From an uncultured Actinomycetes bacterium (GTDB lineage Bacteria; Actinomycetota; UBA4738; HRBIN12), in the NCBI GenBank assembly GCA_963823255.1, contig CAWGKU010000004.1, positions 35,112 to 99,111 on the forward strand: a stretch of 64,000 nucleotides of DNA, read 5' to 3'. Under the pieces are notes generated by a model, which did no database searches, had not been told where the DNA came from, and was given only the letters and a program-made list of their open reading frames with translations. Positions 1 to 64,000 of this stretch are shown here, piece after piece. The translations under genes were made by a program, and so were the position numbers. The stretch's first letter is position 1. Each line of letters starts with the position of its first letter.

Positions 1-695
1 CGACCGGTGGGGACTACGCGCCGAACGGCGATGTGTACTTCGCCCTCGACGGCGAGAGCAGCCTATCGGGACACGGGCACGACTTCGACGGGCCCGTGCA
101 CGTCGCCCTGCTGCGGTGCTCGCCGACAGCGACGCAGTCGTGCGCGAACCCCACGCTGATCTCCTTCGAGGCCGCCGCCCAGCCGCCGCCCTGTCCGATC
201 TCGGGGTGCTACCCGGACTACTTCGCCGCGACGGGCTCGATCGCGATCGATGCGACCGGCCACATGGTCTTCGCATACGCGTTCTCCGACGAACCGAACG
301 CGCCGAAGCGGCTCTACGTACGTACCTCGAACGATGGGGTGCATTGGACCCCCGCCACCCTCGTGAACGCCCTTGGTGATAGCAGCGTGCCCCAGATCGA
401 CAGCGGCCCTGCTCCCGGTGACTTCCGCCTCGCGTGGCAGGACGATCGGACGGGCAGGTTCAACACCTTGTATGCGCGGAGCACGGATGGCGGGAGCACG
501 TGGGGATCGGAGGTTCGGCTCTCGAACCTCGGGTCCGGTGCTCCGTACAAGGACGCGGACGGCTACACGTTCACCGACGGCGACTACTTCGGGATCGCGG
601 TCGGCTCCACGGGCGTCGCCCATGTGATCTGGGGCGAAGCCGACGGCTCATCGCTGTACTGCTGCGGCGACGTCTGGTACACGAAGGGGTCCTGA
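1..695 (+). CDS. BNR/Asp-box repeat protein (sialidase-like beta-propeller), C-terminal part; 5' end outside window
   Basis: The reading frame stays open back to nt 1. Asp-box-like motif STDGGSTW and repeated DG..W/T patterns. Stop at 693-695. Confidence 0.6.
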   Translation, partial: TGGDYAPNGDVYFALDGESSLSGHGHDFDGPVHVALLRCSPTATQSCANPTLISFEAAAQPPPCPISGCYPDYFAATGSIAIDATGHMVFAYAFSDEPNAPKRLYVRTSNDGVHWTPATLVNALGDSSVPQIDSGPAPGDFRLAWQDDRTGRFNTLYARSTDGGSTWGSEVRLSNLGSGAPYKDADGYTFTDGDYFGIAVGSTGVAHVIWGEADGSSLYCCGDVWYTKGS

Positions 696-732
696 TCGCC
701 GCCTAACGGGGTCGCGTGAGCTGGGCCGATCT

Positions 733-1491
733 TCAGCTCCACCGGATCTGCACGGTCTCTCGCCAGAGATCGAGCAGGTCGGGTTCTCCGTCCATCTCCG
801 ATCCGGCCGCGTCTCGCCGGTTCCACAGCAACACGTAGAGCTCCGAGGCGTCGCCCGTCACGAGGAGCTCCGCGTCGTCGTCGATCGGATCGGCCTCGAT
901 CTGGAAGCCCGACGACGCGAACGTCACGCGCCAGCTCCGGGGTTCATCCTTCGCGCGCACGACCATCGACCGCGTCGTCTCGACCGTCGGCAGCGGTCGG
1001 CCGGACCGGTTCGCGAAGCGGAGCAGGAGCTCGTCGATGCCGTCCACCGCGAAGCCGGACGGGAACCCGGTGACATCCCCGCCGGCACGCTCCGCGTCGA
1101 CCCGATGGATCGCGGTCTCGTGGGCCTGACGGCGCGCCCAGAACGCGAGCGGCGTCGGAGCCTCGAGGAACGTCCACGTCTCCAGATCGGCTGGAGCCGA
1201 CGCGAGCGCTTCCACGAGGGCTCGGTGGCCGTCCGAGAACCACGCCACCAGCCCGGCGTCCTCGGGCCACCCCTCGACGAATCGCTCGAGGTCGCCGTCG
1301 GGCGGCTGGCGTCCGGCGCCCCGGACGAACCCGGTCGCCCATCGATGCACGCCACCAACGTGATGAACCAGATCGCGGAGCGACCAGTCGGGGCAGGTCG
1401 GCACCGGCGCGCCCGGATCGGCGAACGAGGCGACCGTCGCCAAGCGTTCGCCGTCGCGTCGTAGCTGGTCGACGTAGTCGGGAACTTCCAC
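733..1491 (-). CDS. Maleylpyruvate isomerase family mycothiol-dependent enzyme (DinB_2 / TIGR03083-like)
   Basis: 252-aa ORF. N-terminus LRDLVHHVGGVHRWATGF and WARRQAHETAIH(R)VD resemble the metal-binding His motifs of the mycothiol-dependent maleylpyruvate isomerase N-terminal domain family. Confidence 0.8.
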   Translation of the reverse strand: MEVPDYVDQLRRDGERLATVASFADPGAPVPTCPDWSLRDLVHHVGGVHRWATGFVRGAGRQPPDGDLERFVEGWPEDAGLVAWFSDGHRALVEALASAPADLETWTFLEAPTPLAFWARRQAHETAIHRVDAERAGGDVTGFPSGFAVDGIDELLLRFANRSGRPLPTVETTRSMVVRAKDEPRSWRVTFASSGFQIEADPIDDDAELLVTGDASELYVLLWNRRDAAGSEMDGEPDLLDLWRETVQIRWS

Positions 1492-1739
1492 GGCTGGAGC
1501 CTATGCCTTGCTGCCCACGCTAGAGACGTCGGTCCTCTGCAAGGGATCTTGTCTGCATCGGTAAGGCCTCCGGCAGCTCCGCGTAGGAGTTCGAAGAGCT
1601 CGAAGACCGCGGCGAGCAAGCCGCTGAAAGAGAAGCGCCAGGCGAAGAAGGAGAAAGCCGGTCGCTCGGGCTCTTCCTCGATGGGAACCTCTAACCAGTA
1701 AGCCTACGGAGTCAGCGGACCGACGAGGGTGTCTGCGGC

Positions 1740-2363
1740 TCAGGCTCTCTTCGATGACCGGACGATGCGGGCTGACCCACCCTTCGGTGCGATCAGGGTC
1801 TGATGTCCGTCTGCCCACCGGACCAGGTAGCTAACGCTCACCTCGCCATGGATGACTTCCAGAACTTCGCCCTCGCGAGGCGGGGAACCGACCTGAGGTG
1901 AGTCGATGACGATGAGATCGCCCGACCGGCCTGGCGCGGCCAGGGTGGGTGCGCGACTGGATGGCGTTGCGGCCCGACTCGCACGCGTCCTTCCGGGCTG
2001 AGACGAAGCTCGAGCCGTGGCCTTCTTGGCCGTGGCCTTCTTCGCCGTGGCCTTCTTGGCCGTGGCCTTCTTGGCCGTGGCCTTCTTGGCCGTGGCCTTC
2101 TTCGCCGTGGCCTTCTTGGCCGTGGCCTTCTTGGCCGTGGCCTTCTTGGCCGTGGCCTTCTTGGCCGTGGCCTTCTTCGCCGTGGCCTTCTTCGCCGTTG
2201 CCTTCTTCGCCGGCACGGTCACTCCCCGCTTCGCGATAAGCCGCCTTGTCTCCCTGATTACATCCTTCAAGGACACTTCGGGCAAGAGGCAATCCACAGA
2301 TGCAAGCTTTTTGGCGAGGACGTCGACCTCGACATCGGCCCTCGTACGTCGAACCCTACTCAA
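1740..2363 (-). CDS. Lys/Ala-rich (TAKKA)n repeat protein with C-terminal DUF1918-like domain
   Basis: 207-aa ORF: ~55-aa N-terminal region, then 13-14 perfect TAKKA pentapeptide repeats, then a C-terminal [12 protein letters not shown]...EVLEV...[13 protein letters not shown] segment that resembles DUF1918. Confidence 0.7.
2015..2208. repeat. Perfect 15-nt tandem repeat (GCCGTGGCCTTCTTG/C) x13, coding TAKKA repeats on the minus strand
   Basis: Direct inspection of the sequence: 13 near-identical 15-mers in register with the ORF 1740..2363. Confidence 0.9.
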
Positions 2364-2964
2364 CAGACAACCTGGGAAGCAGGTTGACGCTCATCGTGAC
2401 GGCCTCGGCGATCTCGATGAGTTTGTGGTTCGAGCGGCGTGCCTCGTCGCGCAGCATCTCGAACGCCAGCTGCTCGTCGATCGAGTGCCGCTCCATCAAG
2501 ATGCCTTTGGCCCGCTCCGTGATCGCGCGGCGGGCGAAAGCACCCTCCAGGCCCTGGTACTCGGCGAACCGTGAGAGCACGACGTCGAGCGAGCTCTGCA
2601 GCGCGGATGCGTCCCGTCCCAAGGTGATGTACGCGAAGATCCCGCGTTTGGCGGCTTGGTGGATGAAGGCCTCGTCCTCGACGTCGAGGATCGCGATCAC
2701 GGGGCACGCTGCCTCCGTGACGATCTTCCCGATGAGCTCGAGTGCGTGCTCCGAGCTCTCGCCGACGAAGACGATCGCAGCATCGGGGCGAAGGGAGGCC
2801 GTGAGGGCGGCGACGTCAAGGAGGGTCGCCTCGCCCACCACGTCGTGCCCGAGACTCGATACTGCGCGCGCGACCTCGTCGAGGCGCGCTCCGCGCCCGT
2901 CGGCCACGAGGATCCTGAGCCGCTCGACGACTCTCTCGTCCGTCTTTTTGACGGCCTTATCCAC
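2356..2964 (-). CDS. ANTAR-domain response regulator (AmiR/NasR-like)
   Basis: Receiver-like N-terminus, then a C-terminal ANTAR segment ([42 protein letters not shown]). Confidence 0.8.
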
Positions 2965-3170
2965 CGCGTATCGAGCCTATCGCAGGCACGCGCCGGGGTC
3001 CAGACCGAACGTAGCCTCCATGGCCCATTGATTAGTCGATCAACGAGGGATACCTTGAGCGTGCGGACCCCAAGTCCCGGCCCGCTACGCGCCTGGCTAC
3101 CAGACGCAGCATGGAGCCCAGAGACACGCTCCCAAGCCGGAGGTGACCACCTCCAGGAAGGGAGCTGCGG

Positions 3171-3497
3171 ATGCGGGTTCCCTCGGACACCTTCTCCGTC
3201 AAGGCCGTGCGATCGAACGGCGTCGCCCGCTTCCGTCTGACAGGCCGATTCGACGTGGAGGCGATCCCAGCGCTCGACGACGCGATCGGCGAGCTGCGTC
3301 GCCGTGACGTCGTCCTCGATCTCAGAGGGATAACGGCCATGGATAGCGCCGCGTGGCTTGCGGTCGTGGCCTACCAACACCGTGTGCACGACACCTGGGG
3401 CAAGGACTTCCGCCTCGTGAACACGCCCGATCATTTCCGGAGGATCTTCGAGCTCACCTCGAGCGAGTACCTGCTCTCCGAGGTGGTGAGCACATGA
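3171..3497 (+). CDS. STAS-domain anti-sigma-factor antagonist
   Basis: 108 aa; SpoIIAA-like STAS pattern (DLRGITAMDSAAWLAVV...). RBS GGAAGGGAG upstream. Confidence 0.75.
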   Translation: MRVPSDTFSVKAVRSNGVARFRLTGRFDVEAIPALDDAIGELRRRDVVLDLRGITAMDSAAWLAVVAYQHRVHDTWGKDFRLVNTPDHFRRIFELTSSEYLLSEVVST

Positions 3498-3856
3498 ACG
3501 ATTGGCGAGACCAGGAGGTCCGGAACGAAGCGCTGTCGCGCGACCGCAACGAGTGGATCGAGGACATCCATGGCGAGATGGGGGACCATGCCGCCGTCGA
3601 CGTGTACGAGTGCGAGTGCGGAGACGCGGCCTGCGTCGAGCACATCAGCCTCACCCGGCCGGAGTACGAAGCCGTACGGGGCTACTCCACGCGCTTCGCC
3701 ATCGCCGTCGACCACGAGAACCCGGAGATCGACCAGCTCGTCTCCGAGGGCGGCCGTTTCTCGGTCGTCCAGAAGATCGCTGGAAGGCCGGCCCGGATCG
3801 CACGGCAGATGGACCATCGTCACGACGTGTTGGGGGGAAAACAGTGGATCGGATGA
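3494..3856 (+). CDS. Hypothetical protein, translationally coupled to STAS gene (ATGA overlap)
   Basis: An in-frame ATG at 3494 overlaps the STAS stop (ATGA). 120 aa, non-Arg-rich composition (MNDWRDQEVRNEALSRDRNEWIEDIHG...CECGDAAC). Confidence 0.5.
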   Translation: MNDWRDQEVRNEALSRDRNEWIEDIHGEMGDHAAVDVYECECGDAACVEHISLTRPEYEAVRGYSTRFAIAVDHENPEIDQLVSEGGRFSVVQKIAGRPARIARQMDHRHDVLGGKQWIG

Positions 3857-4035
3857 TGTTCCTGCCCGGATCGGAGCGAGATCTCAATCTCATGACCGAA
3901 CGGCACATGCTTCAGGTGAGCGACCTTCCGGCGTTCCAGAAGCGCACATGCGTGCGCTGTGGTCGTCAGACGACCTTCGAGCTTCAGGATCCAGCGGGCT
4001 GGTACTCCTGCTCGGAATGCGGGCGCTACGCGTGA
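3853..4035 (+). CDS. Small zinc-ribbon protein (CxxC-x17-CxxC)
   Basis: 60 aa. ATGA overlap with the upstream gene. CVRCGRQTTFELQDPAGWYSCSECG. Confidence 0.45.
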   Translation: MMFLPGSERDLNLMTERHMLQVSDLPAFQKRTCVRCGRQTTFELQDPAGWYSCSECGRYA

Positions 4036-4053
4036 GGCATGGCCGCCCCGAGT

Positions 4054-4215
4054 ATGCAGATCTTCGGCGGCCGCGGTTACATCCGCGAGAACGTCGCCGA
4101 GCGCTTCTACCGGGAGCTCCGCGTCGAGCGGATCTGGGAGGGGACCTCCGAGATCCAGCGCAACATCGTCGCCGATCAGCTCGCCAAGCGCGGCGCGCGT
4201 ATGCTCTCCGGTTGA
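4054..4215 (+). pseudogene. Acyl-CoA dehydrogenase C-terminal remnant (~53 aa only)
   Basis: MQIFGGRGYIRENVAERFYRELRVERIWEGTSEIQRNIVADQLAKRG is a canonical ACAD C-terminal helix. No N-terminal or catalytic domains lie upstream. Its stop overlaps the next gene's start (TGATG). Confidence 0.55.
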
Positions 4216-4649
4216 TGGAACGTCAGGAGTTGTTGAGCCGAGAGGCCTCGTCCTGGGAGTCGCTCATGGCCTCGGTCGCTCGGGTGCCCGAGGGCCGCAG
4301 GACCGAGCCCGGAGTCGTGCCTGGATGGTCGGTCGCCGACCTCGTCTGGCACTGCGGGTACTGGGTCGACGACGCGGCGCGCCGGATCGAACTCATCGCG
4401 GCCGGCACGTCGGAACCCGACGACCCCGAGTCCGTCTGGCAGAAGACGAACGACGAGATCGCCGAGGAGTCCAAGGCGATGTCGTGGGACGAGATCGTTT
4501 CGCGTTCCGAGGCGGCGAGGGAGCGGATCCGCGCGGCGCTCCTCGGCCTCTCCGAGATCCCGTCCGACGCCGAGTCCGAGTTCGTCGACGAGACGTTCGA
4601 CCACTACGACGAGCACGCGGCCGAGATCGAACGGTTCGCCGGTTCCTGA
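4215..4649 (+). CDS. DinB/ClbS-like four-helix-bundle protein (mycothiol-dependent maleylpyruvate isomerase N-terminal-like)
   Basis: 144 aa. WSVADLVWHCGYWVDDAARRIE and DETFDHYDEHAAEIE motifs. Confidence 0.6.
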   Translation: MERQELLSREASSWESLMASVARVPEGRRTEPGVVPGWSVADLVWHCGYWVDDAARRIELIAAGTSEPDDPESVWQKTNDEIAEESKAMSWDEIVSRSEAARERIRAALLGLSEIPSDAESEFVDETFDHYDEHAAEIERFAGS

Positions 4650-4651
4650 GC

Positions 4652-4740
4652 CTCGATCCATCGATTCTTGCGCCAACTGACGCGACACCCGGTCTCTTGC
4701 CTGCCGTAGTTTCGATCCATGACACACGGTTCGCTACATC
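4652..4740. repeat. MIRU-like interspersed repeat, long-form copy 1 (overlaps stop codon of upstream gene)
   Basis: ~88% identical to 59897..59988. Shares core motifs with at least 9 other loci in the window. Confidence 0.75.
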
Positions 4741-5226
4741 GGCGGTCGTCGCAGTCGCCCGGCTATCCGCAGGGGACAGCCTGCCGCTTCGGGTCATGAC
4801 TCCTTCTCTGTATGGAGTCTTCTCTCCACGTATCGGCGTCGACGAGGAGGATTAGGCCATCTCGCCTGCCCCTCCCGTCCACCGGCCGAGAACCCGCCGG
4901 GTGCCTGCCCCGCCCCTCGCCGCTGATCCGCGTCGGGTCGAGGAGTTGCGCCCCCGATCCTGCTCCCAGGAGAACTGGCCGATCTCAGCCGATGGACGCC
5001 GATGGCGCCACGTTTCGTCAGGCCGAGAAGGGCCATTTGCGAACATCACAGAGGTCATAGTCAACGGATCCGACGACGTCTACGTGGATCCAGAGCGGCG
5101 GATCGAGCTGTAGCCACCGCCCTCAAAGCGGCGTCAAGACGGCCCGGCTTCCCACCGGACTGTGCTGCTGCGACCGACGCGCGTGAGTGAGCCTTCCGGA
5201 CGGATCCGTGCCGTTATGGTGCGAGC

Positions 5227-6234
5227 GTGACGGCGTTCATCCTAGCCATCGCTATGGCGTTCGCCTTCGCGCTCACGAACGGTTTCCATGACGCCGCGAA
5301 CGCGATCGCCACGCTCGTCGCGACCCGTGCCGCTCGCCCCCTCCCCGCGGTCACGCTCGCCGCCGTCTGCAATCTGCTCGGGCCGCTGCTGCTCGGGGCC
5401 GCCGTCGCGAACACGATCGAGAAGATCGTGCAGGTTCCTCCCGATCAGACGATCGCCGTGATCGGTGCGGGACTCACAGGCGCGGTGGCCTGGAACCTCT
5501 TCACGTGGATCAAGGGGCTCCCCTCGAGCTCCTCTCACGCGCTTGTCGGCGGACTCGTCGGTGCTGCCCTCCTCGACGCGGGCGCGGGCGCGGTCTACTG
5601 GGGAGGCATCGAGGACGGACGGCCGGTTGGCGTGCTCGGGACGCTGATCGCGCTAGCCGTCTCCCCGATCCTCGGACTCCTGGGCGCAGCGCTGCTCACG
5701 CTGCTCGTTAGGAGGCTCCTGCGGCGGGCGTCGATCCGCATCGAAGGCACGGTCCGCGGCAGCCAGTGGTTCACGTCTGGGTGGCTCGCGTTCAGTCACG
5801 GTGCCAACGATGCGCAGAAGGCCGTGGGGATCGTGGTGGCCCTGCTCCTCGCCCACGGCACGATCTCGACGCTCGCCTCACCCGTGTGGGTCGAGCTCGC
5901 GTGCGCGACCATGGTCACGGTGGGGACGGTGATGGGTGGATGGACGATCGTGAAGACAATCGGAAGACGGATCGTCAAGCTCCGCGCGCTCGACGGGCTC
6001 GTAAGCCAGACGAGCTCGGCTGCCGTGATCCTCGCCTCGTCGGTGGTCGGCGCGCCCGTCAGCACGAGCCAGATCGTGTCCTCATCGGTCGTCGGGACGG
6101 GGGTCGGCCGCGGTCGGGCCAAGCGCGTACGCTGGCACGTTGTGGGCAAGATCCTCCTCGCCTGGGTGACGACCCTTCCTGCCGCCGCGCTCATCGCCGC
6201 CACGGTGCTCCCGTTCTGGAGATGGTTGGCATGA
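5227..6234 (+). CDS. pit: Inorganic phosphate transporter, PiT family
   Basis: GFHDAANAIAT and GANDAQKAVGI signature motifs. Multi-TM protein of 335 aa. Confidence 0.9.
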   Translation: MTAFILAIAMAFAFALTNGFHDAANAIATLVATRAARPLPAVTLAAVCNLLGPLLLGAAVANTIEKIVQVPPDQTIAVIGAGLTGAVAWNLFTWIKGLPSSSSHALVGGLVGAALLDAGAGAVYWGGIEDGRPVGVLGTLIALAVSPILGLLGAALLTLLVRRLLRRASIRIEGTVRGSQWFTSGWLAFSHGANDAQKAVGIVVALLLAHGTISTLASPVWVELACATMVTVGTVMGGWTIVKTIGRRIVKLRALDGLVSQTSSAAVILASSVVGAPVSTSQIVSSSVVGTGVGRGRAKRVRWHVVGKILLAWVTTLPAAALIAATVLPFWRWLA

Positions 6235-6851
6235 AGCTCCCCTGGTTCCTTCCCGAGACGCCCGACGTGATCGGGCTCCTCCGGGAGCAAGCCGCCGTGA
6301 CGATCGGAGGGCTCGAGGCGCTCACCGAGTGGGCCGCGGGCGAGTCGGCCGCCGCCGAGCGGGTGCGTGAGTCCGAACACGCCGCCGACGAGAGGAGGCT
6401 CGCGCTCCTCAAGGCACTCACGGCATCGTTCACGACGCCGATCGACGCGGAGGACGTCTTCACGATGTCCGAGCGACTCGACGCCGTGATGAACGGGGCG
6501 AAGGACGCCGTGCGCGAGGCCGAGGTTATGGACCTGCCGCCGGACGAGCACGTGCTCGGGATGGCGGGGTTCCTGTTGGAGGGCGCGCGGCACCTCGCCG
6601 AGTCGTTCGTGCGACTCGGCACGGGTGGGAAGGTCACCGACGGGCTTGCGACCGATCCGGCAGACGCGGCGATCAAGTCCCAGCGGCAGCTCGAGCGCGT
6701 GTACCGCAAAGCGATGTCGACCCTGATCACGGTCGAGGATCTCCGGGAGGTGATGGGCCGCCGCGAGCTGTACCGGCGCTTCTCACGTGTCAGCGACGAC
6801 ATCGTCGCTGTCGCGGAGCGCGTCTGGTACGCGACCGTGAAGGAGGCCTGA
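6231..6851 (+). CDS. DUF47 / TIGR00153 family protein (PhoU-like Pit accessory protein)
   Basis: ATGA overlap with pit. ~206 aa helical protein. The PiT + DUF47 pair is conserved. Confidence 0.75.
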   Translation: MKLPWFLPETPDVIGLLREQAAVTIGGLEALTEWAAGESAAAERVRESEHAADERRLALLKALTASFTTPIDAEDVFTMSERLDAVMNGAKDAVREAEVMDLPPDEHVLGMAGFLLEGARHLAESFVRLGTGGKVTDGLATDPADAAIKSQRQLERVYRKAMSTLITVEDLREVMGRRELYRRFSRVSDDIVAVAERVWYATVKEA

Positions 6852-7084
6852 CCGGGCTCCCGGGGGCGTGCTCCGTCGATGCGACCAACTCGCGGGCGGC
6901 GTCGACCTCACCCTCGTCGACGAAGAAGGGTCGGCGTCCGTCCCGGGGATCTGCATCGTCCCACCCGCTGGCGCCGTGCCGAACTCGGACGGGGCAGGCA
7001 GGATAGAGGAACACGGCTCACCGCGCGCCGGGGCGGGTCTGCGCGAGCTTCTGGGTTCCAAGGACCTGTGCTACAGCTTCGTAA

Positions 7085-7106
7085 TCACGACACACGGTCC
7101 CCACCG
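7085..7106. repeat. Partial copy of the interspersed repeat core (CACGACACACGGTCCCCACCG)
   Basis: Shares ACACACGGTCCCC with the copies at 14544 and 55770. Confidence 0.4.
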
Positions 7107-7233
7107 TCGAGGCTCTTGCTCGTTGGGTTCCGGACGAGGACCGAGCCGAGAATTGGAATCTGCCCTTCCCCGCTCGCTTCCGGCCACTCGTGAGTCCGGG
7201 GGTAACCACTCACGGTCGATCAGGCCTCGTGGA

Positions 7234-7593
7234 TCATCTCGCCAACCAGTAGAAGCTGATCGCCAGGATGCTGAGGTGCAGCGCCTGGTCAGTCGCGATC
7301 ACGCCCCAAACGACGGTGGAGAAGCTCTTGCTACCGGTCGTCCCGAGGACGAGCTTGGTCGGCCATCTCCTGTCCAGGAGTGCGTGGGTCGCGACCGAGA
7401 TCGCAAGGAACCGCACAGCGCTCCAGTCGTGCCACACCGGGACCACCAGCACGGCCATCGTCAGGTGGTAGGTGAAGACATGGGCAAGATCGGCTCGCCA
7501 GCTCCTCTCCTTGTTGGTGGCCTGCCAATCGGTCTGTGCGACGAAGTCACCGAGGAGATGTCCAGCGAGAACGAGCAAGAACACATCACTCAT
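7234..7593 (-). CDS. DUF3307-like membrane protein
   Basis: 119 aa, N-terminal LLVLAGHLLGDFVAQTDW, 3-4 TM segments. ATGA-coupled to the upstream small ORF. Confidence 0.6.
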   Translation of the reverse strand: MSDVFLLVLAGHLLGDFVAQTDWQATNKERSWRADLAHVFTYHLTMAVLVVPVWHDWSAVRFLAISVATHALLDRRWPTKLVLGTTGSKSFSTVVWGVIATDQALHLSILAISFYWLAR

Positions 7594-7736
7594 GCCCGGA
7601 CCTTCACGTTCCTCTTGCCAGCATGCTGGATGGCCTTGGCTCGGAGGACCTCGACGTCCCGTGGGTCGAGCGGAAGGACCTCGAGCCAGCGAGGCTCTCG
7701 TCGAACCCTCACCTTCTCGATGCGGATCCGCTTCAT
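7590..7736 (-). CDS. 48-aa basic protein between ECF sigma factor and DUF3307 gene
   Basis: MKRIRIEKVRVRREPRWLEVLPLDPRDVEVLRAKAIQHAGKRNVKVRA. Its start overlaps the sigma factor stop and its stop overlaps the DUF3307 start (both ATGA). Confidence 0.4.
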   Translation of the reverse strand: MKRIRIEKVRVRREPRWLEVLPLDPRDVEVLRAKAIQHAGKRNVKVRA

Positions 7737-8359
7737 CGGTTCTCCTGGCCTGAGAGGGTCTGACGGAGCGTCGCGATCCCTGCTCGGACGCGGCTCTTCA
7801 CCGTTCCGCGGGGGATGCCTTGGAGCTCGGCCACCTGTGTCGACGACCGTTGCCCCAGGTAGGAGAGTTCGACGGCCGATCGCTGGCCATGCGGGAGCCG
7901 GTCCATCGCGTTCCGCGCGCGCCGCATCAGGTCGCGGTGCACCGCGTACGACTCAGGACTGAGCTCGTCCGAAACGTCCGAGTGCCAACGACCGGACGAC
8001 AGGCTCCTGGCTTCCAGCGTGCGTCGACGGAGCAGATCGATCGCGAGGCTGCGAGCGTTCAGCAGGATCCAGGCGTCCAGGGATCCTCGTTGAGGATCGA
8101 AGGACGAGCCTCTGCGCCAGACCTTGAGGATGGTGTCCTGAACGAGGTCTTCGGCGTCGGTCTTGTTCCCAAGCAGGACGAGCCCGAGGCCATAGATGCG
8201 CGACGCGTACCGATCGTAGAACGCCGCGGCGGCCCAGGGTTCCCTCTGGAGGAGCCCGACCATCAGGCTGGCGTCCGCTTCCCGTGGCACCGCATCGCGA
8301 CGGGTGTGGCTCTTTCCGCGAGACGGCCGATCTGCCTTTGGAGCCGTGAGGAGTGCCAT
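7733..8359 (-). CDS. ECF-type RNA polymerase sigma-70 family factor
   Basis: Region 2 (DAEDLVQDTILKVWRR) and region 4 HTH (STQVAELQGIPRGTVKSRVRAG). The start may instead be the internal ATG near 8263. Confidence 0.8.
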   Translation of the reverse strand: MALLTAPKADRPSRGKSHTRRDAVPREADASLMVGLLQREPWAAAAFYDRYASRIYGLGLVLLGNKTDAEDLVQDTILKVWRRGSSFDPQRGSLDAWILLNARSLAIDLLRRRTLEARSLSSGRWHSDVSDELSPESYAVHRDLMRRARNAMDRLPHGQRSAVELSYLGQRSSTQVAELQGIPRGTVKSRVRAGIATLRQTLSGQENR

Positions 8360-8535
8360 CGCTCCGATCCCTTCCGTCCGACGTGCCCACCGTTCCGGTC
8401 GGCTTCGACGCTAAGGGGAAGGGATCGGGCCGCAAACCTTGGAATCGGTACGTTAAACGCCCTTTGACCTCATGAAATGGGGGGGCCGCCCGGTTCTCGA
8501 GGCATCGAACGAATCCCCTCCGGCTCGAACGCCGC

Positions 8536-11313
8536 CTATCGCTCGGCCAGCTTCCGAGACAGTTCGGTCCGCGACCGGACGCCGAGCTTCTGATAGATCC
8601 GCCGGAGGTTCGCCTCGACGGTGCTGACGCTCAAGAACAGCGCCTGGGCCGCCTCCCGATTGGTGAGTCCGCTCGCCACCAGGTCGGCGACCCTCTGCTC
8701 CGTCGGCGTCAGGCCGACGGGACCGGGAGCCCGACCTCCCACCCTCGCGATCTCGGCCCGCGCCTTGTCCGCCCACAGAGCCGCGCCGAGCTGCTCGAAT
8801 ATCGCCAACGACCGACCGAGCGAGTCCCGCGCGAGCCGCCACTTCTTCGTTCGGCGCAGGGCTTGGCCCTGCGCGAGCAGCGTGCGCCCGAGCTCGAAGG
8901 GCTCCTCCAGGGCTGCGTGATGCTCCAGGGCCCGGTCGAACGCGGCGAGCGCCTCGGGGAGTTCGCCCCGCGAGGCGGCGAGCAGCCCCCCGCTTCGTTC
9001 GGCGGCGGCCAGCGCCCACGACCGCCCAAGCGCCTCGGCGCGAGCGAGGAACGGTTGCAGGAGCGAGTGTGCCTTCTCCGCCTCGCCCAGCGCGATGAGC
9101 GCCTCGATCTCATCGGGCAGGAACCGCAGCATGCCCGGCTCGCCGATCCCGGCCTCGAGTACGCCTTCGGCGAGCGGCCGGAGCAGGCGATCGGTCGCCT
9201 CCGCGTTCCCCAGCGACAGTTCGAGGAATCCGAGCGCCGAGAGGTTGAACTGACCGGCCTGCTTCAGACCGGACTGCCGGGCAAGCTCCAGGCCCTCATC
9301 GGCGGCGGTCCGTGCGGGCTGCTCCTGTCCCCGGTGCGCCTCGATGAGCGCCTTGGCGGAAAGGGCGAGCGCACGGTACGGCTGCTGGCCGGTCCACACC
9401 GTGATGGTGCCGCTCTCGTCCGCGTACCGACCCGCCTCGCTCCAAGCACCGGCCCAGCACTCCAGCAGCGCAAGCATGAACAGGATCACGGCGAGCGAGC
9501 CCTCATCGCCTCCGTCCCGGCAGCGCTTCTCGATGTCCGTCAACGTCGATCTCGCCGCGTCCAGGTCGTCCGTCCATAGCGACACGCAGGCCTCGCGGAA
9601 GGTCGGGCTGCGGAGAGGCCGGAGATCCCCTCCCATCTCCTCGAGCCCCACCGCGCGATTCATCACGCTGCGCTGGGTTCCCTTCCCGGAGACGAAGTCG
9701 TAGAAGGCGACCAACGCGAGACCTTCGGCAAGCATCGACTCGTCACCCTGACCCTCCGCCAGATCCACGGCGGCACGCGCGTGAACCCTCGCGCCGTCGT
9801 GGTCACCGGCTGCCTCCGAGGCCGCTGCGAGCTCCATCTGGATCCGCGTCCTCAAGTCCGGATCCTGCGCCGCTTCCGAAAGGGCCTCTTCGGCGAGTGA
9901 TCGCGCCGAGAGCGCGTCATGGCTGTGGTAGTGGATCCTGGCAAGGAAGAGCAACGCCTCCGCACGCAGCCAGCCGGTGGGAGCAGCCGCCACCGCCTCC
10001 TCGAGCAAGGCGGCAGCCCTGCCCATGTCCGCGGCCTCGAAGGCGTACTGACCGGCGTGCACCGTTCGATGGATCCGCGCCTCGGTGTGTTCGGACGGGG
10101 TCAGCTCGCGAGCGAGCTCCGACAGTTGGGCTGCGGCGTCCGGCGCGCCACGCCCGGCTGCCTTGCGGGCCGCCTCCTCCAATTCCGCGGCGACGCCCTC
10201 GGCCGGACCCTCGGCGGCGAGCGCGAGATGACGCGCCCGCTCCTCCTGATCGACCACGACCGCGGCCAGCCGTCGGTGGACATCTCTCCGTGCCTCTGCC
10301 GAGGACTCCGAGTACGCCACGGTCGCAAGCAGCGGGTGGGTCGATCGGACGCGTCCGCCGCTCCCCTCGATGATGCCGGCCTTGAAGGCATCTTCGATGT
10401 CGTCTTCTGCCGTCGGACCGCCGATCGCTCCCGCGACCAGTGAGACCGTCGGCTGGGACGCGGCCGAGATGACCAGGAGCACCTGCCTGACCGGATCGGG
10501 GAGCTCGGACAACCGATCGGTGACGAGGTCGGAGAGGTTCGACGGGACGGGAAGGTTCGCTTCCGGTACCTTTTCGATCCCACGCCGGACGAGCGCTCGT
10601 CCGAGTTCCAGAGCCAGGAACGGGTTCCCCGCCGACGCCTCGTAGATGCGAAGCAGCAGCGGGCGCGGGAAGCGCGCGGACAACTCAGAGCTCAGCAGGT
10701 TGCGCGTCGCCTGGAGCGTCATCGGCCCGACCATGACCCGTTCGATCCGGTCGTCCGAGAGAGCGCGCTCGAGTCCGAGGGGAAGCGGATGGAGCTCCTG
10801 AGCGCGCACGGTCATGACGAGACCGATCGGTGCATCGTTCAAGCGCCGAAGCGCGAACTCCAGCACTCGGGCCGAGGGCGCGTCCAGCCACGATGTGTCA
10901 TCGATCGCAACCACCAACGGGCCCCCCGAAGCGAGCGCGAGCAGGGCGCCGTGGAAGGCGGTCGAGATCGCCCGCTGGTCGGGTGGGAAGCCGGTCGCGT
11001 CAGCGCGAAGGAGAGCAACCTCGAGGGCCGATCGCTGGGGTGAGGGAAGCCGTTCCAGGCTCTCCTCGACGACCCCTTCCAAGAGGTCTCCAAGAGCGGC
11101 GTAAGAGAGCTTCGCTTCCGACTCGTCGGGTCGACACGAGAGCACCCGATAGGCACGCTCCCTGGCTTGGGAAAGGGCTTCGAGCCACAGGGTGCTCTTG
11201 CCGATGCCCGCCTCTCCGCCGAGGATGAGCGCGACCGGCCCCGAGGGTACGCCTTCCAACAGCCTCGAGACGTGGGCCAGTTCGGTCTCCCTGCCGAACA
11301 GCCCTCGCTCCAT
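8536..11313 (-). CDS. LuxR-family transcriptional regulator with N-terminal AAA/STAND ATPase domain (LAL/MalT-like)
   Basis: Walker A GEAGIGKST, long TPR-like helical middle, C-terminal LuxR HTH (LTPTEQRVADLVASGLTNREAAQALFLSVSTVEANLRRIYQKLGV). I place the start at the ATG at 11313 (MERGLFGRETEL...). Confidence 0.85.
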   Translation of the reverse strand: MERGLFGRETELAHVSRLLEGVPSGPVALILGGEAGIGKSTLWLEALSQARERAYRVLSCRPDESEAKLSYAALGDLLEGVVEESLERLPSPQRSALEVALLRADATGFPPDQRAISTAFHGALLALASGGPLVVAIDDTSWLDAPSARVLEFALRRLNDAPIGLVMTVRAQELHPLPLGLERALSDDRIERVMVGPMTLQATRNLLSSELSARFPRPLLLRIYEASAGNPFLALELGRALVRRGIEKVPEANLPVPSNLSDLVTDRLSELPDPVRQVLLVISAASQPTVSLVAGAIGGPTAEDDIEDAFKAGIIEGSGGRVRSTHPLLATVAYSESSAEARRDVHRRLAAVVVDQEERARHLALAAEGPAEGVAAELEEAARKAAGRGAPDAAAQLSELARELTPSEHTEARIHRTVHAGQYAFEAADMGRAAALLEEAVAAAPTGWLRAEALLFLARIHYHSHDALSARSLAEEALSEAAQDPDLRTRIQMELAAASEAAGDHDGARVHARAAVDLAEGQGDESMLAEGLALVAFYDFVSGKGTQRSVMNRAVGLEEMGGDLRPLRSPTFREACVSLWTDDLDAARSTLTDIEKRCRDGGDEGSLAVILFMLALLECWAGAWSEAGRYADESGTITVWTGQQPYRALALSAKALIEAHRGQEQPARTAADEGLELARQSGLKQAGQFNLSALGFLELSLGNAEATDRLLRPLAEGVLEAGIGEPGMLRFLPDEIEALIALGEAEKAHSLLQPFLARAEALGRSWALAAAERSGGLLAASRGELPEALAAFDRALEHHAALEEPFELGRTLLAQGQALRRTKKWRLARDSLGRSLAIFEQLGAALWADKARAEIARVGGRAPGPVGLTPTEQRVADLVASGLTNREAAQALFLSVSTVEANLRRIYQKLGVRSRTELSRKLAER

Positions 11314-11548
11314 CACCGCTCCCGGTGTGTTCGCCAGCATTATGCAGGTCAGCGACCACAAGTCGCGATGGAGGGGTCCCGCCACCCAGCCATCTCCCGC
11401 ACCGATGAGCGGGGATCGTCACCACGCCCACCCGAGTGCCTGCCCGGAACTCGTGCGCGCCAAACGGATGGGCCAAGCGCCCTACTCGTCCGTACACCTG
11501 ACGATGTGGTCGACCGACCGCGTCGCCACGAGAGAAGGGAGAGCGTCG

Positions 11549-12118
11549 ATGATCAGAGACCGCTCACGAACGATCCGTAGGGGATCGCCGAAGCCGCACC
11601 GTCTCCTGCTGCTCGCAGGTGCCGTGCTGGTGATGGTTCAGCTCACGGCGTCCGCAGCGGGTGCGGCCGGTTCGCACGTCGGGTTCGGGTTCAACGCCCG
11701 CCAGATCAAGGGGTTCCCCACCGGGGAGGTCGCATTGACCGGTGGCGGTGCATTCGACCTCACCGCCGGATCGGTGCACGCCGGCGGTTCGTTCAGCTGC
11801 GTCGCGCAGGTGGACCAGGTGCCGCTCGCGGGGTGCCTGGCGGGGCAGGGCGTGCGGTGGGACGCCGAGGCCCTGCTGTCGAGCACGACGTTCAAGTGCA
11901 CCGGCGCGGCGACCGAGGCCCTCAAGACCGCGAACACGAGCGATCGGACCGTCGTGGTGCAGGCCGACTTCTATCGAGCCGGCGATGGCAACGATGAGTC
12001 GTTCACGGCGAAGATGATCGTCTCGGCCGTGGACATCGCTCCCGACATCACGGGCATCCAAGACGTCTGGGTGCAGGGCGTGGGCTGCACAGACGGGCTC
12101 GTGAACTTCAGCTCCTGA
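11549..12118 (+). CDS. Secreted hypothetical protein (signal peptide)
   Basis: RBS GAAGGGAGAG. N-terminus MIRDRSRTIRRGSPKPHRLLLLAGAVLVMVQLTASAAGAAG followed by a Gly/Ala-rich mature domain. Confidence 0.55.
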   Translation: MIRDRSRTIRRGSPKPHRLLLLAGAVLVMVQLTASAAGAAGSHVGFGFNARQIKGFPTGEVALTGGGAFDLTAGSVHAGGSFSCVAQVDQVPLAGCLAGQGVRWDAEALLSSTTFKCTGAATEALKTANTSDRTVVVQADFYRAGDGNDESFTAKMIVSAVDIAPDITGIQDVWVQGVGCTDGLVNFSS

Positions 12119-12175
12119 TGAACGTCCGAGAGCACCGTTCCATCCGGTGACGCAACACGAGATAGGGAGGTTCGT

Positions 12176-12634
12176 ATGCGAGGGATCAGAGCCACTTCAA
12201 GGATCGGAGTCATCCTCGTCACGGGGGGCCTGTTCGTTGCCCTGACGGGTGGCGCAGCGTTCGCAGCAGGGGGGAGCCCGAACGGCGCTGCGAGCCAACG
12301 GCCCGTCTTCTACGAGGGGAAGCAAGTCACCGTCAACATGTTCGAGGTGCCGTCGTCAGAGACGCTGCTCGATCACAACCGAAGCACCAACACGATCTAC
12401 GCCACGAACGACCTCGACGATGAGCAGGACTTCCTTTCGGTGATCGATGCCATCCAGGGTGAGGGGATGAACCCCCTGTGGCAGCAGGTCCTGATCGTCT
12501 TCAACGACGGATTCACTCCCCACCAGTTCACCTCCGAAGATGAGGTCCTGGCGGCTGCGGCCGGAGCCGATCCTGAGATCACGCTCGTCCCGACGGACGA
12601 GGTCTACCGCTGCTCGATCGTTCGAACGAAGTAG
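12176..12634 (+). CDS. Secreted hypothetical protein (signal peptide)
   Basis: RBS GGGAGG. Signal peptide MRGIRATSRIGVILVTGGLFVALTGGAAFAAGG. 152 aa. Confidence 0.6.
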   Translation: MRGIRATSRIGVILVTGGLFVALTGGAAFAAGGSPNGAASQRPVFYEGKQVTVNMFEVPSSETLLDHNRSTNTIYATNDLDDEQDFLSVIDAIQGEGMNPLWQQVLIVFNDGFTPHQFTSEDEVLAAAAGADPEITLVPTDEVYRCSIVRTK

Positions 12635-12640
12635 CAGGAT

Positions 12641-12694
12641 GACGGAGACAACCCGCCTCCAAGCCAGACCGCAGGAGGCGGGTTGTCTCCGTCA
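12641..12694 (+). terminator. Strong hairpin (perfect 20-bp stem, 14-nt loop) immediately after stop codon
   Basis: GACGGAGACAACCCGCCTCC...GGAGGCGGGTTGTCTCCGTC. No U-tract, so a GC-rich intrinsic-terminator-like element. Confidence 0.6.
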
Positions 12695-12900
12695 CCTTCG
12701 CTTGGTCCGTTGGACGAAGACGTGGAGCCGACTGCGCGATCAGACTGAACAAGAAGCAGATTCGCCCCCGGTGCCACCGTGGCTCGCCTAGCACCCGGTG
12801 ATCTTCATCACCCTCCCGATCGGAAGTCGCGCGTGCGTCCAGCCGTTGTGGAGGGGTAAGCACGCAGAATCCGAGCAAGACAAGCCGAAGGAGGTCCAGC

Positions 12901-13041
12901 ATGGATGATTCGAGCGGCATGCAGCGGCGCAGTGGTTGGACCTGGAAGGTCTGGGTCGGGATCCTGGTGGGCCTGGCGGTCGTGGCCGGGCTCGTCGTCC
13001 TCATCGCGAACGGCGGCGGTGGCTCGGGCGGCATCTACTGA
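12901..13041 (+). CDS. Small membrane protein (46 aa, one TM)
   Basis: Strong RBS GAAGGAGG 6 nt upstream. MDDSSGMQRRSGWTWKVWVGILVGLAVVAGLVVLIANGGGGSGGIY. Below the 60-aa cutoff of the ORF track. Confidence 0.5.
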   Translation: MDDSSGMQRRSGWTWKVWVGILVGLAVVAGLVVLIANGGGGSGGIY

Positions 13042-13213
13042 CGAACCCGTTCGAACCCGGATCCGTGTCGGCCGTGGGATCGGAAACCCCCACGGCCGTG
13101 CCGCACGGCGAAGCGGCGAGAGGTCACGGCCGCGGTTTCCAGGAAGGTGACGGATCCCGTCGGCAACCCTTCGACCCCGCTCGAACGGGACCTCAACTTG
13201 CGCACCTGGCCGG

Positions 13214-13405
13214 TTACGAACCCACCGGGACGATCCTGTACTTCTTCGCGGCGTTCAGCAGGCGTCTGCGCGCCCGCTCCTCGGCGGCGTCGTCTTCGAA
13301 CGCGACGCGATCGAACCTGGCGAGCGCGTTCCGGACATGCGCTTCGTCGTGGATCGGCACGCGGCGGTGACCCTGCGAGTCGCGGCGGTGACCCTGCGAG
13401 TCCAC
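13214..13405 (-). CDS. Small conserved actinobacterial protein with HVRNALARF motif (possibly DUF6582-like)
   Basis: C-terminal ...IHDEAHVRNALARFDRVAFEDDAAEERARRRLLNAAKKYRIV. The start is uncertain (GTG 13405 or 13360). Contains an in-frame 21-bp tandem duplication (DSQGHRR x2). Confidence 0.35.
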   Translation of the reverse strand: MDSQGHRRDSQGHRRVPIHDEAHVRNALARFDRVAFEDDAAEERARRRLLNAAKKYRIVPVGS

Positions 13406-13717
13406 GTACGCGAACGCACGGTCAGGGAGCCCGCCCGCTCTTTCTTGGTCAGCTCCGCCACGCCCGCCCCAACCTCCCTGCACCACCCGCGATTCCCGGG
13501 ATGGATCTCGCCGGAAACGCTCGCGAGACCGCCACGCTACTCCCGGGCGCAGACATCGAGGAAGGCGCACTGCGCCGCTGAACGTCGAACCGACGTGACG
13601 AATGTCACACGACCGGCTTGTGGGCCCGGCCGTACTACCACCAGGTACCGAGGCACGCTCCTGCGGAGGGAACGAGGAGTGGAAGAGCCTGCAGTTGAGA
13701 TGGAAGGAGGAAGAGTG

Positions 13718-14386
13718 ATGTCTGCACAACCTCGATGGGAACAGAGTGAGGAGCGCTTCCGCCCGGCCGAAGTGCCGGCACAGGGAACGCTCGCCGACCA
13801 GGATCGGAACGCGGCGGCTATCGTCACGGTGATCGCGATGGCCAGCATCGCCTCCGGTGCGATCAACATCGCGGCAGCTGCTTCGATCCCCGGCCTCAAC
13901 GGGCAGAGCCTGGCGTTCTTCTGGACGATCGGCGTCGCGCAGGTCGTGTGGGGTCTCGTGACGCTGGTCTGGGCTCCGCGATGGTGGCTCGCGCTCGGCG
14001 CCTTGGGCAACGCGGTCGTCGCGGCGACCTGGCTGGTGTCCAGGACGGTGGCGCTCCCGTTCGGCCAGTTCGCCCACGTCGTGCTGCCCGCTCGGTTCGC
14101 CGATGCCCTCGCCCAGATCCTTGCGGTAGTCGTCGTCATCGGTGCCGCGTGGCTCGCCGTTCGAGGCTCAGCCCCGGCTCGGTCCGCTTCACGGGTGCGC
14201 GGATTCGCGCTCGCGGCCGCCATCGTGATCGGCGCTTTGGGTGTCGCCGGCGTGATCTCGCAGGCCAATGCGTTCGCGTCGGGTAGCGGCGGAGGCGGCG
14301 GTCAGAACGGCCCGAACGCACCCTACGGCGGGGGCGGTGGAGGCGGTTACGGCGGCAGCGGTAGTGGTGGTGGCTACGGCTACTGA
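13718..14386 (+). CDS. Membrane protein (4 TM) with Gly/Tyr-rich C-terminal tail
   Basis: RBS GGAAGGAGG. MSAQPRW..., four hydrophobic helices, and a GSGGGGGQNGPNAPYGGGGGGGYGGSGSGGGYGY tail. Confidence 0.6.
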   Translation: MSAQPRWEQSEERFRPAEVPAQGTLADQDRNAAAIVTVIAMASIASGAINIAAAASIPGLNGQSLAFFWTIGVAQVVWGLVTLVWAPRWWLALGALGNAVVAATWLVSRTVALPFGQFAHVVLPARFADALAQILAVVVVIGAAWLAVRGSAPARSASRVRGFALAAAIVIGALGVAGVISQANAFASGSGGGGGQNGPNAPYGGGGGGGYGGSGSGGGYGY

Positions 14387-14543
14387 CGCCTCCCGCTCGA
14401 CAGAGAATGGTGGCTAGCGGCGCTCGGCCGGATCCGGCCGAGCGCCGCGCTGGCTACCCGCGCGATCGGTCCCGGCAACCCGTAGATCCTTTCGCAAGAC
14501 AGACGGTGCTCTACCCTTCGATCCAGCGATTGTTTCTCGATAG

Positions 14544-14565
14544 ACGGACACACGGTCCCCGCGGT
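14544..14565. repeat. Partial copy of the interspersed repeat core (GACGGACACACGGTCCCCGCGG)
   Basis: Shares ACACACGGTCCCC with 7085 and 55770. Lies in a lower-GC patch. Confidence 0.4.
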
Positions 14566-14794
14566 TCTGACTCGCGGTCCACATCTTCGACGAGAGCGTG
14601 TTTGTCACCTACCCAAAGATTCCTGGGTAGGTCTGAAACACAGGGTTGGTCCGCCCTTCTACCCCTCGGCATGCGATCGGTGACCGCCAGCTGAGTCGCG
14701 TGCTCGCCCGAGCGAGGCAACTCTGTTGCCTCGCTATCCGGACTTTCCTGCAGAGCTCCTAGTCGACTGAAAGGAACAACGGACACTCCGAGCA

Positions 14795-15175
14795 GTGCTC
14801 GTCGGCATGCTACAGGGAGAGCGATCGCTCCCTGGCAATGACGCGGGCCTCCATCTTGCCGAGCGTCCCCTCGATGTTGTCCCGAGTGACTCGGCATTCT
14901 CGGGGATCAGCGAACGGTCGAGCCTGGGCCAAGGAAGTGGGCATTACCCAATCCTTAGGTCGAAGGGTGGATACAGAGCCGCCTCAAATGTCCGACTCAG
15001 CCATGTCCTGTGCAATCAAGAGGATTGGAGCATCCGTGATCGAATATCGACAATGCTCGACGATGGCATGTCCCTCCAAGACATAGCGGACGCCCTGAAC
15101 CAAAGGAAGAGACGCGAGCCCTTCAACAGCATCCTTTGGACGCCAGTGATTGTGCGCACATCGCTGGTGTCCTGA
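14795..15175 (+). pseudogene. Possible serine-recombinase/resolvase C-terminal fragment (decayed)
   Basis: ...GMSLQDIADALNQRKRREPFNSILWTPVIVRTSL resembles the HTH/recombinase-domain tail of serine recombinases (xSLRxIAxxLNxxG...W.....V..IL). No catalytic N-terminal domain. Local GC is lower, ~58-60%. Confidence 0.25.
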
Positions 15176-15311
15176 TGGACTTCGGGCTGACCGGCGGGGT
15201 GAGCCCGCCGGACCCGAGGGCCGGCGGTCCGATGTCGTTCGAGACGTTCAAGCCGGCTCGCTTCGCCATGGGCGACACCGTCCGATACGCCGAGCGGGTC
15301 GGTTCGTCGAC

Positions 15312-15560
15312 ATGGAGCTGCGACCGGATCTCAGCCCCACACGGTTCACGCTGGCGAACGCGGACCTCGAATACCTGGCCCTGCAACCCGAACGCGGCGA
15401 TTTCACCGTCACCCTCGAGCCGGGCACGTACTCCGTCGAATGGTTCCGAGTCGACGGCCGAGAGACGGTCGAGTCCAAGGACGTGACGGTGGGCGCCGGG
15501 GGCCCGGTCCGCGTCCATCCGTCGCTCGACACCGAGCCTTCGGTTGTATTTGCGTTCCGC
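15312..15560 (+). CDS. Hypothetical small beta-rich protein (C-terminus unclear)
   Basis: MELRPDLSPTRFTLANADLEYLALQPERGDFTVTLEPGTYSVEWFRVDGRETVESKDVTVGAGGPVRVHPS has protein-like composition. The frame then runs into the ABC gene without a stop, so a possible indel. Confidence 0.2.
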
Positions 15561-15639
15561 GTAACGGCCCTGAGCGCGCTCGCTGCGTGGCGGCGACGGC
15601 GAGTCGAGAGACCACGCCGTCCCGCATCATGGATGGCTC

Positions 15640-17445
15640 ATGGAGACCGCCGAGGCCGACCGGACGGAACCGGCCCTCGCCGACGGAGGCGAGGGCCCGC
15701 GGGACCTGTTCGGCCGCGGCGTGCGCCTGGTGGTCTCGTACATCCGGATGCACCCGCGGCCGTTCGCGATCGCCGTGTTCGGGGCGTTCCTGTTCGCGAT
15801 CGGCTCCGTGGCGGTCACGGTCGCCCTCGGGTGGGTGACCGACCAGGTCCTGCGGCCGGCGTTCACGCCTGAAGGGGTGGACGCCTCCACCGTCTGGATC
15901 GGTATCGGCGCGGTGATGGGCCTGACCGCCCTACGGGCGCTGGGCATCGGGATCCGCCGCTACTACAGCGGCGTGACGGGGGCGGCCGTGGCCGCGACGC
16001 TGCGCGAGCGCGTCTCGGACCGATACCGCGACCTCGCGCTCTCCTACCACCGCACTCGGCCGACCGGCGAACTGCTCGCGCACATGGAGGCCGATGTCGA
16101 GGCGGCGATCGAGGTCCTCTACCCGGTCCCGTTCGCGATCGGCGTGATCTTCCTGGTCCTGTTCGCGCTCGTCTCGCTGGTGGAGACCGACCCCTTCCTC
16201 ACGCTGATCGGGCTTCTGACGGTGCCTGCGCTCGGTCTGATGAATCGCTCGTTCGCCCTGCAGATGCAGGCTCCGGCCCGGCGGGTCCAGGAGCGGATCG
16301 GCGAGGTGTCCGCCGTGGCGCACGAGTCAATCGACGGGGCGCTCGTCGTGAAGACGCTCGGGCGCGAGCGCGTCGAGGTAGGCCGCTTTCGCGAGAAGGC
16401 CGAGCAGCTGCGGACCGAGCGCGTCGCGGCCGGCTACATCCGCGCCTGGTTCGATGAGGCGCTCGAGGCACTCCCGACCCTGGCCGTGATCCTGATGCTC
16501 GCGATCGGTGCCTGGCGGGTCTCGACCGGCGATATCACGCTCGGGACCCTCGTGCAGGTCGTCACGCTGTTCGGCCTGCTCGCGTGGCCGATGCGCTTCG
16601 TCGGCTGGATCCTCTCGGAGCTTCCGCGGGCCGTCGTCGGCCACGGCCGCATCCTCGAAGTCCTCGAGCAGCCGGACACCATGACGCGGCCGGCTGAACC
16701 CATCTCGCTACCGCCCGGCCTGCTCGATGTCCGGGCCGAGTCACTCACGTACGGCTTCGCCGGCGCTTCCGTGCTCGACGCGGTGTCGTTCCACGTCGAG
16801 CCAAACGAGTCGGTCGCGATCGTGGGGGCCACGGGCGTCGGCAAGTCGACGCTCGCGCAGCTCCTGGTGCGCCTGGACGACCCGGCGGACGGTCGGATCC
16901 TGATCGGCGGCGTCGACATCCGTCAGGTCGACTCCGACGAGCTGCGCCGGGCCACGTCGCTCGTCTTCCAGGAGTCCTTCCTGTTCGCGACCACGGTGGC
17001 CGAGAACATCGCCCTCGACTCCGGCGCGACCCGGGACGAGACCGAGCGCGCCGCCGCGATCGCGCAGGCCGACCGCTTCATCCGAGCACTCCCCCAGGAC
17101 TACGACACCGTCCTTGGCGAGCGCGGGCACACGCTCTCCGGCGGCGAGCGGCAACGCGTGGCGCTGGCCCGCGCGCTGGTCCGGCAGCCCCGCGTGCTGA
17201 TCCTGGACGACGCCACGAGCGCCGTGGACCCGACGATCGAGGCGGAGATCCTGGCCGGCCTTCGGCGGGAGCTGGAGACCACGCTGATCGTCGTCGCGTA
17301 CCGCCTGTCCACGATCCGGCTCGCCGACCGTGTGCTCTTCCTGGAGGAAGGCCGCTTGCAGGCGACCGGCTCGCACGAGCAGCTGATGGCATCCCAGCCA
17401 GGCTACGCTGCGATGATCCGCGCGTACGAGCGGGGCGGGCGATGA
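15640..17445 (+). CDS. ABC exporter, fused permease/ATP-binding subunit (type I exporter, half-transporter 1)
   Basis: Six-TM N-terminal domain plus an NBD with Walker A GATGVGKST, signature LSGGERQRVALARAL and Walker B ILILDDATSAVD. Confidence 0.9.
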   Translation: METAEADRTEPALADGGEGPRDLFGRGVRLVVSYIRMHPRPFAIAVFGAFLFAIGSVAVTVALGWVTDQVLRPAFTPEGVDASTVWIGIGAVMGLTALRALGIGIRRYYSGVTGAAVAATLRERVSDRYRDLALSYHRTRPTGELLAHMEADVEAAIEVLYPVPFAIGVIFLVLFALVSLVETDPFLTLIGLLTVPALGLMNRSFALQMQAPARRVQERIGEVSAVAHESIDGALVVKTLGRERVEVGRFREKAEQLRTERVAAGYIRAWFDEALEALPTLAVILMLAIGAWRVSTGDITLGTLVQVVTLFGLLAWPMRFVGWILSELPRAVVGHGRILEVLEQPDTMTRPAEPISLPPGLLDVRAESLTYGFAGASVLDAVSFHVEPNESVAIVGATGVGKSTLAQLLVRLDDPADGRILIGGVDIRQVDSDELRRATSLVFQESFLFATTVAENIALDSGATRDETERAAAIAQADRFIRALPQDYDTVLGERGHTLSGGERQRVALARALVRQPRVLILDDATSAVDPTIEAEILAGLRRELETTLIVVAYRLSTIRLADRVLFLEEGRLQATGSHEQLMASQPGYAAMIRAYERGGR

Positions 17446-19259
17446 GTGCCACCGCGATCGACGAGGCGCCGGTGGAAGCTCCGGGCCGCGAGGAGCTCCC
17501 GATCCCCGAGCACCTCAGGAGCGCGTGGCGCGTCCTGATTGCCGGGCTCCGGCTCAGCCCGGAGCTGCGCCGGGGTCTGGTCCTCACGGTCGTCGTCTCG
17601 CTCGGCGCCGTCGCGGGCAACCTCGTCGTTCCGATTCTGGTGCAGCAGATCTTCGACCACGGGTTCGAGGGCGGATTCCGCCCGGGGTTCGTCTTCGGGC
17701 TCTGCGGCGCGGCGTTCGCGCTGGTCTTCGTCGCGTTCGTCGCGGGCCGGGCGGCGGCGCGCCGGCTGGTGCGGGCCTCCGAGGAGGCGCTGATGGCGCT
17801 CCGCGTGCGGGGATTCGAGCACATCCACCAGCTCTCGATCGCAACGCAGTCGCGGGAGCGCCGGGGCGTGTTCGTGGCGCGCGTGACCGCGGACGTCGAC
17901 ACATTGTCCGAGTTCACCGAGGAGGGCGGAATCGAGTGGATCTGGGCGGTCCTGCAGATCTCGGCGACGCTCTTAATAATGCTTCTGTACTCGTGGCAGC
18001 TCACGATCCCCGTCGTCCTGATGGTCGCACCCCTGCTGCTCGTCATGGGCAAGCTCCAGGGCAAGCTGTCTGAGGCGTACGACCTGGTGCGCGGGCGGGT
18101 CGGCGAGATGCTGGCCGAGGTCTCCGAGAGCGTGATGGGCGCCGACGTCGTGCGCGCCTACGGTCTCGAGGACCGAGTGGACCAGCGGGTCAAGCGCTCG
18201 ATCCACGACCGGTATCGGGCGCACGTCCTCGCGCACCTGCGGACGGCGAGGCTCTGGCCGATGGGAACGATCTTCTGGGGACTCGCGCTCTCGACGGTCA
18301 TCCTGGTCGGCGCGACCTTCGGACCCGATTGGGGGCTCACGTTCGGCACAGTGTCGGCGTTCCTGTTCCTCGCCGACCTGTTCCTGCACCCGTTCACCGA
18401 CCTGCCAGAGATCTACGCGCAGACCCAGACGGCGATCGCCGGGTGGCGCAAGATCCTCGCGCTGCTCGAGCTGCCGGTCGAGATCGCCGAGCCGACATCC
18501 GGGGTGACGCTGGGCCACGGGGCGCTCGCCGTGCGGGCGGAGCGCGTCTCGTACCGATACGGCGACGGGCCGGTGGTGCTCCGGGACGTGTCCTTCGAGG
18601 TGCCGGCGGGCGCGCACGTGGCGATCGTTGGCGAGACCGGCTCGGGAAAGACCACGTTCTGCAAGTTGCTCACACGGCTCGCGGATCCCCTGCGCGGTCG
18701 GTTCGAACTCGAGGGCGTCGACCTGCGCGAGGTTGCGCCGGCCTCGCGCAGGGGCGCTGTACGGATGGTGCCGCAGGACGGATTCCTGTTCGACCTCACG
18801 GTGCGCGAGAACGTCCGGGCGGGCCGCGAGGGCGCGACCGATCACGAGGTCGAGGCCGCGTTCGACGATCTCGGCCTCGGCGACTGGGTCGAGTCGCTGC
18901 CCACGGGCATCGACACGCGCGTGGGCGAGCGGGGCGAGTGGCTCTCGGTCGGCGAACGCCAGCTCGTCTCCCTCGCGAGGGCGCAGATCGGCAACCCGGG
19001 CGTGCTGATCCTCGACGAGGCCACGAGCGCCGTGGATCCCGCCACCGAACGACGGATCACCGAGGCGCTCCGTTGGCTGTCGGCGGGCCGCACCACGATC
19101 ACGATCGCACACCGCCTGAGCACGGCCGAGGACGCAAACGAGATCTTCGTCTTCGACGCCGGGCACATCGTGGAGCGCGGGACGCACACAGAGCTCGTCG
19201 AGGTCGGCGGGACCTACGCCGGCCTCTACCGCAGCTGGCTCGGGAACGTTCGAATCTGA
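17442..19259 (+). CDS. ABC exporter, fused permease/ATP-binding subunit (half-transporter 2, heterodimer partner)
   Basis: ATGA overlap with the upstream gene. Walker A GETGSGKTT, signature LSVGERQLVSLARAQ, Walker B LILDEATSAVD. Confidence 0.9.
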   Translation: MSATAIDEAPVEAPGREELPIPEHLRSAWRVLIAGLRLSPELRRGLVLTVVVSLGAVAGNLVVPILVQQIFDHGFEGGFRPGFVFGLCGAAFALVFVAFVAGRAAARRLVRASEEALMALRVRGFEHIHQLSIATQSRERRGVFVARVTADVDTLSEFTEEGGIEWIWAVLQISATLLIMLLYSWQLTIPVVLMVAPLLLVMGKLQGKLSEAYDLVRGRVGEMLAEVSESVMGADVVRAYGLEDRVDQRVKRSIHDRYRAHVLAHLRTARLWPMGTIFWGLALSTVILVGATFGPDWGLTFGTVSAFLFLADLFLHPFTDLPEIYAQTQTAIAGWRKILALLELPVEIAEPTSGVTLGHGALAVRAERVSYRYGDGPVVLRDVSFEVPAGAHVAIVGETGSGKTTFCKLLTRLADPLRGRFELEGVDLREVAPASRRGAVRMVPQDGFLFDLTVRENVRAGREGATDHEVEAAFDDLGLGDWVESLPTGIDTRVGERGEWLSVGERQLVSLARAQIGNPGVLILDEATSAVDPATERRITEALRWLSAGRTTITIAHRLSTAEDANEIFVFDAGHIVERGTHTELVEVGGTYAGLYRSWLGNVRI

Positions 19260-19270
19260 GCCGCGAGCGT

Positions 19271-19300
19271 CTCGATCAATGACACGCGGTTCGCTGCCCG
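19271..19300. repeat. Interspersed repeat, short form (CTCGATCAATGACACGCGGTTCGCTGCCCG), just after ABC gene stop
   Basis: Matches the short form at 62881..62910 and the 3' module of the long-form copies. Confidence 0.6.
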
Positions 19301-19752
19301 TGAGTCCGACTCTGCTTGGATACGCTGCCACCGATCTACGGCCGAAGTCGGCAATGACTCCCTTCCTGTGTCCTCAACCTCCTCGGGGTGCCACGCGCAT
19401 GCTTCGCCGCTCCGACGCGAGGGGACAGAGTCGGCCCCTGGGATCGGCGCAAGGTCACGGCGCGGGCGAACCGCTGGCGGGAGGAGTAGACCCAGGTTGC
19501 CACGATTGTGCAGGGAAAGATCGACTTCGCCAGAGAAGCAGACCTTCGCTCGGCTTGGGAAGGACCCACGGCCCGCGATCCCCAGCTGGTCTTCGTGGAT
19601 CAAACCGAACCGACGGCGAGCGGACAGCGGTACCTCCCGTGCGAGCTCGTGAAGAATAGGGCGCGAGGGTGGCATCGATGTGCATTCGCCGCGTACAAGT
19701 GTGTCTCAGGGCTGGCAGGCGCCGGCCCAAGTCGCCGCAAGAGAGAGGGGAC

Positions 19753-19940
19753 GTGAAGAAGGCACTCGCTGTCGCTCTAATCGTCGGGTTCCTGCTGGTG
19801 GACTTCCTCTTCTTCCACGACATCTTCAAGGCAGGAGAGGTCGGACGTTCGCGCAGTACCTCACCGGAGCGCTAAGCATCCCCGTGCTCGTCTTCTCCGC
19901 GTTCTTCCTCTTGCGAGGCACCCACGCCGGACAGAAGTAG
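19753..19940 (+). CDS. Possible small 2-TM membrane protein, apparently frameshifted
   Basis: GTG start: VKKALAVALIVGFLLVDFLFFHDIFKAGEV. It continues in the +1 frame as FAQYLTGALSIPVLVFSAFFLLRGTHAGQK, with the indel near 19840. Confidence 0.25.
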
Positions 19941-20003
19941 TTCCGCCTCCCCGTCGTGAGTTGGTCCTCGAGCAGTCCATCCCTTCGCCGCGATCGCGAC
20001 AGA

Positions 20004-20070
20004 CTCCGTGCCTGCGCCACCCAACCCTCTCGATCCGCCGATTGTGCTCCACAGAGACGACACGATCCAC
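20004..20070. repeat. Interspersed repeat copy (5' module + variable spacer), in 5' UTR of M20 peptidase gene
   Basis: CCGTGCCTGCGCCACCCAACCCTCTCGATCCGCCGATTGTGCTCCACAGAGACGACACGATCC aligns with the copies at 52150, 53520, 55030 and 55710. Confidence 0.7.
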
Positions 20071-20208
20071 GCGGTCGAAGGTCCAGTTACGACGCCTACA
20101 CGAAGCAACTGCGTTTGCCATGCTCCGGCATCAGCTGCGGATCCTTGACCGGCGGGAGCCCTGAATGATGCTCCTGCCGGACTGAGGACGGCTGGTACCC
20201 TCCGCGCC

Positions 20209-21582
20209 ATGACGACCCACGCACACGATCACGGCGCCCACGGGAGCGGCCCGCCGTTGGCCTCGGAGCTGGAACCTCCAAAGCATGCGTTCGACGGAGT
20301 TGGGCATCCGGCCCACACCGTCCTCGCCCACGAGGACGAGCTCGAGCGCGAGCTCCACCACGCCGTCGCCGCCGAGGCGCCGGCGATCGAAGACCTCCTT
20401 CGGACCCTGATCGAGCAGCCGACGACGTTGGGGAACGAGGAGGCCGGCCAGGCCGTGATGCGAGACGCGCTGCGGGATCTCGGCCTCGAGCCGGTCAACG
20501 TGCCGATGGACTCCGAAGGGTTACGCGCCCACCCCGCCGCCGCCCCCTTCGACTGGGACGTGGAGGGAAAGGCCAACGTCGTCGCGACGTGGGGTCGGGA
20601 CGGCGGCGGTCGCTCGTTGATCCTGAACGGGCACATCGACGTCGTCCCGCCTGACCCGATCCCCGAATGGTCGCAACCGCCCTTCTCGGCGACCCGGGAC
20701 GGGGACTGGATCCACGGGCGCGGCGCGGCCGACATGAAGTGCGGGCTCGCGGCGATCGTCGGAGCGGTGCGGGCGATCCGCCGCTTGGGCCTGGAGCCCA
20801 CGGCGCGGGTCCACATCGAGTCGGTGGTCGAAGAGGAGTGCACGGGCAATGGCACGCTCGCCACGGTGATGTCGGGCTACACGGCCGACGCGGCCGTGAT
20901 CGCGGAGCCGTTCGGCGCCGCGATCACGACGTCGCAGGTCGGGGTGCTGTGGTTCCACGTCCGCGTGCTCGGGACGGCCGGCCACGCGGCCGATGGGGCC
21001 CGCGGCGGGAACGCGATCGAGCGGAGCTTCGACGTGATGCGGGGGCTTCGAGGCCTCGAGGCAGAGCTCAACACCGCTCCGCCGTCGCCCTATGACGCTC
21101 TGACGCACCCGATAAATCTCAACGTGGGTGCGATCCGCGGCGGCGAGTGGACGTCGACGGTCCCGTTCTCATGCGAGACCTCGTACCGGATCGCCTTCTA
21201 CCCGGGCACGTCGGTCGACGACGTGCGCGAGCGGATCGAGGCCGTGGTACGCCACTCGGCGGTCGGCTCGGGTCCCGCTCCCGAGGTCCGGTACGCCGGT
21301 CTCGCCTCGGAAGGCTACGAGCTCGACGAGGCTCATCCGCTCGTGACCACGCTCGCCGCGGCGTTCGCGCGCGGCACCGGGGAGCCGCCGGAGCTTGTCG
21401 CCACGACCGGGACCACGGACGCCGTCGTGCTCGGCGCCGCCGGGCGCACCCCCGCGGTGTGCTTCGGACCGTACGCCGAAGGCGCCCATGGGGTGGACGA
21501 ACGGGTGTGGTTCCCATCGGTGGTGCAGACGGCCCAGGTCATGGCATCGTTCGTCCGGGACTGGTGCGGGCTGTCCGGCTGA
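20209..21582 (+). CDS. M20-family metallopeptidase (ArgE/DapE/acetylornithine deacetylase-like amidohydrolase)
   Basis: NGHIDVVPP, GRGAADMKCGLAA and GEW...P motifs. His-rich N-terminal extension, so the true start may be downstream. Confidence 0.8.
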   Translation: MTTHAHDHGAHGSGPPLASELEPPKHAFDGVGHPAHTVLAHEDELERELHHAVAAEAPAIEDLLRTLIEQPTTLGNEEAGQAVMRDALRDLGLEPVNVPMDSEGLRAHPAAAPFDWDVEGKANVVATWGRDGGGRSLILNGHIDVVPPDPIPEWSQPPFSATRDGDWIHGRGAADMKCGLAAIVGAVRAIRRLGLEPTARVHIESVVEEECTGNGTLATVMSGYTADAAVIAEPFGAAITTSQVGVLWFHVRVLGTAGHAADGARGGNAIERSFDVMRGLRGLEAELNTAPPSPYDALTHPINLNVGAIRGGEWTSTVPFSCETSYRIAFYPGTSVDDVRERIEAVVRHSAVGSGPAPEVRYAGLASEGYELDEAHPLVTTLAAAFARGTGEPPELVATTGTTDAVVLGAAGRTPAVCFGPYAEGAHGVDERVWFPSVVQTAQVMASFVRDWCGLSG

Positions 21583-21643
21583 TCCGGGCGCGTCGCACCG
21601 CCCCCGTGGGTCGGCCGTCGCTGGGCGAGGGGGGTCGCAGGAA

Positions 21644-23107
21644 ATGGGTCACACGCGGACGACGCTTCGAGGCGTCCCGGAGATCCGCCGGTTCTTCCGA
21701 ACGAACGAGATCCCGATCTACTTCGTGAGCGCGACGGCCTTCAACCTCCTCGGGATCGATCGATGGGTCGGCAACTTCCGGTTCGTGAACTACTACGACT
21801 CGTTCGACGGCCAACATCCGAACGTCTTCGTTCCCGCCGAGCGCGAGCCGCGCCCGTTCACCTCGATCGAGGAGATCGTCAACTACCTCCTCGGGCACAA
21901 GGAGGTCGTCGACTGGGTGCGAGGAAGGGGGGGCGGCAGGGCCACGTTCCTGATGTTTGACGAGGAGACGGAGGCGCTGGCGCACGAGCTCGGCCTGGAG
22001 GTCGCGTTCCCCCCCGCGTCGCTCCGGCACCGGCTCGACTCGAAGATCGTGACGACACGGCTCGGCAACGACGCGGGCGTCCCGAGCGTGCCGAACGTGC
22101 TCGGCCGCGCGACCAGCTACCGGGACCTCCTCGAGCTGGCCGACCGCGCCGGGCTCGGACACGACCTGGTCGTCCAGCTGGCGTACGGCGACTCAGGCCA
22201 GACCACGTTCTTCGTCGCGGACGAACCCGGGTGGGCGCAGCATCGAGCGGAGATGGTGGACGAGGAACTGAAGGTGATGAAGCGGATCGAACCGCGGGAA
22301 GCGGCGATCGAAGGCGTCGTCACGCGGCATGGGACGTTGGTCGGCCCGCTGATGACGGAGCTCGCCGGGTTCACGGAACTGACGCCGTATCCGGGGGGTT
22401 GGTGCGGCAACGACGTCTTCGCGGGCGTCCTCACCGAGGCCCACCGCCGCAAGGCACGGGCGTACACCCAGGCCATGGGCGAGCGCCTGCGGCGGGAAGG
22501 CTACCGAGGCTACTTCGAGATCGACTTCCTGGCCGACGCGGCGACCGGCGAGCTCTACCTGGGCGAGTTGAACCCCCGGGTCACCGGCGCGTCGAGCATC
22601 ACCAACGTGACCGCCGTCGCCTACGGCGACATGCCGCTGTTCCTGTTCCACCTCCTGGAGTTCATGGACGTCGACTACGAGATCGATGTCGACGAGCTGA
22701 ACGAGCGATGGACGGATCCGGCCAGCATCGACGCGTGGTCCCAGTTCGTCATGAAGCAGAGCGAGGACGTCGTCGAGCTGATCACCGCGGCGCCGGCCTC
22801 CGGTCGCTGGCACCTCGACCCGGGGGGGCCCCGCTTCGTCCGGCCGGACGTCGATTGGCACACGATCGGCGATCGTGACGACGCCTTCTATCTCCGCATC
22901 GCGGGGGCGGGCCACTATCGATACAAGGGCGCCGACCTCGGGATCCTGGTGACGAGGGGCCGGTTGATGGACGACGACTACGAGCTCACGGACCGCGCCC
23001 GGGCCTGGATCTCGGGCATCAAGGCCGCCTTCCGCGGCGTCCCGGTCGAGGAGGAAATGCCCCCATCGCTCCCCGTGCTGGAGCCGTTCGGCTTCAAGAT
23101 GTTGTAG
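21644..23107 (+). CDS. ATP-grasp ligase with pre-ATP-grasp N-terminal domain (PGM1-like peptide ligase family)
   Basis: 487 aa. N-terminus EIPIYFVSATAFNLLGIDRWVGNFRFVNYYDSF (pre-ATP-grasp). Central ATP-grasp pattern (GYRGYFEIDFL...GELYLGELNPRVTGAS). Confidence 0.65.
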   Translation: MGHTRTTLRGVPEIRRFFRTNEIPIYFVSATAFNLLGIDRWVGNFRFVNYYDSFDGQHPNVFVPAEREPRPFTSIEEIVNYLLGHKEVVDWVRGRGGGRATFLMFDEETEALAHELGLEVAFPPASLRHRLDSKIVTTRLGNDAGVPSVPNVLGRATSYRDLLELADRAGLGHDLVVQLAYGDSGQTTFFVADEPGWAQHRAEMVDEELKVMKRIEPREAAIEGVVTRHGTLVGPLMTELAGFTELTPYPGGWCGNDVFAGVLTEAHRRKARAYTQAMGERLRREGYRGYFEIDFLADAATGELYLGELNPRVTGASSITNVTAVAYGDMPLFLFHLLEFMDVDYEIDVDELNERWTDPASIDAWSQFVMKQSEDVVELITAAPASGRWHLDPGGPRFVRPDVDWHTIGDRDDAFYLRIAGAGHYRYKGADLGILVTRGRLMDDDYELTDRARAWISGIKAAFRGVPVEEEMPPSLPVLEPFGFKML

Positions 23108-23136
23108 GGAGGCACCGAGTTCTCTTCGATAAGCGC

Positions 23137-24133
23137 ATGCGATCGATCACGTTCACCTTCCGAGCGATGCAGGAGCCGGAGCCCGGCCCGAAGTGGCAGG
23201 GCGTGTTCGAGCAGCACTGGGCCGCCTACCGGCAGTGGTTCCTCGCCGAGGGCGAGGGGGCGCGAGCGTCCTACGCGACCTCGGCGAGGATGCTGCGCGC
23301 GCACATGCCGGAGCTGTACCCGGTCTACGAGCGCCTGGTGGAGCTCTCGGGAGGAGGCGACCTCGCGGCCCGGATGCTCTCGATCTACAAGCCGCCGCCC
23401 TACCTCGCCGCGTGCACGCAGGGCGTGTGGACACGCACCGGCCACCCGGTGCTCGTCCGGAACTACGACTACTCGCCCTCCCATCTCGAGGGGCTGATCT
23501 GGCACAGCCGTCTCCTCGGCCGGCGAGTGATCGCGATGAGCGACTGCCTCTGGGGTGTGCTCGACGGGATGAACGAGGACGGGCTGGCGGTTTCGCTCAC
23601 GTTCGGAGGGCGCCGCGTGCTGGGTGACGGGTTCGGGATCCCCTTGATCCTTCGATACGTGCTCGAGACCTGTTCAACGGCGGCCGAGGCTCAGGAGGTC
23701 CTCGCACGGCTCCCGTGCAACCTTGCGCACAACGTCACGATGGTCGACCGCTCCGGCGACGTGGTGACCGCGTTCCTGTCTCCGGATCGCGAGCCGGTCC
23801 TCAGCCGGTCGCCGGTCGCAACCAACCATCAGGGCTTCGTCGACTGGCCGGAGCAGGCGCGCGCGACCCGCACGCTCGAGCGCGAGCGGGATGTGCTCGA
23901 GCTGTTGCATCGTCCTCACATGACGGTAGGACGAGTTCGCCGATGCGTTCCTTCGCCCGGGGCTGTTCAGCCGAGCGTACGACCGCGGCTTCGGCACGCT
24001 CTACACGGCCGTCTACCGGGTCACCGAGTCGCGCGCCGAGTACCGGTGGCCGACCTTCACGTGGCCGCAGAGCTTCGACGTCTTCGACGAGGGTCTGCAC
24101 GAGGAGACGCTCGCCGAGGGTTCGGTCGCGTAG
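23137..24133 (+). CDS. C45-family NTN hydrolase (acyl-CoA:6-APA acyltransferase-like), apparent frameshift near 23930
   Basis: The first ~265 aa are C45-like (Cys nucleophile in LAACTQG). The last ~66 aa (DEFADAFLRPGLFSRAYDRGFGTLYTAVYRV...) continue in another frame. Together they make a typical ~330-aa protein. Confidence 0.6.
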
Positions 24134-24406
24134 CCGCGCCCTCGAGCTCAGGCGAGGTACGAAGCCGGTCGTCGACGAAGCCGTCCAGACAGCCCTTCCG
24201 AGTCCACCAGGGGCAGCCTCGGCCGCGTTCGACGCGGGGACGACCACGCCTCCGGGGCGAGGCCCGATCACCCGCAGGCTGGAACGGACGTCGAGTCGTC
24301 CTAACGGTTGGGGGCCCTTCGGCCCTCGGGGGGGCCCGCCCGCGTGCCTAGGGTGGAGGTGGTTCATCGAGGGGCAGTGGTTGCCCCGGTTGCGAAAGGA
24401 GTGGAG

Positions 24407-24841
24407 ATGGCTGCCATCAGTGCTACCAAGCCGTACGTCGTGGCTGACGGCGCCGTGGCGCCCGCGGTGGCGCCTCAGGTCGAAACACGAACGGGATGGG
24501 TCACGTTCGCCGGGATCGTGTTGCTGGTCGGCGCCGTGGCGAACTTCTTCTGGGGGCTCGCCGCGCTCGACAGCAAGGCGTACCTCGACGAGAGTGGGTT
24601 GCTGTACGGGACCCTGGAGACGTGGGGCTGGATCGCGGTCGGCTGGAGCGCCCTGCTGGCGATCGGCGGCATCCTGCTGCTCGCGCGGACCGGGGTCGGG
24701 CCCGTCGTCGGGATCATCCTCGCGGCCGTCAGCTGCTTCTTCTGGCTGTTCGCGCTGCCCGTGATGCCGTTCTACGCGATGACCGTCATCCTGATCGACC
24801 TCTTCGTGATCTACGGTCTCGCGGCGCACTCGACGGAGTAG
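24407..24841 (+). CDS. DUF7144-family membrane protein (4 TM)
   Basis: RBS AAAGGAGTGGAG. WVTFAGIVLLVGAVANFFWGLAALDSKAYL...LETWGWIAVGWSALLAIGGILLL...VMPFYAMTVILIDLFVIYGLAAH matches the conserved DUF7144 architecture. Confidence 0.7.
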   Translation: MAAISATKPYVVADGAVAPAVAPQVETRTGWVTFAGIVLLVGAVANFFWGLAALDSKAYLDESGLLYGTLETWGWIAVGWSALLAIGGILLLARTGVGPVVGIILAAVSCFFWLFALPVMPFYAMTVILIDLFVIYGLAAHSTE

Positions 24842-26097
24842 GACGACCACTCCGTCACGACGTCGGCTCGCGCGAGAGCACTCGGGCGAGCCGACGTCCG
24901 TATGGGGATGGAACCCGAGGATGTCTACCGTAGCGATGTCGCCGGGTGCGACGGTGCGACCTTGGCCGAGCAGATCCCGGCGACGCCCTTGGCCATCGAG
25001 ACGATCGTGAGGATCGGCGGTTGAGCAGACCGCCGGAAGCTGCGATCTCGCCCGCCTCCTCAGCCCAGAACCGCGATGCCCTCGAGGGTCGCTCCAGCGC
25101 CCTCCGTCGCTGGTCGCTCTACTCGCGGGCGGAGCCCCCAGAGCAGCTCGTCGAGATCGCCGTTCGTCGGCATGGCAGTAGATGTCCGTTGAGCCCGCGC
25201 CACGTTGGAGCGCTCGCGCTCACCATGCTCGCCGGGAGCCAAGTCGGATATCGTGATCGAGCAATCGACGAACCGCGCGTCGAACCGCGCGGGAGATGTC
25301 AAGGTTGCCGTCCACTCGGGCGGGCTCAACGTTCACCATCCCACTTGCTGTGCCACTGGGCGCCCGCGTGAGACCGGCCGCCGACTGACAGCACCGGTCG
25401 CGCTTCGACATCTAGGGTGGACCTATCTCCCAGTCGGGGGATTCCTGAGTCAGGGTATGTCGAGTCGACGGGAACCTCGGGCGCAGGCTCCGAACCTGGG
25501 GCGACCGGTGCTGGTGCCACCCCCGATCGGTACCTCGGATCGGCGACCGTCACGATCACCTGGGCGATCGGGTAGCGCAAACGGGCAAGACGCCTGCGAC
25601 GGGTCTGGTTGCAGATGGCCCTTCGTCGGCGGCCAGCATGCCGGGGTCGTGCAATGCCGCGGTCGTTGACTGGTCTCACGAGGTCGAGCGGAGCCGGGAC
25701 TTCCGGACGAGGCTCTGAGGGAGTTCGCGGATGGGTGCGGGAACTGAATCGCGGGACGTGGGCGCGGCGAATGGAACCATCTCCAGCACGGAGAAGTGGT
25801 GTTAGGGCGACAGATCGAGGTAAGGCGTGGAAGTCTTCGTGTAAGTCGTGGCGGCTACAATCCACGATGGCATCAAGAGTGGCTCGGCTCGATAGCCGAG
25901 CCCGGCAACCTGGGACGGACAACCCAAGGTGCCTTCCGCGGAAGCGGGGATGTGGCTCCACAAAGGGAGCAACAAAGTGTTCGAGGCGTGACTGCCTTCC
26001 GATGCTTCGGAGGCGGACCTTCTTCGTTCCGGAGCCGCTGCGCGCGGCCCCCCGTCCGTGACGTCACCAACGGCTCCCCGTCCGGAAGGAGGCGATC

Positions 26098-26553
26098 GTG
26101 GCGAAGCCATACTCATCCTGGTCCGGGCGGGAGATCATCCAACCGTCTGAGCTACGGCACTACCGGTTCGTCCGCGACGCTCGACGTGAAGACACCTACG
26201 AGGTCTGGCGCGACGACCACCTTGTCGTGGGCTCGGCCGTGGGCTTCGGGCTCGACCGCCTCACCGCCGACTACGTGCGCCGCGAGGAGGAGGAGCGCGA
26301 GACCGAGGCCGCCCAGCGGTCCGGTGATCCGCTCACGCTCTGCCGCCTCGGATGGCACCTCACCGACCCTGGGGTGTGGTTCCGCCTAGCGGCGGGGAAG
26401 TCGAACGATCTTTGGATCTATCGGGTCGGACCTGAGCCGTTCGACCATCTGTGCAGGACCATCTGGAGCTACGGCAACCCGCCGATTCCCTGCAACGCCT
26501 GCGGGCGTCCTATCGACCGGGACCACGCGAGACTAGACGAACCGGAATCGTAG
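26098..26553 (+). CDS. Hypothetical protein
   Basis: GTG start after RBS GGAAGGAGG. 151 aa, Trp/Tyr-rich, protein-like composition. No recognisable domain. Confidence 0.5.
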   Translation: MAKPYSSWSGREIIQPSELRHYRFVRDARREDTYEVWRDDHLVVGSAVGFGLDRLTADYVRREEEERETEAAQRSGDPLTLCRLGWHLTDPGVWFRLAAGKSNDLWIYRVGPEPFDHLCRTIWSYGNPPIPCNACGRPIDRDHARLDEPES

Positions 26554-26649
26554 ACGCACTTGTGCACGCTGATGCTCGCATTGAGTCGTCTCGATGCTCG
26601 CCCTAGCATCATGGTTGATCCCGATGACCCACGGTACGACGGCGAGGCC

Positions 26650-27852
26650 TCACGGCAGGTGCATGTATCCGTGGCGCACCTTCCAGAGGAAGTAGCGCTC
26701 GAACATGATCTTCCCGAGATGGTTCTGTGGTCCCGGGATCATCACGCCCCACTTCCGCGGGGGGAGCATCCGATCCGCGAGGATCGCCACGCCGTTGTTC
26801 CCCGCATCCATCACGCATACCGCCGGGATATCGGCGAAGTTCTCCTCGGTCGTGGGTTCCTCGCCACGCACCTGTGAGGCGATGTTGGCGGCGGCGACTC
26901 GTGCCATCGTCTCCGACGGGAACCCCGTCTTCGGCACCCCGACGGCGTTGAGCAGGTTCCATGGGGAGTTGACGGCGGCTGCGCCCCCGACGGCGTAGAC
27001 ATCCGGGTACTGCAGCGTCTGGTACGTGTCCTTCACGTCGATGAAGCCCCGTGGGTTGCCGATCCCCGACGCCGACACTGCTTCGGCACCGACGAACGGG
27101 GGCACGACCATCGCGTACCGGAAGGGGAACGTTCGGCCGTCCGTCAGGCGGAGCTGGCCGGGGCCGATCTCGTCCATCGCCACGTCGAATACACCCCGGA
27201 TGCCGGTCATCTTGAAGAACATCTCCAGCAACCTCTGGCCGCCCGCGAGCCCACCGATGCCGAAGTGCCCGGCGAACGGTTCCGCGCTGATGTAGTGGAG
27301 CGGAACCCGCTTCTGCAGCCCGTGCCGCTTCAGCTGATACGCGACGTTGAAGACGAACTCGTAGGCGGCGCCGAAACACGCGGCACCCTGTGTCGCTCCG
27401 ACGACGACCGGTCCAGGTTCGTTCACGAACCTGGACCATCCCTCGGCGGCATCGACGGCCCCCTCGAGCGCGGTGATCGAGTACGCGTTCCCCTCGGGTC
27501 CGAGGCCGGGGACCACGTCGAAGTCGTTCATGAAACCGGTGGCGATGATGAGGTAGTCGTAGCCGTGCACAGACCCGGTCGTCTCGACCTTTCGCGACGC
27601 CGGATCGATCTTGGTCACCTCGGCGTGGACGTACTCGATACCGTGCTCCTCGAGCATCCGAGCGATCGGAACCGAGATGTCCCGCGCCGTCCTCTTCCCG
27701 AACGGCACCCAGATGAGCGAGGGATAGAAGACGAACCGATCGGACTTCGACACAAGGGTCACGTCGACGTCGCCACCGAGTTCGCGCTTCATGGTGATGG
27801 CTGCCGTGAGCCCGGCGAAGTTCCCTCCGAGGACCAGCGCCTTCGGTGGCAT
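26650..27852 (-). CDS. FAD-dependent pyridine nucleotide-disulfide oxidoreductase (sulfide:quinone oxidoreductase / NDH-2-like)
   Basis: Dinucleotide-binding N-terminus KALVLGGNFAGLTAA. 400 aa. SQR-like flavoprotein pattern. Confidence 0.8.
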   Translation of the reverse strand: MPPKALVLGGNFAGLTAAITMKRELGGDVDVTLVSKSDRFVFYPSLIWVPFGKRTARDISVPIARMLEEHGIEYVHAEVTKIDPASRKVETTGSVHGYDYLIIATGFMNDFDVVPGLGPEGNAYSITALEGAVDAAEGWSRFVNEPGPVVVGATQGAACFGAAYEFVFNVAYQLKRHGLQKRVPLHYISAEPFAGHFGIGGLAGGQRLLEMFFKMTGIRGVFDVAMDEIGPGQLRLTDGRTFPFRYAMVVPPFVGAEAVSASGIGNPRGFIDVKDTYQTLQYPDVYAVGGAAAVNSPWNLLNAVGVPKTGFPSETMARVAAANIASQVRGEEPTTEENFADIPAVCVMDAGNNGVAILADRMLPPRKWGVMIPGPQNHLGKIMFERYFLWKVRHGYMHLP

Positions 27853-28312
27853 CGCGATACCTCCTCGAGATCGGCTGCGGGAGCGAATCTCACTCTAGCC
27901 GCCTGGGGGCGGATCCCGACCGCATACCCGCAGGGAGCTCAGGCTTGCCGCTCTGGCCCTCGAGAGCGCGGCTCGACGTGGTCTCGCGACGGCTCGAGCA
28001 GGCCTGCCGGGAAGGCGACCAGTGATGCAATCCCGTCAACGTCGTGGCCTGCCCGAAGGAGGATCTCCAGTCCACGTGCTCGCCGACCCCTCCCCCTCTC
28101 GCGGCTCGACCTGACGGAGCTCCCAATACCGTGGGCAGGTTGGCGAACCCGTGGGTACCGCAGATGGACCCCTGACACGTCGAGGCCCCGGCTAAGAGGG
28201 GTCGCAAGCCCGTTAGGTCGCCGGACCTGCTGACTGCAGGCCGGACGGCCCTTCGCTCACGGCAGCCTCACAAATACGATGAGCTGTCGCGTTCAGAAGA
28301 AGGAGGAGTGTC

Positions 28313-28708
28313 ATGAACGCCTCCGACATCATGCGCCGGCCTGTGGTCGCGGCCACCCCGACCGCCACTGCTCGGGACGTTGCGATCCAGCTCCTCATGG
28401 GTGAGTTCAGCGGGGTTCCGATCGCTCAGAGCGACGGGAGCGTGGTCGGGATCGTGACCGAGCTCGACCTGATCCGAGCTGTCCTGCGCGCTGGAAAGGC
28501 TTTGGAGACCACGCTCGCCCAGGACATCATGACGAGGGACGTCACGACCGTAGACGCGCAAACGCCCATGGAGGAGGTGATGAGGGTCCTGGAGGAGAAG
28601 AACATCATCCGGGTCCCGGTGACCGACGAGGGCAAGCTCGTTGGGGTCATCTCGCGGTCGGACATTCTGAGGGCCATGATCGAACCAACGTTCCTACGGT
28701 TCGCCTGA
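28313..28708 (+). CDS. CBS-pair domain protein
   Basis: Two CBS motifs (IMRRPVVAATPTATARDVAIQLL...GVPIAQSDGSVVGIVTELDLIRAV and IMTRDVTTVDAQTPMEEVMRVLEEKNIIRVPVTDEGKLVGVISRSDILRAM). Confidence 0.85.
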   Translation: MNASDIMRRPVVAATPTATARDVAIQLLMGEFSGVPIAQSDGSVVGIVTELDLIRAVLRAGKALETTLAQDIMTRDVTTVDAQTPMEEVMRVLEEKNIIRVPVTDEGKLVGVISRSDILRAMIEPTFLRFA

Positions 28709-28859
28709 GGTCATCGCGGTTGCTCGGACGATCGCGGCCGGGCTAGTGCCTCCTGCAGGGATAGGGCTCGCGCCGAGTCTAAAGACCCTGTCCCAGGGGG
28801 TCCTTCTCCCCTGTCTCCGTTCACGTGCCGCCTTCTAATGTTGCCCCAAGGAGGCCGTC

Positions 28860-29135
28860 ATGGGGAACTGGATGCAGTTCGAGAAGTGTGCCGGGTGCGG
28901 TTGGGACATCGGGACAGGCGAGGGCGAGCGGAGCTGTTCGTGGGGCGAATGTGCGTACCTGCCCGAGGAATTGGATGTGTACTGCGAGCAGTGCCGCTTC
29001 AACTACTTCAGCCTCGAGGGCAATCCCTCCTGTGATGATCCGTTGACCTGCGAGCACGCCTCGGTCCCTCTCGCACACGCAGAGAACTACCGCCGGTGGG
29101 CGGCGGGGCGCGGCGTCTCTGTCGTCGCCTCATGA
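28860..29135 (+). CDS. Cys-rich small protein (8 Cys; putative metal-binding)
   Basis: RBS AAGGAGG. CAGCGW...CSWGEC...CEQC...C...C pattern. 91 aa. Confidence 0.5.
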   Translation: MGNWMQFEKCAGCGWDIGTGEGERSCSWGECAYLPEELDVYCEQCRFNYFSLEGNPSCDDPLTCEHASVPLAHAENYRRWAAGRGVSVVAS

Positions 29136-29160
29136 GCGGCACGGAGCCTCGAGGAGACGC

Positions 29161-29565
29161 ATGAGCACGACGGCGGCCCCTCCAATCCTACTTGTGGAGC
29201 ATGACGAACAGCGAAGGGCTCTCATCGGCGGCTGGCTGCAAGACGCCGGTTACGATGTCCTCACGTGCCCCGGCCCGTCAGCCCCAGAGTACTCCTGTAT
29301 CGGCAGTCGAGCAGGTGGATGCGCGCTGGTCGATCCCGCCTCGGTGGTCGTACTCGACCTCTCGTTCTCGCCCGACGCGACGGTCCGAGCTCCGATCGGC
29401 GCCCATCTCCTCGGTTTCTACCTCCTCACCGGCAAACCAATCATCGCGATGGGACGCGGGGACGATCTCCTCGCAGATCCGCTCGAGAACCAACTCGTCG
29501 CTCTCGAGCGGACGCCAGATCGTGGCGACCTCCTCGCGATGGTCCGCTCGGTGATCCCCGCTTGA
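29161..29565 (+). CDS. Stand-alone receiver (REC-like) domain protein
   Basis: PILLVEHDEQRRALIGGWLQDAGYDVLTC...VVVLDLS has the CheY-like fold pattern. No output domain. Confidence 0.55.
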   Translation: MSTTAAPPILLVEHDEQRRALIGGWLQDAGYDVLTCPGPSAPEYSCIGSRAGGCALVDPASVVVLDLSFSPDATVRAPIGAHLLGFYLLTGKPIIAMGRGDDLLADPLENQLVALERTPDRGDLLAMVRSVIPA

Positions 29566-29901
29566 GCTAACGTTGCGACTCCGCTGCGTTCATCAACCGC
29601 CCGTCATCCCTCGGGCGGCGAAGCCCATCATGCCCCGTGTGAGCATCCACATCATCCCTCAGCCTCCTGGTGCTCCCGTACCTTCCGTCGAGGCGAACGC
29701 TCGTCGACTCCGGTCATTACAGGTATCTCCAAGCTTCCTGCGGGTCCGCTCCTCCGAAACTCGGCACGATCTTCGTGCCCGCAGCCTCCTCGATCACGAC
29801 ACACGATCCACGTCCCCGCGAGTCAAGCGCCGGGGAGGAACGGGGATCCGTCTCGCCGCGATCAGCATCGGGCGTCGTCCGAAGGTGCGGGCCGAACGGA
29901 G

Positions 29902-30237
29902 TCAGTCCGAAGCGAGCACCCACATCTCCTCGAACGGTGTCGTGACGTGCCAAGTCGTCGCGATGCCCGGCGGAAGCGAGAACAGATCCCCGACCCCGAC
30001 ATCCAGCGTGTCACCACCCGCGATCTCGATCCGCACGGACCCCTCCAGGATCAACGCGACCTCTCGCCCCTCGGGGGTCCATGGCACCGGACCGTCCACG
30101 CTCGTGAAGCGTGTCAGCCCGGCGTGGACGCCGTCGGCGTGGACGAGCTCGTGCATCACGCTTCCGGGCACCTCGGGGTCGGATTCCCACTCGTCGGTCG
30201 AGGCCTTCGAGACGAACACGCCGGGGTACGGCTCCAT
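29902..30237 (-). CDS. Cupin-domain protein
   Basis: 111 aa. ALILEGSVRIEIAGGDTLDVGVGDLFSLPPGIATTWHV has the cupin beta-barrel motif. Confidence 0.7.
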   Translation of the reverse strand: MEPYPGVFVSKASTDEWESDPEVPGSVMHELVHADGVHAGLTRFTSVDGPVPWTPEGREVALILEGSVRIEIAGGDTLDVGVGDLFSLPPGIATTWHVTTPFEEMWVLASD

Positions 30238-30387
30238 CCTTCGCCCTCCTTCGGGTCCTCAGGTCAGCGAGAGCACGCTACAGGGCGAACCCCCGAGCTG
30301 GTCGAGGGTTCTCGATGGGACAAGGGGTTGCCGTAGCTCTCCGGTCCGGGGCTAGGATCTTCTGAGTTGGATGAGGAAGGAGCATCG

Positions 30388-30699
30388 ATGCCCATCTTTC
30401 AGACCGCGCACTACCAGGTGAACAGCGACGCCGTCGGGAAGGTGAAGGATGCGATCGAGGATTTCGTCGGCTACGTCGGCGAGCATGAGCCGGGTACCAA
30501 AATGTATGCGGCGTGGCAACAGCTCGACGACCCGACGCGGTTCGTGCACCTCTTCATATTCGAAGACGAGGCCGCGCACGCAACACATGGCGCGTCCGAG
30601 GCAGTGCGGCGATTCGAGGCCGTCTACAAGCCGGAATTAGTCGATGGACCGGTCGTGTTCACCGATTACTCACTCGTGGCGGCGAACACCGAGACGTGA
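30388..30699 (+). CDS. Antibiotic-biosynthesis-monooxygenase (ABM) domain protein
   Basis: RBS GAGGAAGGAG. ~104 aa ferredoxin-like ABM pattern (FVHLFIFEDEAAHATHGASEAVRRFEAV). Confidence 0.6.
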   Translation: MPIFQTAHYQVNSDAVGKVKDAIEDFVGYVGEHEPGTKMYAAWQQLDDPTRFVHLFIFEDEAAHATHGASEAVRRFEAVYKPELVDGPVVFTDYSLVAANTET

Positions 30700-30892
30700 A
30701 TCTGAGGATGGCTCGTCCTCATTTCGGCGGCAACTGTCGACTTCGGCCATCCCTGTTCGACCATCACGAGGGGGAGGACGAGCTGGACGAGGAGGACCGA
30801 TGAAGTATCTGCTCTTGCTGGCGGGCGAGCCGGGCGTTGGGCCGGCCCCCGGATCCGCCGCGTGCCCGCCTCGACGTTGCACGCGGACAGGA

Positions 30893-31684
30893 CTAACGAG
30901 AGCGCTCGCGGTTGTACAGCTTCAGCGCCCACCCGTAGCTGATCAGCGTGATTCCCAGACACCAGGCGACTGCAAGTAGAGCGCTGTCGCCGATCGCCGC
31001 GCCGAGGAGCAGCCCGCGCAGCGTCTCGATGATCGGGGTGAACGGCTGGTGCTCCGCGAACCACGCCAGGCTGGCCGGCATCGATCCGGTGGGGACGAAG
31101 CCGCTGCTCAGGAAGGGCAGTAGGATCAGCGGCATGGGGAGGTTGCTCGCGGCTTCCACGCTCTTCGGGAACAGGCCGAGCGCGACCGCCAGCCAGGTGA
31201 TCGCCAGGGTCGACATCAGGAGCACGCCGGCGGCAGCCATCCACTCGACCGGCGACGCGGTGGGCCGGAACCCGATCACGAAGGCAACACCGACGACGGC
31301 GGCCAGCCCGAGCATCGTCTGGACCGTGCTTCCCAGGACGTGACCGGTCAACACCGAGGCGCGGGCGATCCCCATCGTGCGGAACCGGGCGATGATGCCC
31401 TCGGTCATGTCCATCGAGACCGCGATCGCCGTTCCCTGGGACGAGCCCGCGATCGCCATGAGCAGGATCCCCGGAACGACGTAGTCGACGTAGGCGCCCC
31501 GGCCGCTCGAGGCGATTCCGAGACCCGCGCCGAGCGTGCCGCCGAACGCGTACACGAACAGGAGCAGGAGCACGACGGGGATCCCGAACACCATGAAGGT
31601 AACCGCCGGGTAGCGCACCGCGTGTTTCAGGTTGCGTCGCAGCATCGTGTTCGAATCGCTGAGGGCATTGGCGATGGTGCTCAT
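30893..31684 (-). CDS. ABC-2 type transporter permease (DrrB-like)
   Basis: 263 aa, 6 TM. ATGA overlap with the upstream ATPase. Confidence 0.85.
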   Translation of the reverse strand: MSTIANALSDSNTMLRRNLKHAVRYPAVTFMVFGIPVVLLLLFVYAFGGTLGAGLGIASSGRGAYVDYVVPGILLMAIAGSSQGTAIAVSMDMTEGIIARFRTMGIARASVLTGHVLGSTVQTMLGLAAVVGVAFVIGFRPTASPVEWMAAAGVLLMSTLAITWLAVALGLFPKSVEAASNLPMPLILLPFLSSGFVPTGSMPASLAWFAEHQPFTPIIETLRGLLLGAAIGDSALLAVAWCLGITLISYGWALKLYNRERSR

Positions 31685-32640
31685 GGCGAGGCCATCCCTT
31701 CCGTGTCGGAGTCACCGGTGAGGGTGAGGAAGACGTCGTCCAGGTCGGGTGTGTGGACCGAGAAGCTCTCGACCTCGATCGATGCCGCGATGAGGCGATC
31801 GAGGAGGTCGTGGAGCGATCGGACGTCGGCATCGCTCGGGACCATCAGCACGAGGCCGCCCTCGTCCCGCGCGGAGCCCGGGATGATCGAGGCGGCCGAC
31901 GCAAGGGACCGCGCATCCGCGAACTGCAGCCGGACGTGCGCGCCGGGGATCAGGCGCTTGAGCTCGTCGGGGGTCCCTTCGGCGACGATCCTGCCCCGGT
32001 CCAGGACCGCGACCCGATCCGCCAGCTGATCCGCCTCCTCCAGGTAGTGCGTCGTTAGGAAGATCGTGACCCCGTCGGCGACGAGCCCGCGGATGATCCG
32101 CCACATCGTGCGGCGGCTGCGAGGGTCCAGGCCGGTGGTCGGCTCGTCGAGGAAGATGATCCGAGGCTCGCCGACCAGGGTCATCGCGAGGTCGAGCCGT
32201 CGACGCTCACCGCCCGAGTAGGTCGAAGCCGGCCTGCCCGCCTCCTCCACCATGTCGAGGCGGTCAAGCAGCTCCGCCGTGACACGCCTGCCTTCGACCC
32301 TGCCGAGGTGATGCAGGTCGGCCATGAGCGTCAGGTTCTCCTCGCCCGTGAGGAGCGTGTCCACGGCGACGAACTGGCCGGTGACGCCGATCACGCCCCG
32401 GACCGCATCCGCCTCCCGGACCGGGTCGTGGCCCGCCACGCGAACCTCCCCCGCGTCGGCCCCGATCAGCGTGGACAGGATCTGCACGATCGTGGTCTTC
32501 CCGGCGCCGTTCGGCCCGAGCAGTGCGAAGATCGTGCCCTGCCTGACGCTCAGGTCGATGCTGTCCACGGCCACCGTGTCGCGGTACGACTTGCGGAGCC
32601 CTGTCGCCGTCAGTACGGGCCGGTCGATACTGATGGTCAT
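31681..32640 (-). CDS. ABC transporter ATP-binding protein (DrrA-like)
   Basis: I start it at MTISIDRPVLTATGLRKSY. Walker A GPNGAGKTT, signature YSGGERRRLDLAMTL, Walker B IIFLDEPTTGLD. Confidence 0.85.
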   Translation of the reverse strand: MTISIDRPVLTATGLRKSYRDTVAVDSIDLSVRQGTIFALLGPNGAGKTTIVQILSTLIGADAGEVRVAGHDPVREADAVRGVIGVTGQFVAVDTLLTGEENLTLMADLHHLGRVEGRRVTAELLDRLDMVEEAGRPASTYSGGERRRLDLAMTLVGEPRIIFLDEPTTGLDPRSRRTMWRIIRGLVADGVTIFLTTHYLEEADQLADRVAVLDRGRIVAEGTPDELKRLIPGAHVRLQFADARSLASAASIIPGSARDEGGLVLMVPSDADVRSLHDLLDRLIAASIEVESFSVHTPDLDDVFLTLTGDSDTEGMASP

Positions 32641-33524
32641 GAACCCCCCTTCCGCGTGCCGGCCTCCAAGGAGCGGCGGATCGTGATGTCGCCCATGGAC
32701 AGTCTGGGCGTGTACCTCGACCGCATCCTCGCTCGCCTCGGGACGGTCCCCCGCCTCGAGATCGTTCTGCACCGTGCCGAACTTCGTATCGAGATCCAGC
32801 CAGGCGGGGACGCCATCGCGGACGCCGACCTCGACGCTGCCGAACGCGCTCTGAGCAACCACGGCGCCGCGTTCCACCTGGTTCAAACGGACGTTGCCGT
32901 TGGCGGTCTTGGCGACCACCCCCGCGTGTGCGCGATCGATCGAGATCCTGCCGTTGGCCGCGTTCACCCGCGCCTCCCCCGTGACCTCGCCGATCCACGT
33001 GTCGCCGTTGCCGTTCTTGACGATCGCCCGTCCGTCGACGCTCGCGATCGCGACGGAACCGGATCCCGTGTTGACCTCGGCGGTGCCGTCGATCCGGTCG
33101 ACGATCACGTCGCCGGCGCCGGTCTTGAGGTCGGCCTGACTGGCCCCTTCGACACGGATGTCCCCGACGCCCGTGCGGAAGCGGCATCCGCCGATGCGAC
33201 CCGTGGAGCGGACCGCCCCCACGCCGGTCTGACCCGAGAGGCTGGAACCGGCGGGGACGTCGATCTCCACCTCGATCGATTCCGATCGCCCCGTGGGCCC
33301 AACGGGCTCCACTGCCTCCAGCCCTTGGGAGCGCGAACCAGGAGCCGGCCGTTCGCGTACTCGACCCTGGTCTGCTCGGCGGCCATGACGTCGGAACGGT
33401 TCGTCGGGTCTCTCGGGCGCACGTCGACACTCGTGTCGGGTCGATCGGTGGCTGCGATCTGGACGCCGCCGACGCCGAGCTCCACGGTGACCGCGATGGG
33501 TTCGGGGGTTTCGAAGGTCTGCAT
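32638..33524 (-). CDS. DUF4097 family beta-strand repeat protein (putative adhesin-like), two apparent frameshifts
   Basis: The N-terminus MQTFETPEPIAVTVELGVGGVQIAATDRPDTSVDVRP (ORF 33105..33524) continues in another frame as SIEVEIDVPAGSSLSGQTGVGAVRSTG... The C-terminus switches frame again at a C7 homopolymer (32641-32647) next to the DrrA start. Confidence 0.6.
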
Positions 33525-33540
33525 GGATGACTCCTTTCGG

Positions 33541-34068
33541 CTAGCGCGCCCAGCCCGTGTATCGCTGGGCGCCGTACGACCTTCGCCGTTCGCGCCGCCG
33601 CGGCGGATCCGTCCAGTCGAGCGCTGCGGCGGCGGCCCGGACGAGCCACGAGTTCACGGACAGGCCGTCGTCCGCCGCCGCGCGCTCGATCCGCGCCTTC
33701 AGGTGCTCGGGCAGGCGAAGGTTGATCCGCGAGATGGCACCCTCGTCGCCCTCCGGGGTCCGCACCACATCGGGCCACGCCGACGCGTCGTCCCCCTCCC
33801 GGACCTCCTCGACGGAGGGATCGTTGGGGGGCGGGGTCACCACGAACTCCGGATCGCGGCCGCGCAGACGCAGCTCGACCGAGCCCGGCGCCAGCTCGAC
33901 CGTGATCTCCTCCGCCGCGGCCGCCAGAGCGTCCTGCAACGAGAGGCGGATCGACGCGTCGAGGGGTGCGAGCAGGCGCTCCACGAGGAGCCGGGCGTCC
34001 TCGCCGCCTGCCTCCGCGGATGCTTCGAGCTGGCGATGGATGGCCTCGATAAACGGTGAGAGGTTCAT
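33541..34068 (-). CDS. HicB-like / ribbon-helix-helix antitoxin-family protein
   Basis: C-terminal RINLRLPEHLKARIERAAADDGLSVNSWLVRAAAAAL is an RHH motif. Commonly found upstream of DUF4097-DrrAB modules. Confidence 0.55.
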   Translation of the reverse strand: MNLSPFIEAIHRQLEASAEAGGEDARLLVERLLAPLDASIRLSLQDALAAAAEEITVELAPGSVELRLRGRDPEFVVTPPPNDPSVEEVREGDDASAWPDVVRTPEGDEGAISRINLRLPEHLKARIERAAADDGLSVNSWLVRAAAAALDWTDPPRRRERRRSYGAQRYTGWAR

Positions 34069-34527
34069 GGCAGCATGATGGCATCATGTTGATGTCATGT
34101 CAACCCACTTTGGTACCGTGATGATGTCTCCGCTTCTACCTTGCCGACGTGCAGTACTCCGGGTCCGACCACGTGCTCGTCGTGACCATCGAGGGACGCG
34201 AACAGGAGCATCTCGACGCCTTCGGGTCGATAGTCGAGCCGCTTCTGCCTACCGTGACCGTTCCGGCGCACGCTCGTAGCGCGTGAGCAATGTCCTGCCT
34301 CGAACTGCCTTGGAACGTCGGGCGCTACCGATCCGTCGCGACGGTCACGGTGCCTGTGTCGGGTCCTGGGATGCACCAAGGCTTCGGTTGCTGGGGCGCA
34401 TGAGGCCTCTGACGGCAGCGAGGTAACCCCAGCGACGGACGGCTACTTCGACCAGCGCGATCAAGAGCGGGGTCGCCACGTGGTCAAGGGCCGAGCCACC
34501 CATGCGCCCCAGCGGCTCCTCCAGCGT

Positions 34528-35703
34528 TTACGCGCCGAGGGCGCGCTTGATCCCTCGGGTCGCCTGACGGATCCGGTGCTCGTTCTCGACGAGGGCGAAG
34601 CGCACGTGCCGGTCACCGGCGACCCCGAAGCCGACACCGGGCGAGACCGCCACTTTCGCCTCCCGTAGAAGGAGCTTCGTGAACTCCAGGGACCCCCCAC
34701 TACGATGTGGTTCGGGGATCTCCGCCCAGACGAACATCGTCGCGCGGGGTGCCGGAACCTCCCAGCCGGCGCGGGCCAGCCCGGCGATCAACGTGTCGCG
34801 CCGGGAGAGGTACACGTTTCGGTACTCCTCGGTACGGTCCTCGCACTCGTTGAGCGCGATGATCCCCGCGATCTGGATCGGCTGGAACACACCGTAGTCC
34901 AGGTAGCTCTTCAGCCGAGTCAGCGCCTCGACCATCTCGGCGTTGCCGACGACGAACGCCAGGCGCCACCCCGGCATCGAGTACGACTTGGACATCGAGA
35001 AGACCTCGACGCCCACTTCCTTCGCGCCGGGCACCTCGAGGAAGCTCGGCGCTCGGTAGCCATCGAAGCACAGGTCTGCGTAGGCGAAGTCGTGGATCAC
35101 GGCGACGTCGTGCTCGCGGGCGAACGCCACAAGGTGCTCGAAGAACGACCGCTCGACGCAGGAGGTGGTGGGGTTGTGCGGGAAGCTCGTGATGATGAGG
35201 CGCGGGCGAGGCCAAGTGCGTTCGAACCCCTCCTGCAGCTCTGAGAAGAAGTCCCCGTCCGCTCCGAGAGGGACCGAGCGGACGTCGGCGCCGGCCAGCG
35301 CCACCGAGAACGTGTGGATGGGGTAGGTGGGCTCAGGCACCAAGCAGGTGTCGCCGGGGGCGACGAGCGTCCACGCGATGTGCCCGATCGCTTCCTTCGC
35401 CCCCATCGTGACCACCACCTCGGTCTCCGGGTCCAGCCGGACCCCGTAGCGGCGCTCGTACCGGCTTGCGATCGCCCGGCGCAGGTTCGGGAGACCACGG
35501 CTGGTGGAGTACCTGTGGTTCCGCGGATCGCGTGCCGCCTCAGCGAGCTTGTCCACGACCGGCTCGGGCGAGGCGAGGTCGGGATTGCCCATTCCGAGGT
35601 CGACCACGTCCTCGCCCTCGCGGCGTGCCGCCGCTTTCAGGTCGTTGATAACGTTGAAGACGTAAGGGGGCAGCCTGTCGATCCGTCGGAACTCCTTCAC
35701 CAT
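34528..35703 (-). CDS. PLP-dependent class I aminotransferase (alanine aminotransferase AlaA-like)
   Basis: [23 protein letters not shown]... with PLP-lysine region [15 protein letters not shown]. ~392 aa. Confidence 0.85.
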
Positions 35704-35959
35704 GATCCCCATCGGCCGTGCGCACGCCCCCCAGATTCGGGGCCGGTCGCGCCTCCGGTGCAGTCTTGCAGAGCCCGTCGCCGCTCCACCACCCCGCCAC
35801 ACACCTCGGCCCGCGCGGTAGCGTTCCGGCCACTAGCGGGTCGCGGGGGCATCGTGTCCGGAGCACCTCCCGACCTCTATCCATACCCGTGACCTCGACC
35901 GGCCGACCGGGGCGCGCCGGACGCCTCTTGGCTCCGGCCGGGTTGACAGGGCGTGGCGG

Positions 35960-38272
35960 ATGGGGGATATCCGCCGAACGGATCGTCGGTGGGGCGGGTC
36001 GAGCGGCGGAGGCCGCCGACAACTCCCGCCGCTGGATGAGGGATCGGCGGAGCGATGGTCGAGCGAAGCGAACGGGACCGGGCGAGGAGCGACCGAGCCG
36101 CGCGGGGACGCGTCGGTCCCCATCGCGGTCGATCGGGTACCGCCGAGGCGGCAGCGCCGACCCACCGGAGCGCCGGCGCCGTTGCCGAAGACGATCGGCG
36201 TCACCGGGTGGCTCTGGGTGACGGCCGCGCTCGTCGTCGTGCTGCTGGGCTCGCTGTGGCTCTATCTCTCGCCGGGACCGCTCGACCGGTTCGACGCGGC
36301 GCTGATGCGTCCGATCGTCGCCCTCCGGACCGGGTGGCTGAACTCGCTCGCTCGCGGGGTGAACGCGATCGGCTCGACGTGGGGATTGGTCCTGCTCGGC
36401 CTCGTCACGATGGGGGTCACGGCGTACTTCCGGCGTTTCCGCCACCTCATCGTGTTCCTCGTGAGCCTGGCCGTGCTCCAGTTCGGGTCGGCGACGTTGA
36501 ACATCGTGTCGACGAGGGCTCGGCCGTTCAACGTGACGCAGATCGCCGGTTGGCAGGGATACTCGTCCCCCGCGCTCCCGATCGCTGCCCTCACGGCCCT
36601 GCTGATCGGCATCACGTTCATGCTCGTCGTCCCCGGCCGGCCGCGCTGGCGCGCGAAGGTCGCGACCGCTGCGATCGTCGCGACCGTGGGCGTCCTCCGG
36701 ATCTACCTCGGGGTCGAGCACCCGACGGACCTGGTCTTCGCGGCGATCCTCGGTGTGGCCATCCCGATAGCGTTGTTCCGCGCCTTCGTCCCCAACGACG
36801 CCTTCCCGGTCCGCTACGGCCCGCGCGGCAAGGCCGCCCATCTGGACGTGGGCGGTCGCCGGGGCGAGGCGATCCGGTTGGCGATGCAGGATCAGCTCGG
36901 GTTGACGATCCTCGAGACAAAGCTGGTGGGGCTCGAGGGGTCGGGCGGCTCGACGCCGCTGAAGCTCCGCGTCGTCGACGAGCAGGGCGTTGAGCGATCG
37001 GTGTTCGCGAAGCTCTACGCGAAGAACCACGTCCGCGCGGACCGCTGGTACAAGCTCGGTCGAACGATGCTCTACGGCGGCCTCGAGGACGAGACGCCGT
37101 TCCAGACCGTCCGGCGGTTCGTCGAGTACGAGGACTACACGCTGCGCCTGCTGGGCGAGTACGGCTTCCCAACGCCGGCACCCCTCGGCGTCGTCGAGAT
37201 CACCCCCGAGCGCGAGTACCTGATCGCGATGGAGTTCTTCGAGGACGCGCGCGAGATCGGGGAGGCGGAGGTCGACGACCAGGTCATCGAAGAGGGCCTC
37301 CAGCTCGTCCGGCGGTTGTGGGACGTCGGCCTCGCCCATCGGGACATCAAGCCCGCGAACCTGATGGTGCAGGACCGGCACCTCCGGCTGATCGACGTGT
37401 TCTTCGTGCAGGTCCGGCCCTCGCCGTGGCGCCAGGCCGTGGACCTCGCGAACATGATGCTGGTCCTCGGGCTGCGCTCGGACGCCGACACGGTGTATCA
37501 GATGGCCCTGCGGTACTTCTCACCCGAGGAGCTCGCCGAGGCGTTCGCGGCGGCCCGCGGCGTCGCGAGCCCGACCCAGCTACGGTCGATGATGAAGCGG
37601 GAGCGACCCGGGCTCCTCGACGAGTTCCGTGCGCTCGCGCCGGCCCGTCGGCCGATCGCGATCCAGCGGTGGAGCGCCCGTCGCGTCCTCCTGATCGTGC
37701 TCACGATCGTGGTCGTGGTCGTGGCGATCCCGAACACCGTGTCCCTGTTCTTCCCCGCTGCCCGGTCGCGCGGGCGGGGGCAGGTGCGCACGATCTCGAA
37801 CCGGATCGAGGGCACGGTCGGCGATCCGGGCGCCTGCGCGACGGATCGGACGGAGGTCCTGATGGCGCAGGCGGTGCCGTCGGCCAGCGAGCTGCCGTGC
37901 GTGGGGATCCTCCCCCTGGGGTGGACCGTCATCGGCGCCACGATCGTCGACGGCCGAGCGACGATCAGGATGGGCGTCGGGGCCGGAGGGGACGCGTTCG
38001 TCGTGCAGGCCGGGGAGCCCTCCGCGGTTCCGATCGTTGAGGTCACGCTCTCGAGGTCCTGCGATCCCGCCGAGCGGAGCGCCGCCACGCGGATCCTCGA
38101 CGTGCGTGGGGCGTGTATCGGGTACCGGTCCTCGGTCTCGCCGAACGCGGCGGTCGTTCCCACGTTCGATCCGGGCGGCGGGCTATCGCTCGTTCCGCGG
38201 TCGGCGCTGGTCGCCTTCGTCGAGCGTGACGAGGGGCTGAAGCTCTGCGGCGCGGGCGTTCCCTGCCCATGA
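35960..38272 (+). CDS. Fusion membrane protein: PAP2 phosphatase-like domain + protein-kinase-like (Kdo/RIO-type) domain + C-terminal TM and extracytoplasmic domain
   Basis: PAP2-like STRARP...RIYLGVEHPTDLV motifs in a multi-TM region. Kinase catalytic loop LAHRDIKPANLMV and DVF. A late TM (VLLIVLTIVVVVVAI). The N-terminal ~90 aa are Arg-rich, so the true start may be near 36200. Confidence 0.6.
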   Translation: MGDIRRTDRRWGGSSGGGRRQLPPLDEGSAERWSSEANGTGRGATEPRGDASVPIAVDRVPPRRQRRPTGAPAPLPKTIGVTGWLWVTAALVVVLLGSLWLYLSPGPLDRFDAALMRPIVALRTGWLNSLARGVNAIGSTWGLVLLGLVTMGVTAYFRRFRHLIVFLVSLAVLQFGSATLNIVSTRARPFNVTQIAGWQGYSSPALPIAALTALLIGITFMLVVPGRPRWRAKVATAAIVATVGVLRIYLGVEHPTDLVFAAILGVAIPIALFRAFVPNDAFPVRYGPRGKAAHLDVGGRRGEAIRLAMQDQLGLTILETKLVGLEGSGGSTPLKLRVVDEQGVERSVFAKLYAKNHVRADRWYKLGRTMLYGGLEDETPFQTVRRFVEYEDYTLRLLGEYGFPTPAPLGVVEITPEREYLIAMEFFEDAREIGEAEVDDQVIEEGLQLVRRLWDVGLAHRDIKPANLMVQDRHLRLIDVFFVQVRPSPWRQAVDLANMMLVLGLRSDADTVYQMALRYFSPEELAEAFAAARGVASPTQLRSMMKRERPGLLDEFRALAPARRPIAIQRWSARRVLLIVLTIVVVVVAIPNTVSLFFPAARSRGRGQVRTISNRIEGTVGDPGACATDRTEVLMAQAVPSASELPCVGILPLGWTVIGATIVDGRATIRMGVGAGGDAFVVQAGEPSAVPIVEVTLSRSCDPAERSAATRILDVRGACIGYRSSVSPNAAVVPTFDPGGGLSLVPRSALVAFVERDEGLKLCGAGVPCP

Positions 38273-38718
38273 CCCCGACGAAGAGCCCGAGCACACACGG
38301 TGCCCACCGGCTGACTCGCACGGAGGCACCCAAGCAGGTCGTGGTCTCGGCCGTGGCTCACCGTGACAGGCGGAGATCACGCGGACCCCTTCAGCTTGTT
38401 GAGAAGAGACCTGGGGATCACGCCGGGCCGCCGGGCGCACGCGGAGCCCGCGCCACACGACGAGCCTGCTGTGTAGTGCCGAACTGCTGATCGACTGCGA
38501 GGAGGACCGGACGCTCCGAGCGGTGCGGTCCGAAAAGCCGGTTGCGCAGCGACCAGCGTCAGGGTGGCCACGCCGTCAGTGTCCAAGAATGTTGCGACTG
38601 GCCTCCCGACGCTGGTCAGCCTCTTGCCCCTCACTCCTCGAGTCGGGCATACACGTGGCGTTCCGCGGCGTTAAGTAGCTAGGTCGTTCCATTCGGAAGT
38701 TGGACGGAGGTTGGACCG

Positions 38719-39123
38719 ATGTCGGACTGGAATCGAGGTGTCATCGAGGAGTTTCGCGCGAACGAGGGGAGGGTGAGGGCGTTCGCGCGGCAGCCGCTCC
38801 TGCTCCTTACGCACACCGGATCCAAGACGGGAATCCGGCGCACGAATCCGCTCGCGTCTTTCCGCGACGGCGATCGATACGTCGTCGTCGCGTCGAAGGG
38901 TGGAGCGCCAACGAACCCGGACTGGTACCGCAACCTCGTAGCGAACCCTCGGGCATCGATCGAGGATGGGAAGGAACAGCTCGCCGTCACGGCCGTGCCT
39001 GCTGGGCCGGATGAGCGCTCACGTCTGTGGGCGATGATCACCGAGAAGAACCCGGCCTTCGCCGATTATCAGAGGAAGACGACCAGGACGATCCCCGTGG
39101 TGATCCTCACACCGGACGTGTGA
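38719..39123 (+). CDS. Nitroreductase-family deazaflavin(F420)-dependent oxidoreductase (DUF385/Ddn-like)
   Basis: MSDWNRGVIEEFRANEGRV...LLLTHTGSKTGIRRTNPLASFRDGDRYVVVASKGGAPTNPDWYRNLVANP is the canonical family pattern. Confidence 0.85.
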   Translation: MSDWNRGVIEEFRANEGRVRAFARQPLLLLTHTGSKTGIRRTNPLASFRDGDRYVVVASKGGAPTNPDWYRNLVANPRASIEDGKEQLAVTAVPAGPDERSRLWAMITEKNPAFADYQRKTTRTIPVVILTPDV

Positions 39124-39380
39124 GGCCGGGTTTGGGCTGTGGGGTGGGTGCGGTGATCCCGCACCAGCCCGATGCCTGGCCCGAGGCGGTGGTCGTCGTT
39201 CTCGATCGAACCCAGCCCATGGTGACCTGGGCCTCGCGCCTTCCCGTTGCTCGTCGGAGACGCGGTTCGGGATCCGTTCCGGGATCGCTCGTCAACCCCC
39301 TTCGACTCCATGCCATGACAGTCGACGCGGCTTCATGCGAGCGTAGCGGCGACATCATCTGAGAACGGAGGCTTGCTTCG

Positions 39381-39776
39381 ATGACGCTCGAGCTGATCAA
39401 CCCCGAGGGGCTTTCGTCACCGCTGAGCTACACACACGTCGTCGCCGCGACGGGCAGCCGGCTCGTCTTCGTCGCCGGTCAGGTGGCCGACGACGCGGAC
39501 GGGAACCTCGTCGGCGACGACGATCTCGCAGCGCAGGCCCTCCAAGCGTTCGCCAACGTCGGCCGAGCGCTCGCGGCTGTAGGCGCTCGCCCCGATCACG
39601 TTGCGAAGCTCACGATCTACGTGGTCGGGCATCGCGTCGAGTACCTGCCCGTCATCTCGGAGGCGCGGATCGCGGTCTTCGGCGACCACAAGCCGGCCGA
39701 CGTGATCGTCGGCGTCGAGACGCTGGCCGAGTCCGGCTACCGGATCGAAGTCGAAGCGCTGGCCGTCGTCGATTGA
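39381..39776 (+). CDS. RidA/YjgF-family protein
   Basis: 131 aa. YTHVVAATGSRLVFVAGQVA...AKLTIYVV...GVETLAESGYRIEVEALAVVD. Confidence 0.85.
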   Translation: MTLELINPEGLSSPLSYTHVVAATGSRLVFVAGQVADDADGNLVGDDDLAAQALQAFANVGRALAAVGARPDHVAKLTIYVVGHRVEYLPVISEARIAVFGDHKPADVIVGVETLAESGYRIEVEALAVVD

Positions 39777-40526
39777 TGCGGACCGCGATGAGCCTTCCGC
39801 CGTGGCGAGACACTACGATCGTCGCGTACCTCGACGAGCCGCCATTCGCCATCTCGGGGCAGGCGGGCGAGCGGCCGTCGGGGTGTGACATGGACGTGGC
39901 ACTTCACGTCCTCACGGGCGCGGGGGTCGGCGATATCCGCTACGTCCGGACGACATTCGACGAGCTGATCCCCGGGCTGCTCGATCAACGCTGGCACCTG
40001 ACGACGGCGATCTTCGTTACGGACGATCGTGCCGAGGTCGTGGACTTCAGCCGGCCGATCTGGGCGATGACGGATGGGTTCATCGTCCGCCGCCACGATG
40101 CCGCGCGGATGACCAGCTACGAGGCGATCGCCGCCGCCCATGCGACGCTCGCGGTGGTCGCGGGTCAGGTTCAGCGTGAGACGGCCATCGGTGCCGGTGC
40201 CGGCCGACCGGATCGTCGAGTTCCCCGATCAAGAGGCGGCGGTGGAAGCCGTCCGAAGGGGGGCGGTGGACGCTTCGGCGAGCACCGCCATCGGCAACCG
40301 GGCGTTCGTCGATCGGACGAACGACTCGACGCTCGCGGCCGTTGCGACCACTTCCCGGTCGGCCCGAGCGCCAGTCGGCGCCTTCGCCGTCGGCAAGAAT
40401 CTGCCAGACCTGACGGCGGCGCTCGACGACGTGATCGGCCGATACCTCGGTACACCCGACCATCTCGCGCTGATGCGCCGCTACGGCTTCTCGGACGACG
40501 AGCTCGCCCCGGTGCTCCCGGGGTGA
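39773..40526 (+). CDS. Family-3 solute-binding-protein-like domain protein (no signal peptide), apparent frameshift near 40190
   Basis: The first part (DTTIVAYLDEPPFAIS...FVTDDRAEVVDFSRPIW...ATLAVVAGQVQRETAIGAG) and the second part (VPADRIVEFPDQEAAVEAVRRGAVDAS...FAVGKNLPDL) lie in different frames. The junction is at a GTGCCGGTGCCGG tandem. Confidence 0.5.
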
Positions 40527-41008
40527 TCATCCGCCCACGGGTCCGGTGGGACCTCACGGAGCTCTTCCAGGACGCCTCCCGGCGCGAGGAACCCGGGTCG
40601 CTTGGCTGCAGCTCGCTAATCGCCCTGCGCGGTTGTTTCCCAAGGCGATCATCTTCATGCCAATCGCGCCCGAAAACCGAGGCGAGAAGTAGGGATTTCG
40701 TGCGTCACTTGACCACTTCGAATCGGAAGTGGGTGCACCGTGGTTCGCCTGTGTCGAACGGCGAACAACGTCGGAATCAATCCGGGTACGCAGGCTCCAC
40801 ACGTACGTCATTCGCAAAATGTATCGGGCTAAAGGAAGCTGCCAGCCGGCGCGCCTGTCGATGCGGGACGCCTCTCGTCGGTCGGCAGCGGAAGTGGTGC
40901 TCCCCATGCAGGCGCATGTCTGGAAGCGCACGCGCCGAGCGGGCCTCGCCCGATGAGTAAGAGATTGGTTGACCGTACGTCCCGGATCGCTGATCGGGTA
41001 TCGCCCGA

Positions 41009-41362
41009 TCAGCTCCGTCCATGAGCGATGGGGTGGCGGGGCTCGTAGAGCAAGACGTCCACGCCACCGGGCAAGACCATGGTCGTTGCGACCCCCCATC
41101 GCTGTTCCTCAGGCTCACCCCGGAACGTGATCCCCTTCGACTGGAGCTCGGCCACAGTGGTCGCGATGTCGTCGCACATGAGCGAGAACTCGTGGCGCGG
41201 CTGGTCGCTTGGGTGGACGCCGAGCTCGGCCGGAGGGAGTGTGAAGATCAGCCACCCCTCCCCCGCGTCGACGGTGGACCAGCCGATCGCATCGGCGAGG
41301 ACGGCGCGGAGTGCGTCGGCCTCAGGCGTGTAGATCAGTGCGTGGACTCCGGTGATTGCCAT
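41009..41362 (-). CDS. VOC/glyoxalase-family protein
   Basis: 117 aa. MAITGVHALIYTPEADALRAVLADAIGW...HEFSLMCDDIATTVAELQSKGITFRGEP. Confidence 0.75.
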   Translation of the reverse strand: MAITGVHALIYTPEADALRAVLADAIGWSTVDAGEGWLIFTLPPAELGVHPSDQPRHEFSLMCDDIATTVAELQSKGITFRGEPEEQRWGVATTMVLPGGVDVLLYEPRHPIAHGRS

Positions 41363-41601
41363 GTCTCGCCTCCTGAACGGATCGTGACACCCGCGACCCC
41401 AGCGGCCGAGTCTACCGAGCTGTCCCACTTGATCCGTAGGGCGTTCTGCGTGGGACGGGTGCCGAACGGGCCGGCAAGGATGCCTCATGCGCCGGGACTC
41501 GTGACAAGGTTATGGCGGTATCGGGAGTCGCGCGGGCGAAGGGAACGTGCAAGAACCCGCGGGCCGCTCAGGATCACACGTTCGATGCCCCGACCAACGA
41601 C

Positions 41602-41991
41602 CTAAGTCCGTGTGGGCTCCGGCGGGAGCGCCATCCGGAACATCACCATGTCACGGGCGCGGATGCCGTTCTCGACCACCGCCATCGGGTAGGTATCGAA
41701 GTAGCCCTCGCGGACACCGGCGAACCGGAAGCCCACCTTCCGGTAGAAGGCGATCGTGCCGAGGCTGCAGTCGGAGGTGCCGACCGTCAGATGGGAGGCT
41801 CCGGCCCGCGTGCAGCGATCTGCGACGGCCTCGATCGTCGCCCGCCCGAGCCCGCGCCCGCGGTAGTCCTCGGCGAGCGCGATGTTCCAGATCTCGATCT
41901 CATCGGCCTCGCGAACGAGGACCGCGACGCCGATCATCCCGTCGGCGTCGTGGACCTCGAGCAGCTCCCCGCCGTCGAGGTAGCCACGCAT
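41602..41991 (-). CDS. GNAT-family N-acetyltransferase
   Basis: Motif A RGRGLGRATIEAV and a C-terminal AFYRKVGF pattern. The start could be further upstream (GTG near 42070). Confidence 0.7.
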   Translation of the reverse strand: MRGYLDGGELLEVHDADGMIGVAVLVREADEIEIWNIALAEDYRGRGLGRATIEAVADRCTRAGASHLTVGTSDCSLGTIAFYRKVGFRFAGVREGYFDTYPMAVVENGIRARDMVMFRMALPPEPTRT

Positions 41992-42030
41992 GTGCTCCTC
42001 GGCGTCGTCCGCCTCGAGCAGAAGCGGCAG

Positions 42031-42774
42031 ATGTCGCTCTCGATCGAACGGAGCCAGGACAAGGGAGACTTCCACCACGTCGGAGCCGACTCTACAGTGC
42101 GGAAGGATGCGAACGGACCGCGGTTCGCGACGTTGCGCCCGTCTCGACGTGAGGAGCCGCTGGTGGAGTTCTTCATCTACTGCCGAGACAAGCCGGATAC
42201 CGATGCCCTCCTCGAGGAGCTCGCCGAGGCGCATTGGTCGTTCATGGATGGATACGCCGATGCGATGATCGCCCGGGGTCCGACCTTGACCCCAGACCGC
42301 ACGAGGCACACGGGCAGCATGCACATCATCGACGTGACCGACGACGACGCGGCGCACGCGTTCGCCTTCGAGGAGCCGTACTTCCAGGCGGGCGTGTACG
42401 CGCAAGTGCTCATCTACCGGTGGGTCAACGAGCTCGGGCGCACCATGTGGGACTTCCGGAGCGAGGCAACGGATCATCCGCGCTTCCTGGTCATCGGTCT
42501 CGGACGCCCGGGCGCGAGTTCCCTCGTGAACTCGCGGCTCGAGGATCATCGCCGGTATCTGGCGGAGAAGCGATACGAGCAGCGGATCATACAGCGCGGC
42601 CCACTCCTGTCCGACGGCGGCAGGGGATGGGTCGGCGATGTCATGCTCGTCGAGGTGCCCGGTCGCGCCGCGGTCGAGGCCATGGTGAGCGGCGACCCGT
42701 ACGTGTCGGCCGGGTTGTACTCGAGTGTCGAGATCCACGACTGGGAGTTCGGCGGACGACCGCAGGGGATGTGA
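42031..42774 (+). CDS. Tandem YciI-like domain protein
   Basis: Two YciI-like repeats (LVEFFIYCRDKPD...FEEPYFQAGVYAQVLIYRW and FLVIGLGRPGASS...MVSGDPYVSAGLYSSVEIHDWEF). The start is uncertain (ATG 42031 or GTG 42097). Confidence 0.6.
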   Translation: MSLSIERSQDKGDFHHVGADSTVRKDANGPRFATLRPSRREEPLVEFFIYCRDKPDTDALLEELAEAHWSFMDGYADAMIARGPTLTPDRTRHTGSMHIIDVTDDDAAHAFAFEEPYFQAGVYAQVLIYRWVNELGRTMWDFRSEATDHPRFLVIGLGRPGASSLVNSRLEDHRRYLAEKRYEQRIIQRGPLLSDGGRGWVGDVMLVEVPGRAAVEAMVSGDPYVSAGLYSSVEIHDWEFGGRPQGM

Positions 42775-42811
42775 TGCCTTGGGGTGTTCGCTGTGCTCGA
42801 GCCTCGACGCC

Positions 42812-45775
42812 TCACTTCGCGGCCTCAGTTGCCAGCGCGACCGCCTCCTCCAAGGACATGGCACCGCCCTCCGTGCGTAGACGTTGCGACTCCGCTTCGC
42901 CTAGAGCGCTCCCTAGCACCTCGATCACGTTTCGTTGGGCCTCCGCCCTCGGTCCTTGCGGATGCATCCCCACCTTCTCTTGCATGGCTGTCGCCGCACC
43001 GAGCAACAGAGCGGCGCGTTCGCTCTCACCGTTGTTGGCCAGCATGTGTGCAACACCGGTCAGGCCGAATGTCGTCTCCCACTCCGATCCCTGGGAGTGG
43101 GCGCCGCGGAGCCCGTTTCGAAACTCGCGTAGGGCGCCCGCGTAGTCCCTCTCGGCCTCACCCAGATGGCTCGCGAGGATGTACTGGCCCAAGACGGTCG
43201 CTTCCGGGGTCCCCTCCTCCTTCACGATCTCCAAGGCTTCGTCGACCGCTCGCTTCGCTCCATCGAGATCTCCCTCCATCCTCCGTCGATGAGCCAGTTG
43301 CCGGAGCCACACGATCTGCATCATCCGATTCCCGGTCTGTCGCAGCACTCCGACCATCTCTTCGAGCGCTGGGCCCGCATCGATGTCTTCGCTCACGTAC
43401 GACAGCCCTACCAAGACGTTCATAGCCATCCACCGCTCCCCGACCTGCTGCGAGAGATCCAACGCTTCTGCGTAGAGCTCACGCGCGCGGTCGTTGTCGC
43501 CCGCACGAACATGCAAACGGCCCAGCGCGTAGAGGAGGTAGATCTGGGAGACGGCATCTTCTGCCTTGCGCGCCACCTCGAGGCCCTCCTCGTAACGAGC
43601 GCGGGCTTCATCTCGATCGTCATCCGCCAACAGCCGACCGAGGACCTGCAGGGCGAAGGCGAGGTCGGCCGCGGCCCCATGAGCCCGACTCAGCTCAACC
43701 GCTTTGTTCGCCGAGTCGATCGCGGACGCCCGATCCCCCACGCGCTGCTCGATCACCGCTTCGAATCGAAGTCCTCGCGCCTCGGTTGGCTTGTCGTGTG
43801 CGCGGACGGCCGCGGCTAGGCCTTCGGTCACCATCGAACGCGCCGACTCGAGCTGGCCGCGATAGAAGGCGAGGAAGGACGCCGCGACCAGCGCGCGTCC
43901 GCGAAGTACGTCATCCGCGTCGGGGGCTCCAGCGAGCGCGTCTTCGAGCCAACCCAACCCTTCGGACCAGTGTCCCCGGACCTCCCAGAATCTCGAGAGC
44001 GCGGCACCGAGTCGGAGCCCGAGCGCGGGATCACCGTCGCCCAGGCTCCAAGCCAGAGCGGTTCGGAAGTTGTCGAGCTCCGATCCGATGCGGTCGAACC
44101 AGGGCGCTTGATCCGGTCCTCCGAGCATCGACTCGGCTCCGGTCTCGGCAAGGTCCGTGAACCACTCCGAGTGCTTGCTCCGGAACTTCTGCGCCTCAGA
44201 AGATGAGACGAGCTTGTCCAGCGCGTACTGGCGCGAGGTCTCCAGCAATCGAAATGCGGCACGGTCACCCGAGCGTTCTCTCATCACCCAGGATGTCGCC
44301 ACCAACCTTCGAAGGAGGGTCACCACCTCCGTACGATCGATCCCGTCGCCGACGCAGACCGCCTCGACATCCTCCAGTGAGAACGACCCCGACATCACCG
44401 ACAGCCTGCGCAACAGAACGCGCTCGGGTTCGGACAACAGGTCGTGACTCCACTCGACCGTCGCCAGGAGCGTCTGCTGCCGTCCCAGGTTGCGTCCGCC
44501 TCCGCCGGTCAGTAACCGGAACCGGTCGTCGAGCCGGGCGAGGATCTCTCCGACGCTCAACGTCCCGACCAAAGCAGCGGCCATCTCGATCGCCAACGGG
44601 ATCCCGTCGAGCCGGATGGTCAGGTGAGCGATCTCGGCGAGTTCCGTTTCGCCCCATTCGAACTCCGGCTCGTGACTCCTCGCCCGTTCGATGAAGAGTT
44701 GGACGGCCTCAGAGGTTTCGCCGGTATCGGTGTCCGAAGGGATCTGCAGACCTCCCACCCGGCGGATCACCTCGCCCGCGACACCGATCGGTTCCCGCGC
44801 AGTCACGAGGACCGTGAGGCCCGGGGCGGCCGAGAGCCACTTCTCCGTGAGCGCTGCGCAGGTCGGGATCAGGTGCTCGCAGTTATCCAGGATCACCAGA
44901 GGTCTCCCTGTCGACAGGAGATCGATCAAGGCGGAGTCGGCAGAGGCCCGGCTCTCTTGAACCCCCATCGCGTTCGCCGCAACCGAGAGAACGAGCTCCC
45001 GGTCGGAAACCGGCGCAAGGTCGACGAACCAGATCCCATCCGGTCGGACGGGGAAGGACGCGGAAGCTGCTTCGATAGCGAGGCGCGTCTTCCCGCAACC
45101 TCCCGGACCGGTCAACGTGACGAGCCGGGCGGTTTCCAAGAGCTCCGCGACCTCCGCCACGTCGCGGTCCCGGCCGATGAAACTCGAGATGGCCTTCGGC
45201 AGGTTGTGTCGTGCGCCGGGAGCGGTGCGTGGAGCGGGGAAGTCGCCCTGAAGGTCGGGGTGATGCAACTGGAACAGGTCTTGGGGCTCGGGGAAGTCCT
45301 TGAGCCGAAAGCGTCCTATCGGCTTCAGTGACACTTCCGGCGGCACCCGCTGTTCGGCCTGAGCTTGGACAGCCTTCGAGGTCAGGACCTGGCCTCCGTG
45401 CGCGGCGGCCGAGATACGCGCGGCCTGATGCACTGCGAGGCCGACGTAGTCATCGTCCTCGTCGATCGTGACTTCGCCGACGTGGATCCCCATCCGCACC
45501 CGCACGTGCGAGTCGGCGGGCCACGTGGCGTTGGCCAGCGCCAGTTGTCCGTCGATCGCACCGAGTATCGCCGACGAGGGATCGGCGAAGGTCACGAACA
45601 GGGCGTCTCCTTCACGTTGCAAGACCGTGCCGCCGTGAGCGGCGAATGCATCGCCGAGCACACGCCGGTGCTCGGCCAGGAGCGTCCGGTACTCGGCTCC
45701 CAGGGTTCTCAGGAGGTTCGTCGAACCCTCGATGTCGGTGAAGAGCAGAGAGAGCGTTTCGATTCGCTCGGCCAC
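42812..45775 (-). CDS. Class III adenylate/guanylate cyclase fused to NB-ARC/AAA (STAND) NTPase and TPR repeats
   Basis: GTG start at 45775 with GGAG overlapping the upstream stop. Cyclase domain (LSLLFTDIEGST...GIHVGEV). Walker A GPGGCGKTRLA. Long TPR-like C-terminus. Confidence 0.8.
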   Translation of the reverse strand: MAERIETLSLLFTDIEGSTNLLRTLGAEYRTLLAEHRRVLGDAFAAHGGTVLQREGDALFVTFADPSSAILGAIDGQLALANATWPADSHVRVRMGIHVGEVTIDEDDDYVGLAVHQAARISAAAHGGQVLTSKAVQAQAEQRVPPEVSLKPIGRFRLKDFPEPQDLFQLHHPDLQGDFPAPRTAPGARHNLPKAISSFIGRDRDVAEVAELLETARLVTLTGPGGCGKTRLAIEAASASFPVRPDGIWFVDLAPVSDRELVLSVAANAMGVQESRASADSALIDLLSTGRPLVILDNCEHLIPTCAALTEKWLSAAPGLTVLVTAREPIGVAGEVIRRVGGLQIPSDTDTGETSEAVQLFIERARSHEPEFEWGETELAEIAHLTIRLDGIPLAIEMAAALVGTLSVGEILARLDDRFRLLTGGGGRNLGRQQTLLATVEWSHDLLSEPERVLLRRLSVMSGSFSLEDVEAVCVGDGIDRTEVVTLLRRLVATSWVMRERSGDRAAFRLLETSRQYALDKLVSSSEAQKFRSKHSEWFTDLAETGAESMLGGPDQAPWFDRIGSELDNFRTALAWSLGDGDPALGLRLGAALSRFWEVRGHWSEGLGWLEDALAGAPDADDVLRGRALVAASFLAFYRGQLESARSMVTEGLAAAVRAHDKPTEARGLRFEAVIEQRVGDRASAIDSANKAVELSRAHGAAADLAFALQVLGRLLADDDRDEARARYEEGLEVARKAEDAVSQIYLLYALGRLHVRAGDNDRARELYAEALDLSQQVGERWMAMNVLVGLSYVSEDIDAGPALEEMVGVLRQTGNRMMQIVWLRQLAHRRRMEGDLDGAKRAVDEALEIVKEEGTPEATVLGQYILASHLGEAERDYAGALREFRNGLRGAHSQGSEWETTFGLTGVAHMLANNGESERAALLLGAATAMQEKVGMHPQGPRAEAQRNVIEVLGSALGEAESQRLRTEGGAMSLEEAVALATEAAK

Positions 45776-45783
45776 CGGGGCTC

Positions 45784-46158
45784 CTACGCGGTTCGGACGA
45801 AGCGGCGGACCACGTCCATCAGACCTTCGAGCTCGGGCGCCGTCGGGGGCAGCTCGTAGGAACCATGATGGCAGGCTCGCGACAACGCCCACCATGCCAG
45901 GTTCACCTCGTGCGCGGTCTCAGTGTCCTCGAGGTAGGACTGGAGACAGAGCAGCTGCACCCGAACCGGAGCGTGCCGTATACCTGGGACTTTTTCCGAG
46001 AGCGCCTCGTGCAGACCGACCTCGAGAGCCTGTCGCGCCAGGACCGCGGTCGCACGCGGCCACAGCCCGGCGGTCTCCGCGGTCGGATGGTTCAGGAGAC
46101 CCGTGGCCCGCTCGAGGATCTCGGCCGACGTCATCTCGCTGGATCCACTTATGCTCAT
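45784..46158 (-). CDS. Small helical protein (124 aa), possible HEPN-like; coupled to upstream Rad50-like ATPase
   Basis: Its start overlaps the ATPase stop (TGATG). It contains an Rx6H (RATGLLNH) segment. The stop lies 8 nt before the cyclase-STAND gene start. Confidence 0.5.
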   Translation of the reverse strand: MSISGSSEMTSAEILERATGLLNHPTAETAGLWPRATAVLARQALEVGLHEALSEKVPGIRHAPVRVQLLCLQSYLEDTETAHEVNLAWWALSRACHHGSYELPPTAPELEGLMDVVRRFVRTA

Positions 46159-48609
46159 CAGGGAAGTTGCACCAGTCCGCGGGCGAGCCTCTCGCTCTCC
46201 TTGACCAAGGTCAGCACGGCCGCCTGGCTCACCGGCTTGTGCGCCGCCTCCTGCACCCGCCGATAGGCTTCGACCGCCCACGCTCCGATCCCTCTGTCGA
46301 GCCGCGGGGCCAGGTCCTTGGTCTTGGTGATGTCGTCGAACAGGGCCAGTGCCATCAGCTCCGAAAGGCCCTTGGCGGAATCGAGGAGAGCCTCGATCGA
46401 CTCGTAGTCCTCGCCGTTGGCGAGCCTTCGCCGCGTGACCGCCTCGGTGCACGCGGCCTCCATCGCCAGACGGCAGAACACCCCCACGATACGAACCTTC
46501 ACCGCGGGATCGAGGTCCTCGCTCTTCGCCACCGCCCACGCGTCGTTGCAGTAGCGGCTGACCGGATCCTGACCGGGGCGCAGCTCGACCACCGACTCGG
46601 GCCTTCGAGTCACCTCGACGATCTTGGCGTCGATCCCCAACAGGCGGCACGAACGTGCAAGGCGCTCGTCGTGCGTGAAGACGACGACCTGGCGTGTTTG
46701 CGCCGCCCTCTCGAGCATGCGCGCCAGCCCATCGACCCGCGCCGGGTCCATCGACTGCACGGGGTCGTCGATGACCACGAAGCGGAACGGGCTCTCCGGG
46801 AGCGTCGCCCTCGGCATGAACAGACTGAGCGCGAGTGAGTTCAACTCCCCCTGACTCATGACCCCGAGCGCAGCGCCCTCCATCCCGTCGACGCTCACGT
46901 CGAGGACGACCTTCCGTGCCGATCCGGCACCGGTGAGCACGATCTTCTTCAGCAGCACGCTGCTTTGCATCCGGAGCATGTCCCAGACGCCCTGAGCCTG
47001 ATCGGCGATGGGAGCGAAGCGCTCGTTGCGTATGTCGTTGGAGGCAGCACGGATCCATTTCTCGGCGGCACTCAGGTCCTTCAGCACGTCCTCACCGCTG
47101 CGGGCTCGCTTCGCGGTGTCGAGCCATCCCGCGAGATCGGTTGCGATCGGACGCCAGACGTCCTCCCTTCGCTGAAGTTCCTTCGAGGCCGTCGCCTTCA
47201 GCCTCGTCACGCCCTCGGAGACCGGCTGAAGAGATGCCCGGAGATGCTGCGCGAGGGCCTCCGACTCCTCGATCGACGCGCCAGCCGACCACGCCTTCCA
47301 CGCGCCGATCACGTCTTCGACGTCCAGCCCGATCTCGGAGGCGCTCGACAGCACCGCGGGCACCGGCAACAGATGCGCTCGGGCGCTCTTGATCGACTCT
47401 TCCATCAACTGGTGGGCCAGGTCGACCTGCTCCGCCAGCTGACGGAGGCGGCCGAGCTCCTCCTCGGTCGCCGTGCGCCACTGGGCGTTGAGCGCTCCCT
47501 CTCCGCACACCGGGCAGCCCTGATCGCCGTGTCGTTCGTGGAACGCGAGCGCGGCCCCCAGGAGCTCTGCGGTCTGGCGCGCCTTGGCCGCCTCGGTGCC
47601 TCCCATCTCGCGAAGGGCGGACGCGGCGGCCTCGAGTCCGTCGGCGGCCGTCTTCACCTCATCGGCATCGGGCGGCTCCAAGACCGCGAGCTGTCGAAGC
47701 ACCGCGAGCTGACTCTCCTCTCGGTCGGCCTCCTCGGTTCCGATGACGGCCTTCTCCACCGCGTCGAGATCCCAGGTCTTGGCCGAAATTGCCTCGATGC
47801 ACACGCTCGCCCTCTCGTCTTCGACCATGGCGAGCCGTTCGAGGATCGGCGGCAGAGCCAGCTTCGCCTCGTCGGAGAGTTTCTTCCTCTGTTTGCTCGC
47901 TTCCTTGAGTCGAGCCTCAGCTTCGATCAGTTCCTCGAGACCCAGGATCGCGGAGAGGGCGTCATACAGAGCGGAAGGGCCGGCGTCGAGCATCGAGCCG
48001 AGCTCGCTGTAGGACAGGAAGGGGCGGTACATCTCGATCGCGCCCGCCCACCCCATCGTCTCCAGATCCGACTTCGTCGAACCCTGAGCTGAAACGATCG
48101 TATCGGCCTCCTCCAGCTTGGCGTCGGGCTTCCACTCCCTCGATACCACCGTCGTCCCCTTCGCCCCCTCGATGACGAACTCGGCATCGATGCGGGCGTC
48201 GGACTGGTGCAGGTTGCGCCATCCTTCCTTCCAGATGGCCGATCGGGTACTCCAACGGCTGTTGTCGCCGGTGAGCAGTAGCTCCAGTGCCTCGGCGAAA
48301 CTCGACTTGCCGCTTCCGTTGCGCCCGACGACGAGCGTGAGGCCTGGGCCGGTGGTGATCGGGAGCGACGCCGGATGGGCCAACGCCGCGAAAACCCCGC
48401 ACTTCGATCGATCGGATGTAGGCGGGATTCCGGGCAGAGGCCGCTTTGGCCTCAGCCTTCTTTGGGGATCTGGGGGCCTTACCCTCCAGCGTTACGTCGA
48501 GAGCATCGGCGCCGTGGCACGCCCCGATGACCAGGGCCCGGGTGCGCTCCGCCAGCTTGTCGTCGGCGTCTAGCCGCCCGAGGATGATGCCCTCGAGTAC
48601 GTCGTCCAT
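46158..48609 (-). CDS. Rad50/SbcC-like ABC ATPase with long coiled coil and CxxC zinc hook (apparent frameshift near 48400)
   Basis: The N-terminus ...NPAYIRSIEVRGFRGVGP (ORF 47962..48609) joins the 741-aa ORF. Walker A GRNGSGKSS, mid-protein GCPVCGEG zinc hook, signature-like MSQGELNSLALSLF, Walker B FVVIDDPVQSMD, H-loop VVVFTHDE. Confidence 0.7.
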
Positions 48610-49024
48610 CGCTTCAACGAGGGTATTTCAAATCCGGTCTAGCCGGCAGGTCAACCTGGATCCGTTGTCGACAACGAACAGGAAGGGTTGAGGTAGTTCG
48701 TAGCGTCAGCGATGGGGGTGGGAAGTCGGCGCCCCGCGCGCGGCGTTGCACCGTTGATGGTGGGTCCGCGGCAACTGAGGGTTGCGCTGACGTTTCGTTG
48801 CGTCGGGCATGTACGGCCGGGTCGCCTTGGCCCGGTATCTCGCGGCATGATCTTGATCCCTCCCACGTACCCTTTGCGCGACCGCGTGTTCGCGCCGCAC
48901 GGCGAGCCGGTCGTGCAGCCGTTTCCAAGCTCGCGGACTTGCACGAGCGCGCAAGTGCCGTCGTGGTCCTCCGGGCTGAACTAGATACTGAGAGAAGCCT
49001 CCGTCGACTTCGAGATGTCTCTAC

Positions 49025-50047
49025 TCACCCGAGCAAAGGTGCGGTTCCCCAGCGAGGTGAGCTCTCCCATCGATGCGTCCGCGTCAGCGGCTTGAAGTGG
49101 TCGATACGCATGTGGTCGTCGAAGTGCCCGATCCAGACATCCGCGTTCCCTTTCCTACCGACGCCCGGGTAGACGCCGATCGTCATCCGGGTGCCGTCCG
49201 GCGAGAACGAGGACGACGTGAAGGAGAACTCGCGGCCCCCGTCGATGAGCACCCGGAACCCGCTGCCGTCGGGGTGGCTGAGGAACACCTGCTGCGTGCC
49301 GGGAGCCTCGTCGTTCCGGTAGATGATCCACCGCCCGTCCGGAGACCAATCTGGGGAGTCCCCCGCCAAGAGACCCTTCGGCGAGACGCGCTCGACGTCT
49401 GATCCGTCGGTGGAATCCGCCGTGAAGATCGCAGGCTTCCAGTCTCGGCGCGCCAGCCTGCGCTCGAAGACGATCCGGGTTCCGTCGGGAGACCACTGAG
49501 GATCGAAATCCTCTGATCGCTGGAACCCGGTCGGTTGGGTGATCTGGCGGAGCCCTGTGCCGTCGGGATGGATCGCCCAAATGCTGACGTCAGCGGATTG
49601 GTGGTTCGTCACCGGCCCCGTGGCGAGGCTGAAGGCGATCCACTGTCCATCGGGGGACCAGGATGCCAAGAGGGCCGCACGGCACACGTCGTCGCCGGGG
49701 CACGGGAAGAGTCGGTGCGGGTTCGACCCGTCGACGTTGACGACCCAGATCTCGTGCGTCTCGGACTCGGGCGTGAACGTGACCCTCTCGAAAGCGAGCT
49801 GACTCCCGTCGGGGGACCAGTTCTGCGTGTAGTCGAGCTGGTTCGGGGCCGGGAACGTTATCCGGGTCTCGTGACTCCCGTCCGGGTTGACGACGAACAG
49901 CGCCCCGTTCGTGTGCTTGTCGTTGAAGTACCGCCGGAACGAGATCAGCCCATTCTCGCCCGGAGCGGTGGCGTGCACCGGCGCCGCCACGAGCACCAGC
50001 GTGCACAGGGCCGTCGAAAGCGCGATTGCCCGCGAAAGATGCCTCAT
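49025..50047 (-). CDS. Secreted TolB-like / PD40 beta-propeller repeat protein
   Basis: Signal peptide MRHLSRAIALSTALCTLVLVAAPVHA. Repeated WSPDG motifs. Confidence 0.8.
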   Translation of the reverse strand: MRHLSRAIALSTALCTLVLVAAPVHATAPGENGLISFRRYFNDKHTNGALFVVNPDGSHETRITFPAPNQLDYTQNWSPDGSQLAFERVTFTPESETHEIWVVNVDGSNPHRLFPCPGDDVCRAALLASWSPDGQWIAFSLATGPVTNHQSADVSIWAIHPDGTGLRQITQPTGFQRSEDFDPQWSPDGTRIVFERRLARRDWKPAIFTADSTDGSDVERVSPKGLLAGDSPDWSPDGRWIIYRNDEAPGTQQVFLSHPDGSGFRVLIDGGREFSFTSSSFSPDGTRMTIGVYPGVGRKGNADVWIGHFDDHMRIDHFKPLTRTHRWESSPRWGTAPLLG

Positions 50048-50612
50048 CGATCCCCCTTCGCGGGCGCGCTAGTAGGGGCACGGACGCTACTACGTCGGTG
50101 ACTCCGGCGTGCGAGCCGGTCATCTCCCCCTCGAGGCGAACGCCTCCACTATTCGCGGCTGCGGCCCGACGAGGCGAACCTCGATGCTCCAGCGTGGGAT
50201 TCAGCGCGTCGCCGAGTTGGCCGCAAAGGCCGACGATCTCGTCGACGAGGCGATCGCGGTCGGGCACAGCCGTCCGATCCGCTCGTCGTCCACGCGCTCC
50301 GGCTGGAACTCCTCAAGGTGACGGCCGACCTCGAACGTGAACTCGGGACGTTTCTCGACACGCGGGTCCCGGCTCGCCACGGAGAGAGCAGCTTCCTGTC
50401 TCACCTGAAGAGCGACGGCGCGAGAGCCGCTCGATGGATCTATGAGCGGGTCTGGGGACCCGTCAATAGTCCGAATGGGTGATGGTCGGGTGGGCCGCGC
50501 CGTGCCGGTCCGTAGACCCATCGTGCGACATGACCGACGGCGCGCGCGATGGTACTTAATGCGTCTCCGAAGTCGAAGTGGTCTACGACGCCCACCAGGA
50601 GCCAACGGACCC

Positions 50613-51932
50613 ATGTCGATCATCGAACGTTCCGCCTCGCCACAGGCTCCGGCCGCCGGGTCGAAGCCGCGCGGCGGCCGGTTGCGCGTGATCACGGCGG
50701 GCAGCGTGGGCAACATGGAGGCTCGGCTCGGGACGAGTGGGTTCGACGTCGTCGCGGTCGCCGAGACGGAGGAGGCGCTGATCGATGCCGTGTCGGCGGA
50801 CGAGGCGGACGCGATCGTCGTCGAGGCCGACCTTTGCGACTCGCTCGAGCGCGTTCGAGATCTGGCACCCAATGCACTGCTCATCGTCATCGGCGATCAC
50901 ACGCCCGCCGGCGCGCTCGGTCGCATCGAGCCTGGTGTGTCAGGGACCGTGATGGCCGGGCTCCTGCACGCGCTGGTCGCCGAAGGCGTCGGGGGGGCCG
51001 TCGGGTGGGGGCTCGTGCCCGCGTTGGGACCGCGGGGCGTGCTGCAAGTTCCCCAGCGCATCAGCGGATGGCTGCTATCGGCCAAAGCGGATCTCGTCCG
51101 AGAGTACGTTGCGAACGCCTTTCGCGACCACGCGGAACTCCTTACCGCGGCGAGCACCGTCGCGGTGACCGTTTCCGCGAGCCTTGTGCTGACGCTGAGC
51201 GCAGCCCACACGCACGAACGTTCACACGAACGCTCGGAGCGCGTCCATGTTTCCGCGCCGGCCGTGGAGCGCGCGCCGCTGTATCCGGCCGTCGCTGTTT
51301 CCCCCACGACGCCAACACCCGCCTATGTTCCCTCCCAGAACGAGGGCGAGCCCGGCGACCGACGAGGGCTGAACCGCGGTGAGTCAGGAGCTGATGGTCG
51401 CCCAGTGGGCCAGGACGCCGACGATATGGGCCAGATCGAGAACGCTGGCGACGATCTGGGTCAGGTCGAGACCGCCGCCAACGATCTGGGCCAAGGCGAG
51501 AACGCCGGCGACGATCACGGCCAGGACGAGAACGCCGGCGCCGATCACGGCAAGAACGAGAACGCCGGCGACGATCACGGCCAGGGCGAGAACGCCGGCG
51601 ACGATCACGGGCAGGGCGAGAACGCCGGCGACGATCACGGCAAGAACGAGAACGCCGGCGACGATCACGGCAAGGGCGGCGACGATCAGGACGGCGACGT
51701 GAGCGAGGGTGACGACCAGGACGCTGGCGACCAGGACGGTGAGAACCAGGACGGTGAGAACCAGGACGGTGAGAACCAGGACGGTGAGAACCAGGACGGT
51801 GAGAACCAGGACGGTGAGAACCAGGACGGTGACGAGGAGGACGGTGACGACCAGGACGTCGCGGGGGATACAGCGACCGCCGCCGGGACCTCGGCGTCAA
51901 GTCCAGCGACTGGAGTCGCCCTGACCTACTAG
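50613..51932 (+). CDS. Receiver-like (pseudo-receiver) domain protein with long acidic low-complexity repeat tail
   Basis: N-terminus RLRVITAGSVGNMEARLGTSGFDVVAVAETEEALIDAVSADEADAIVVEADL is REC-like. The C-terminus has ~9 copies of (ENAGDDHGQG) and ~7 copies of (GENQD). Confidence 0.55.
   Translation: MSIIERSASPQAPAAGSKPRGGRLRVITAGSVGNMEARLGTSGFDVVAVAETEEALIDAVSADEADAIVVEADLCDSLERVRDLAPNALLIVIGDHTPAGALGRIEPGVSGTVMAGLLHALVAEGVGGAVGWGLVPALGPRGVLQVPQRISGWLLSAKADLVREYVANAFRDHAELLTAASTVAVTVSASLVLTLSAAHTHERSHERSERVHVSAPAVERAPLYPAVAVSPTTPTPAYVPSQNEGEPGDRRGLNRGESGADGRPVGQDADDMGQIENAGDDLGQVETAANDLGQGENAGDDHGQDENAGADHGKNENAGDDHGQGENAGDDHGQGENAGDDHGKNENAGDDHGKGGDDQDGDVSEGDDQDAGDQDGENQDGENQDGENQDGENQDGENQDGENQDGDEEDGDDQDVAGDTATAAGTSASSPATGVALTY
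51411..51684. repeat. 30-nt coding tandem repeat (~9 units, GACGATCACGGCCAGGGCGAGAACGCCGGC-like)
   Basis: Direct inspection. The units diverge at the edges. Confidence 0.8.
51733..51830. repeat. 15-nt coding tandem repeat (GACGGTGAGAACCAG x6-7)
   Basis: Direct inspection. Encodes DGENQ repeats. Confidence 0.85.
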
Positions 51933-52129
51933 CGTCCGGTCATGTCCTTCGAGGAGATGGGAGCAAGCGCTCCGCCACGCCTTAATGGATCAGTGGAGGA
52001 TCGAGCAGCCTTCGTTCGCATGAGGGTCGCCCAGTAGCCGGGCAACCCCTCGATCCGTCGGTCAGCCACCGGGATTCCAGGGCCCGTGGCCCGGCTTCTG
52101 GGACGTCAGGAACGGAACCAACAACCCGT

Positions 52130-52207
52130 GGCGTCGTGTTCGGCGACGCTTTTCGTGCCTACGCTACCCAGCCCTCTCGATCCGCCCCCAACACTCCTTG
52201 TGCGTAC
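52130..52207. repeat. Interspersed repeat copy (hairpin + TTTTCGTGCCT...CCCTCTCGATCCGCC + tail)
   Basis: Aligns with the copies at 53499, 55017, 55693 and 20004. Leading hairpin GCGTCGTGTTCGGCGACGC. Confidence 0.7.
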
Positions 52208-52409
52208 ACCGAATGGTGATGGGTCGTGTCAGATCAGCTTCATGGCGCAGATGGCAATGGGGTCGAGTAACGGGGTCGAGTAACGGGGTGCAAGTCCGAG
52301 GGCCAGGCACTGGGCGCACCGGGAGCCCACGCCGCACGGCGAACCGGCGGCCTAGACTCCGCAGGAGAATCTGCGATCCGTGCCCGCGTGACTAGCCGAG
52401 GAGGCCGTT

Positions 52410-53444
52410 CTGAGCGAGCGGGTCTGCCTCCGGTGTGACTGGACCGGCGAGACGGAAGCGGCCGTCTGTCCCAGGTGCGGGGCACCTCTATACGGACTCC
52501 CGGAACCGACGACTCCCCACGAGGTCACCCAAGCCCCCCACATGCAACGGCATCCGGCGGATGACCGCATGGACAGCTCGCCGATCGAGGCGGCCCGAGA
52601 CGAGAGCGTCCCACCTGCCGAGCCGGTCGCCGCCAGCAGGCGGTGGGCGGTGATCGTTGGTGCCCTCGCGGTGGCGGCGGTCTGGAACGTTGTGAGCCAC
52701 GGCCCGTTCGACCGCCTCCAGATGCCCGTCGTCCCGGGAGGGGCGCAGACAGGACCGACGGTCATCATGGGGTCGTTCTACCCCGAACAGGTGGGCGCCT
52801 CCGTTCTTCCACCCGAGGGGGCATCGCCGAGCGCTCCGGAGCGCGGAAAGCTCGTCGCGGGCAAGGAAGACATCTACGTCTACGCCGACGGGCGGATGAT
52901 CTGGGGTCGAGAGGGTTTGCCCGTCTGGCTCGAGCAACGCCTCACACCTGAGGGCGTCGAGCTCGTGCGTTCGGGTGCGGTACGGCTCGATGGTCAGTCC
53001 TTGGACCCCGGGTCGGCCCTGCCGGAAGGCGTGTTGGAGCCTCGGCTGATCGAGGCGTACGTCCCGTCAAGCTTCGCCGTCTGCCCCGGGCGCTGGCCTT
53101 GGAACACGGGATCGCCCGAACCGTCGTCCATCCTGGCCCATCTCCCGGTCCCGGCCCAGGCGTTGCTCCGAGGCAATGAACGGACGTACGACGCATCCGG
53201 GGGGGTGATCGGAGGCAACCCACCACGTCCATTCACATGCTTCGAGGTGACCACCGAGGAGGCTCGAGCACTCGACGGGATCTTCCGCGATGCGGGGATC
53301 GAACGGATCGACGAACTGGATAGCTCGACACCCTCGCAATGGGTCGTCTACGAGGTCAGGGCCACGGCCGCGATTCGCCGATCGTTCATCTCGATGATGC
53401 CGCTCCTCCCGCATGGAGAGTGGGGATTCTCGGACGCCGGATGA
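52410..53444 (+). CDS. Membrane-anchored hypothetical protein with N-terminal zinc-ribbon (start codon uncertain)
   Basis: The frame is open from 52392. CLRCDWTGETEAAVCPRCG lies upstream of the first ATG (52542). RBS GAGGAGG at 52397. One TM (WAVIVGALAVAAVWNVV), then a ~250-aa extracytoplasmic domain. Confidence 0.5.
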   Translation: MSERVCLRCDWTGETEAAVCPRCGAPLYGLPEPTTPHEVTQAPHMQRHPADDRMDSSPIEAARDESVPPAEPVAASRRWAVIVGALAVAAVWNVVSHGPFDRLQMPVVPGGAQTGPTVIMGSFYPEQVGASVLPPEGASPSAPERGKLVAGKEDIYVYADGRMIWGREGLPVWLEQRLTPEGVELVRSGAVRLDGQSLDPGSALPEGVLEPRLIEAYVPSSFAVCPGRWPWNTGSPEPSSILAHLPVPAQALLRGNERTYDASGGVIGGNPPRPFTCFEVTTEEARALDGIFRDAGIERIDELDSSTPSQWVVYEVRATAAIRRSFISMMPLLPHGEWGFSDAG

Positions 53445-53498
53445 GCGCCCACGGGTTCGAACGGCCCAGGTCGGCCGCGAGCCCGAGCAGTCCACCCC

Positions 53499-53576
53499 GC
53501 CGTCGCGTTCAGCGACGGTTTCCGTGCCTGCGCCACCCAACCCTCTCGATCCGCCCTCAACGCTCCTTATGCGTCG
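53499..53576. repeat. Interspersed repeat copy
   Basis: CCGTCGCGTTCAGCGACGG hairpin + TTTCCGTGCCTGCGCCACCCAACCCTCTCGATCCGCCCTCAACGCTCCTTATGCG. Confidence 0.7.
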
Positions 53577-53786
53577 ACCGAACAAGACGGGGTTAGCGGT
53601 CTTGAGATCACGTCCGTGCTACCGGGCGCACCGGATGCCCGCGCCGCATGGCGATCCGTCCAGTCGGGGTGGCGAAGTGTCTCGTCCCGCTTATCTGCTG
53701 CAGCTCAGGTCACTCCAGCTTCGTATCCGAGGGTCGGGCGTTGGACCCGTGGCGACCTCTAAGGCCCAGAGGTATGGTTCGCGGAA

Positions 53787-54098
53787 GTGGACGACCTGCC
53801 AGCAGCCGACATGGCCGAGCTGTGCCACGAGCACCAAGACTGCATCAAGGGGTTCAAGGCGACCGCGACTGGCGACCTTGCGCCGCTGGCGGGTTGGTGG
53901 CATTTCGTGTGGGACCAGGAAGACATGCAGTGGAACATCACTGATCCGACCGGCGAGAACGGCTATGTGGTCGTCCAATCTGTGGATGCGTCGTTCCCGC
54001 CCGCGGCTCTGATCGATGCGGCTCCTGGAATATTGCTCCAGCCGATCGTCTCCATCATCGAAGAAGAGGGCCTCTTCCCTCCGATACGCCGCTCCTAG
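53787..54098 (+). CDS. Hypothetical protein
   Basis: 103 aa, protein-like composition (WWHFVWDQEDMQWNITDPTGENGYVVVQ). No known domain. Confidence 0.35.
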   Translation: MDDLPAADMAELCHEHQDCIKGFKATATGDLAPLAGWWHFVWDQEDMQWNITDPTGENGYVVVQSVDASFPPAALIDAAPGILLQPIVSIIEEEGLFPPIRRS

Positions 54099-54232
54099 CG
54101 CCAGGAGCCTCCTCGTCGCGATTTCGATGCTGGAATGAACCGGACCTGGGACCCGACCGTATTCCCAGTCGCGAACACGCGAGTGAAGAGCGTCGGCCGG
54201 GCTCGAGAGCCCCTGCCCTGAAGAGAACGAAG

Positions 54233-54769
54233 ATGAAGTCATCGACAAGAACGGCCCGCCGGGTCTGGATCGCCTCTGCGGTCGCGCTGATCGCGTTGTC
54301 CGCCTGCGCCAAGAACGCCGCCCCCAGCTCAGAAGGCGGCAGTTCCACGAGTACACACGCGGGCTCGGTCATCATCGGAACGAAGTCGGTTCCCGGGGCT
54401 GGCACCGTGCTCGTGGACTCGAGCGGATCGACGCTGTACGAGTTGGCATCTGAAACCGGTGGAACGATCATGTGCACCGGCTCGTGCGCCACGACGTGGC
54501 CACCCTTGCTCCTGCCGGTCGGCGTGAGCTCGGCAACCGCGGGAAACGGAGTCAGCGCGAGCGAGCTGGGCACGATCTCGCGACCCGACGGAGGCACGCA
54601 GGTCACGTACGCGGGGATGCCGCTGTACTTGTTCGTCAGCGACCACGACCCGGGACAGGCAACCGGCCAGGGGGTTGAAGGATTCCACACGGCCACTCTC
54701 TCGGGCTCCGGCTCAATGAGCGGGGCCAGCGGGAGCAGCGGGGGCCGGTACGGGTACGGGAGCGGGTAA
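54233..54769 (+). CDS. COG4315-family predicted lipoprotein (secreted repeat, Lipoprotein_15-like)
   Basis: Lipobox LSAC. Two repeats of the G..LVDS.G.TLY...D...G...C.G.CA..WPP and PLYLFVSDHDPGQATGQGVEGFH patterns. Confidence 0.75.
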   Translation: MKSSTRTARRVWIASAVALIALSACAKNAAPSSEGGSSTSTHAGSVIIGTKSVPGAGTVLVDSSGSTLYELASETGGTIMCTGSCATTWPPLLLPVGVSSATAGNGVSASELGTISRPDGGTQVTYAGMPLYLFVSDHDPGQATGQGVEGFHTATLSGSGSMSGASGSSGGRYGYGSG

Positions 54770-55016
54770 TTCGGGGCCTCAAACCAGCAACATGCCGAAG
54801 ATCACTGCCGAACGGGCAATCTGGTGGATCCACGACTCCGAATCGGGACTTGGCGCTGCCTTCATGACGAGAGGCAGGCAGCGAAACGACTGAAGCGAGG
54901 TCGAAGGGGGGTGGTACCGCTTGAACGGTGCTGCCCCTCGCCAACCAACAAGACTTCACCGCGGGCTCGGGGCACCGCCGCTTGGGAGTTCAGGAAGTCG
55001 TCCAAGCCGACATGTC

Positions 55017-55080
55017 TAGCGACGCATTTCGTGCCTGCGCTTCCCAGCCCTCTCGATCCGCCCTCAACGCTCCTGATGCG
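55017..55080. repeat. Interspersed repeat copy
   Basis: GACGCATTTCGTGCCTGCGCTTCCCAGCCCTCTCGATCCGCCCTCAACGCTCCTGATGCG. Confidence 0.7.
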
Positions 55081-55207
55081 AAGAGTCCACGCCCATGAGC
55101 CGCCGGGGCATGACCACCTCTTCATCCCCCCCGGATGATGCACCGCTCATGCCCTTGCGCTCGAATGGCATGAGGGTTCGGCCCTGGGTAGGAAGGCTGG
55201 TGGCGAC

Positions 55208-55618
55208 ATGATCTGGGCGATTCTCGTGCTGCTCGGGGTCCCGCTGTGGGTGTGTGCAATCGGCATCCTCGTGATCGCGTTCGGCAACCGCAAGCTACGG
55301 AAGCGCCACGGCGACATCCCGGTCCGCGTGAGGCTCCCCGGGAAGAACCGATGGACCCGAGGGCACGCGATCTGGGTGTCGGACGTGTTCGCGTGGCGGG
55401 GTAGCCCCGCCGCCTGGGACGAGGATCTCGAACGGATCTCCGACGTGACGATGCGGAGCCCCGACCCTGAGGAACGCAAGAAGCTGCACCACCTCGGTGA
55501 GGGGTTCGTGATCGCGACGCTTTCGATGAAGGACGGCGAGGCCCTCGACGTGGCCGCCGGACCGGATGACAGCTCCGCGCTCCTCGGACCCTTCGAACCC
55601 AAGATGCAGCTGGCATAA
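55208..55618 (+). CDS. DUF2550-family membrane protein
   Basis: N-terminal TM, then RVRLPGKNRWTRGHAIWVSDVFAWRGSPAAW...ISDVTMRSPDPEERKKL, matching the DUF2550 pattern. Confidence 0.6.
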   Translation: MIWAILVLLGVPLWVCAIGILVIAFGNRKLRKRHGDIPVRVRLPGKNRWTRGHAIWVSDVFAWRGSPAAWDEDLERISDVTMRSPDPEERKKLHHLGEGFVIATLSMKDGEALDVAAGPDDSSALLGPFEPKMQLA

Positions 55619-55692
55619 CGGCCCAGACCGCACGTGAGGGCTCGGAGAGGCTTCGCACGAGAGGCGTGATAGCGCGCCGCACGTCGAGCCAG

Positions 55693-55783
55693 TGCGTCGC
55701 TTCCAGCGACGGTTTCCGTGCCTGCCTCCCCAGCCCTCTCGATCCGCCGATCGTCCTCCACGTAGACGACACACGGTCCTTGC
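55693..55783. repeat. Interspersed repeat copy (5' module + spacer + GACACACGGTCC core)
   Basis: GCGTCGCTTCCAGCGACGG hairpin + TTTCCGTGCCTGCCTCCCCAGCCCTCTCGATCCGCCGATCGTCCTCCACGTAGACGACACACGGTCC. Confidence 0.7.
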
Positions 55784-55914
55784 GCTTCGGTGTCACCAGT
55801 CTCCCAAACCTGCGCTGCGTAGCACTCCGGGATGCTCGTGAACCGAGAGCCCGCGCCGAATCGACAAGCGAACGCCCCGGCTGGAACGGCCAGGGCGATC
55901 CGCAGTCGCTTGGT

Positions 55915-56304
55915 TCAGCGGCGTTGGTGGCGGTCGTAGAAGCTCGCCGGGAGCCCGTCGCTGATGATCCAGTTGGTCACGAGCTTGTTACTGATGAGCT
56001 TGTGTGTCTTGATCCCGAGCTCCAGCCGGGCTTGGGCGTTCAGTTCGCTTGGTGTGTTCGCTGTGCCGCCGAGCGTCTGCTCGGCCCCGCCCACGATCCC
56101 GGCGTTCAGCTCGCTCGGGGTGTTGACCTCGCTCGGCGTGTTGACCAGCTGACGGCCGACGGACGTTGTCTGACCCCGCTGCCCTTGGTCGACCGAGATG
56201 GCGACCACGCCGATGGTCAGCATGACGAACGACGCGAGGAACGTAGCGAGCAAGATGGAACCGCCCGCCCTAGGCGCCTGCTGCGTTCCGACCCTGGTGC
56301 TCAT
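55915..56304 (-). CDS. Membrane-anchored hypothetical protein with NTPSE(L/V)N repeats
   Basis: One TM (ILLATFLASFVMLTIGVVAI). Three NTPSEVN/NTPSELN repeats. Confidence 0.45.
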   Translation of the reverse strand: MSTRVGTQQAPRAGGSILLATFLASFVMLTIGVVAISVDQGQRGQTTSVGRQLVNTPSEVNTPSELNAGIVGGAEQTLGGTANTPSELNAQARLELGIKTHKLISNKLVTNWIISDGLPASFYDRHQRR

Positions 56305-56585
56305 CGTTCCCTCCCTTCGGCTCTGTCACTTGGATACGTCTCGAGTGGACCGTAGACCGGGCACTCTGGCGGGTCGGTGCTTCGAAGCACCTGGTTGAGG
56401 TGACCTCGCTCACTGGCGGCTTGAAGGCCCGACGGGGGCGCCGGGGGACGATCGACGAACAGCGCATACAGGCTGCACGCCGCGTCAGCGCCCGTGAGAC
56501 GGGCGACGGAGTCGACGAGCATCGCGCTCTGGCCGACCACGCAGTCGGGTTCGGGCCGTGCTCGGCTGCCGCGGATCCGGGTCGG

Positions 56586-59500
56586 TTACTGGACCCAGAG
56601 GCGACTGAGCAGGATCCCCCATTGAGGGTGGACCTGGACGTTTTCCACGCGTGCCGAGACGGCGAGCGTGGAGACCGGGTTATCCACGGGGGCCACGATC
56701 GCGTCCTCGACGAGCTGGTGATCGAGATCCGTCCACGCGCTGTTCGCGGCCGCCGGATCGGTCTCCTGGAGCCGGAGGGCGTGCTTGAACATGGCGTTCA
56801 GACTCTCGCTGCAAAAGCCCGAGTAGGGGCCCCACCGGCGCTCCGCACCAGACCTTTGGCGTTGATGAAATCGCTGGCGATCGGGTAGGTCGAGATCCAG
56901 CCGCCAAGGTATGCCTGCGCCTCGCCCGCTGTCGATCGCCGCGAACTACTGGTCGATCGTGTCCACGATCTTCAGGTTCGCTCGCAGGCCGAGATCGTTC
57001 AGGACCTCGATGACGTACCGCATGACCTCGACCTCCGCTCGGGGAAGACCGAGGGTGTCGGCATCCATACGGTGACCTTCTCCCCCATGACTCCGGCGTC
57101 CTCGATCAGGGCATGCGCTCGATCGAGATCCGGGGCGGACCACACACCGCTGTCCGGCTCAAGGGTGTATGGGCAGAACGGCTCGTAGCCCTGGAAGTTC
57201 GGCGGGAGCATCTGGCACGTCGGACGATGGCTCGAGGGGCCGCCGTGCAGCTCGACCACATGATCTCGATCGATCGCGTAGTTCAGAGCCTGCCGCACCC
57301 GAACGTCGTCGAACGGTGGCGTGAGAGACGTTGAACCCGACCCAGGAGGTGCCGCAATCGGCCAGGGCACGACCTGATCGGGGTGCTCTGCCTGGAGCGA
57401 TGCCAGGTCCTGCGGCCGCGGCACGTCGGTCATCCAGTCGAGCTCGCCCGCGCTGAGCCGATCGAAGGCGTTCGCGGGGTCCTGTCCGAACCGCCACGAG
57501 ATCGCGTCCACGAAGCCATCGGGCTGGGCCGCGCCCGACCACTCGCGGAACTCAGGGTTCCGCACCAACTCGACGCCGTCGGCGCCGGCCTCCGCGATCA
57601 TGTACGGCCCCGTCGCCGGTACGGGCTCGAGACCCTGGTCCTCGGCCGGGATCTCGACGGGGACCGGGTAGGTCACGGGCAGCGCGAGCTTGTAGGGCAG
57701 GTCGGGATCCGGCCGCACGAGGTGGAACGTCACCGCCTCGGCGTCGGCGACGATCGATCCGGAGAGATCGCATGTGGACGGCTCCGCGATGCAGGCCTCC
57801 GCACCGTCGATCGTGCTTGAACAGGTGGCGGCCTCCGCGGCGATCGCGAGAAATCGCTCCACGGCGTGCCGGAAGTCCTCGGGGCGCACGGGTTCCCCGG
57901 TCGAGTAGCTGATCCCCTGGCGAAGCGGGAACCGATAGGTGAGTCCATCGGCGGATATCTCGGGGAGCGTCGAGGCGAGGTCCGGGACCAACGTCGCGCC
58001 TCCGGGCCTCCGACCTTCTCGTAGGACAGGAGCCCGTCGTTCGTGATCGCCAGGATCTGCCCCGCGAGGGTGTCGTTGAATACAACGATCGCGGGGTCGA
58101 GCGACTTCGGAGCTCCTCTGCTCAGACGAGACGGTCAGGGTGCCGCCGCGGTGCTCTGCGGCCGATGCTCCGACGGCGAGCCACAGGCCATTACCCTCGG
58201 TCGCCAGCGAAGCCGCCGTCCCGCCGACGGGGATCGCCTGCCCGACGTCGTTCGTGCCTGGGTCGATCGCACTGATCGTGTCATCGAACTCGTTGGCGAC
58301 CCACACGGAGCCCGCCACGTCCACGAGCGCGTTCGGGCCCTCACCGAGCCCGATGATCGTGTCCTGGATATCTCCGCTCGATGGATCCAGCCGCATCACG
58401 GTGTTGTCGAGGTGGTTCGAGACCCAGATGGAGTCGAAGGCCGCGTCCACTGCAGTTGGACCGTTGCCCACCGACTGCGTCAGCGTCACGCTCACGTCGG
58501 TCGGATCGACACGCGCCACCCCGTTCGGCGCGATACGAGACCCAGACGCCGTGGGAAGTGAACGCCACGCCGGAGGGCTGTCCGGCTAACGGGACGGACC
58601 GCGTCTCACCCGAGGTCGGATCGATGCGTAGCAGCACAGCCCCTACCGAGTCGGCGACCCAAAGCGCGCCGTCGCCGAACGCGATCCCCATCGGGACCGA
58701 ACCGGCGGGGAGGGTCTGACTGACCTCGTTGGTACCGACGTTGATCCGGCGCACCGTGCCATCGCCGGCATTGGTGACCCATACCGCCCCGGCACCGATC
58801 GCGATGCCCGAAGGAGAGGCGCCCACCGGGATCGTGTCGGTGACCGAACCGTCCTCCAGGTCCAGGCGTGCGACGACGTCACGGTCCGGCTCGGCGACCC
58901 ATACGCTCCCGAAGCCGATCGCGCTCGCACCGGGGCGCTGCCCCAGAGGCGTGGCGAAGTCGAGGCTCCCCTCCTCGGCGTTCATCCGCGCGATCGAGTT
59001 CGTCCCGACATCGACGGCCTCGCCGCCATCGGACCCGAGCAGCGGGATGGCGATCGCGACGAGCGCCAAGACAACGGCGATCCCGACGACGACCGGCCAG
59101 CGCCGTGAGGTCCTCCGCCCCGCGGGAAGGGGTGGCGGCGCGAAGGGGCGCAGCCGCTCGACGGGGTCCTCGCCCTCAGGCACGACGCGGACGACCACGA
59201 TGGGTTCGTCCAGTCCTTTAAGCAACAAGGGACCGCGGTCCTCGTACCGGACGCCATCCACCCGTCGCGCCAGGTGCGTGACTTCCCGCGAGGCGAGGAT
59301 CTCGCCGGCCCGGGCCTCGCCACAGAGCCGGGCCGCGAGGTTCAGGGCTCCGCCCCGGTAGCCACCCTGGACCGCAACCGCCTCGCCCGCGTCCAGGCCG
59401 ATCCCGAACGTGAGCGGCAGCTCCGGCTCCCGGAGCGTCTCCTGCACGAACCGCCGCTGGAGGTCTACCGCGGCGCGGATCGACTCCCGGGTTGAGGAGA

Positions 59501-59768
59501 ATACGCACACCGCTTCGTCCCCACGTAGCTCGAGCAGCGTGCCCCCGCGCGCCTCGACCCCTTCGCGCGCGATGTCGGCGAACTTGGCCGCAAGCTTGGC
59601 CGCGGCCTCGTCGCCACGCTCTTGCGTGAACCGGGTCCACCCGCGCATGTCGGCGATGAGGAACGTCCGGATGTGGACGTCCTCGGTGCTTTCGGTTTGG
59701 CCTTGGAGCGGCCGATCCTCATGGACCACGGGTGAGTATGCGCTTACGTGATGATGGGTTGTAGCCAC
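56586..59768 (-). CDS. Class III adenylate/guanylate cyclase - TM - YVTN beta-propeller - family-5 solute-binding (SBP_bac_5) fusion; multiple apparent frameshifts
   Basis: N-terminal cyclase (VHIRTFLIADMRGWTRFT...GIGLDAGEAV). TM (WPVVVGIAVVLALVAIAIPLL). Propeller repeats (VWVTNAGDGTVRRINVGTNEV..., NTVMRLDPSSGDIQD). SBP5 (GGTLTV...LVPDLASTLPEISADGLTYRF...). The SBP5 C-terminus (...HPQWGILLSRLWVQ) is in a separate frame. Frame changes occur near 58400, 58085, 58010 and 56800-57000. Confidence 0.55.
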
Positions 59769-59896
59769 CCGCGATGGTGGGCTCTCAGAGAGCCAGCGGG
59801 CCGCTGCCGTTACGCTGGTCTGCCTGTACCACTTTCGACCCCCGGCCCTTCCTATCCTTCATGTGCGGGGCCACTCAAACAGAGGGTGCCGCAGGC

Positions 59897-59988
59897 TCCG
59901 ATCCATCGATCCGTGCGCCAACTGACGCGACACACGGTCTCGTGCCTGGGTTGTTGTTTCGATTCACGACACACGGTTCGCTGCCTCG
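59897..59988. repeat. MIRU-like interspersed repeat, long-form copy 2
   Basis: ~88% identical to 4652..4740 (GATCCATCGAT...CGCCAACTGACGCGACACACGGTCTCGTGCCTG...GACACACGGTTCGCTGCCTCG). Confidence 0.75.
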
Positions 59989-60006
59989 AATATCTTGTTG
60001 GTAGCG

Positions 60007-60450
60007 TCAGCCCGCGATCGGGAACGGCCCATGCGGCACGAACGCTGGCGAGATTCGCCTGCCGTCCTCCGTGGAGAGGTCGGACACGGGGAACGCCTCG
60101 TCATCGGCGAGCCGGCGGAGGTCGGTCACCTCCGAGTAGATCGCCCACTTCTCCTCGCCCTGGGTCGATTTCGGCCGATGCCGCTCGGATCTGACCGAGT
60201 TCAATCGGACCCTCCGGCGGCTCATGCCCCGTCTCCTCCTCGAACTCGCGCCGGGCGACGACCGCAGGTCCTCGCCTGCGTCCACCTCGCACTTGAGCAC
60301 GGTCCAGCGATCTGCCTCCTTCCCGGCGAAGTACGGACCCCCTGGGTGACCGAGCAGCACCGCCAGGCGACCCTCCCTCGTGCGCCACAACAGGATGCCG
60401 GCGCTGGTGCGGCCCTGCTTGTCGACCTTCGGCTTTCGGACGCGCGCCAC
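60007..60450 (-). CDS. NUDIX hydrolase, apparent frameshift(s)
   Basis: SAGILLWRTREGRLAVLLGHPGGPYFAGKEADRWTVLKCEVDAGEDL in one frame. The Nudix box (RREFEEETGHEPPEGPIELGQIR) is in another frame (ORF 60101..60388). GTG start at 60450. Confidence 0.55.
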   Translation of the reverse strand: MARVRKPKVDKQGRTSAGILLWRTREGRLAVLLGHPGGPYFAGKEADRWTVLKCEVDAGEDLRSSPGASSRRRRGMSRRRVRLNSVRSERHRPKSTQGEEKWAIYSEVTDLRRLADDEAFPVSDLSTEDGRRISPAFVPHGPFPIAG

Positions 60451-60479
60451 CGGTGTTCGCCGGAACCGAGAACGCGCGC

Positions 60480-60857
60480 TCAGGCCCTGGACGTGACGCG
60501 AGCCTTGACGATCGCCCGGATCGTGAGCAGCGCGACGACGGCGACGAACTGGGCTCCCAGGATGACCTTGTTGAGATCGACGGCGGGCCGCCACGTCACC
60601 TCGTCGCCCTTGATGAGGAACGCCCCGACCGGCCGGGCGTTGAGGCCGAAACCGCTGCCCGAGCCCTTGCCCTGACCCTCGGGACCCTCGCCGCCTCCCC
60701 CACCTGCGCCGCCCTGGACCCTGGCGGCCGGGATCACCGTCACCCCGTTCTTCTCGTACGGGTCGCCGAACACACGCTTCACGGAGAGCGTGTCACGGGC
60801 CTGCGTGATGACGTCGTTGACCTCCATCACGGCCTCCTTCCCATGTCCTCTTTTCAT
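60480..60857 (-). CDS. GerW/YtfJ-family sporulation-associated protein
   Basis: FGDPYEKNGVTVIPAARVQGGAGGGGGEG...GFGLNARPVGAFLIKGDEVTWRPAVD matches the GerW family pattern. Confidence 0.75.
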   Translation of the reverse strand: MKRGHGKEAVMEVNDVITQARDTLSVKRVFGDPYEKNGVTVIPAARVQGGAGGGGGEGPEGQGKGSGSGFGLNARPVGAFLIKGDEVTWRPAVDLNKVILGAQFVAVVALLTIRAIVKARVTSRA

Positions 60858-61075
60858 CCATCTTGCTCCTTCGACGACGAATTGGCTTGCCCGGCCGCCT
60901 CGGCCCGTTGCCGGTGCTCGAGTCAGCTCGATGATGATGCCGAGCTCGAAGACCTGGTGCGCGCATCAAACCTCAAGCGTCAGACGCAAGCGGGACCTTG
61001 TCCTGCGTCTCCTCGAACAAGCGATCTTTGGCCCCGAGCACGACGGGGCGGACCTGTAGGCCGGGCTGTCCGCGA

Positions 61076-61555
61076 TTACGTGCGATCCGGTCCTCGACGG
61101 AAGACGCTGATGACGACCCCGGCCAGCCCGGTAAGCACGGTCGCGGCAGTCGGGGCGAAGAACGCCGCCATCGGCAGCTCGGTCGGGTCGCTGCCAGTCT
61201 CGACAACGGGCAGGGTGATGCTGAGGACTGTCGCCAAGCCCCACAGAACCAGCGTGACGACGGAGAGCCCGATCCAGGTGGATCGCCAGGTGGCGTCGCC
61301 GCGGAGCTTGCCCATCGCCCACAAGAAGATCGCGGTCCCGATCCCGCTCCAGAACCAGGTGCCGAACGCGGCGACGGGGAGGTGCTCATGCTCAGAGCCC
61401 GACACGAGATCGGGAGCGAACACGCTGATCAACACGACGGCGACCCAGATCCCGCTGATCCCGAGGGAGGTCCACAGCATCCAGAAGCCGTCGGCCGTCT
61501 CGGCCCGCCGCTGCTCCGACGACACCCCGTTTCCGGTCACCGTCATCGCTGACAC
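61076..61555 (-). CDS. Hypothetical membrane protein (4 TM)
   Basis: 159 aa. Trp-rich TM helices. Confidence 0.55.
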   Translation of the reverse strand: MSAMTVTGNGVSSEQRRAETADGFWMLWTSLGISGIWVAVVLISVFAPDLVSGSEHEHLPVAAFGTWFWSGIGTAIFLWAMGKLRGDATWRSTWIGLSVVTLVLWGLATVLSITLPVVETGSDPTELPMAAFFAPTAATVLTGLAGVVISVFRRGPDRT

Positions 61556-61641
61556 AGCCTAGTCGACGAGCACCGGAGCCTCCCACCGGCCCCGGCAACC
61601 GACACTCGGCCCGGCCGAGACGGGACTGTCGACCCCCCTCG

Positions 61642-62190
61642 TTGGCCGCTCACGCGGCGACGATGGGTGCCATGAACTCGCGACCGCTCTTCGTCGCAGA
61701 GCGGCTCGCCGTCCGCGCCGTCCCCGCCGGGCTGTTCCTGTGGGCTGGCCTCGGCAAGGTGTTCGACCGGCAGGAGTCGATCCTCGCGGTTGACGCGTAC
61801 CAGGTCCTGCCCGACGCCATGGTCCGCATCGTGGCGTCGCTCCTCCCGTGGATCGAGATCGGCGTCGGGGTCCTCCTCCTCTTGGGCCTGTTCGTCCGGT
61901 TCGCGGGCATCGCCACGGCCGTACTCGCATCCGTATTTATCGTCGCACTCGTGCAAGCGAAAGCGCGCGGTCTGGCGATCGACTGCGGGTGCTTCGGAGG
62001 CGGCGGCGCGGGAGACGGCGTGACCTGGTGGGACGTCGCCCGGGACATCCCAATCGTCATCGCTGGGATCTACCTGGCCCGACGACCGGTGGGGCCGCTG
62101 CAGCTCGACAACCTTCTCGGAGTGATGGAGGACCATGATGGTGAAGACCGCGGATCGAACCAAACGCGAACGTCGGCTCGAGCGGGCTGA
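61642..62190 (+). CDS. MauE/DoxX-family redox-associated membrane protein
   Basis: AIDCGCFGGGG motif typical of MauE. 4 TM. Confidence 0.7.
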   Translation: MAAHAATMGAMNSRPLFVAERLAVRAVPAGLFLWAGLGKVFDRQESILAVDAYQVLPDAMVRIVASLLPWIEIGVGVLLLLGLFVRFAGIATAVLASVFIVALVQAKARGLAIDCGCFGGGGAGDGVTWWDVARDIPIVIAGIYLARRPVGPLQLDNLLGVMEDHDGEDRGSNQTRTSARAG

Positions 62191-62800
62191 GGCGAAGGCC
62201 GCGGCCAGACGGCGTCTCGAACGCCGGAAGCAGCTCGGGTGGATGCTCGGAGTGGTCGCCGTCGCGGGCGCGATCGCGATCGGCGTCGTCGCCTTCCTCG
62301 GTGGGAGTGGCAACCCGGGGGCGGGTCCGTCCGATCGAGCGGCGGTCGTGGCCGCGGGTCCGGCACGTTCGGAACCGCTCGCCCGTGGGGACACTGTCCC
62401 GAACTTCTCGGCACCGGGTCTACACGGGGGAACGGTCTCGTGGGAAGCCTTCTCGAACCAACCGACGGTGCTCGCCGTTTGGGCGCCCTGGTGCCCACAC
62501 TGCCAGGTGGAGCTTCCGATCCTGGATAGGGTCATGCGTGATCACCCGGGGGTCGGATTCGTCACGCTCGTGACGGCGGTGGGAGATCGTCCCGGCCCGA
62601 CGCCGGAGGCGTACATGGCCGACCACGGCCTCTCGTTCCCCGTCGCCGTGGACGACGACCAGGGAACCATCGCCAGCGCGCTCGGGGTACCGGGGTTCCC
62701 GTTGCTCTACTTCGTCGACTCCGATGGCACGGTCAGGTTCGCAGCCTCGGGCGAGGTCGACGAGGCCACACTGATCGATGCGATCTCGAGCCTCTCCTGA
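62135..62800 (+). CDS. TlpA-like membrane-anchored thioredoxin (thiol:disulfide oxidoreductase)
   Basis: N-terminal TM. WAPWCPHC redox motif. Overlaps the MauE 3' end by ~56 nt. Confidence 0.8.
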   Translation: MMVKTADRTKRERRLERAEAKAAARRRLERRKQLGWMLGVVAVAGAIAIGVVAFLGGSGNPGAGPSDRAAVVAAGPARSEPLARGDTVPNFSAPGLHGGTVSWEAFSNQPTVLAVWAPWCPHCQVELPILDRVMRDHPGVGFVTLVTAVGDRPGPTPEAYMADHGLSFPVAVDDDQGTIASALGVPGFPLLYFVDSDGTVRFAASGEVDEATLIDAISSLS

Positions 62801-62880
62801 GTTGGAGAATCTCGAATGGCGCTGCGAGTCATGGTCGAGGAGGATCGGCTGGCGCTGAACGACGGGAGACTCGCTTAGCG

Positions 62881-62910
62881 CCTCGACTCATGACACACGG
62901 TTCGCTGCAC
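62881..62910. repeat. Interspersed repeat, short form (CCTCGACTCATGACACACGGTTCGCTGCAC)
   Basis: Matches 19271..19300 and the 3' module of the long-form copies. Confidence 0.6.
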
Positions 62911-63072
62911 TCAGAGTCTCCCTCATCGACGAAGGCAGACAAGTCGAGACCGCCCTCCTGAGCACGTATGTGAACCATGTCCGACCGTTGATCGCTACGG
63001 ACACCTTCGTCATCGATCTCCTCTCGGTCGACGTTCGCTACCCTCGCGCGATCGACATGACAACGGATGGTG

Positions 63073-64000
63073 TCAGCGTGTTACACGGAAGAGAGCGACG
63101 GGCTCTGGTATGCCCTCGAAGTACGCATCCTCGATCCGCTCGAGCGCGAACGGCGCGACCTCGGAGGAGACGGCGTCGGCGACCGCCTCGCTCGTCAGAA
63201 CGTCTCCGGCTTCGGCAACGTCCGCGATCCGCGACGCCAGATTCACCGTCTGCCCGAAGACGTCAAGGTCGCGTTCGATGACGGGTCCGGCGTGGACGCC
63301 GGCGTGCGACGAGAGCGCACCCTCGCGGCTCATCGCCTCCACGAGTTCGACGGCGGCGGACACGCCTGCGGCGGGATCCGATAAGCGGAGCATCGCGCCG
63401 TCCCCGAGAAGCTTGATCAAGCGGCCTCCGTGCCTGCTGGCCGCCTCGTCGGCGCGGCGCTGGAGCGAGGTGGCGGCGCGGACGGCGGTTTCGTCGCCAC
63501 GCTCTCGAGTGAGACGGGTGAAACCGGACAGATCGACGAAGACGATCGCCGGCGGGCCAAGCGGGGCGGGGAGTCGCGCCAGCCCACGGGAGGCTAGGAA
63601 GCGCTCGAACCCTTCGACGATCCCGTCGACACTGCGGTGTTCGAGGTATCTCGCCGCAAGCCACGTGAACATCTCGGGCGCCAGGCTGATCGCATGTGTG
63701 AACGTGACGCGGACATCGTCAGGGAACCGCTCGAGCTCCCCGCGCAGCAATCGCTCCCTGGCGGGCCGCGCAAGCTGCTCGTCGAGAAGCTCCATCCATC
63801 CCAGCAGCGCCATCCGCGTCCCCTGCGCCATCAGTCGGGCGGCGCGAAGCAGCGAGTCTTCGTCCGGCGCTTGACGCCATGCGTCGAGGTAGCGTTCGAA
63901 CATCGTCTCCTCGTCGACGTGGATGGTGGTCGATGGATCCGGCGTGGGTAGACCCAGCACCTCGTAAACGGCGGGGAGGAGTTCGGCCCTCGGTCCGGCG
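63073..64000 (-). CDS. Class III adenylate/guanylate cyclase domain protein (5' end probably beyond window)
   Basis: C-terminal cyclase domain (IVFVDLSGFTRLTRERGDETAV...LLGDGAMLRLSDP...GVHAGPVIERDLDVFGQTVNLASRIA). The frame stays open upstream of the GTG at 63960 to the window end. Confidence 0.7.
   Translation of the reverse strand, partial: AGPRAELLPAVYEVLGLPTPDPSTTIHVDEETMFERYLDAWRQAPDEDSLLRAARLMAQGTRMALLGWMELLDEQLARPARERLLRGELERFPDDVRVTFTHAISLAPEMFTWLAARYLEHRSVDGIVEGFERFLASRGLARLPAPLGPPAIVFVDLSGFTRLTRERGDETAVRAATSLQRRADEAASRHGGRLIKLLGDGAMLRLSDPAAGVSAAVELVEAMSREGALSSHAGVHAGPVIERDLDVFGQTVNLASRIADVAEAGDVLTSEAVADAVSSEVAPFALERIEDAYFEGIPEPVALFRVTR

Follow-up and report, generated by a model that had tools for sequence, protein, structure and literature searches.

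What are the short repeats that recur between the genes of this actinobacterial DNA, and what do they do there? In the window, by which we mean the whole 64-kb stretch that was analysed, a first-pass annotation had described a repeat family with at least 11 copies or partial copies and had likened it to mycobacterial interspersed repetitive units (MIRUs). All of these copies are recovered at, or a few bases from, where they had been placed, far beyond chance, and all are intergenic in a codon-usage gene map, as had been said; a twelfth site (29786-29826) had been overlooked. The family is thus real, modular, dispersed and intergenic, a mosaic of 12 sites spaced 0.7 kb to 22 kb apart and on the + strand throughout. 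Its most telling properties, the absolute strand polarity and the coincidence of its core with strain breakpoints, had escaped the first description. A polar repeat that marks block swaps among near-identical soil strains would point to a dedicated mechanism for rapid change of gene order and content in an abundant, uncultured soil lineage, and, if this is true, would offer a defined ~38-nt DNA site with which to seek the enzyme. If the repeat is only a passive one of the REP kind, it is still a new family with an unusually strict one-way orientation, a useful marker for strain typing and breakpoints, and a caution for metagenome assembly.

We compared the copies by pairwise alignment, by profile HMM and with a covariance model of the core. 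The two long-form copies (4654-4741 and 59899-59988) share 85.6% identity over 90 nt (E 1.6e-24), close to the ~88% first estimated, and nhmmer detects them at E 1e-31 and 1e-33. The B copies (52126-52214, 53498-53582, 55002-55087, 55689-55768, and 19984-20058) are found by HMM at E 1e-17 to 1e-23, with pairwise identities of 82-91%. The short forms at 19268-19298 and 62855-62909 reach E 3e-4 and 2e-5 by HMM, and the former (19269-19308), which lies outside the training set of the core covariance model, is recovered by that model at E 1e-7. The sites at 7085 and 14544 do exist, weakly by HMM (E 0.02-0.04), but they are not the core-only fragments for which they had been taken, since the core model, whose training set includes them, shows complete core units (E 1e-8 and 1e-5). 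Judged by sequence similarity, forms A and B2 are significantly related: the score between the 5' half of A and the right arm of B2 is reached in 0 of 2000 shuffles, and a metagenomic long form in contig L005 bridges A and B2, which together justify treating the copies as a single modular family. Related copies are present at unrelated loci in other Actinomycetota MAGs and on many soil metagenome contigs (L001, L002, L004, L006, L008-L010, L016), so the family is not confined to the window, and copies at unrelated loci remain 82-92% alike, above the ~70% that the first-pass annotation had set as the floor for a dispersed family. A scan of a genome collection gives three matches only, and the strict short-form pattern occurs once per MAG in two related MAGs.

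The core unit of ~38 nt is present at nine of the 12 window sites; the three B1 copies (52126, 53498, 55002) are without the GACACACGG core. It reads TCGATYMAY (box2), GACACRCGG (box1), a 9-nt spacer and a complementary arm that is degenerate and ends in GTC. The 27 nt after box2 form an imperfect inverted repeat with left arm GACACRCGG, a 9-nt spacer (e.g. TTCGCTNCN) and degenerate right arm YCGNGNGTC. Of 24 unique copies, 17 have their best box1 complement offset by exactly 9 nt. The mean pairing of box1 is 6.7 of 9 positions, compared with 5.2 in random window sequence (P<5e-5), and 69-78% of the cells are paired in register versus 21-52% when the register is slid. Only this register-specific test reveals the inverted repeat, with folding z-scores near 0. 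Conservation extends to position +26 and then drops to zero; the near arm hardly varies, the far arm is degenerate, and the spacers vary among sites (TTCGCT, TCCCCA, TCCTTGCGC). G.T pairs outnumber A.C pairs by 13 to 4, which hints at folding of the + strand. Forms A and B add accessory arms with extra copies of box1 and box2, a C-rich stretch (TTTCCGTGCCTGC..CCCAACC) and a small GC hairpin. B2 copies carry hairpins close to both ends, and the local inverted repeats are internal hairpins only.

Long form A occurs at 4650..4749 and 59894..59996 (both +). The first copy starts directly after the TGA of a DinB-like gene (4212-4649). Copies had been said to adjoin or overlap stop codons, and they do adjoin them; this one abuts the TGA (4647-4649) and does not span it. 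It comprises box2 CTCGATCC (4652-4659), an internal box1 (4684-4692), another box2 (4711-4720) and the core inverted repeat at 4721-4747, divided into box1 (4721-4729), spacer (4730-4738) and far arm (4739-4747). The second copy sits between two minus-strand genes, with box2 at 59905-59912, internal box1 at 59929-59937, TCGATTCAC at 59959-59967 and the core at 59968-59994. Simple units on the + strand are found at 7077..7117 (TTCGTAATC, box1 7089-7097, spacer TCCCCACCG, far arm to 7115), at 14516..14575, which has a B2-like spacer (TTCGATCC..CTCGATAGACG, box1 14547-14555, far arm to 14573) and lies 130 nt past a + gene ending at 14386, and at the overlooked site 29770..29826 (TTCGTGCCCGC.., CCTCGATCAC, box1 29798-29806, far arm CCGCGAGTC), whose right flank matches a site in contig L040. 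The short form at 19269..19308 (+; TCTCGATCAAT, box1 19281-19289, 8-nt spacer, far arm CCGTGAGTC) is close to the stop of the second ABC-transporter gene, as had been noted, with its start moved from 19271 to 19269 and the distance corrected from 12 to ~10 nt. The other short form is at 62880..62920 (+; CTCGACTCAT, box1 62892-62900, far arm CTCAGAGTC).

The full B2 copy at 55689..55796 (+) has a hairpin (55695-55711), the left arm, box2 (55738-55745), the spacer and the core (55768-55794). A B2-type copy lacking the left hairpin (19969..20107, +) lies upstream of an M20 peptidase gene and consists of a left arm ending in CTCCGTGCCTGCGCCACCCAACC, box2 (20029-20036), the spacer, a degenerate box1 GACACGATC and the tail GTCGAAGGTCCAGTTACGACGCC; the core model matches it at 20047-20085 (E 0.0015). 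The B1 copies, also on the + strand, are at 52126..52214 (hairpin CGTCGT-GTTCG-GCGACG, TTTTCGTGCCTACGC.., box2 52176-52183, right arm diverged and without core), at 53484..53582, 54 nt past a stop at 53444 (hairpin CGTCGC-GTTCA-GCGACG, left arm, box2 53545-53552, right arm diverged), and at 55002..55087 (degenerate hairpin, box2 55052-55059). This 52-56 kb region resembles an array, in which a B copy comes after each of the single, mutually unrelated genes; tandem gene duplication was rejected as the source of the B copies, since the genes between them are unrelated.

The strand polarity is absolute, while gene orientation in the window is mixed (34 + and 27 - genes). GACAC[ACG]CGGT occurs nine times on the + strand and never on the - strand of the window; the hits of the core model with E<0.01 are likewise nine and zero, and in five further contigs, oriented through shared modules, box1 occurs 18 times on + and 0 times on -. 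The gaps that hold sites are ++ in seven cases, +- in three, -- in one and -+ in none. A + gene lies directly upstream at 10 of 11 sites, 0-230 nt past its stop (P 0.04), and most outside loci show the same arrangement of a co-oriented upstream gene. GC skew is flat across the window, and no replication strand can be read from it.

This placement could be explained by an element that works at the RNA level, either as a hairpin or stabiliser at the 3' end of the mRNA or as a C-rich rut site for Rho loading, and that would be transcribed with the upstream gene and stay with it as part of the transcription unit. The + strand is indeed C-rich and G-poor (C 0.32-0.44, G 0.20-0.29), the B forms open with a GC hairpin followed by TTT, and the G.T wobble pairs favour the + strand. 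We nevertheless consider this improbable. Of the gaps 3' of + genes, 10 of 28 hold a co-oriented copy, against none of the 21 gaps 3' of - genes (P 0.003), which is unlike a general gene-end signal, and the copy at 59894 and both copies in contig L002 are antisense to every gene around them. A terminator would also be expected to move as a whole hairpin, yet the far arm differs among strains. A terminator or attenuator had been hinted at from the outset, and the data speak against it: only 3-4 T follow the B hairpin, no T run follows the core, and a terminator scan of 51800-56400 and 19100-20400 detects no copy. Folding energies do not differ from those of shuffled sequences (z -0.1 to -1.6), the compensatory-change analysis gives no covariation beyond sequence conservation, and promoter or terminator consensus sequences at the copies are no more frequent than by chance. 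No copy matches an Rfam family, either at the gathering score window-wide or at E<=5 in 51900-56000 and 59700-63100; the only match in the window is a SAM-I/IV riboswitch elsewhere.

The likeness to MIRUs had rested on intergenic position and on contact with stop codons. Like a MIRU, the family is an intergenic repeat of an actinobacterium with length variants, mostly co-oriented with the upstream gene. MIRUs form head-to-tail tandem arrays of 46-101 bp units (VNTR) and contain an ORF overlapping the neighbouring stop and start codons; compared by these features, the family differs in both, which contradicts the MIRU reading. At 4500-4900 and 59750-60150 TRF detects no array even with a score of 30, the copies being dispersed single units, and the internal box1/box2 units of form A are too diverged and too unevenly spaced for one. 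No small ORF bridges the neighbours, the next gene begins 485 nt past the copy at 4650, and one copy is antisense to its neighbours. A MIRU-type minisatellite is therefore hardly credible. The comparison with MITEs fares no better: terminal inverted repeats linking the two ends are found in no copy, the flanks of the copies have no common direct repeat that would indicate a target-site duplication, and the one filled/empty comparison (L031 against the others) shows a joint in box2 and no duplication. As for REPs, the size and the position 3' of genes agree, and inverted pairs never occur.

Several other identities were rejected. A coding element was dismissed after six-frame translation, which reveals no frame common to the copies and a stop in one of them. 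Phage attP is discounted, as the short-form and B2 patterns are absent from IMG/VR, and a tRNA-derived origin likewise, as the window has no tRNA genes and the GGTTCG motif misfits a T-arm. The dif/Xer sites and integron attC were rejected on sequence grounds. A literature search by sequence words returned unrelated primers only. The family is unlike a MIRU or a terminator and behaves more like a recombination joint.

This behaviour is seen in comparison with contigs of near-identical strains (97-100% identity), mostly metagenome contigs whose sequencing technology of origin is unconfirmed. The segment 713..4735, with MDMPI, KKA-repeat HC2-like, ANTAR, STAS and DinB-like genes and the long form A, has at least five different left and at least six different right neighbours among them. 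Its right end is the breakpoint 4735/4736 within the copy at 4650, where a PHO4/PhoU_div module (4736..7103) begins. This module is absent in L026 and has a core unit at both boundaries, its start reading ACATCGGCGGTC.. and its 3' end ..GACACACGGTCCCCA; the unit at 7077 forms the right boundary, with the L026 breakpoint at 7103/7104, and contig L036 terminates exactly there. After the DinB-like gene (98-100% identical), the sequence past ..GACACACGGTTCGCT continues in six ways: to PHO4 (T1), to window position 13124 (T2, in three independent datasets), to window position 7104 (T5), as T3, as the patch T4, and as T7.

Similar switches occur elsewhere. The window and L021 are 99.3-99.6% identical over 10.6 kb and 2.9 kb on either side of a differing segment of 4.2 kb (55787..59967), in place of which L021 carries 5.96 kb of other or diverged DNA; the joints lie at 55786/55787, in the B2 copy at 55689, and at box1 (59966/59968). 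At the copy at 59894, orthology with L021, L005, L011, L013 and L042 resumes at 59959/59966, after three different left contexts. In L040, L042/L005, L043 and L044, a common 80 nt to the right of a core with box1 and CCCCA leads into window position 713, while four unrelated left contexts run right up to box1, so that the sequence common at the joint is only ~15 nt and contains SNPs. The module switches thus fall at the core, either at or just before box1 or ~15 nt past its start, within the spacer. The sequence common to the joints, ~15 nt only, would not suffice for ordinary homologous recombination. Of some 17 breakpoints, about half lie on elements that occupy ~1.5% of the window. Many other rearrangements in these strains lie off the elements (713 in the window, 2341/3788, 2359/4116, 5424, 50245/50431, 62842/62848).

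The shuffling of modules, though not the repeat family itself, could be an artefact of chimeric contigs joined at short repeats, or of intragenomic paralogous modules mistaken for strain variation. In favour of this, the sequences compared come from metagenomes, contigs from Logan end at the elements (L024, L036, L037), and in sample ERZ25039532 the same MDMPI protein is encoded on two contigs with differing surroundings. Nonetheless, the shared stretches of 15-36 nt are far below assembler k-mer sizes (e.g. k141), and independent projects yield the same arrangements more than once, T2 being present in two JGI samples and a Logan run, the L042 context in data from ENA and from JGI, and T1 in at least eight contigs. 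Several of the contigs are 7-266 kb long. An artefact is accordingly very unlikely.

We regard it as quite possible, at a little under an even chance, that gene modules are exchanged by a trans-acting system of site-specific recombination or nicking, for which the elements are the co-oriented sites. A module would retain the element at its own 3' end, and its excision, loss, insertion or replacement would produce an exchange in or beside the spacer, so that the left arm remains with the upstream module and the right arm arrives with the following DNA. The breakpoint maker that we infer is a dedicated, trans-encoded site-specific enzyme acting on the core. It may be a tyrosine recombinase, with the 9-9-9 inverted repeat as a core-type site, or an HUH nickase or Y1 transposase that cuts the loop of the + strand hairpin. 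Recombination of directly oriented sites would excise and re-integrate modules without inversion, and every site would thereby keep one direction. Pfam detects no recombinase, transposase or HUH gene in ~40 ORFs of the window, where most of the larger ORFs were covered, and of the fetched loci. The differing spacers fit poorly with a tyrosine recombinase that requires identical overlap regions; in L026 a site with TTCGCT continues into the flank belonging to a TCCCCA site. The scatter of the joints, some of which lie in box2 (L031; L001 versus the window), also counts against site-specific exchange, as do the off-element rearrangements, the coreless B1 copies and the strict short form found once per MAG.

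The main rival is a selfish REP/BIME- or MITE-like repeat without a role in module exchange, spread by transposition (e.g. by a RAYT or an IS200-type Y1 enzyme encoded elsewhere). REP/BIME elements are mobilised by RAYT Y1 transposases. The breakpoints would then be passive results of short-homology recombination, slippage or template switching between hairpin-forming direct repeats. Such events leave joints at the right edge of the common sequence, and the position of the joints at the right edge of the conserved stretch therefore weakens the case for a site-specific enzyme. Microhomology deletions are common in this lineage (GATCG and TCGA joints) and make repeat-mediated deletion plausible. 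The presence/absence polymorphism in L031, where the element is absent, and the 82-92% likeness of copies at unrelated loci fit a selfish repeat too. The 20-40 nt imperfect palindrome of REPs compares with the 9-9-9 inverted repeat, and the extragenic position, mostly downstream of genes and in tandem and convergent gaps, and the mosaics with other short motifs are also REP/BIME traits (PMC3733652, PMC2817692). REPs are known rearrangement hotspots (PMC3733652, PMC2817692, PMC3333891), and the polarity would agree with single-strand transposition into the lagging-strand template (PMC6006769). We nonetheless judge this rival unlikely, though by no means negligible. Copies are always head-to-tail and never form inverted pairs (REPINs) in the window and the five oriented contigs, whereas the genomes surveyed for REPs contain few or no head-to-tail dimers (PMC3733652). 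No unpaired GTAG/CGTC tag stands outside the stem; the 5' flank of the core is TCGATYMAY, and CGTC occurs only within the B hairpin stem. The near arm and spacer are conserved with a degenerate far arm, unlike in REPs. A selfish repeat also sits uneasily with ~15 nt containing SNPs at some joints and yet so many left and right contexts among near-identical strains, and with L026, in which the joint lies past the stretch common to the two window copies. The fetched loci show no RAYT gene, and Actinobacteria go unmentioned in the 2013 REP survey.

To our knowledge, no integrons have been described in Actinobacteria. We only tentatively extend the module-exchange reading to a new integron-like system in Actinomycetota, a rather doubtful proposal in which the ~38-nt site TCGATYMAY + GACACRCGG-N9-YCGNGNGTC would be used by a candidate trans-acting recombinase or HUH nickase. 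Such a system would move multi-gene chromosomal modules instead of single promoterless cassettes, by excision and re-integration between co-oriented sites at module 3' ends, leaving hybrid sites afterwards. As in attC arrays and CALINs, which have no integrase, the sites all point one way, each at the 3' end of the gene or genes that it accompanies and sometimes touching the stop codon, and small unrelated genes follow one another at 52-56 kb. The differences among strains involve whole units with boundaries at sites, several other breakpoints lying elsewhere, and the exchange point is inside an imperfect inverted repeat, the last part of the site coming from the next unit. Unlike attC, the sites lack R'' RYYYAAC and R' GTTRRRY boxes: GTTCGCT does not conform to GTTRRRY, the core reads GGTTCGCT, and ACCCAAC occurs in two of five B copies only. 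The joint follows TTCGCT and does not fall between G and TT, and the core is 27 nt long as against 57-141 nt for attC. Modules reach several kb with genes on both strands and gaps of 7-22 kb between sites, and the site spacing of 0.7-22 kb makes no tidy cassette array. No intI, attI or Pc is found, the integrase being absent from the Pfam-scanned window ORFs (most of the larger ones) and the fetched loci; a gene for one may lie outside the window.

A possible likeness to HUH nick sites (IS200/IS605 ends and derived MITEs, IS91/Helitron ends, rolling-circle Rep origins) lies in strand specificity without terminal inverted repeats or target-site duplications, in a stem of ~9 bp with a conserved loop of ~9 nt that contains the joint, and perhaps in the hairpin near each end of the B2 copies. 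The polarity could reflect the single-strand chemistry of HUH enzymes (PMC6006769). A conserved target tetranucleotide and an HUH or TnpA gene were not found, and the mobilised units here are ordinary chromosomal genes. Other short arm-spacer-arm recombinase core sites bound gene modules in different contexts, namely the pdif modules of Acinetobacter plasmids and the sfx sites of shufflons, and in sfx, as here, one arm is conserved and the other is not. The pdif sites, however, lie in inverse orientation on either side of a module and resemble dif, shufflons work by inversion and not by exchange, and the family bears no sequence resemblance to either.

Two smaller features complete the picture of the window. 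A possible fragment of the B2 spacer on the minus strand (5077..5107) is 84% complementary to 55738-55768, with E 7e-4 in one comparison and E 0.23 by HMM; it is marginal and may be a chance match, and its coding likeness (VYVEDDRRIE versus VYVDPERRIEL in the reverse translation of B2) was set aside as a match at the DNA level only. The short form at 62880 is enclosed in a 9-bp inverted repeat (GGGAGACTC..GAGTCTCCC).

Every copy of the repeat listed in the first-pass annotation was recovered by repeat finding, nhmmer, and all-against-all BLAST of the intergenic DNA, showing that the repeat family is real. The two copies of the long form, form A (4650-4749 and 59894-59996), are 85.6% identical over 90 nt, and the five B copies show identities of 82-91% over 44-82 nt; by direct sequence comparison, the short copies (19269 and 62880) and the "core-only fragments" score only weakly. 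For the ~38-nt core unit, a covariance model (R1) was trained on 30 non-redundant sites taken from the window and from outside loci. Its E-values are rough; it places nine core units of the window below E 0.01, including those at 19269 and 20047, the window sites that were not in the training set. The family has an additional site at 29786-29826. Form B2, the type of the copies at 55689 and 19969, has a right arm significantly similar to the 5' half of form A (0 of 2000 shuffles), and in a metagenomic long form (L005) the first half is of B2 type and the second half of A type, so the earlier view of one modular family holds. The B1 copies, which have no core (52126, 53498, and 55002), have only the left arm and box2 in common with the other copies. 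The strict short-form pattern is rare in two related MAGs.

The elements are assembled from two recurring motifs, box2, (C)TCGATYC, and box1, GACACRCGG, and from a C-rich left arm (TTTCCGTGCCTGC..CCCAACC); the B copies add a small GC hairpin with a 3' arm similar to box1. The last box1 is followed by a 9-nt spacer (TTCGCTNCN at A-type sites, TCCCCANNN or TCCTTGCGC at others) and then by a 9-nt far arm, a degenerate complement of box1 that nearly always has GTC at its end. In 17 of 24 unique copies, the best complement of box1 is offset by exactly 9 nt, and box1 and the far arm pair at 6.7 of 9 positions vs 5.2 of 9 for random sequence (P<5e-5). In an unselected alignment, 69% of the cells are paired in register vs 25-49% in slid registers; in alignment A1, the window site at 19269-19308 was padded by one base to hold the register. 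Relative to box1, information content stays high between about -11 and +26 and falls to zero past +26. The pairing in register and the conservation up to +26 indicate that the unit is an inverted repeat with an arm-spacer-arm layout and a size like that of REPs, in which one arm is conserved and the other loose. Alignment tests find no real covariation between box1 and the far arm because box1 hardly varies, and folding of the whole element is not better than that of shuffles. The short copy at 62880 is also flanked by a 9-bp inverted repeat (62868-62924; GGGAGACTC .. GAGTCTCCC) that is not seen around other copies.

The elements have a strict strand polarity. The motif GACAC[ACG]CGGT occurs nine times on the + strand of the window and never on the - strand, all significant core-model matches in the window are on the + strand, and five further contigs, oriented via modules common with the window, show the same polarity (18 vs 0). 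Gene orientation in the window is mixed (34 + and 27 -), according to a gene map from our own codon-usage model with Pfam checks of selected ORFs. A + gene lies just upstream of 10 of 11 sites (P 0.04), and co-oriented copies occupy 10 of 28 gaps 3' of + genes vs 0 of 21 gaps 3' of - genes, where they would be minus-oriented (P 0.003). The copy at 59894 lies between two minus-strand genes, and in L002 all genes around the two copies run antisense to them. The mixed gene orientation, the empty minus-gene gaps, and these antisense copies show that the polarity is a property of the chromosome or array, not of the genes, which argues against a general gene-end signal. An RNA-level role at gene ends is improbable, and the terminator proposed earlier finds no support: scans of 51800-56400 and 19100-20400 detect no canonical terminator or sigma-70 promoter at any copy, no Rfam family matches the elements (gathering score over the whole window, E<=5 over 51900-56000 and 59700-63100), and their folding is no better than that of shuffles. 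The elements are not MIRUs, as no tandem array is present around the two long copies (4500-4900 and 59750-60150), and the suggested likeness to MITEs is contradicted by the absence of terminal inverted repeats and target duplications; little weight is left for a MIRU or for an artefact behind the apparent module shuffling. A coding role was rejected because the copies have no consistent reading frame, flanks of duplicated genes were also rejected, and viral contigs gave no match to the short-form and B2 patterns.

We looked up the exact DinB-like protein encoded at window 4212-4649 and its neighbouring proteins, which yielded over 15 contigs with 98-100% identity through the end of form A. After ..GACACACGGTTCGCT these contigs show six different continuations: the PHO4 gene, the arrangement of the window (at least eight contigs); 186 nt followed by window 13124 (L007, L014, and L029, three datasets); a cyclase gene (L003); window 7104, with the PHO4/PhoU_div genes removed (L026); DNA resembling window 28760 (L041); and the window's own sequence with a different 20-nt far arm (L018), an arm that recurs after another element in L021. 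In L031 the element is absent altogether and the joint lies inside box2. Logan contigs of the PHO4/PhoU block end at elements, one of them exactly at ..GGTCCCCA. The reverse pattern is seen at the left end of the module with the DinB-like gene (713-4735): L040, L042/L005, L043, and L044 have in common the 80 nt leading into window 713, preceded by box1 and CCCCA; left of box1 they carry four unrelated sequences, and the window left of 713 provides a fifth context, without an element. L021 matches window 45020-55794 and 59966-62847 at 99.3-99.6% identity, and 5.96 kb of different or diverged DNA replaces window 55787-59967; the identity stops directly after GACACACGGTCCTTGCGCT and returns at CGACACACG. 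Overall, about half of the ~17 placeable breakpoints fall on elements, which make up ~1.5% of the window. The switch point lies ~15 nt past the start of box1, inside the spacer, and family-level conservation extends to +26.

Given the polarity and the strain comparisons, the simplest account is that the units are joints at which co-oriented sites recombine. In this account, box2, box1, and the initial part of the spacer would stay with the upstream module, and the far arm would come from the module downstream. Sites in direct repeat would exchange by excision and integration and never by inversion, which would explain why every site still points the same way in shuffled modules. The sequence common to the joints is only ~15 nt in some cases, and the L026 joint lies beyond the sequence common to the two window copies, which argues for a site- or structure-specific process and not RecA-type recombination. 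An active site-specific exchange system is the favoured reading, quite possible though still tentative. However, a joint at the edge of a common stretch is also left by repeat-mediated deletion, spacer types vary among sites, some joints lie in box2, site spacing is irregular (up to 22 kb), many rearrangements, including plain microhomology deletions, are unrelated to the elements, and the comparison data are all metagenomic. Less probable is a selfish repeat of REP/BIME type whose effect on rearrangement is passive. REPs are closest in appearance, but the elements lack their tag and inverted pairs, and Actinobacteria go unmentioned in a 2013 survey of REP families (PMC3733652).

For active exchange, a tyrosine recombinase is one candidate enzyme, since the core sites of such enzymes have this arm-spacer-arm layout. 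Viewed as a hairpin of the + strand, with a 9-bp stem and the joint within a 9-nt loop, the unit resembles the nick sites of HUH enzymes just as well, and this reading contains 13 G.T vs 4 A.C pairs. Strand specificity and the lack of TIR/TSD make IS200/IS605-type elements, whose target is the lagging-strand template (PMC6006769), a possible parallel. Pfam searches of about 40 ORFs of the window and outside loci find no recombinase or transposase nearby. An integron cassette array is closest in its way of working, but the elements have no R''/R' boxes, differ in size from attC, and no intI is seen. A new module-exchange system is possible though not probable, and we file the elements as polar REP-like or att-like intergenic repeats.

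Other rearrangements were seen among the strains. The ANTAR and STAS genes are lost by deletion 2341|3788 (window 2342-3787) in L003, L026, L030, and L040, and by deletion 2359|4116 (window 2360-4115) in L007/L014, with neither joint at a repeat element. At window 62818-62880 (L021 19397-20290), ~840 nt were lost from the window via GATCG microhomology, leaving a 20-codon fusion ORF of a CsoR-like repressor gene start and the end of another gene. The 185 nt at window 50246-50430, upstream of or at the start of ORF 50442-51932, are missing from L021, with TCGA microhomology at the joint. This ORF contains 15- and 30-nt tandem repeats (51386-51884) that code for an acidic GENQD/GDDH repeat tail, and its protein has no Pfam match. 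A minus-strand gene contains ~14-19 tandem copies of a 15-nt unit (GCCGTGGCCTTCTTG; 1969-2257) coding for a lysine/alanine-rich repeat; the copy number varies among strains, BLAST alignments break there, and a homologue in L042 was called HC2/DUF1918 (histone-like) by the pipeline. A second intergenic repeat, family C (..GGGCGCACCGGGAGCCCACGCCGCACGGCGAACCGG), is unrelated to the main family and occurs at 52309-52346, 53606-53658, 38416-38467, 48881-48910, and about 13095-13115, following two B1 copies at a distance of ~100 nt and preceding + genes, and also at L005 6118-6160. Palindromes just after + genes, at 14417-14448 (32 nt, 100%), 12640-12694 (56 nt, 82%), and 24859-24898 (40 nt, 90%), are likely ordinary terminator hairpins; the first is kept in L007, where synteny stops directly after it. 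The second half of a NUDIX-like ORF (60007-60594, -) is arginine-rich and implausible, and ORFs 56999-58519 and 58341-59768 (-) overlap by 179 nt; both cases suggest frameshifts, pseudogenes, or assembly errors.

The G+C content of the window is 65-71%, and it has genes of Actinomycetota type, such as those for mycothiol-type MDMPI/DinB proteins, an F420H2-dependent quinone reductase, and many cyclase/STAND regulators. Near-identical DNA is present in soil metagenome assemblies from ENA (ERZ250394xx-ERZ250395xx), Logan runs, and JGI rhizosphere samples, and three Actinomycetota MAGs contain related DNA. Strikingly many genes for adenylate/guanylate-cyclase and AAA/TPR (STAND-type) regulators lie beside the elements and in variable segments (window 8536-11385, 42812-45895, 58341-59768, and 63073-63960; L003 77-1411; L011 54-1250; L040 and L041), and the replaced segment of L021 carries a gene for a 1604-aa nSTAND1-WD40 protein. 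A SAM-I/IV riboswitch aptamer lies at 25865-25986 (+) in a 1-kb gap upstream of ORF 26098-26553, with a score of 57 bits, above the Rfam gathering score.
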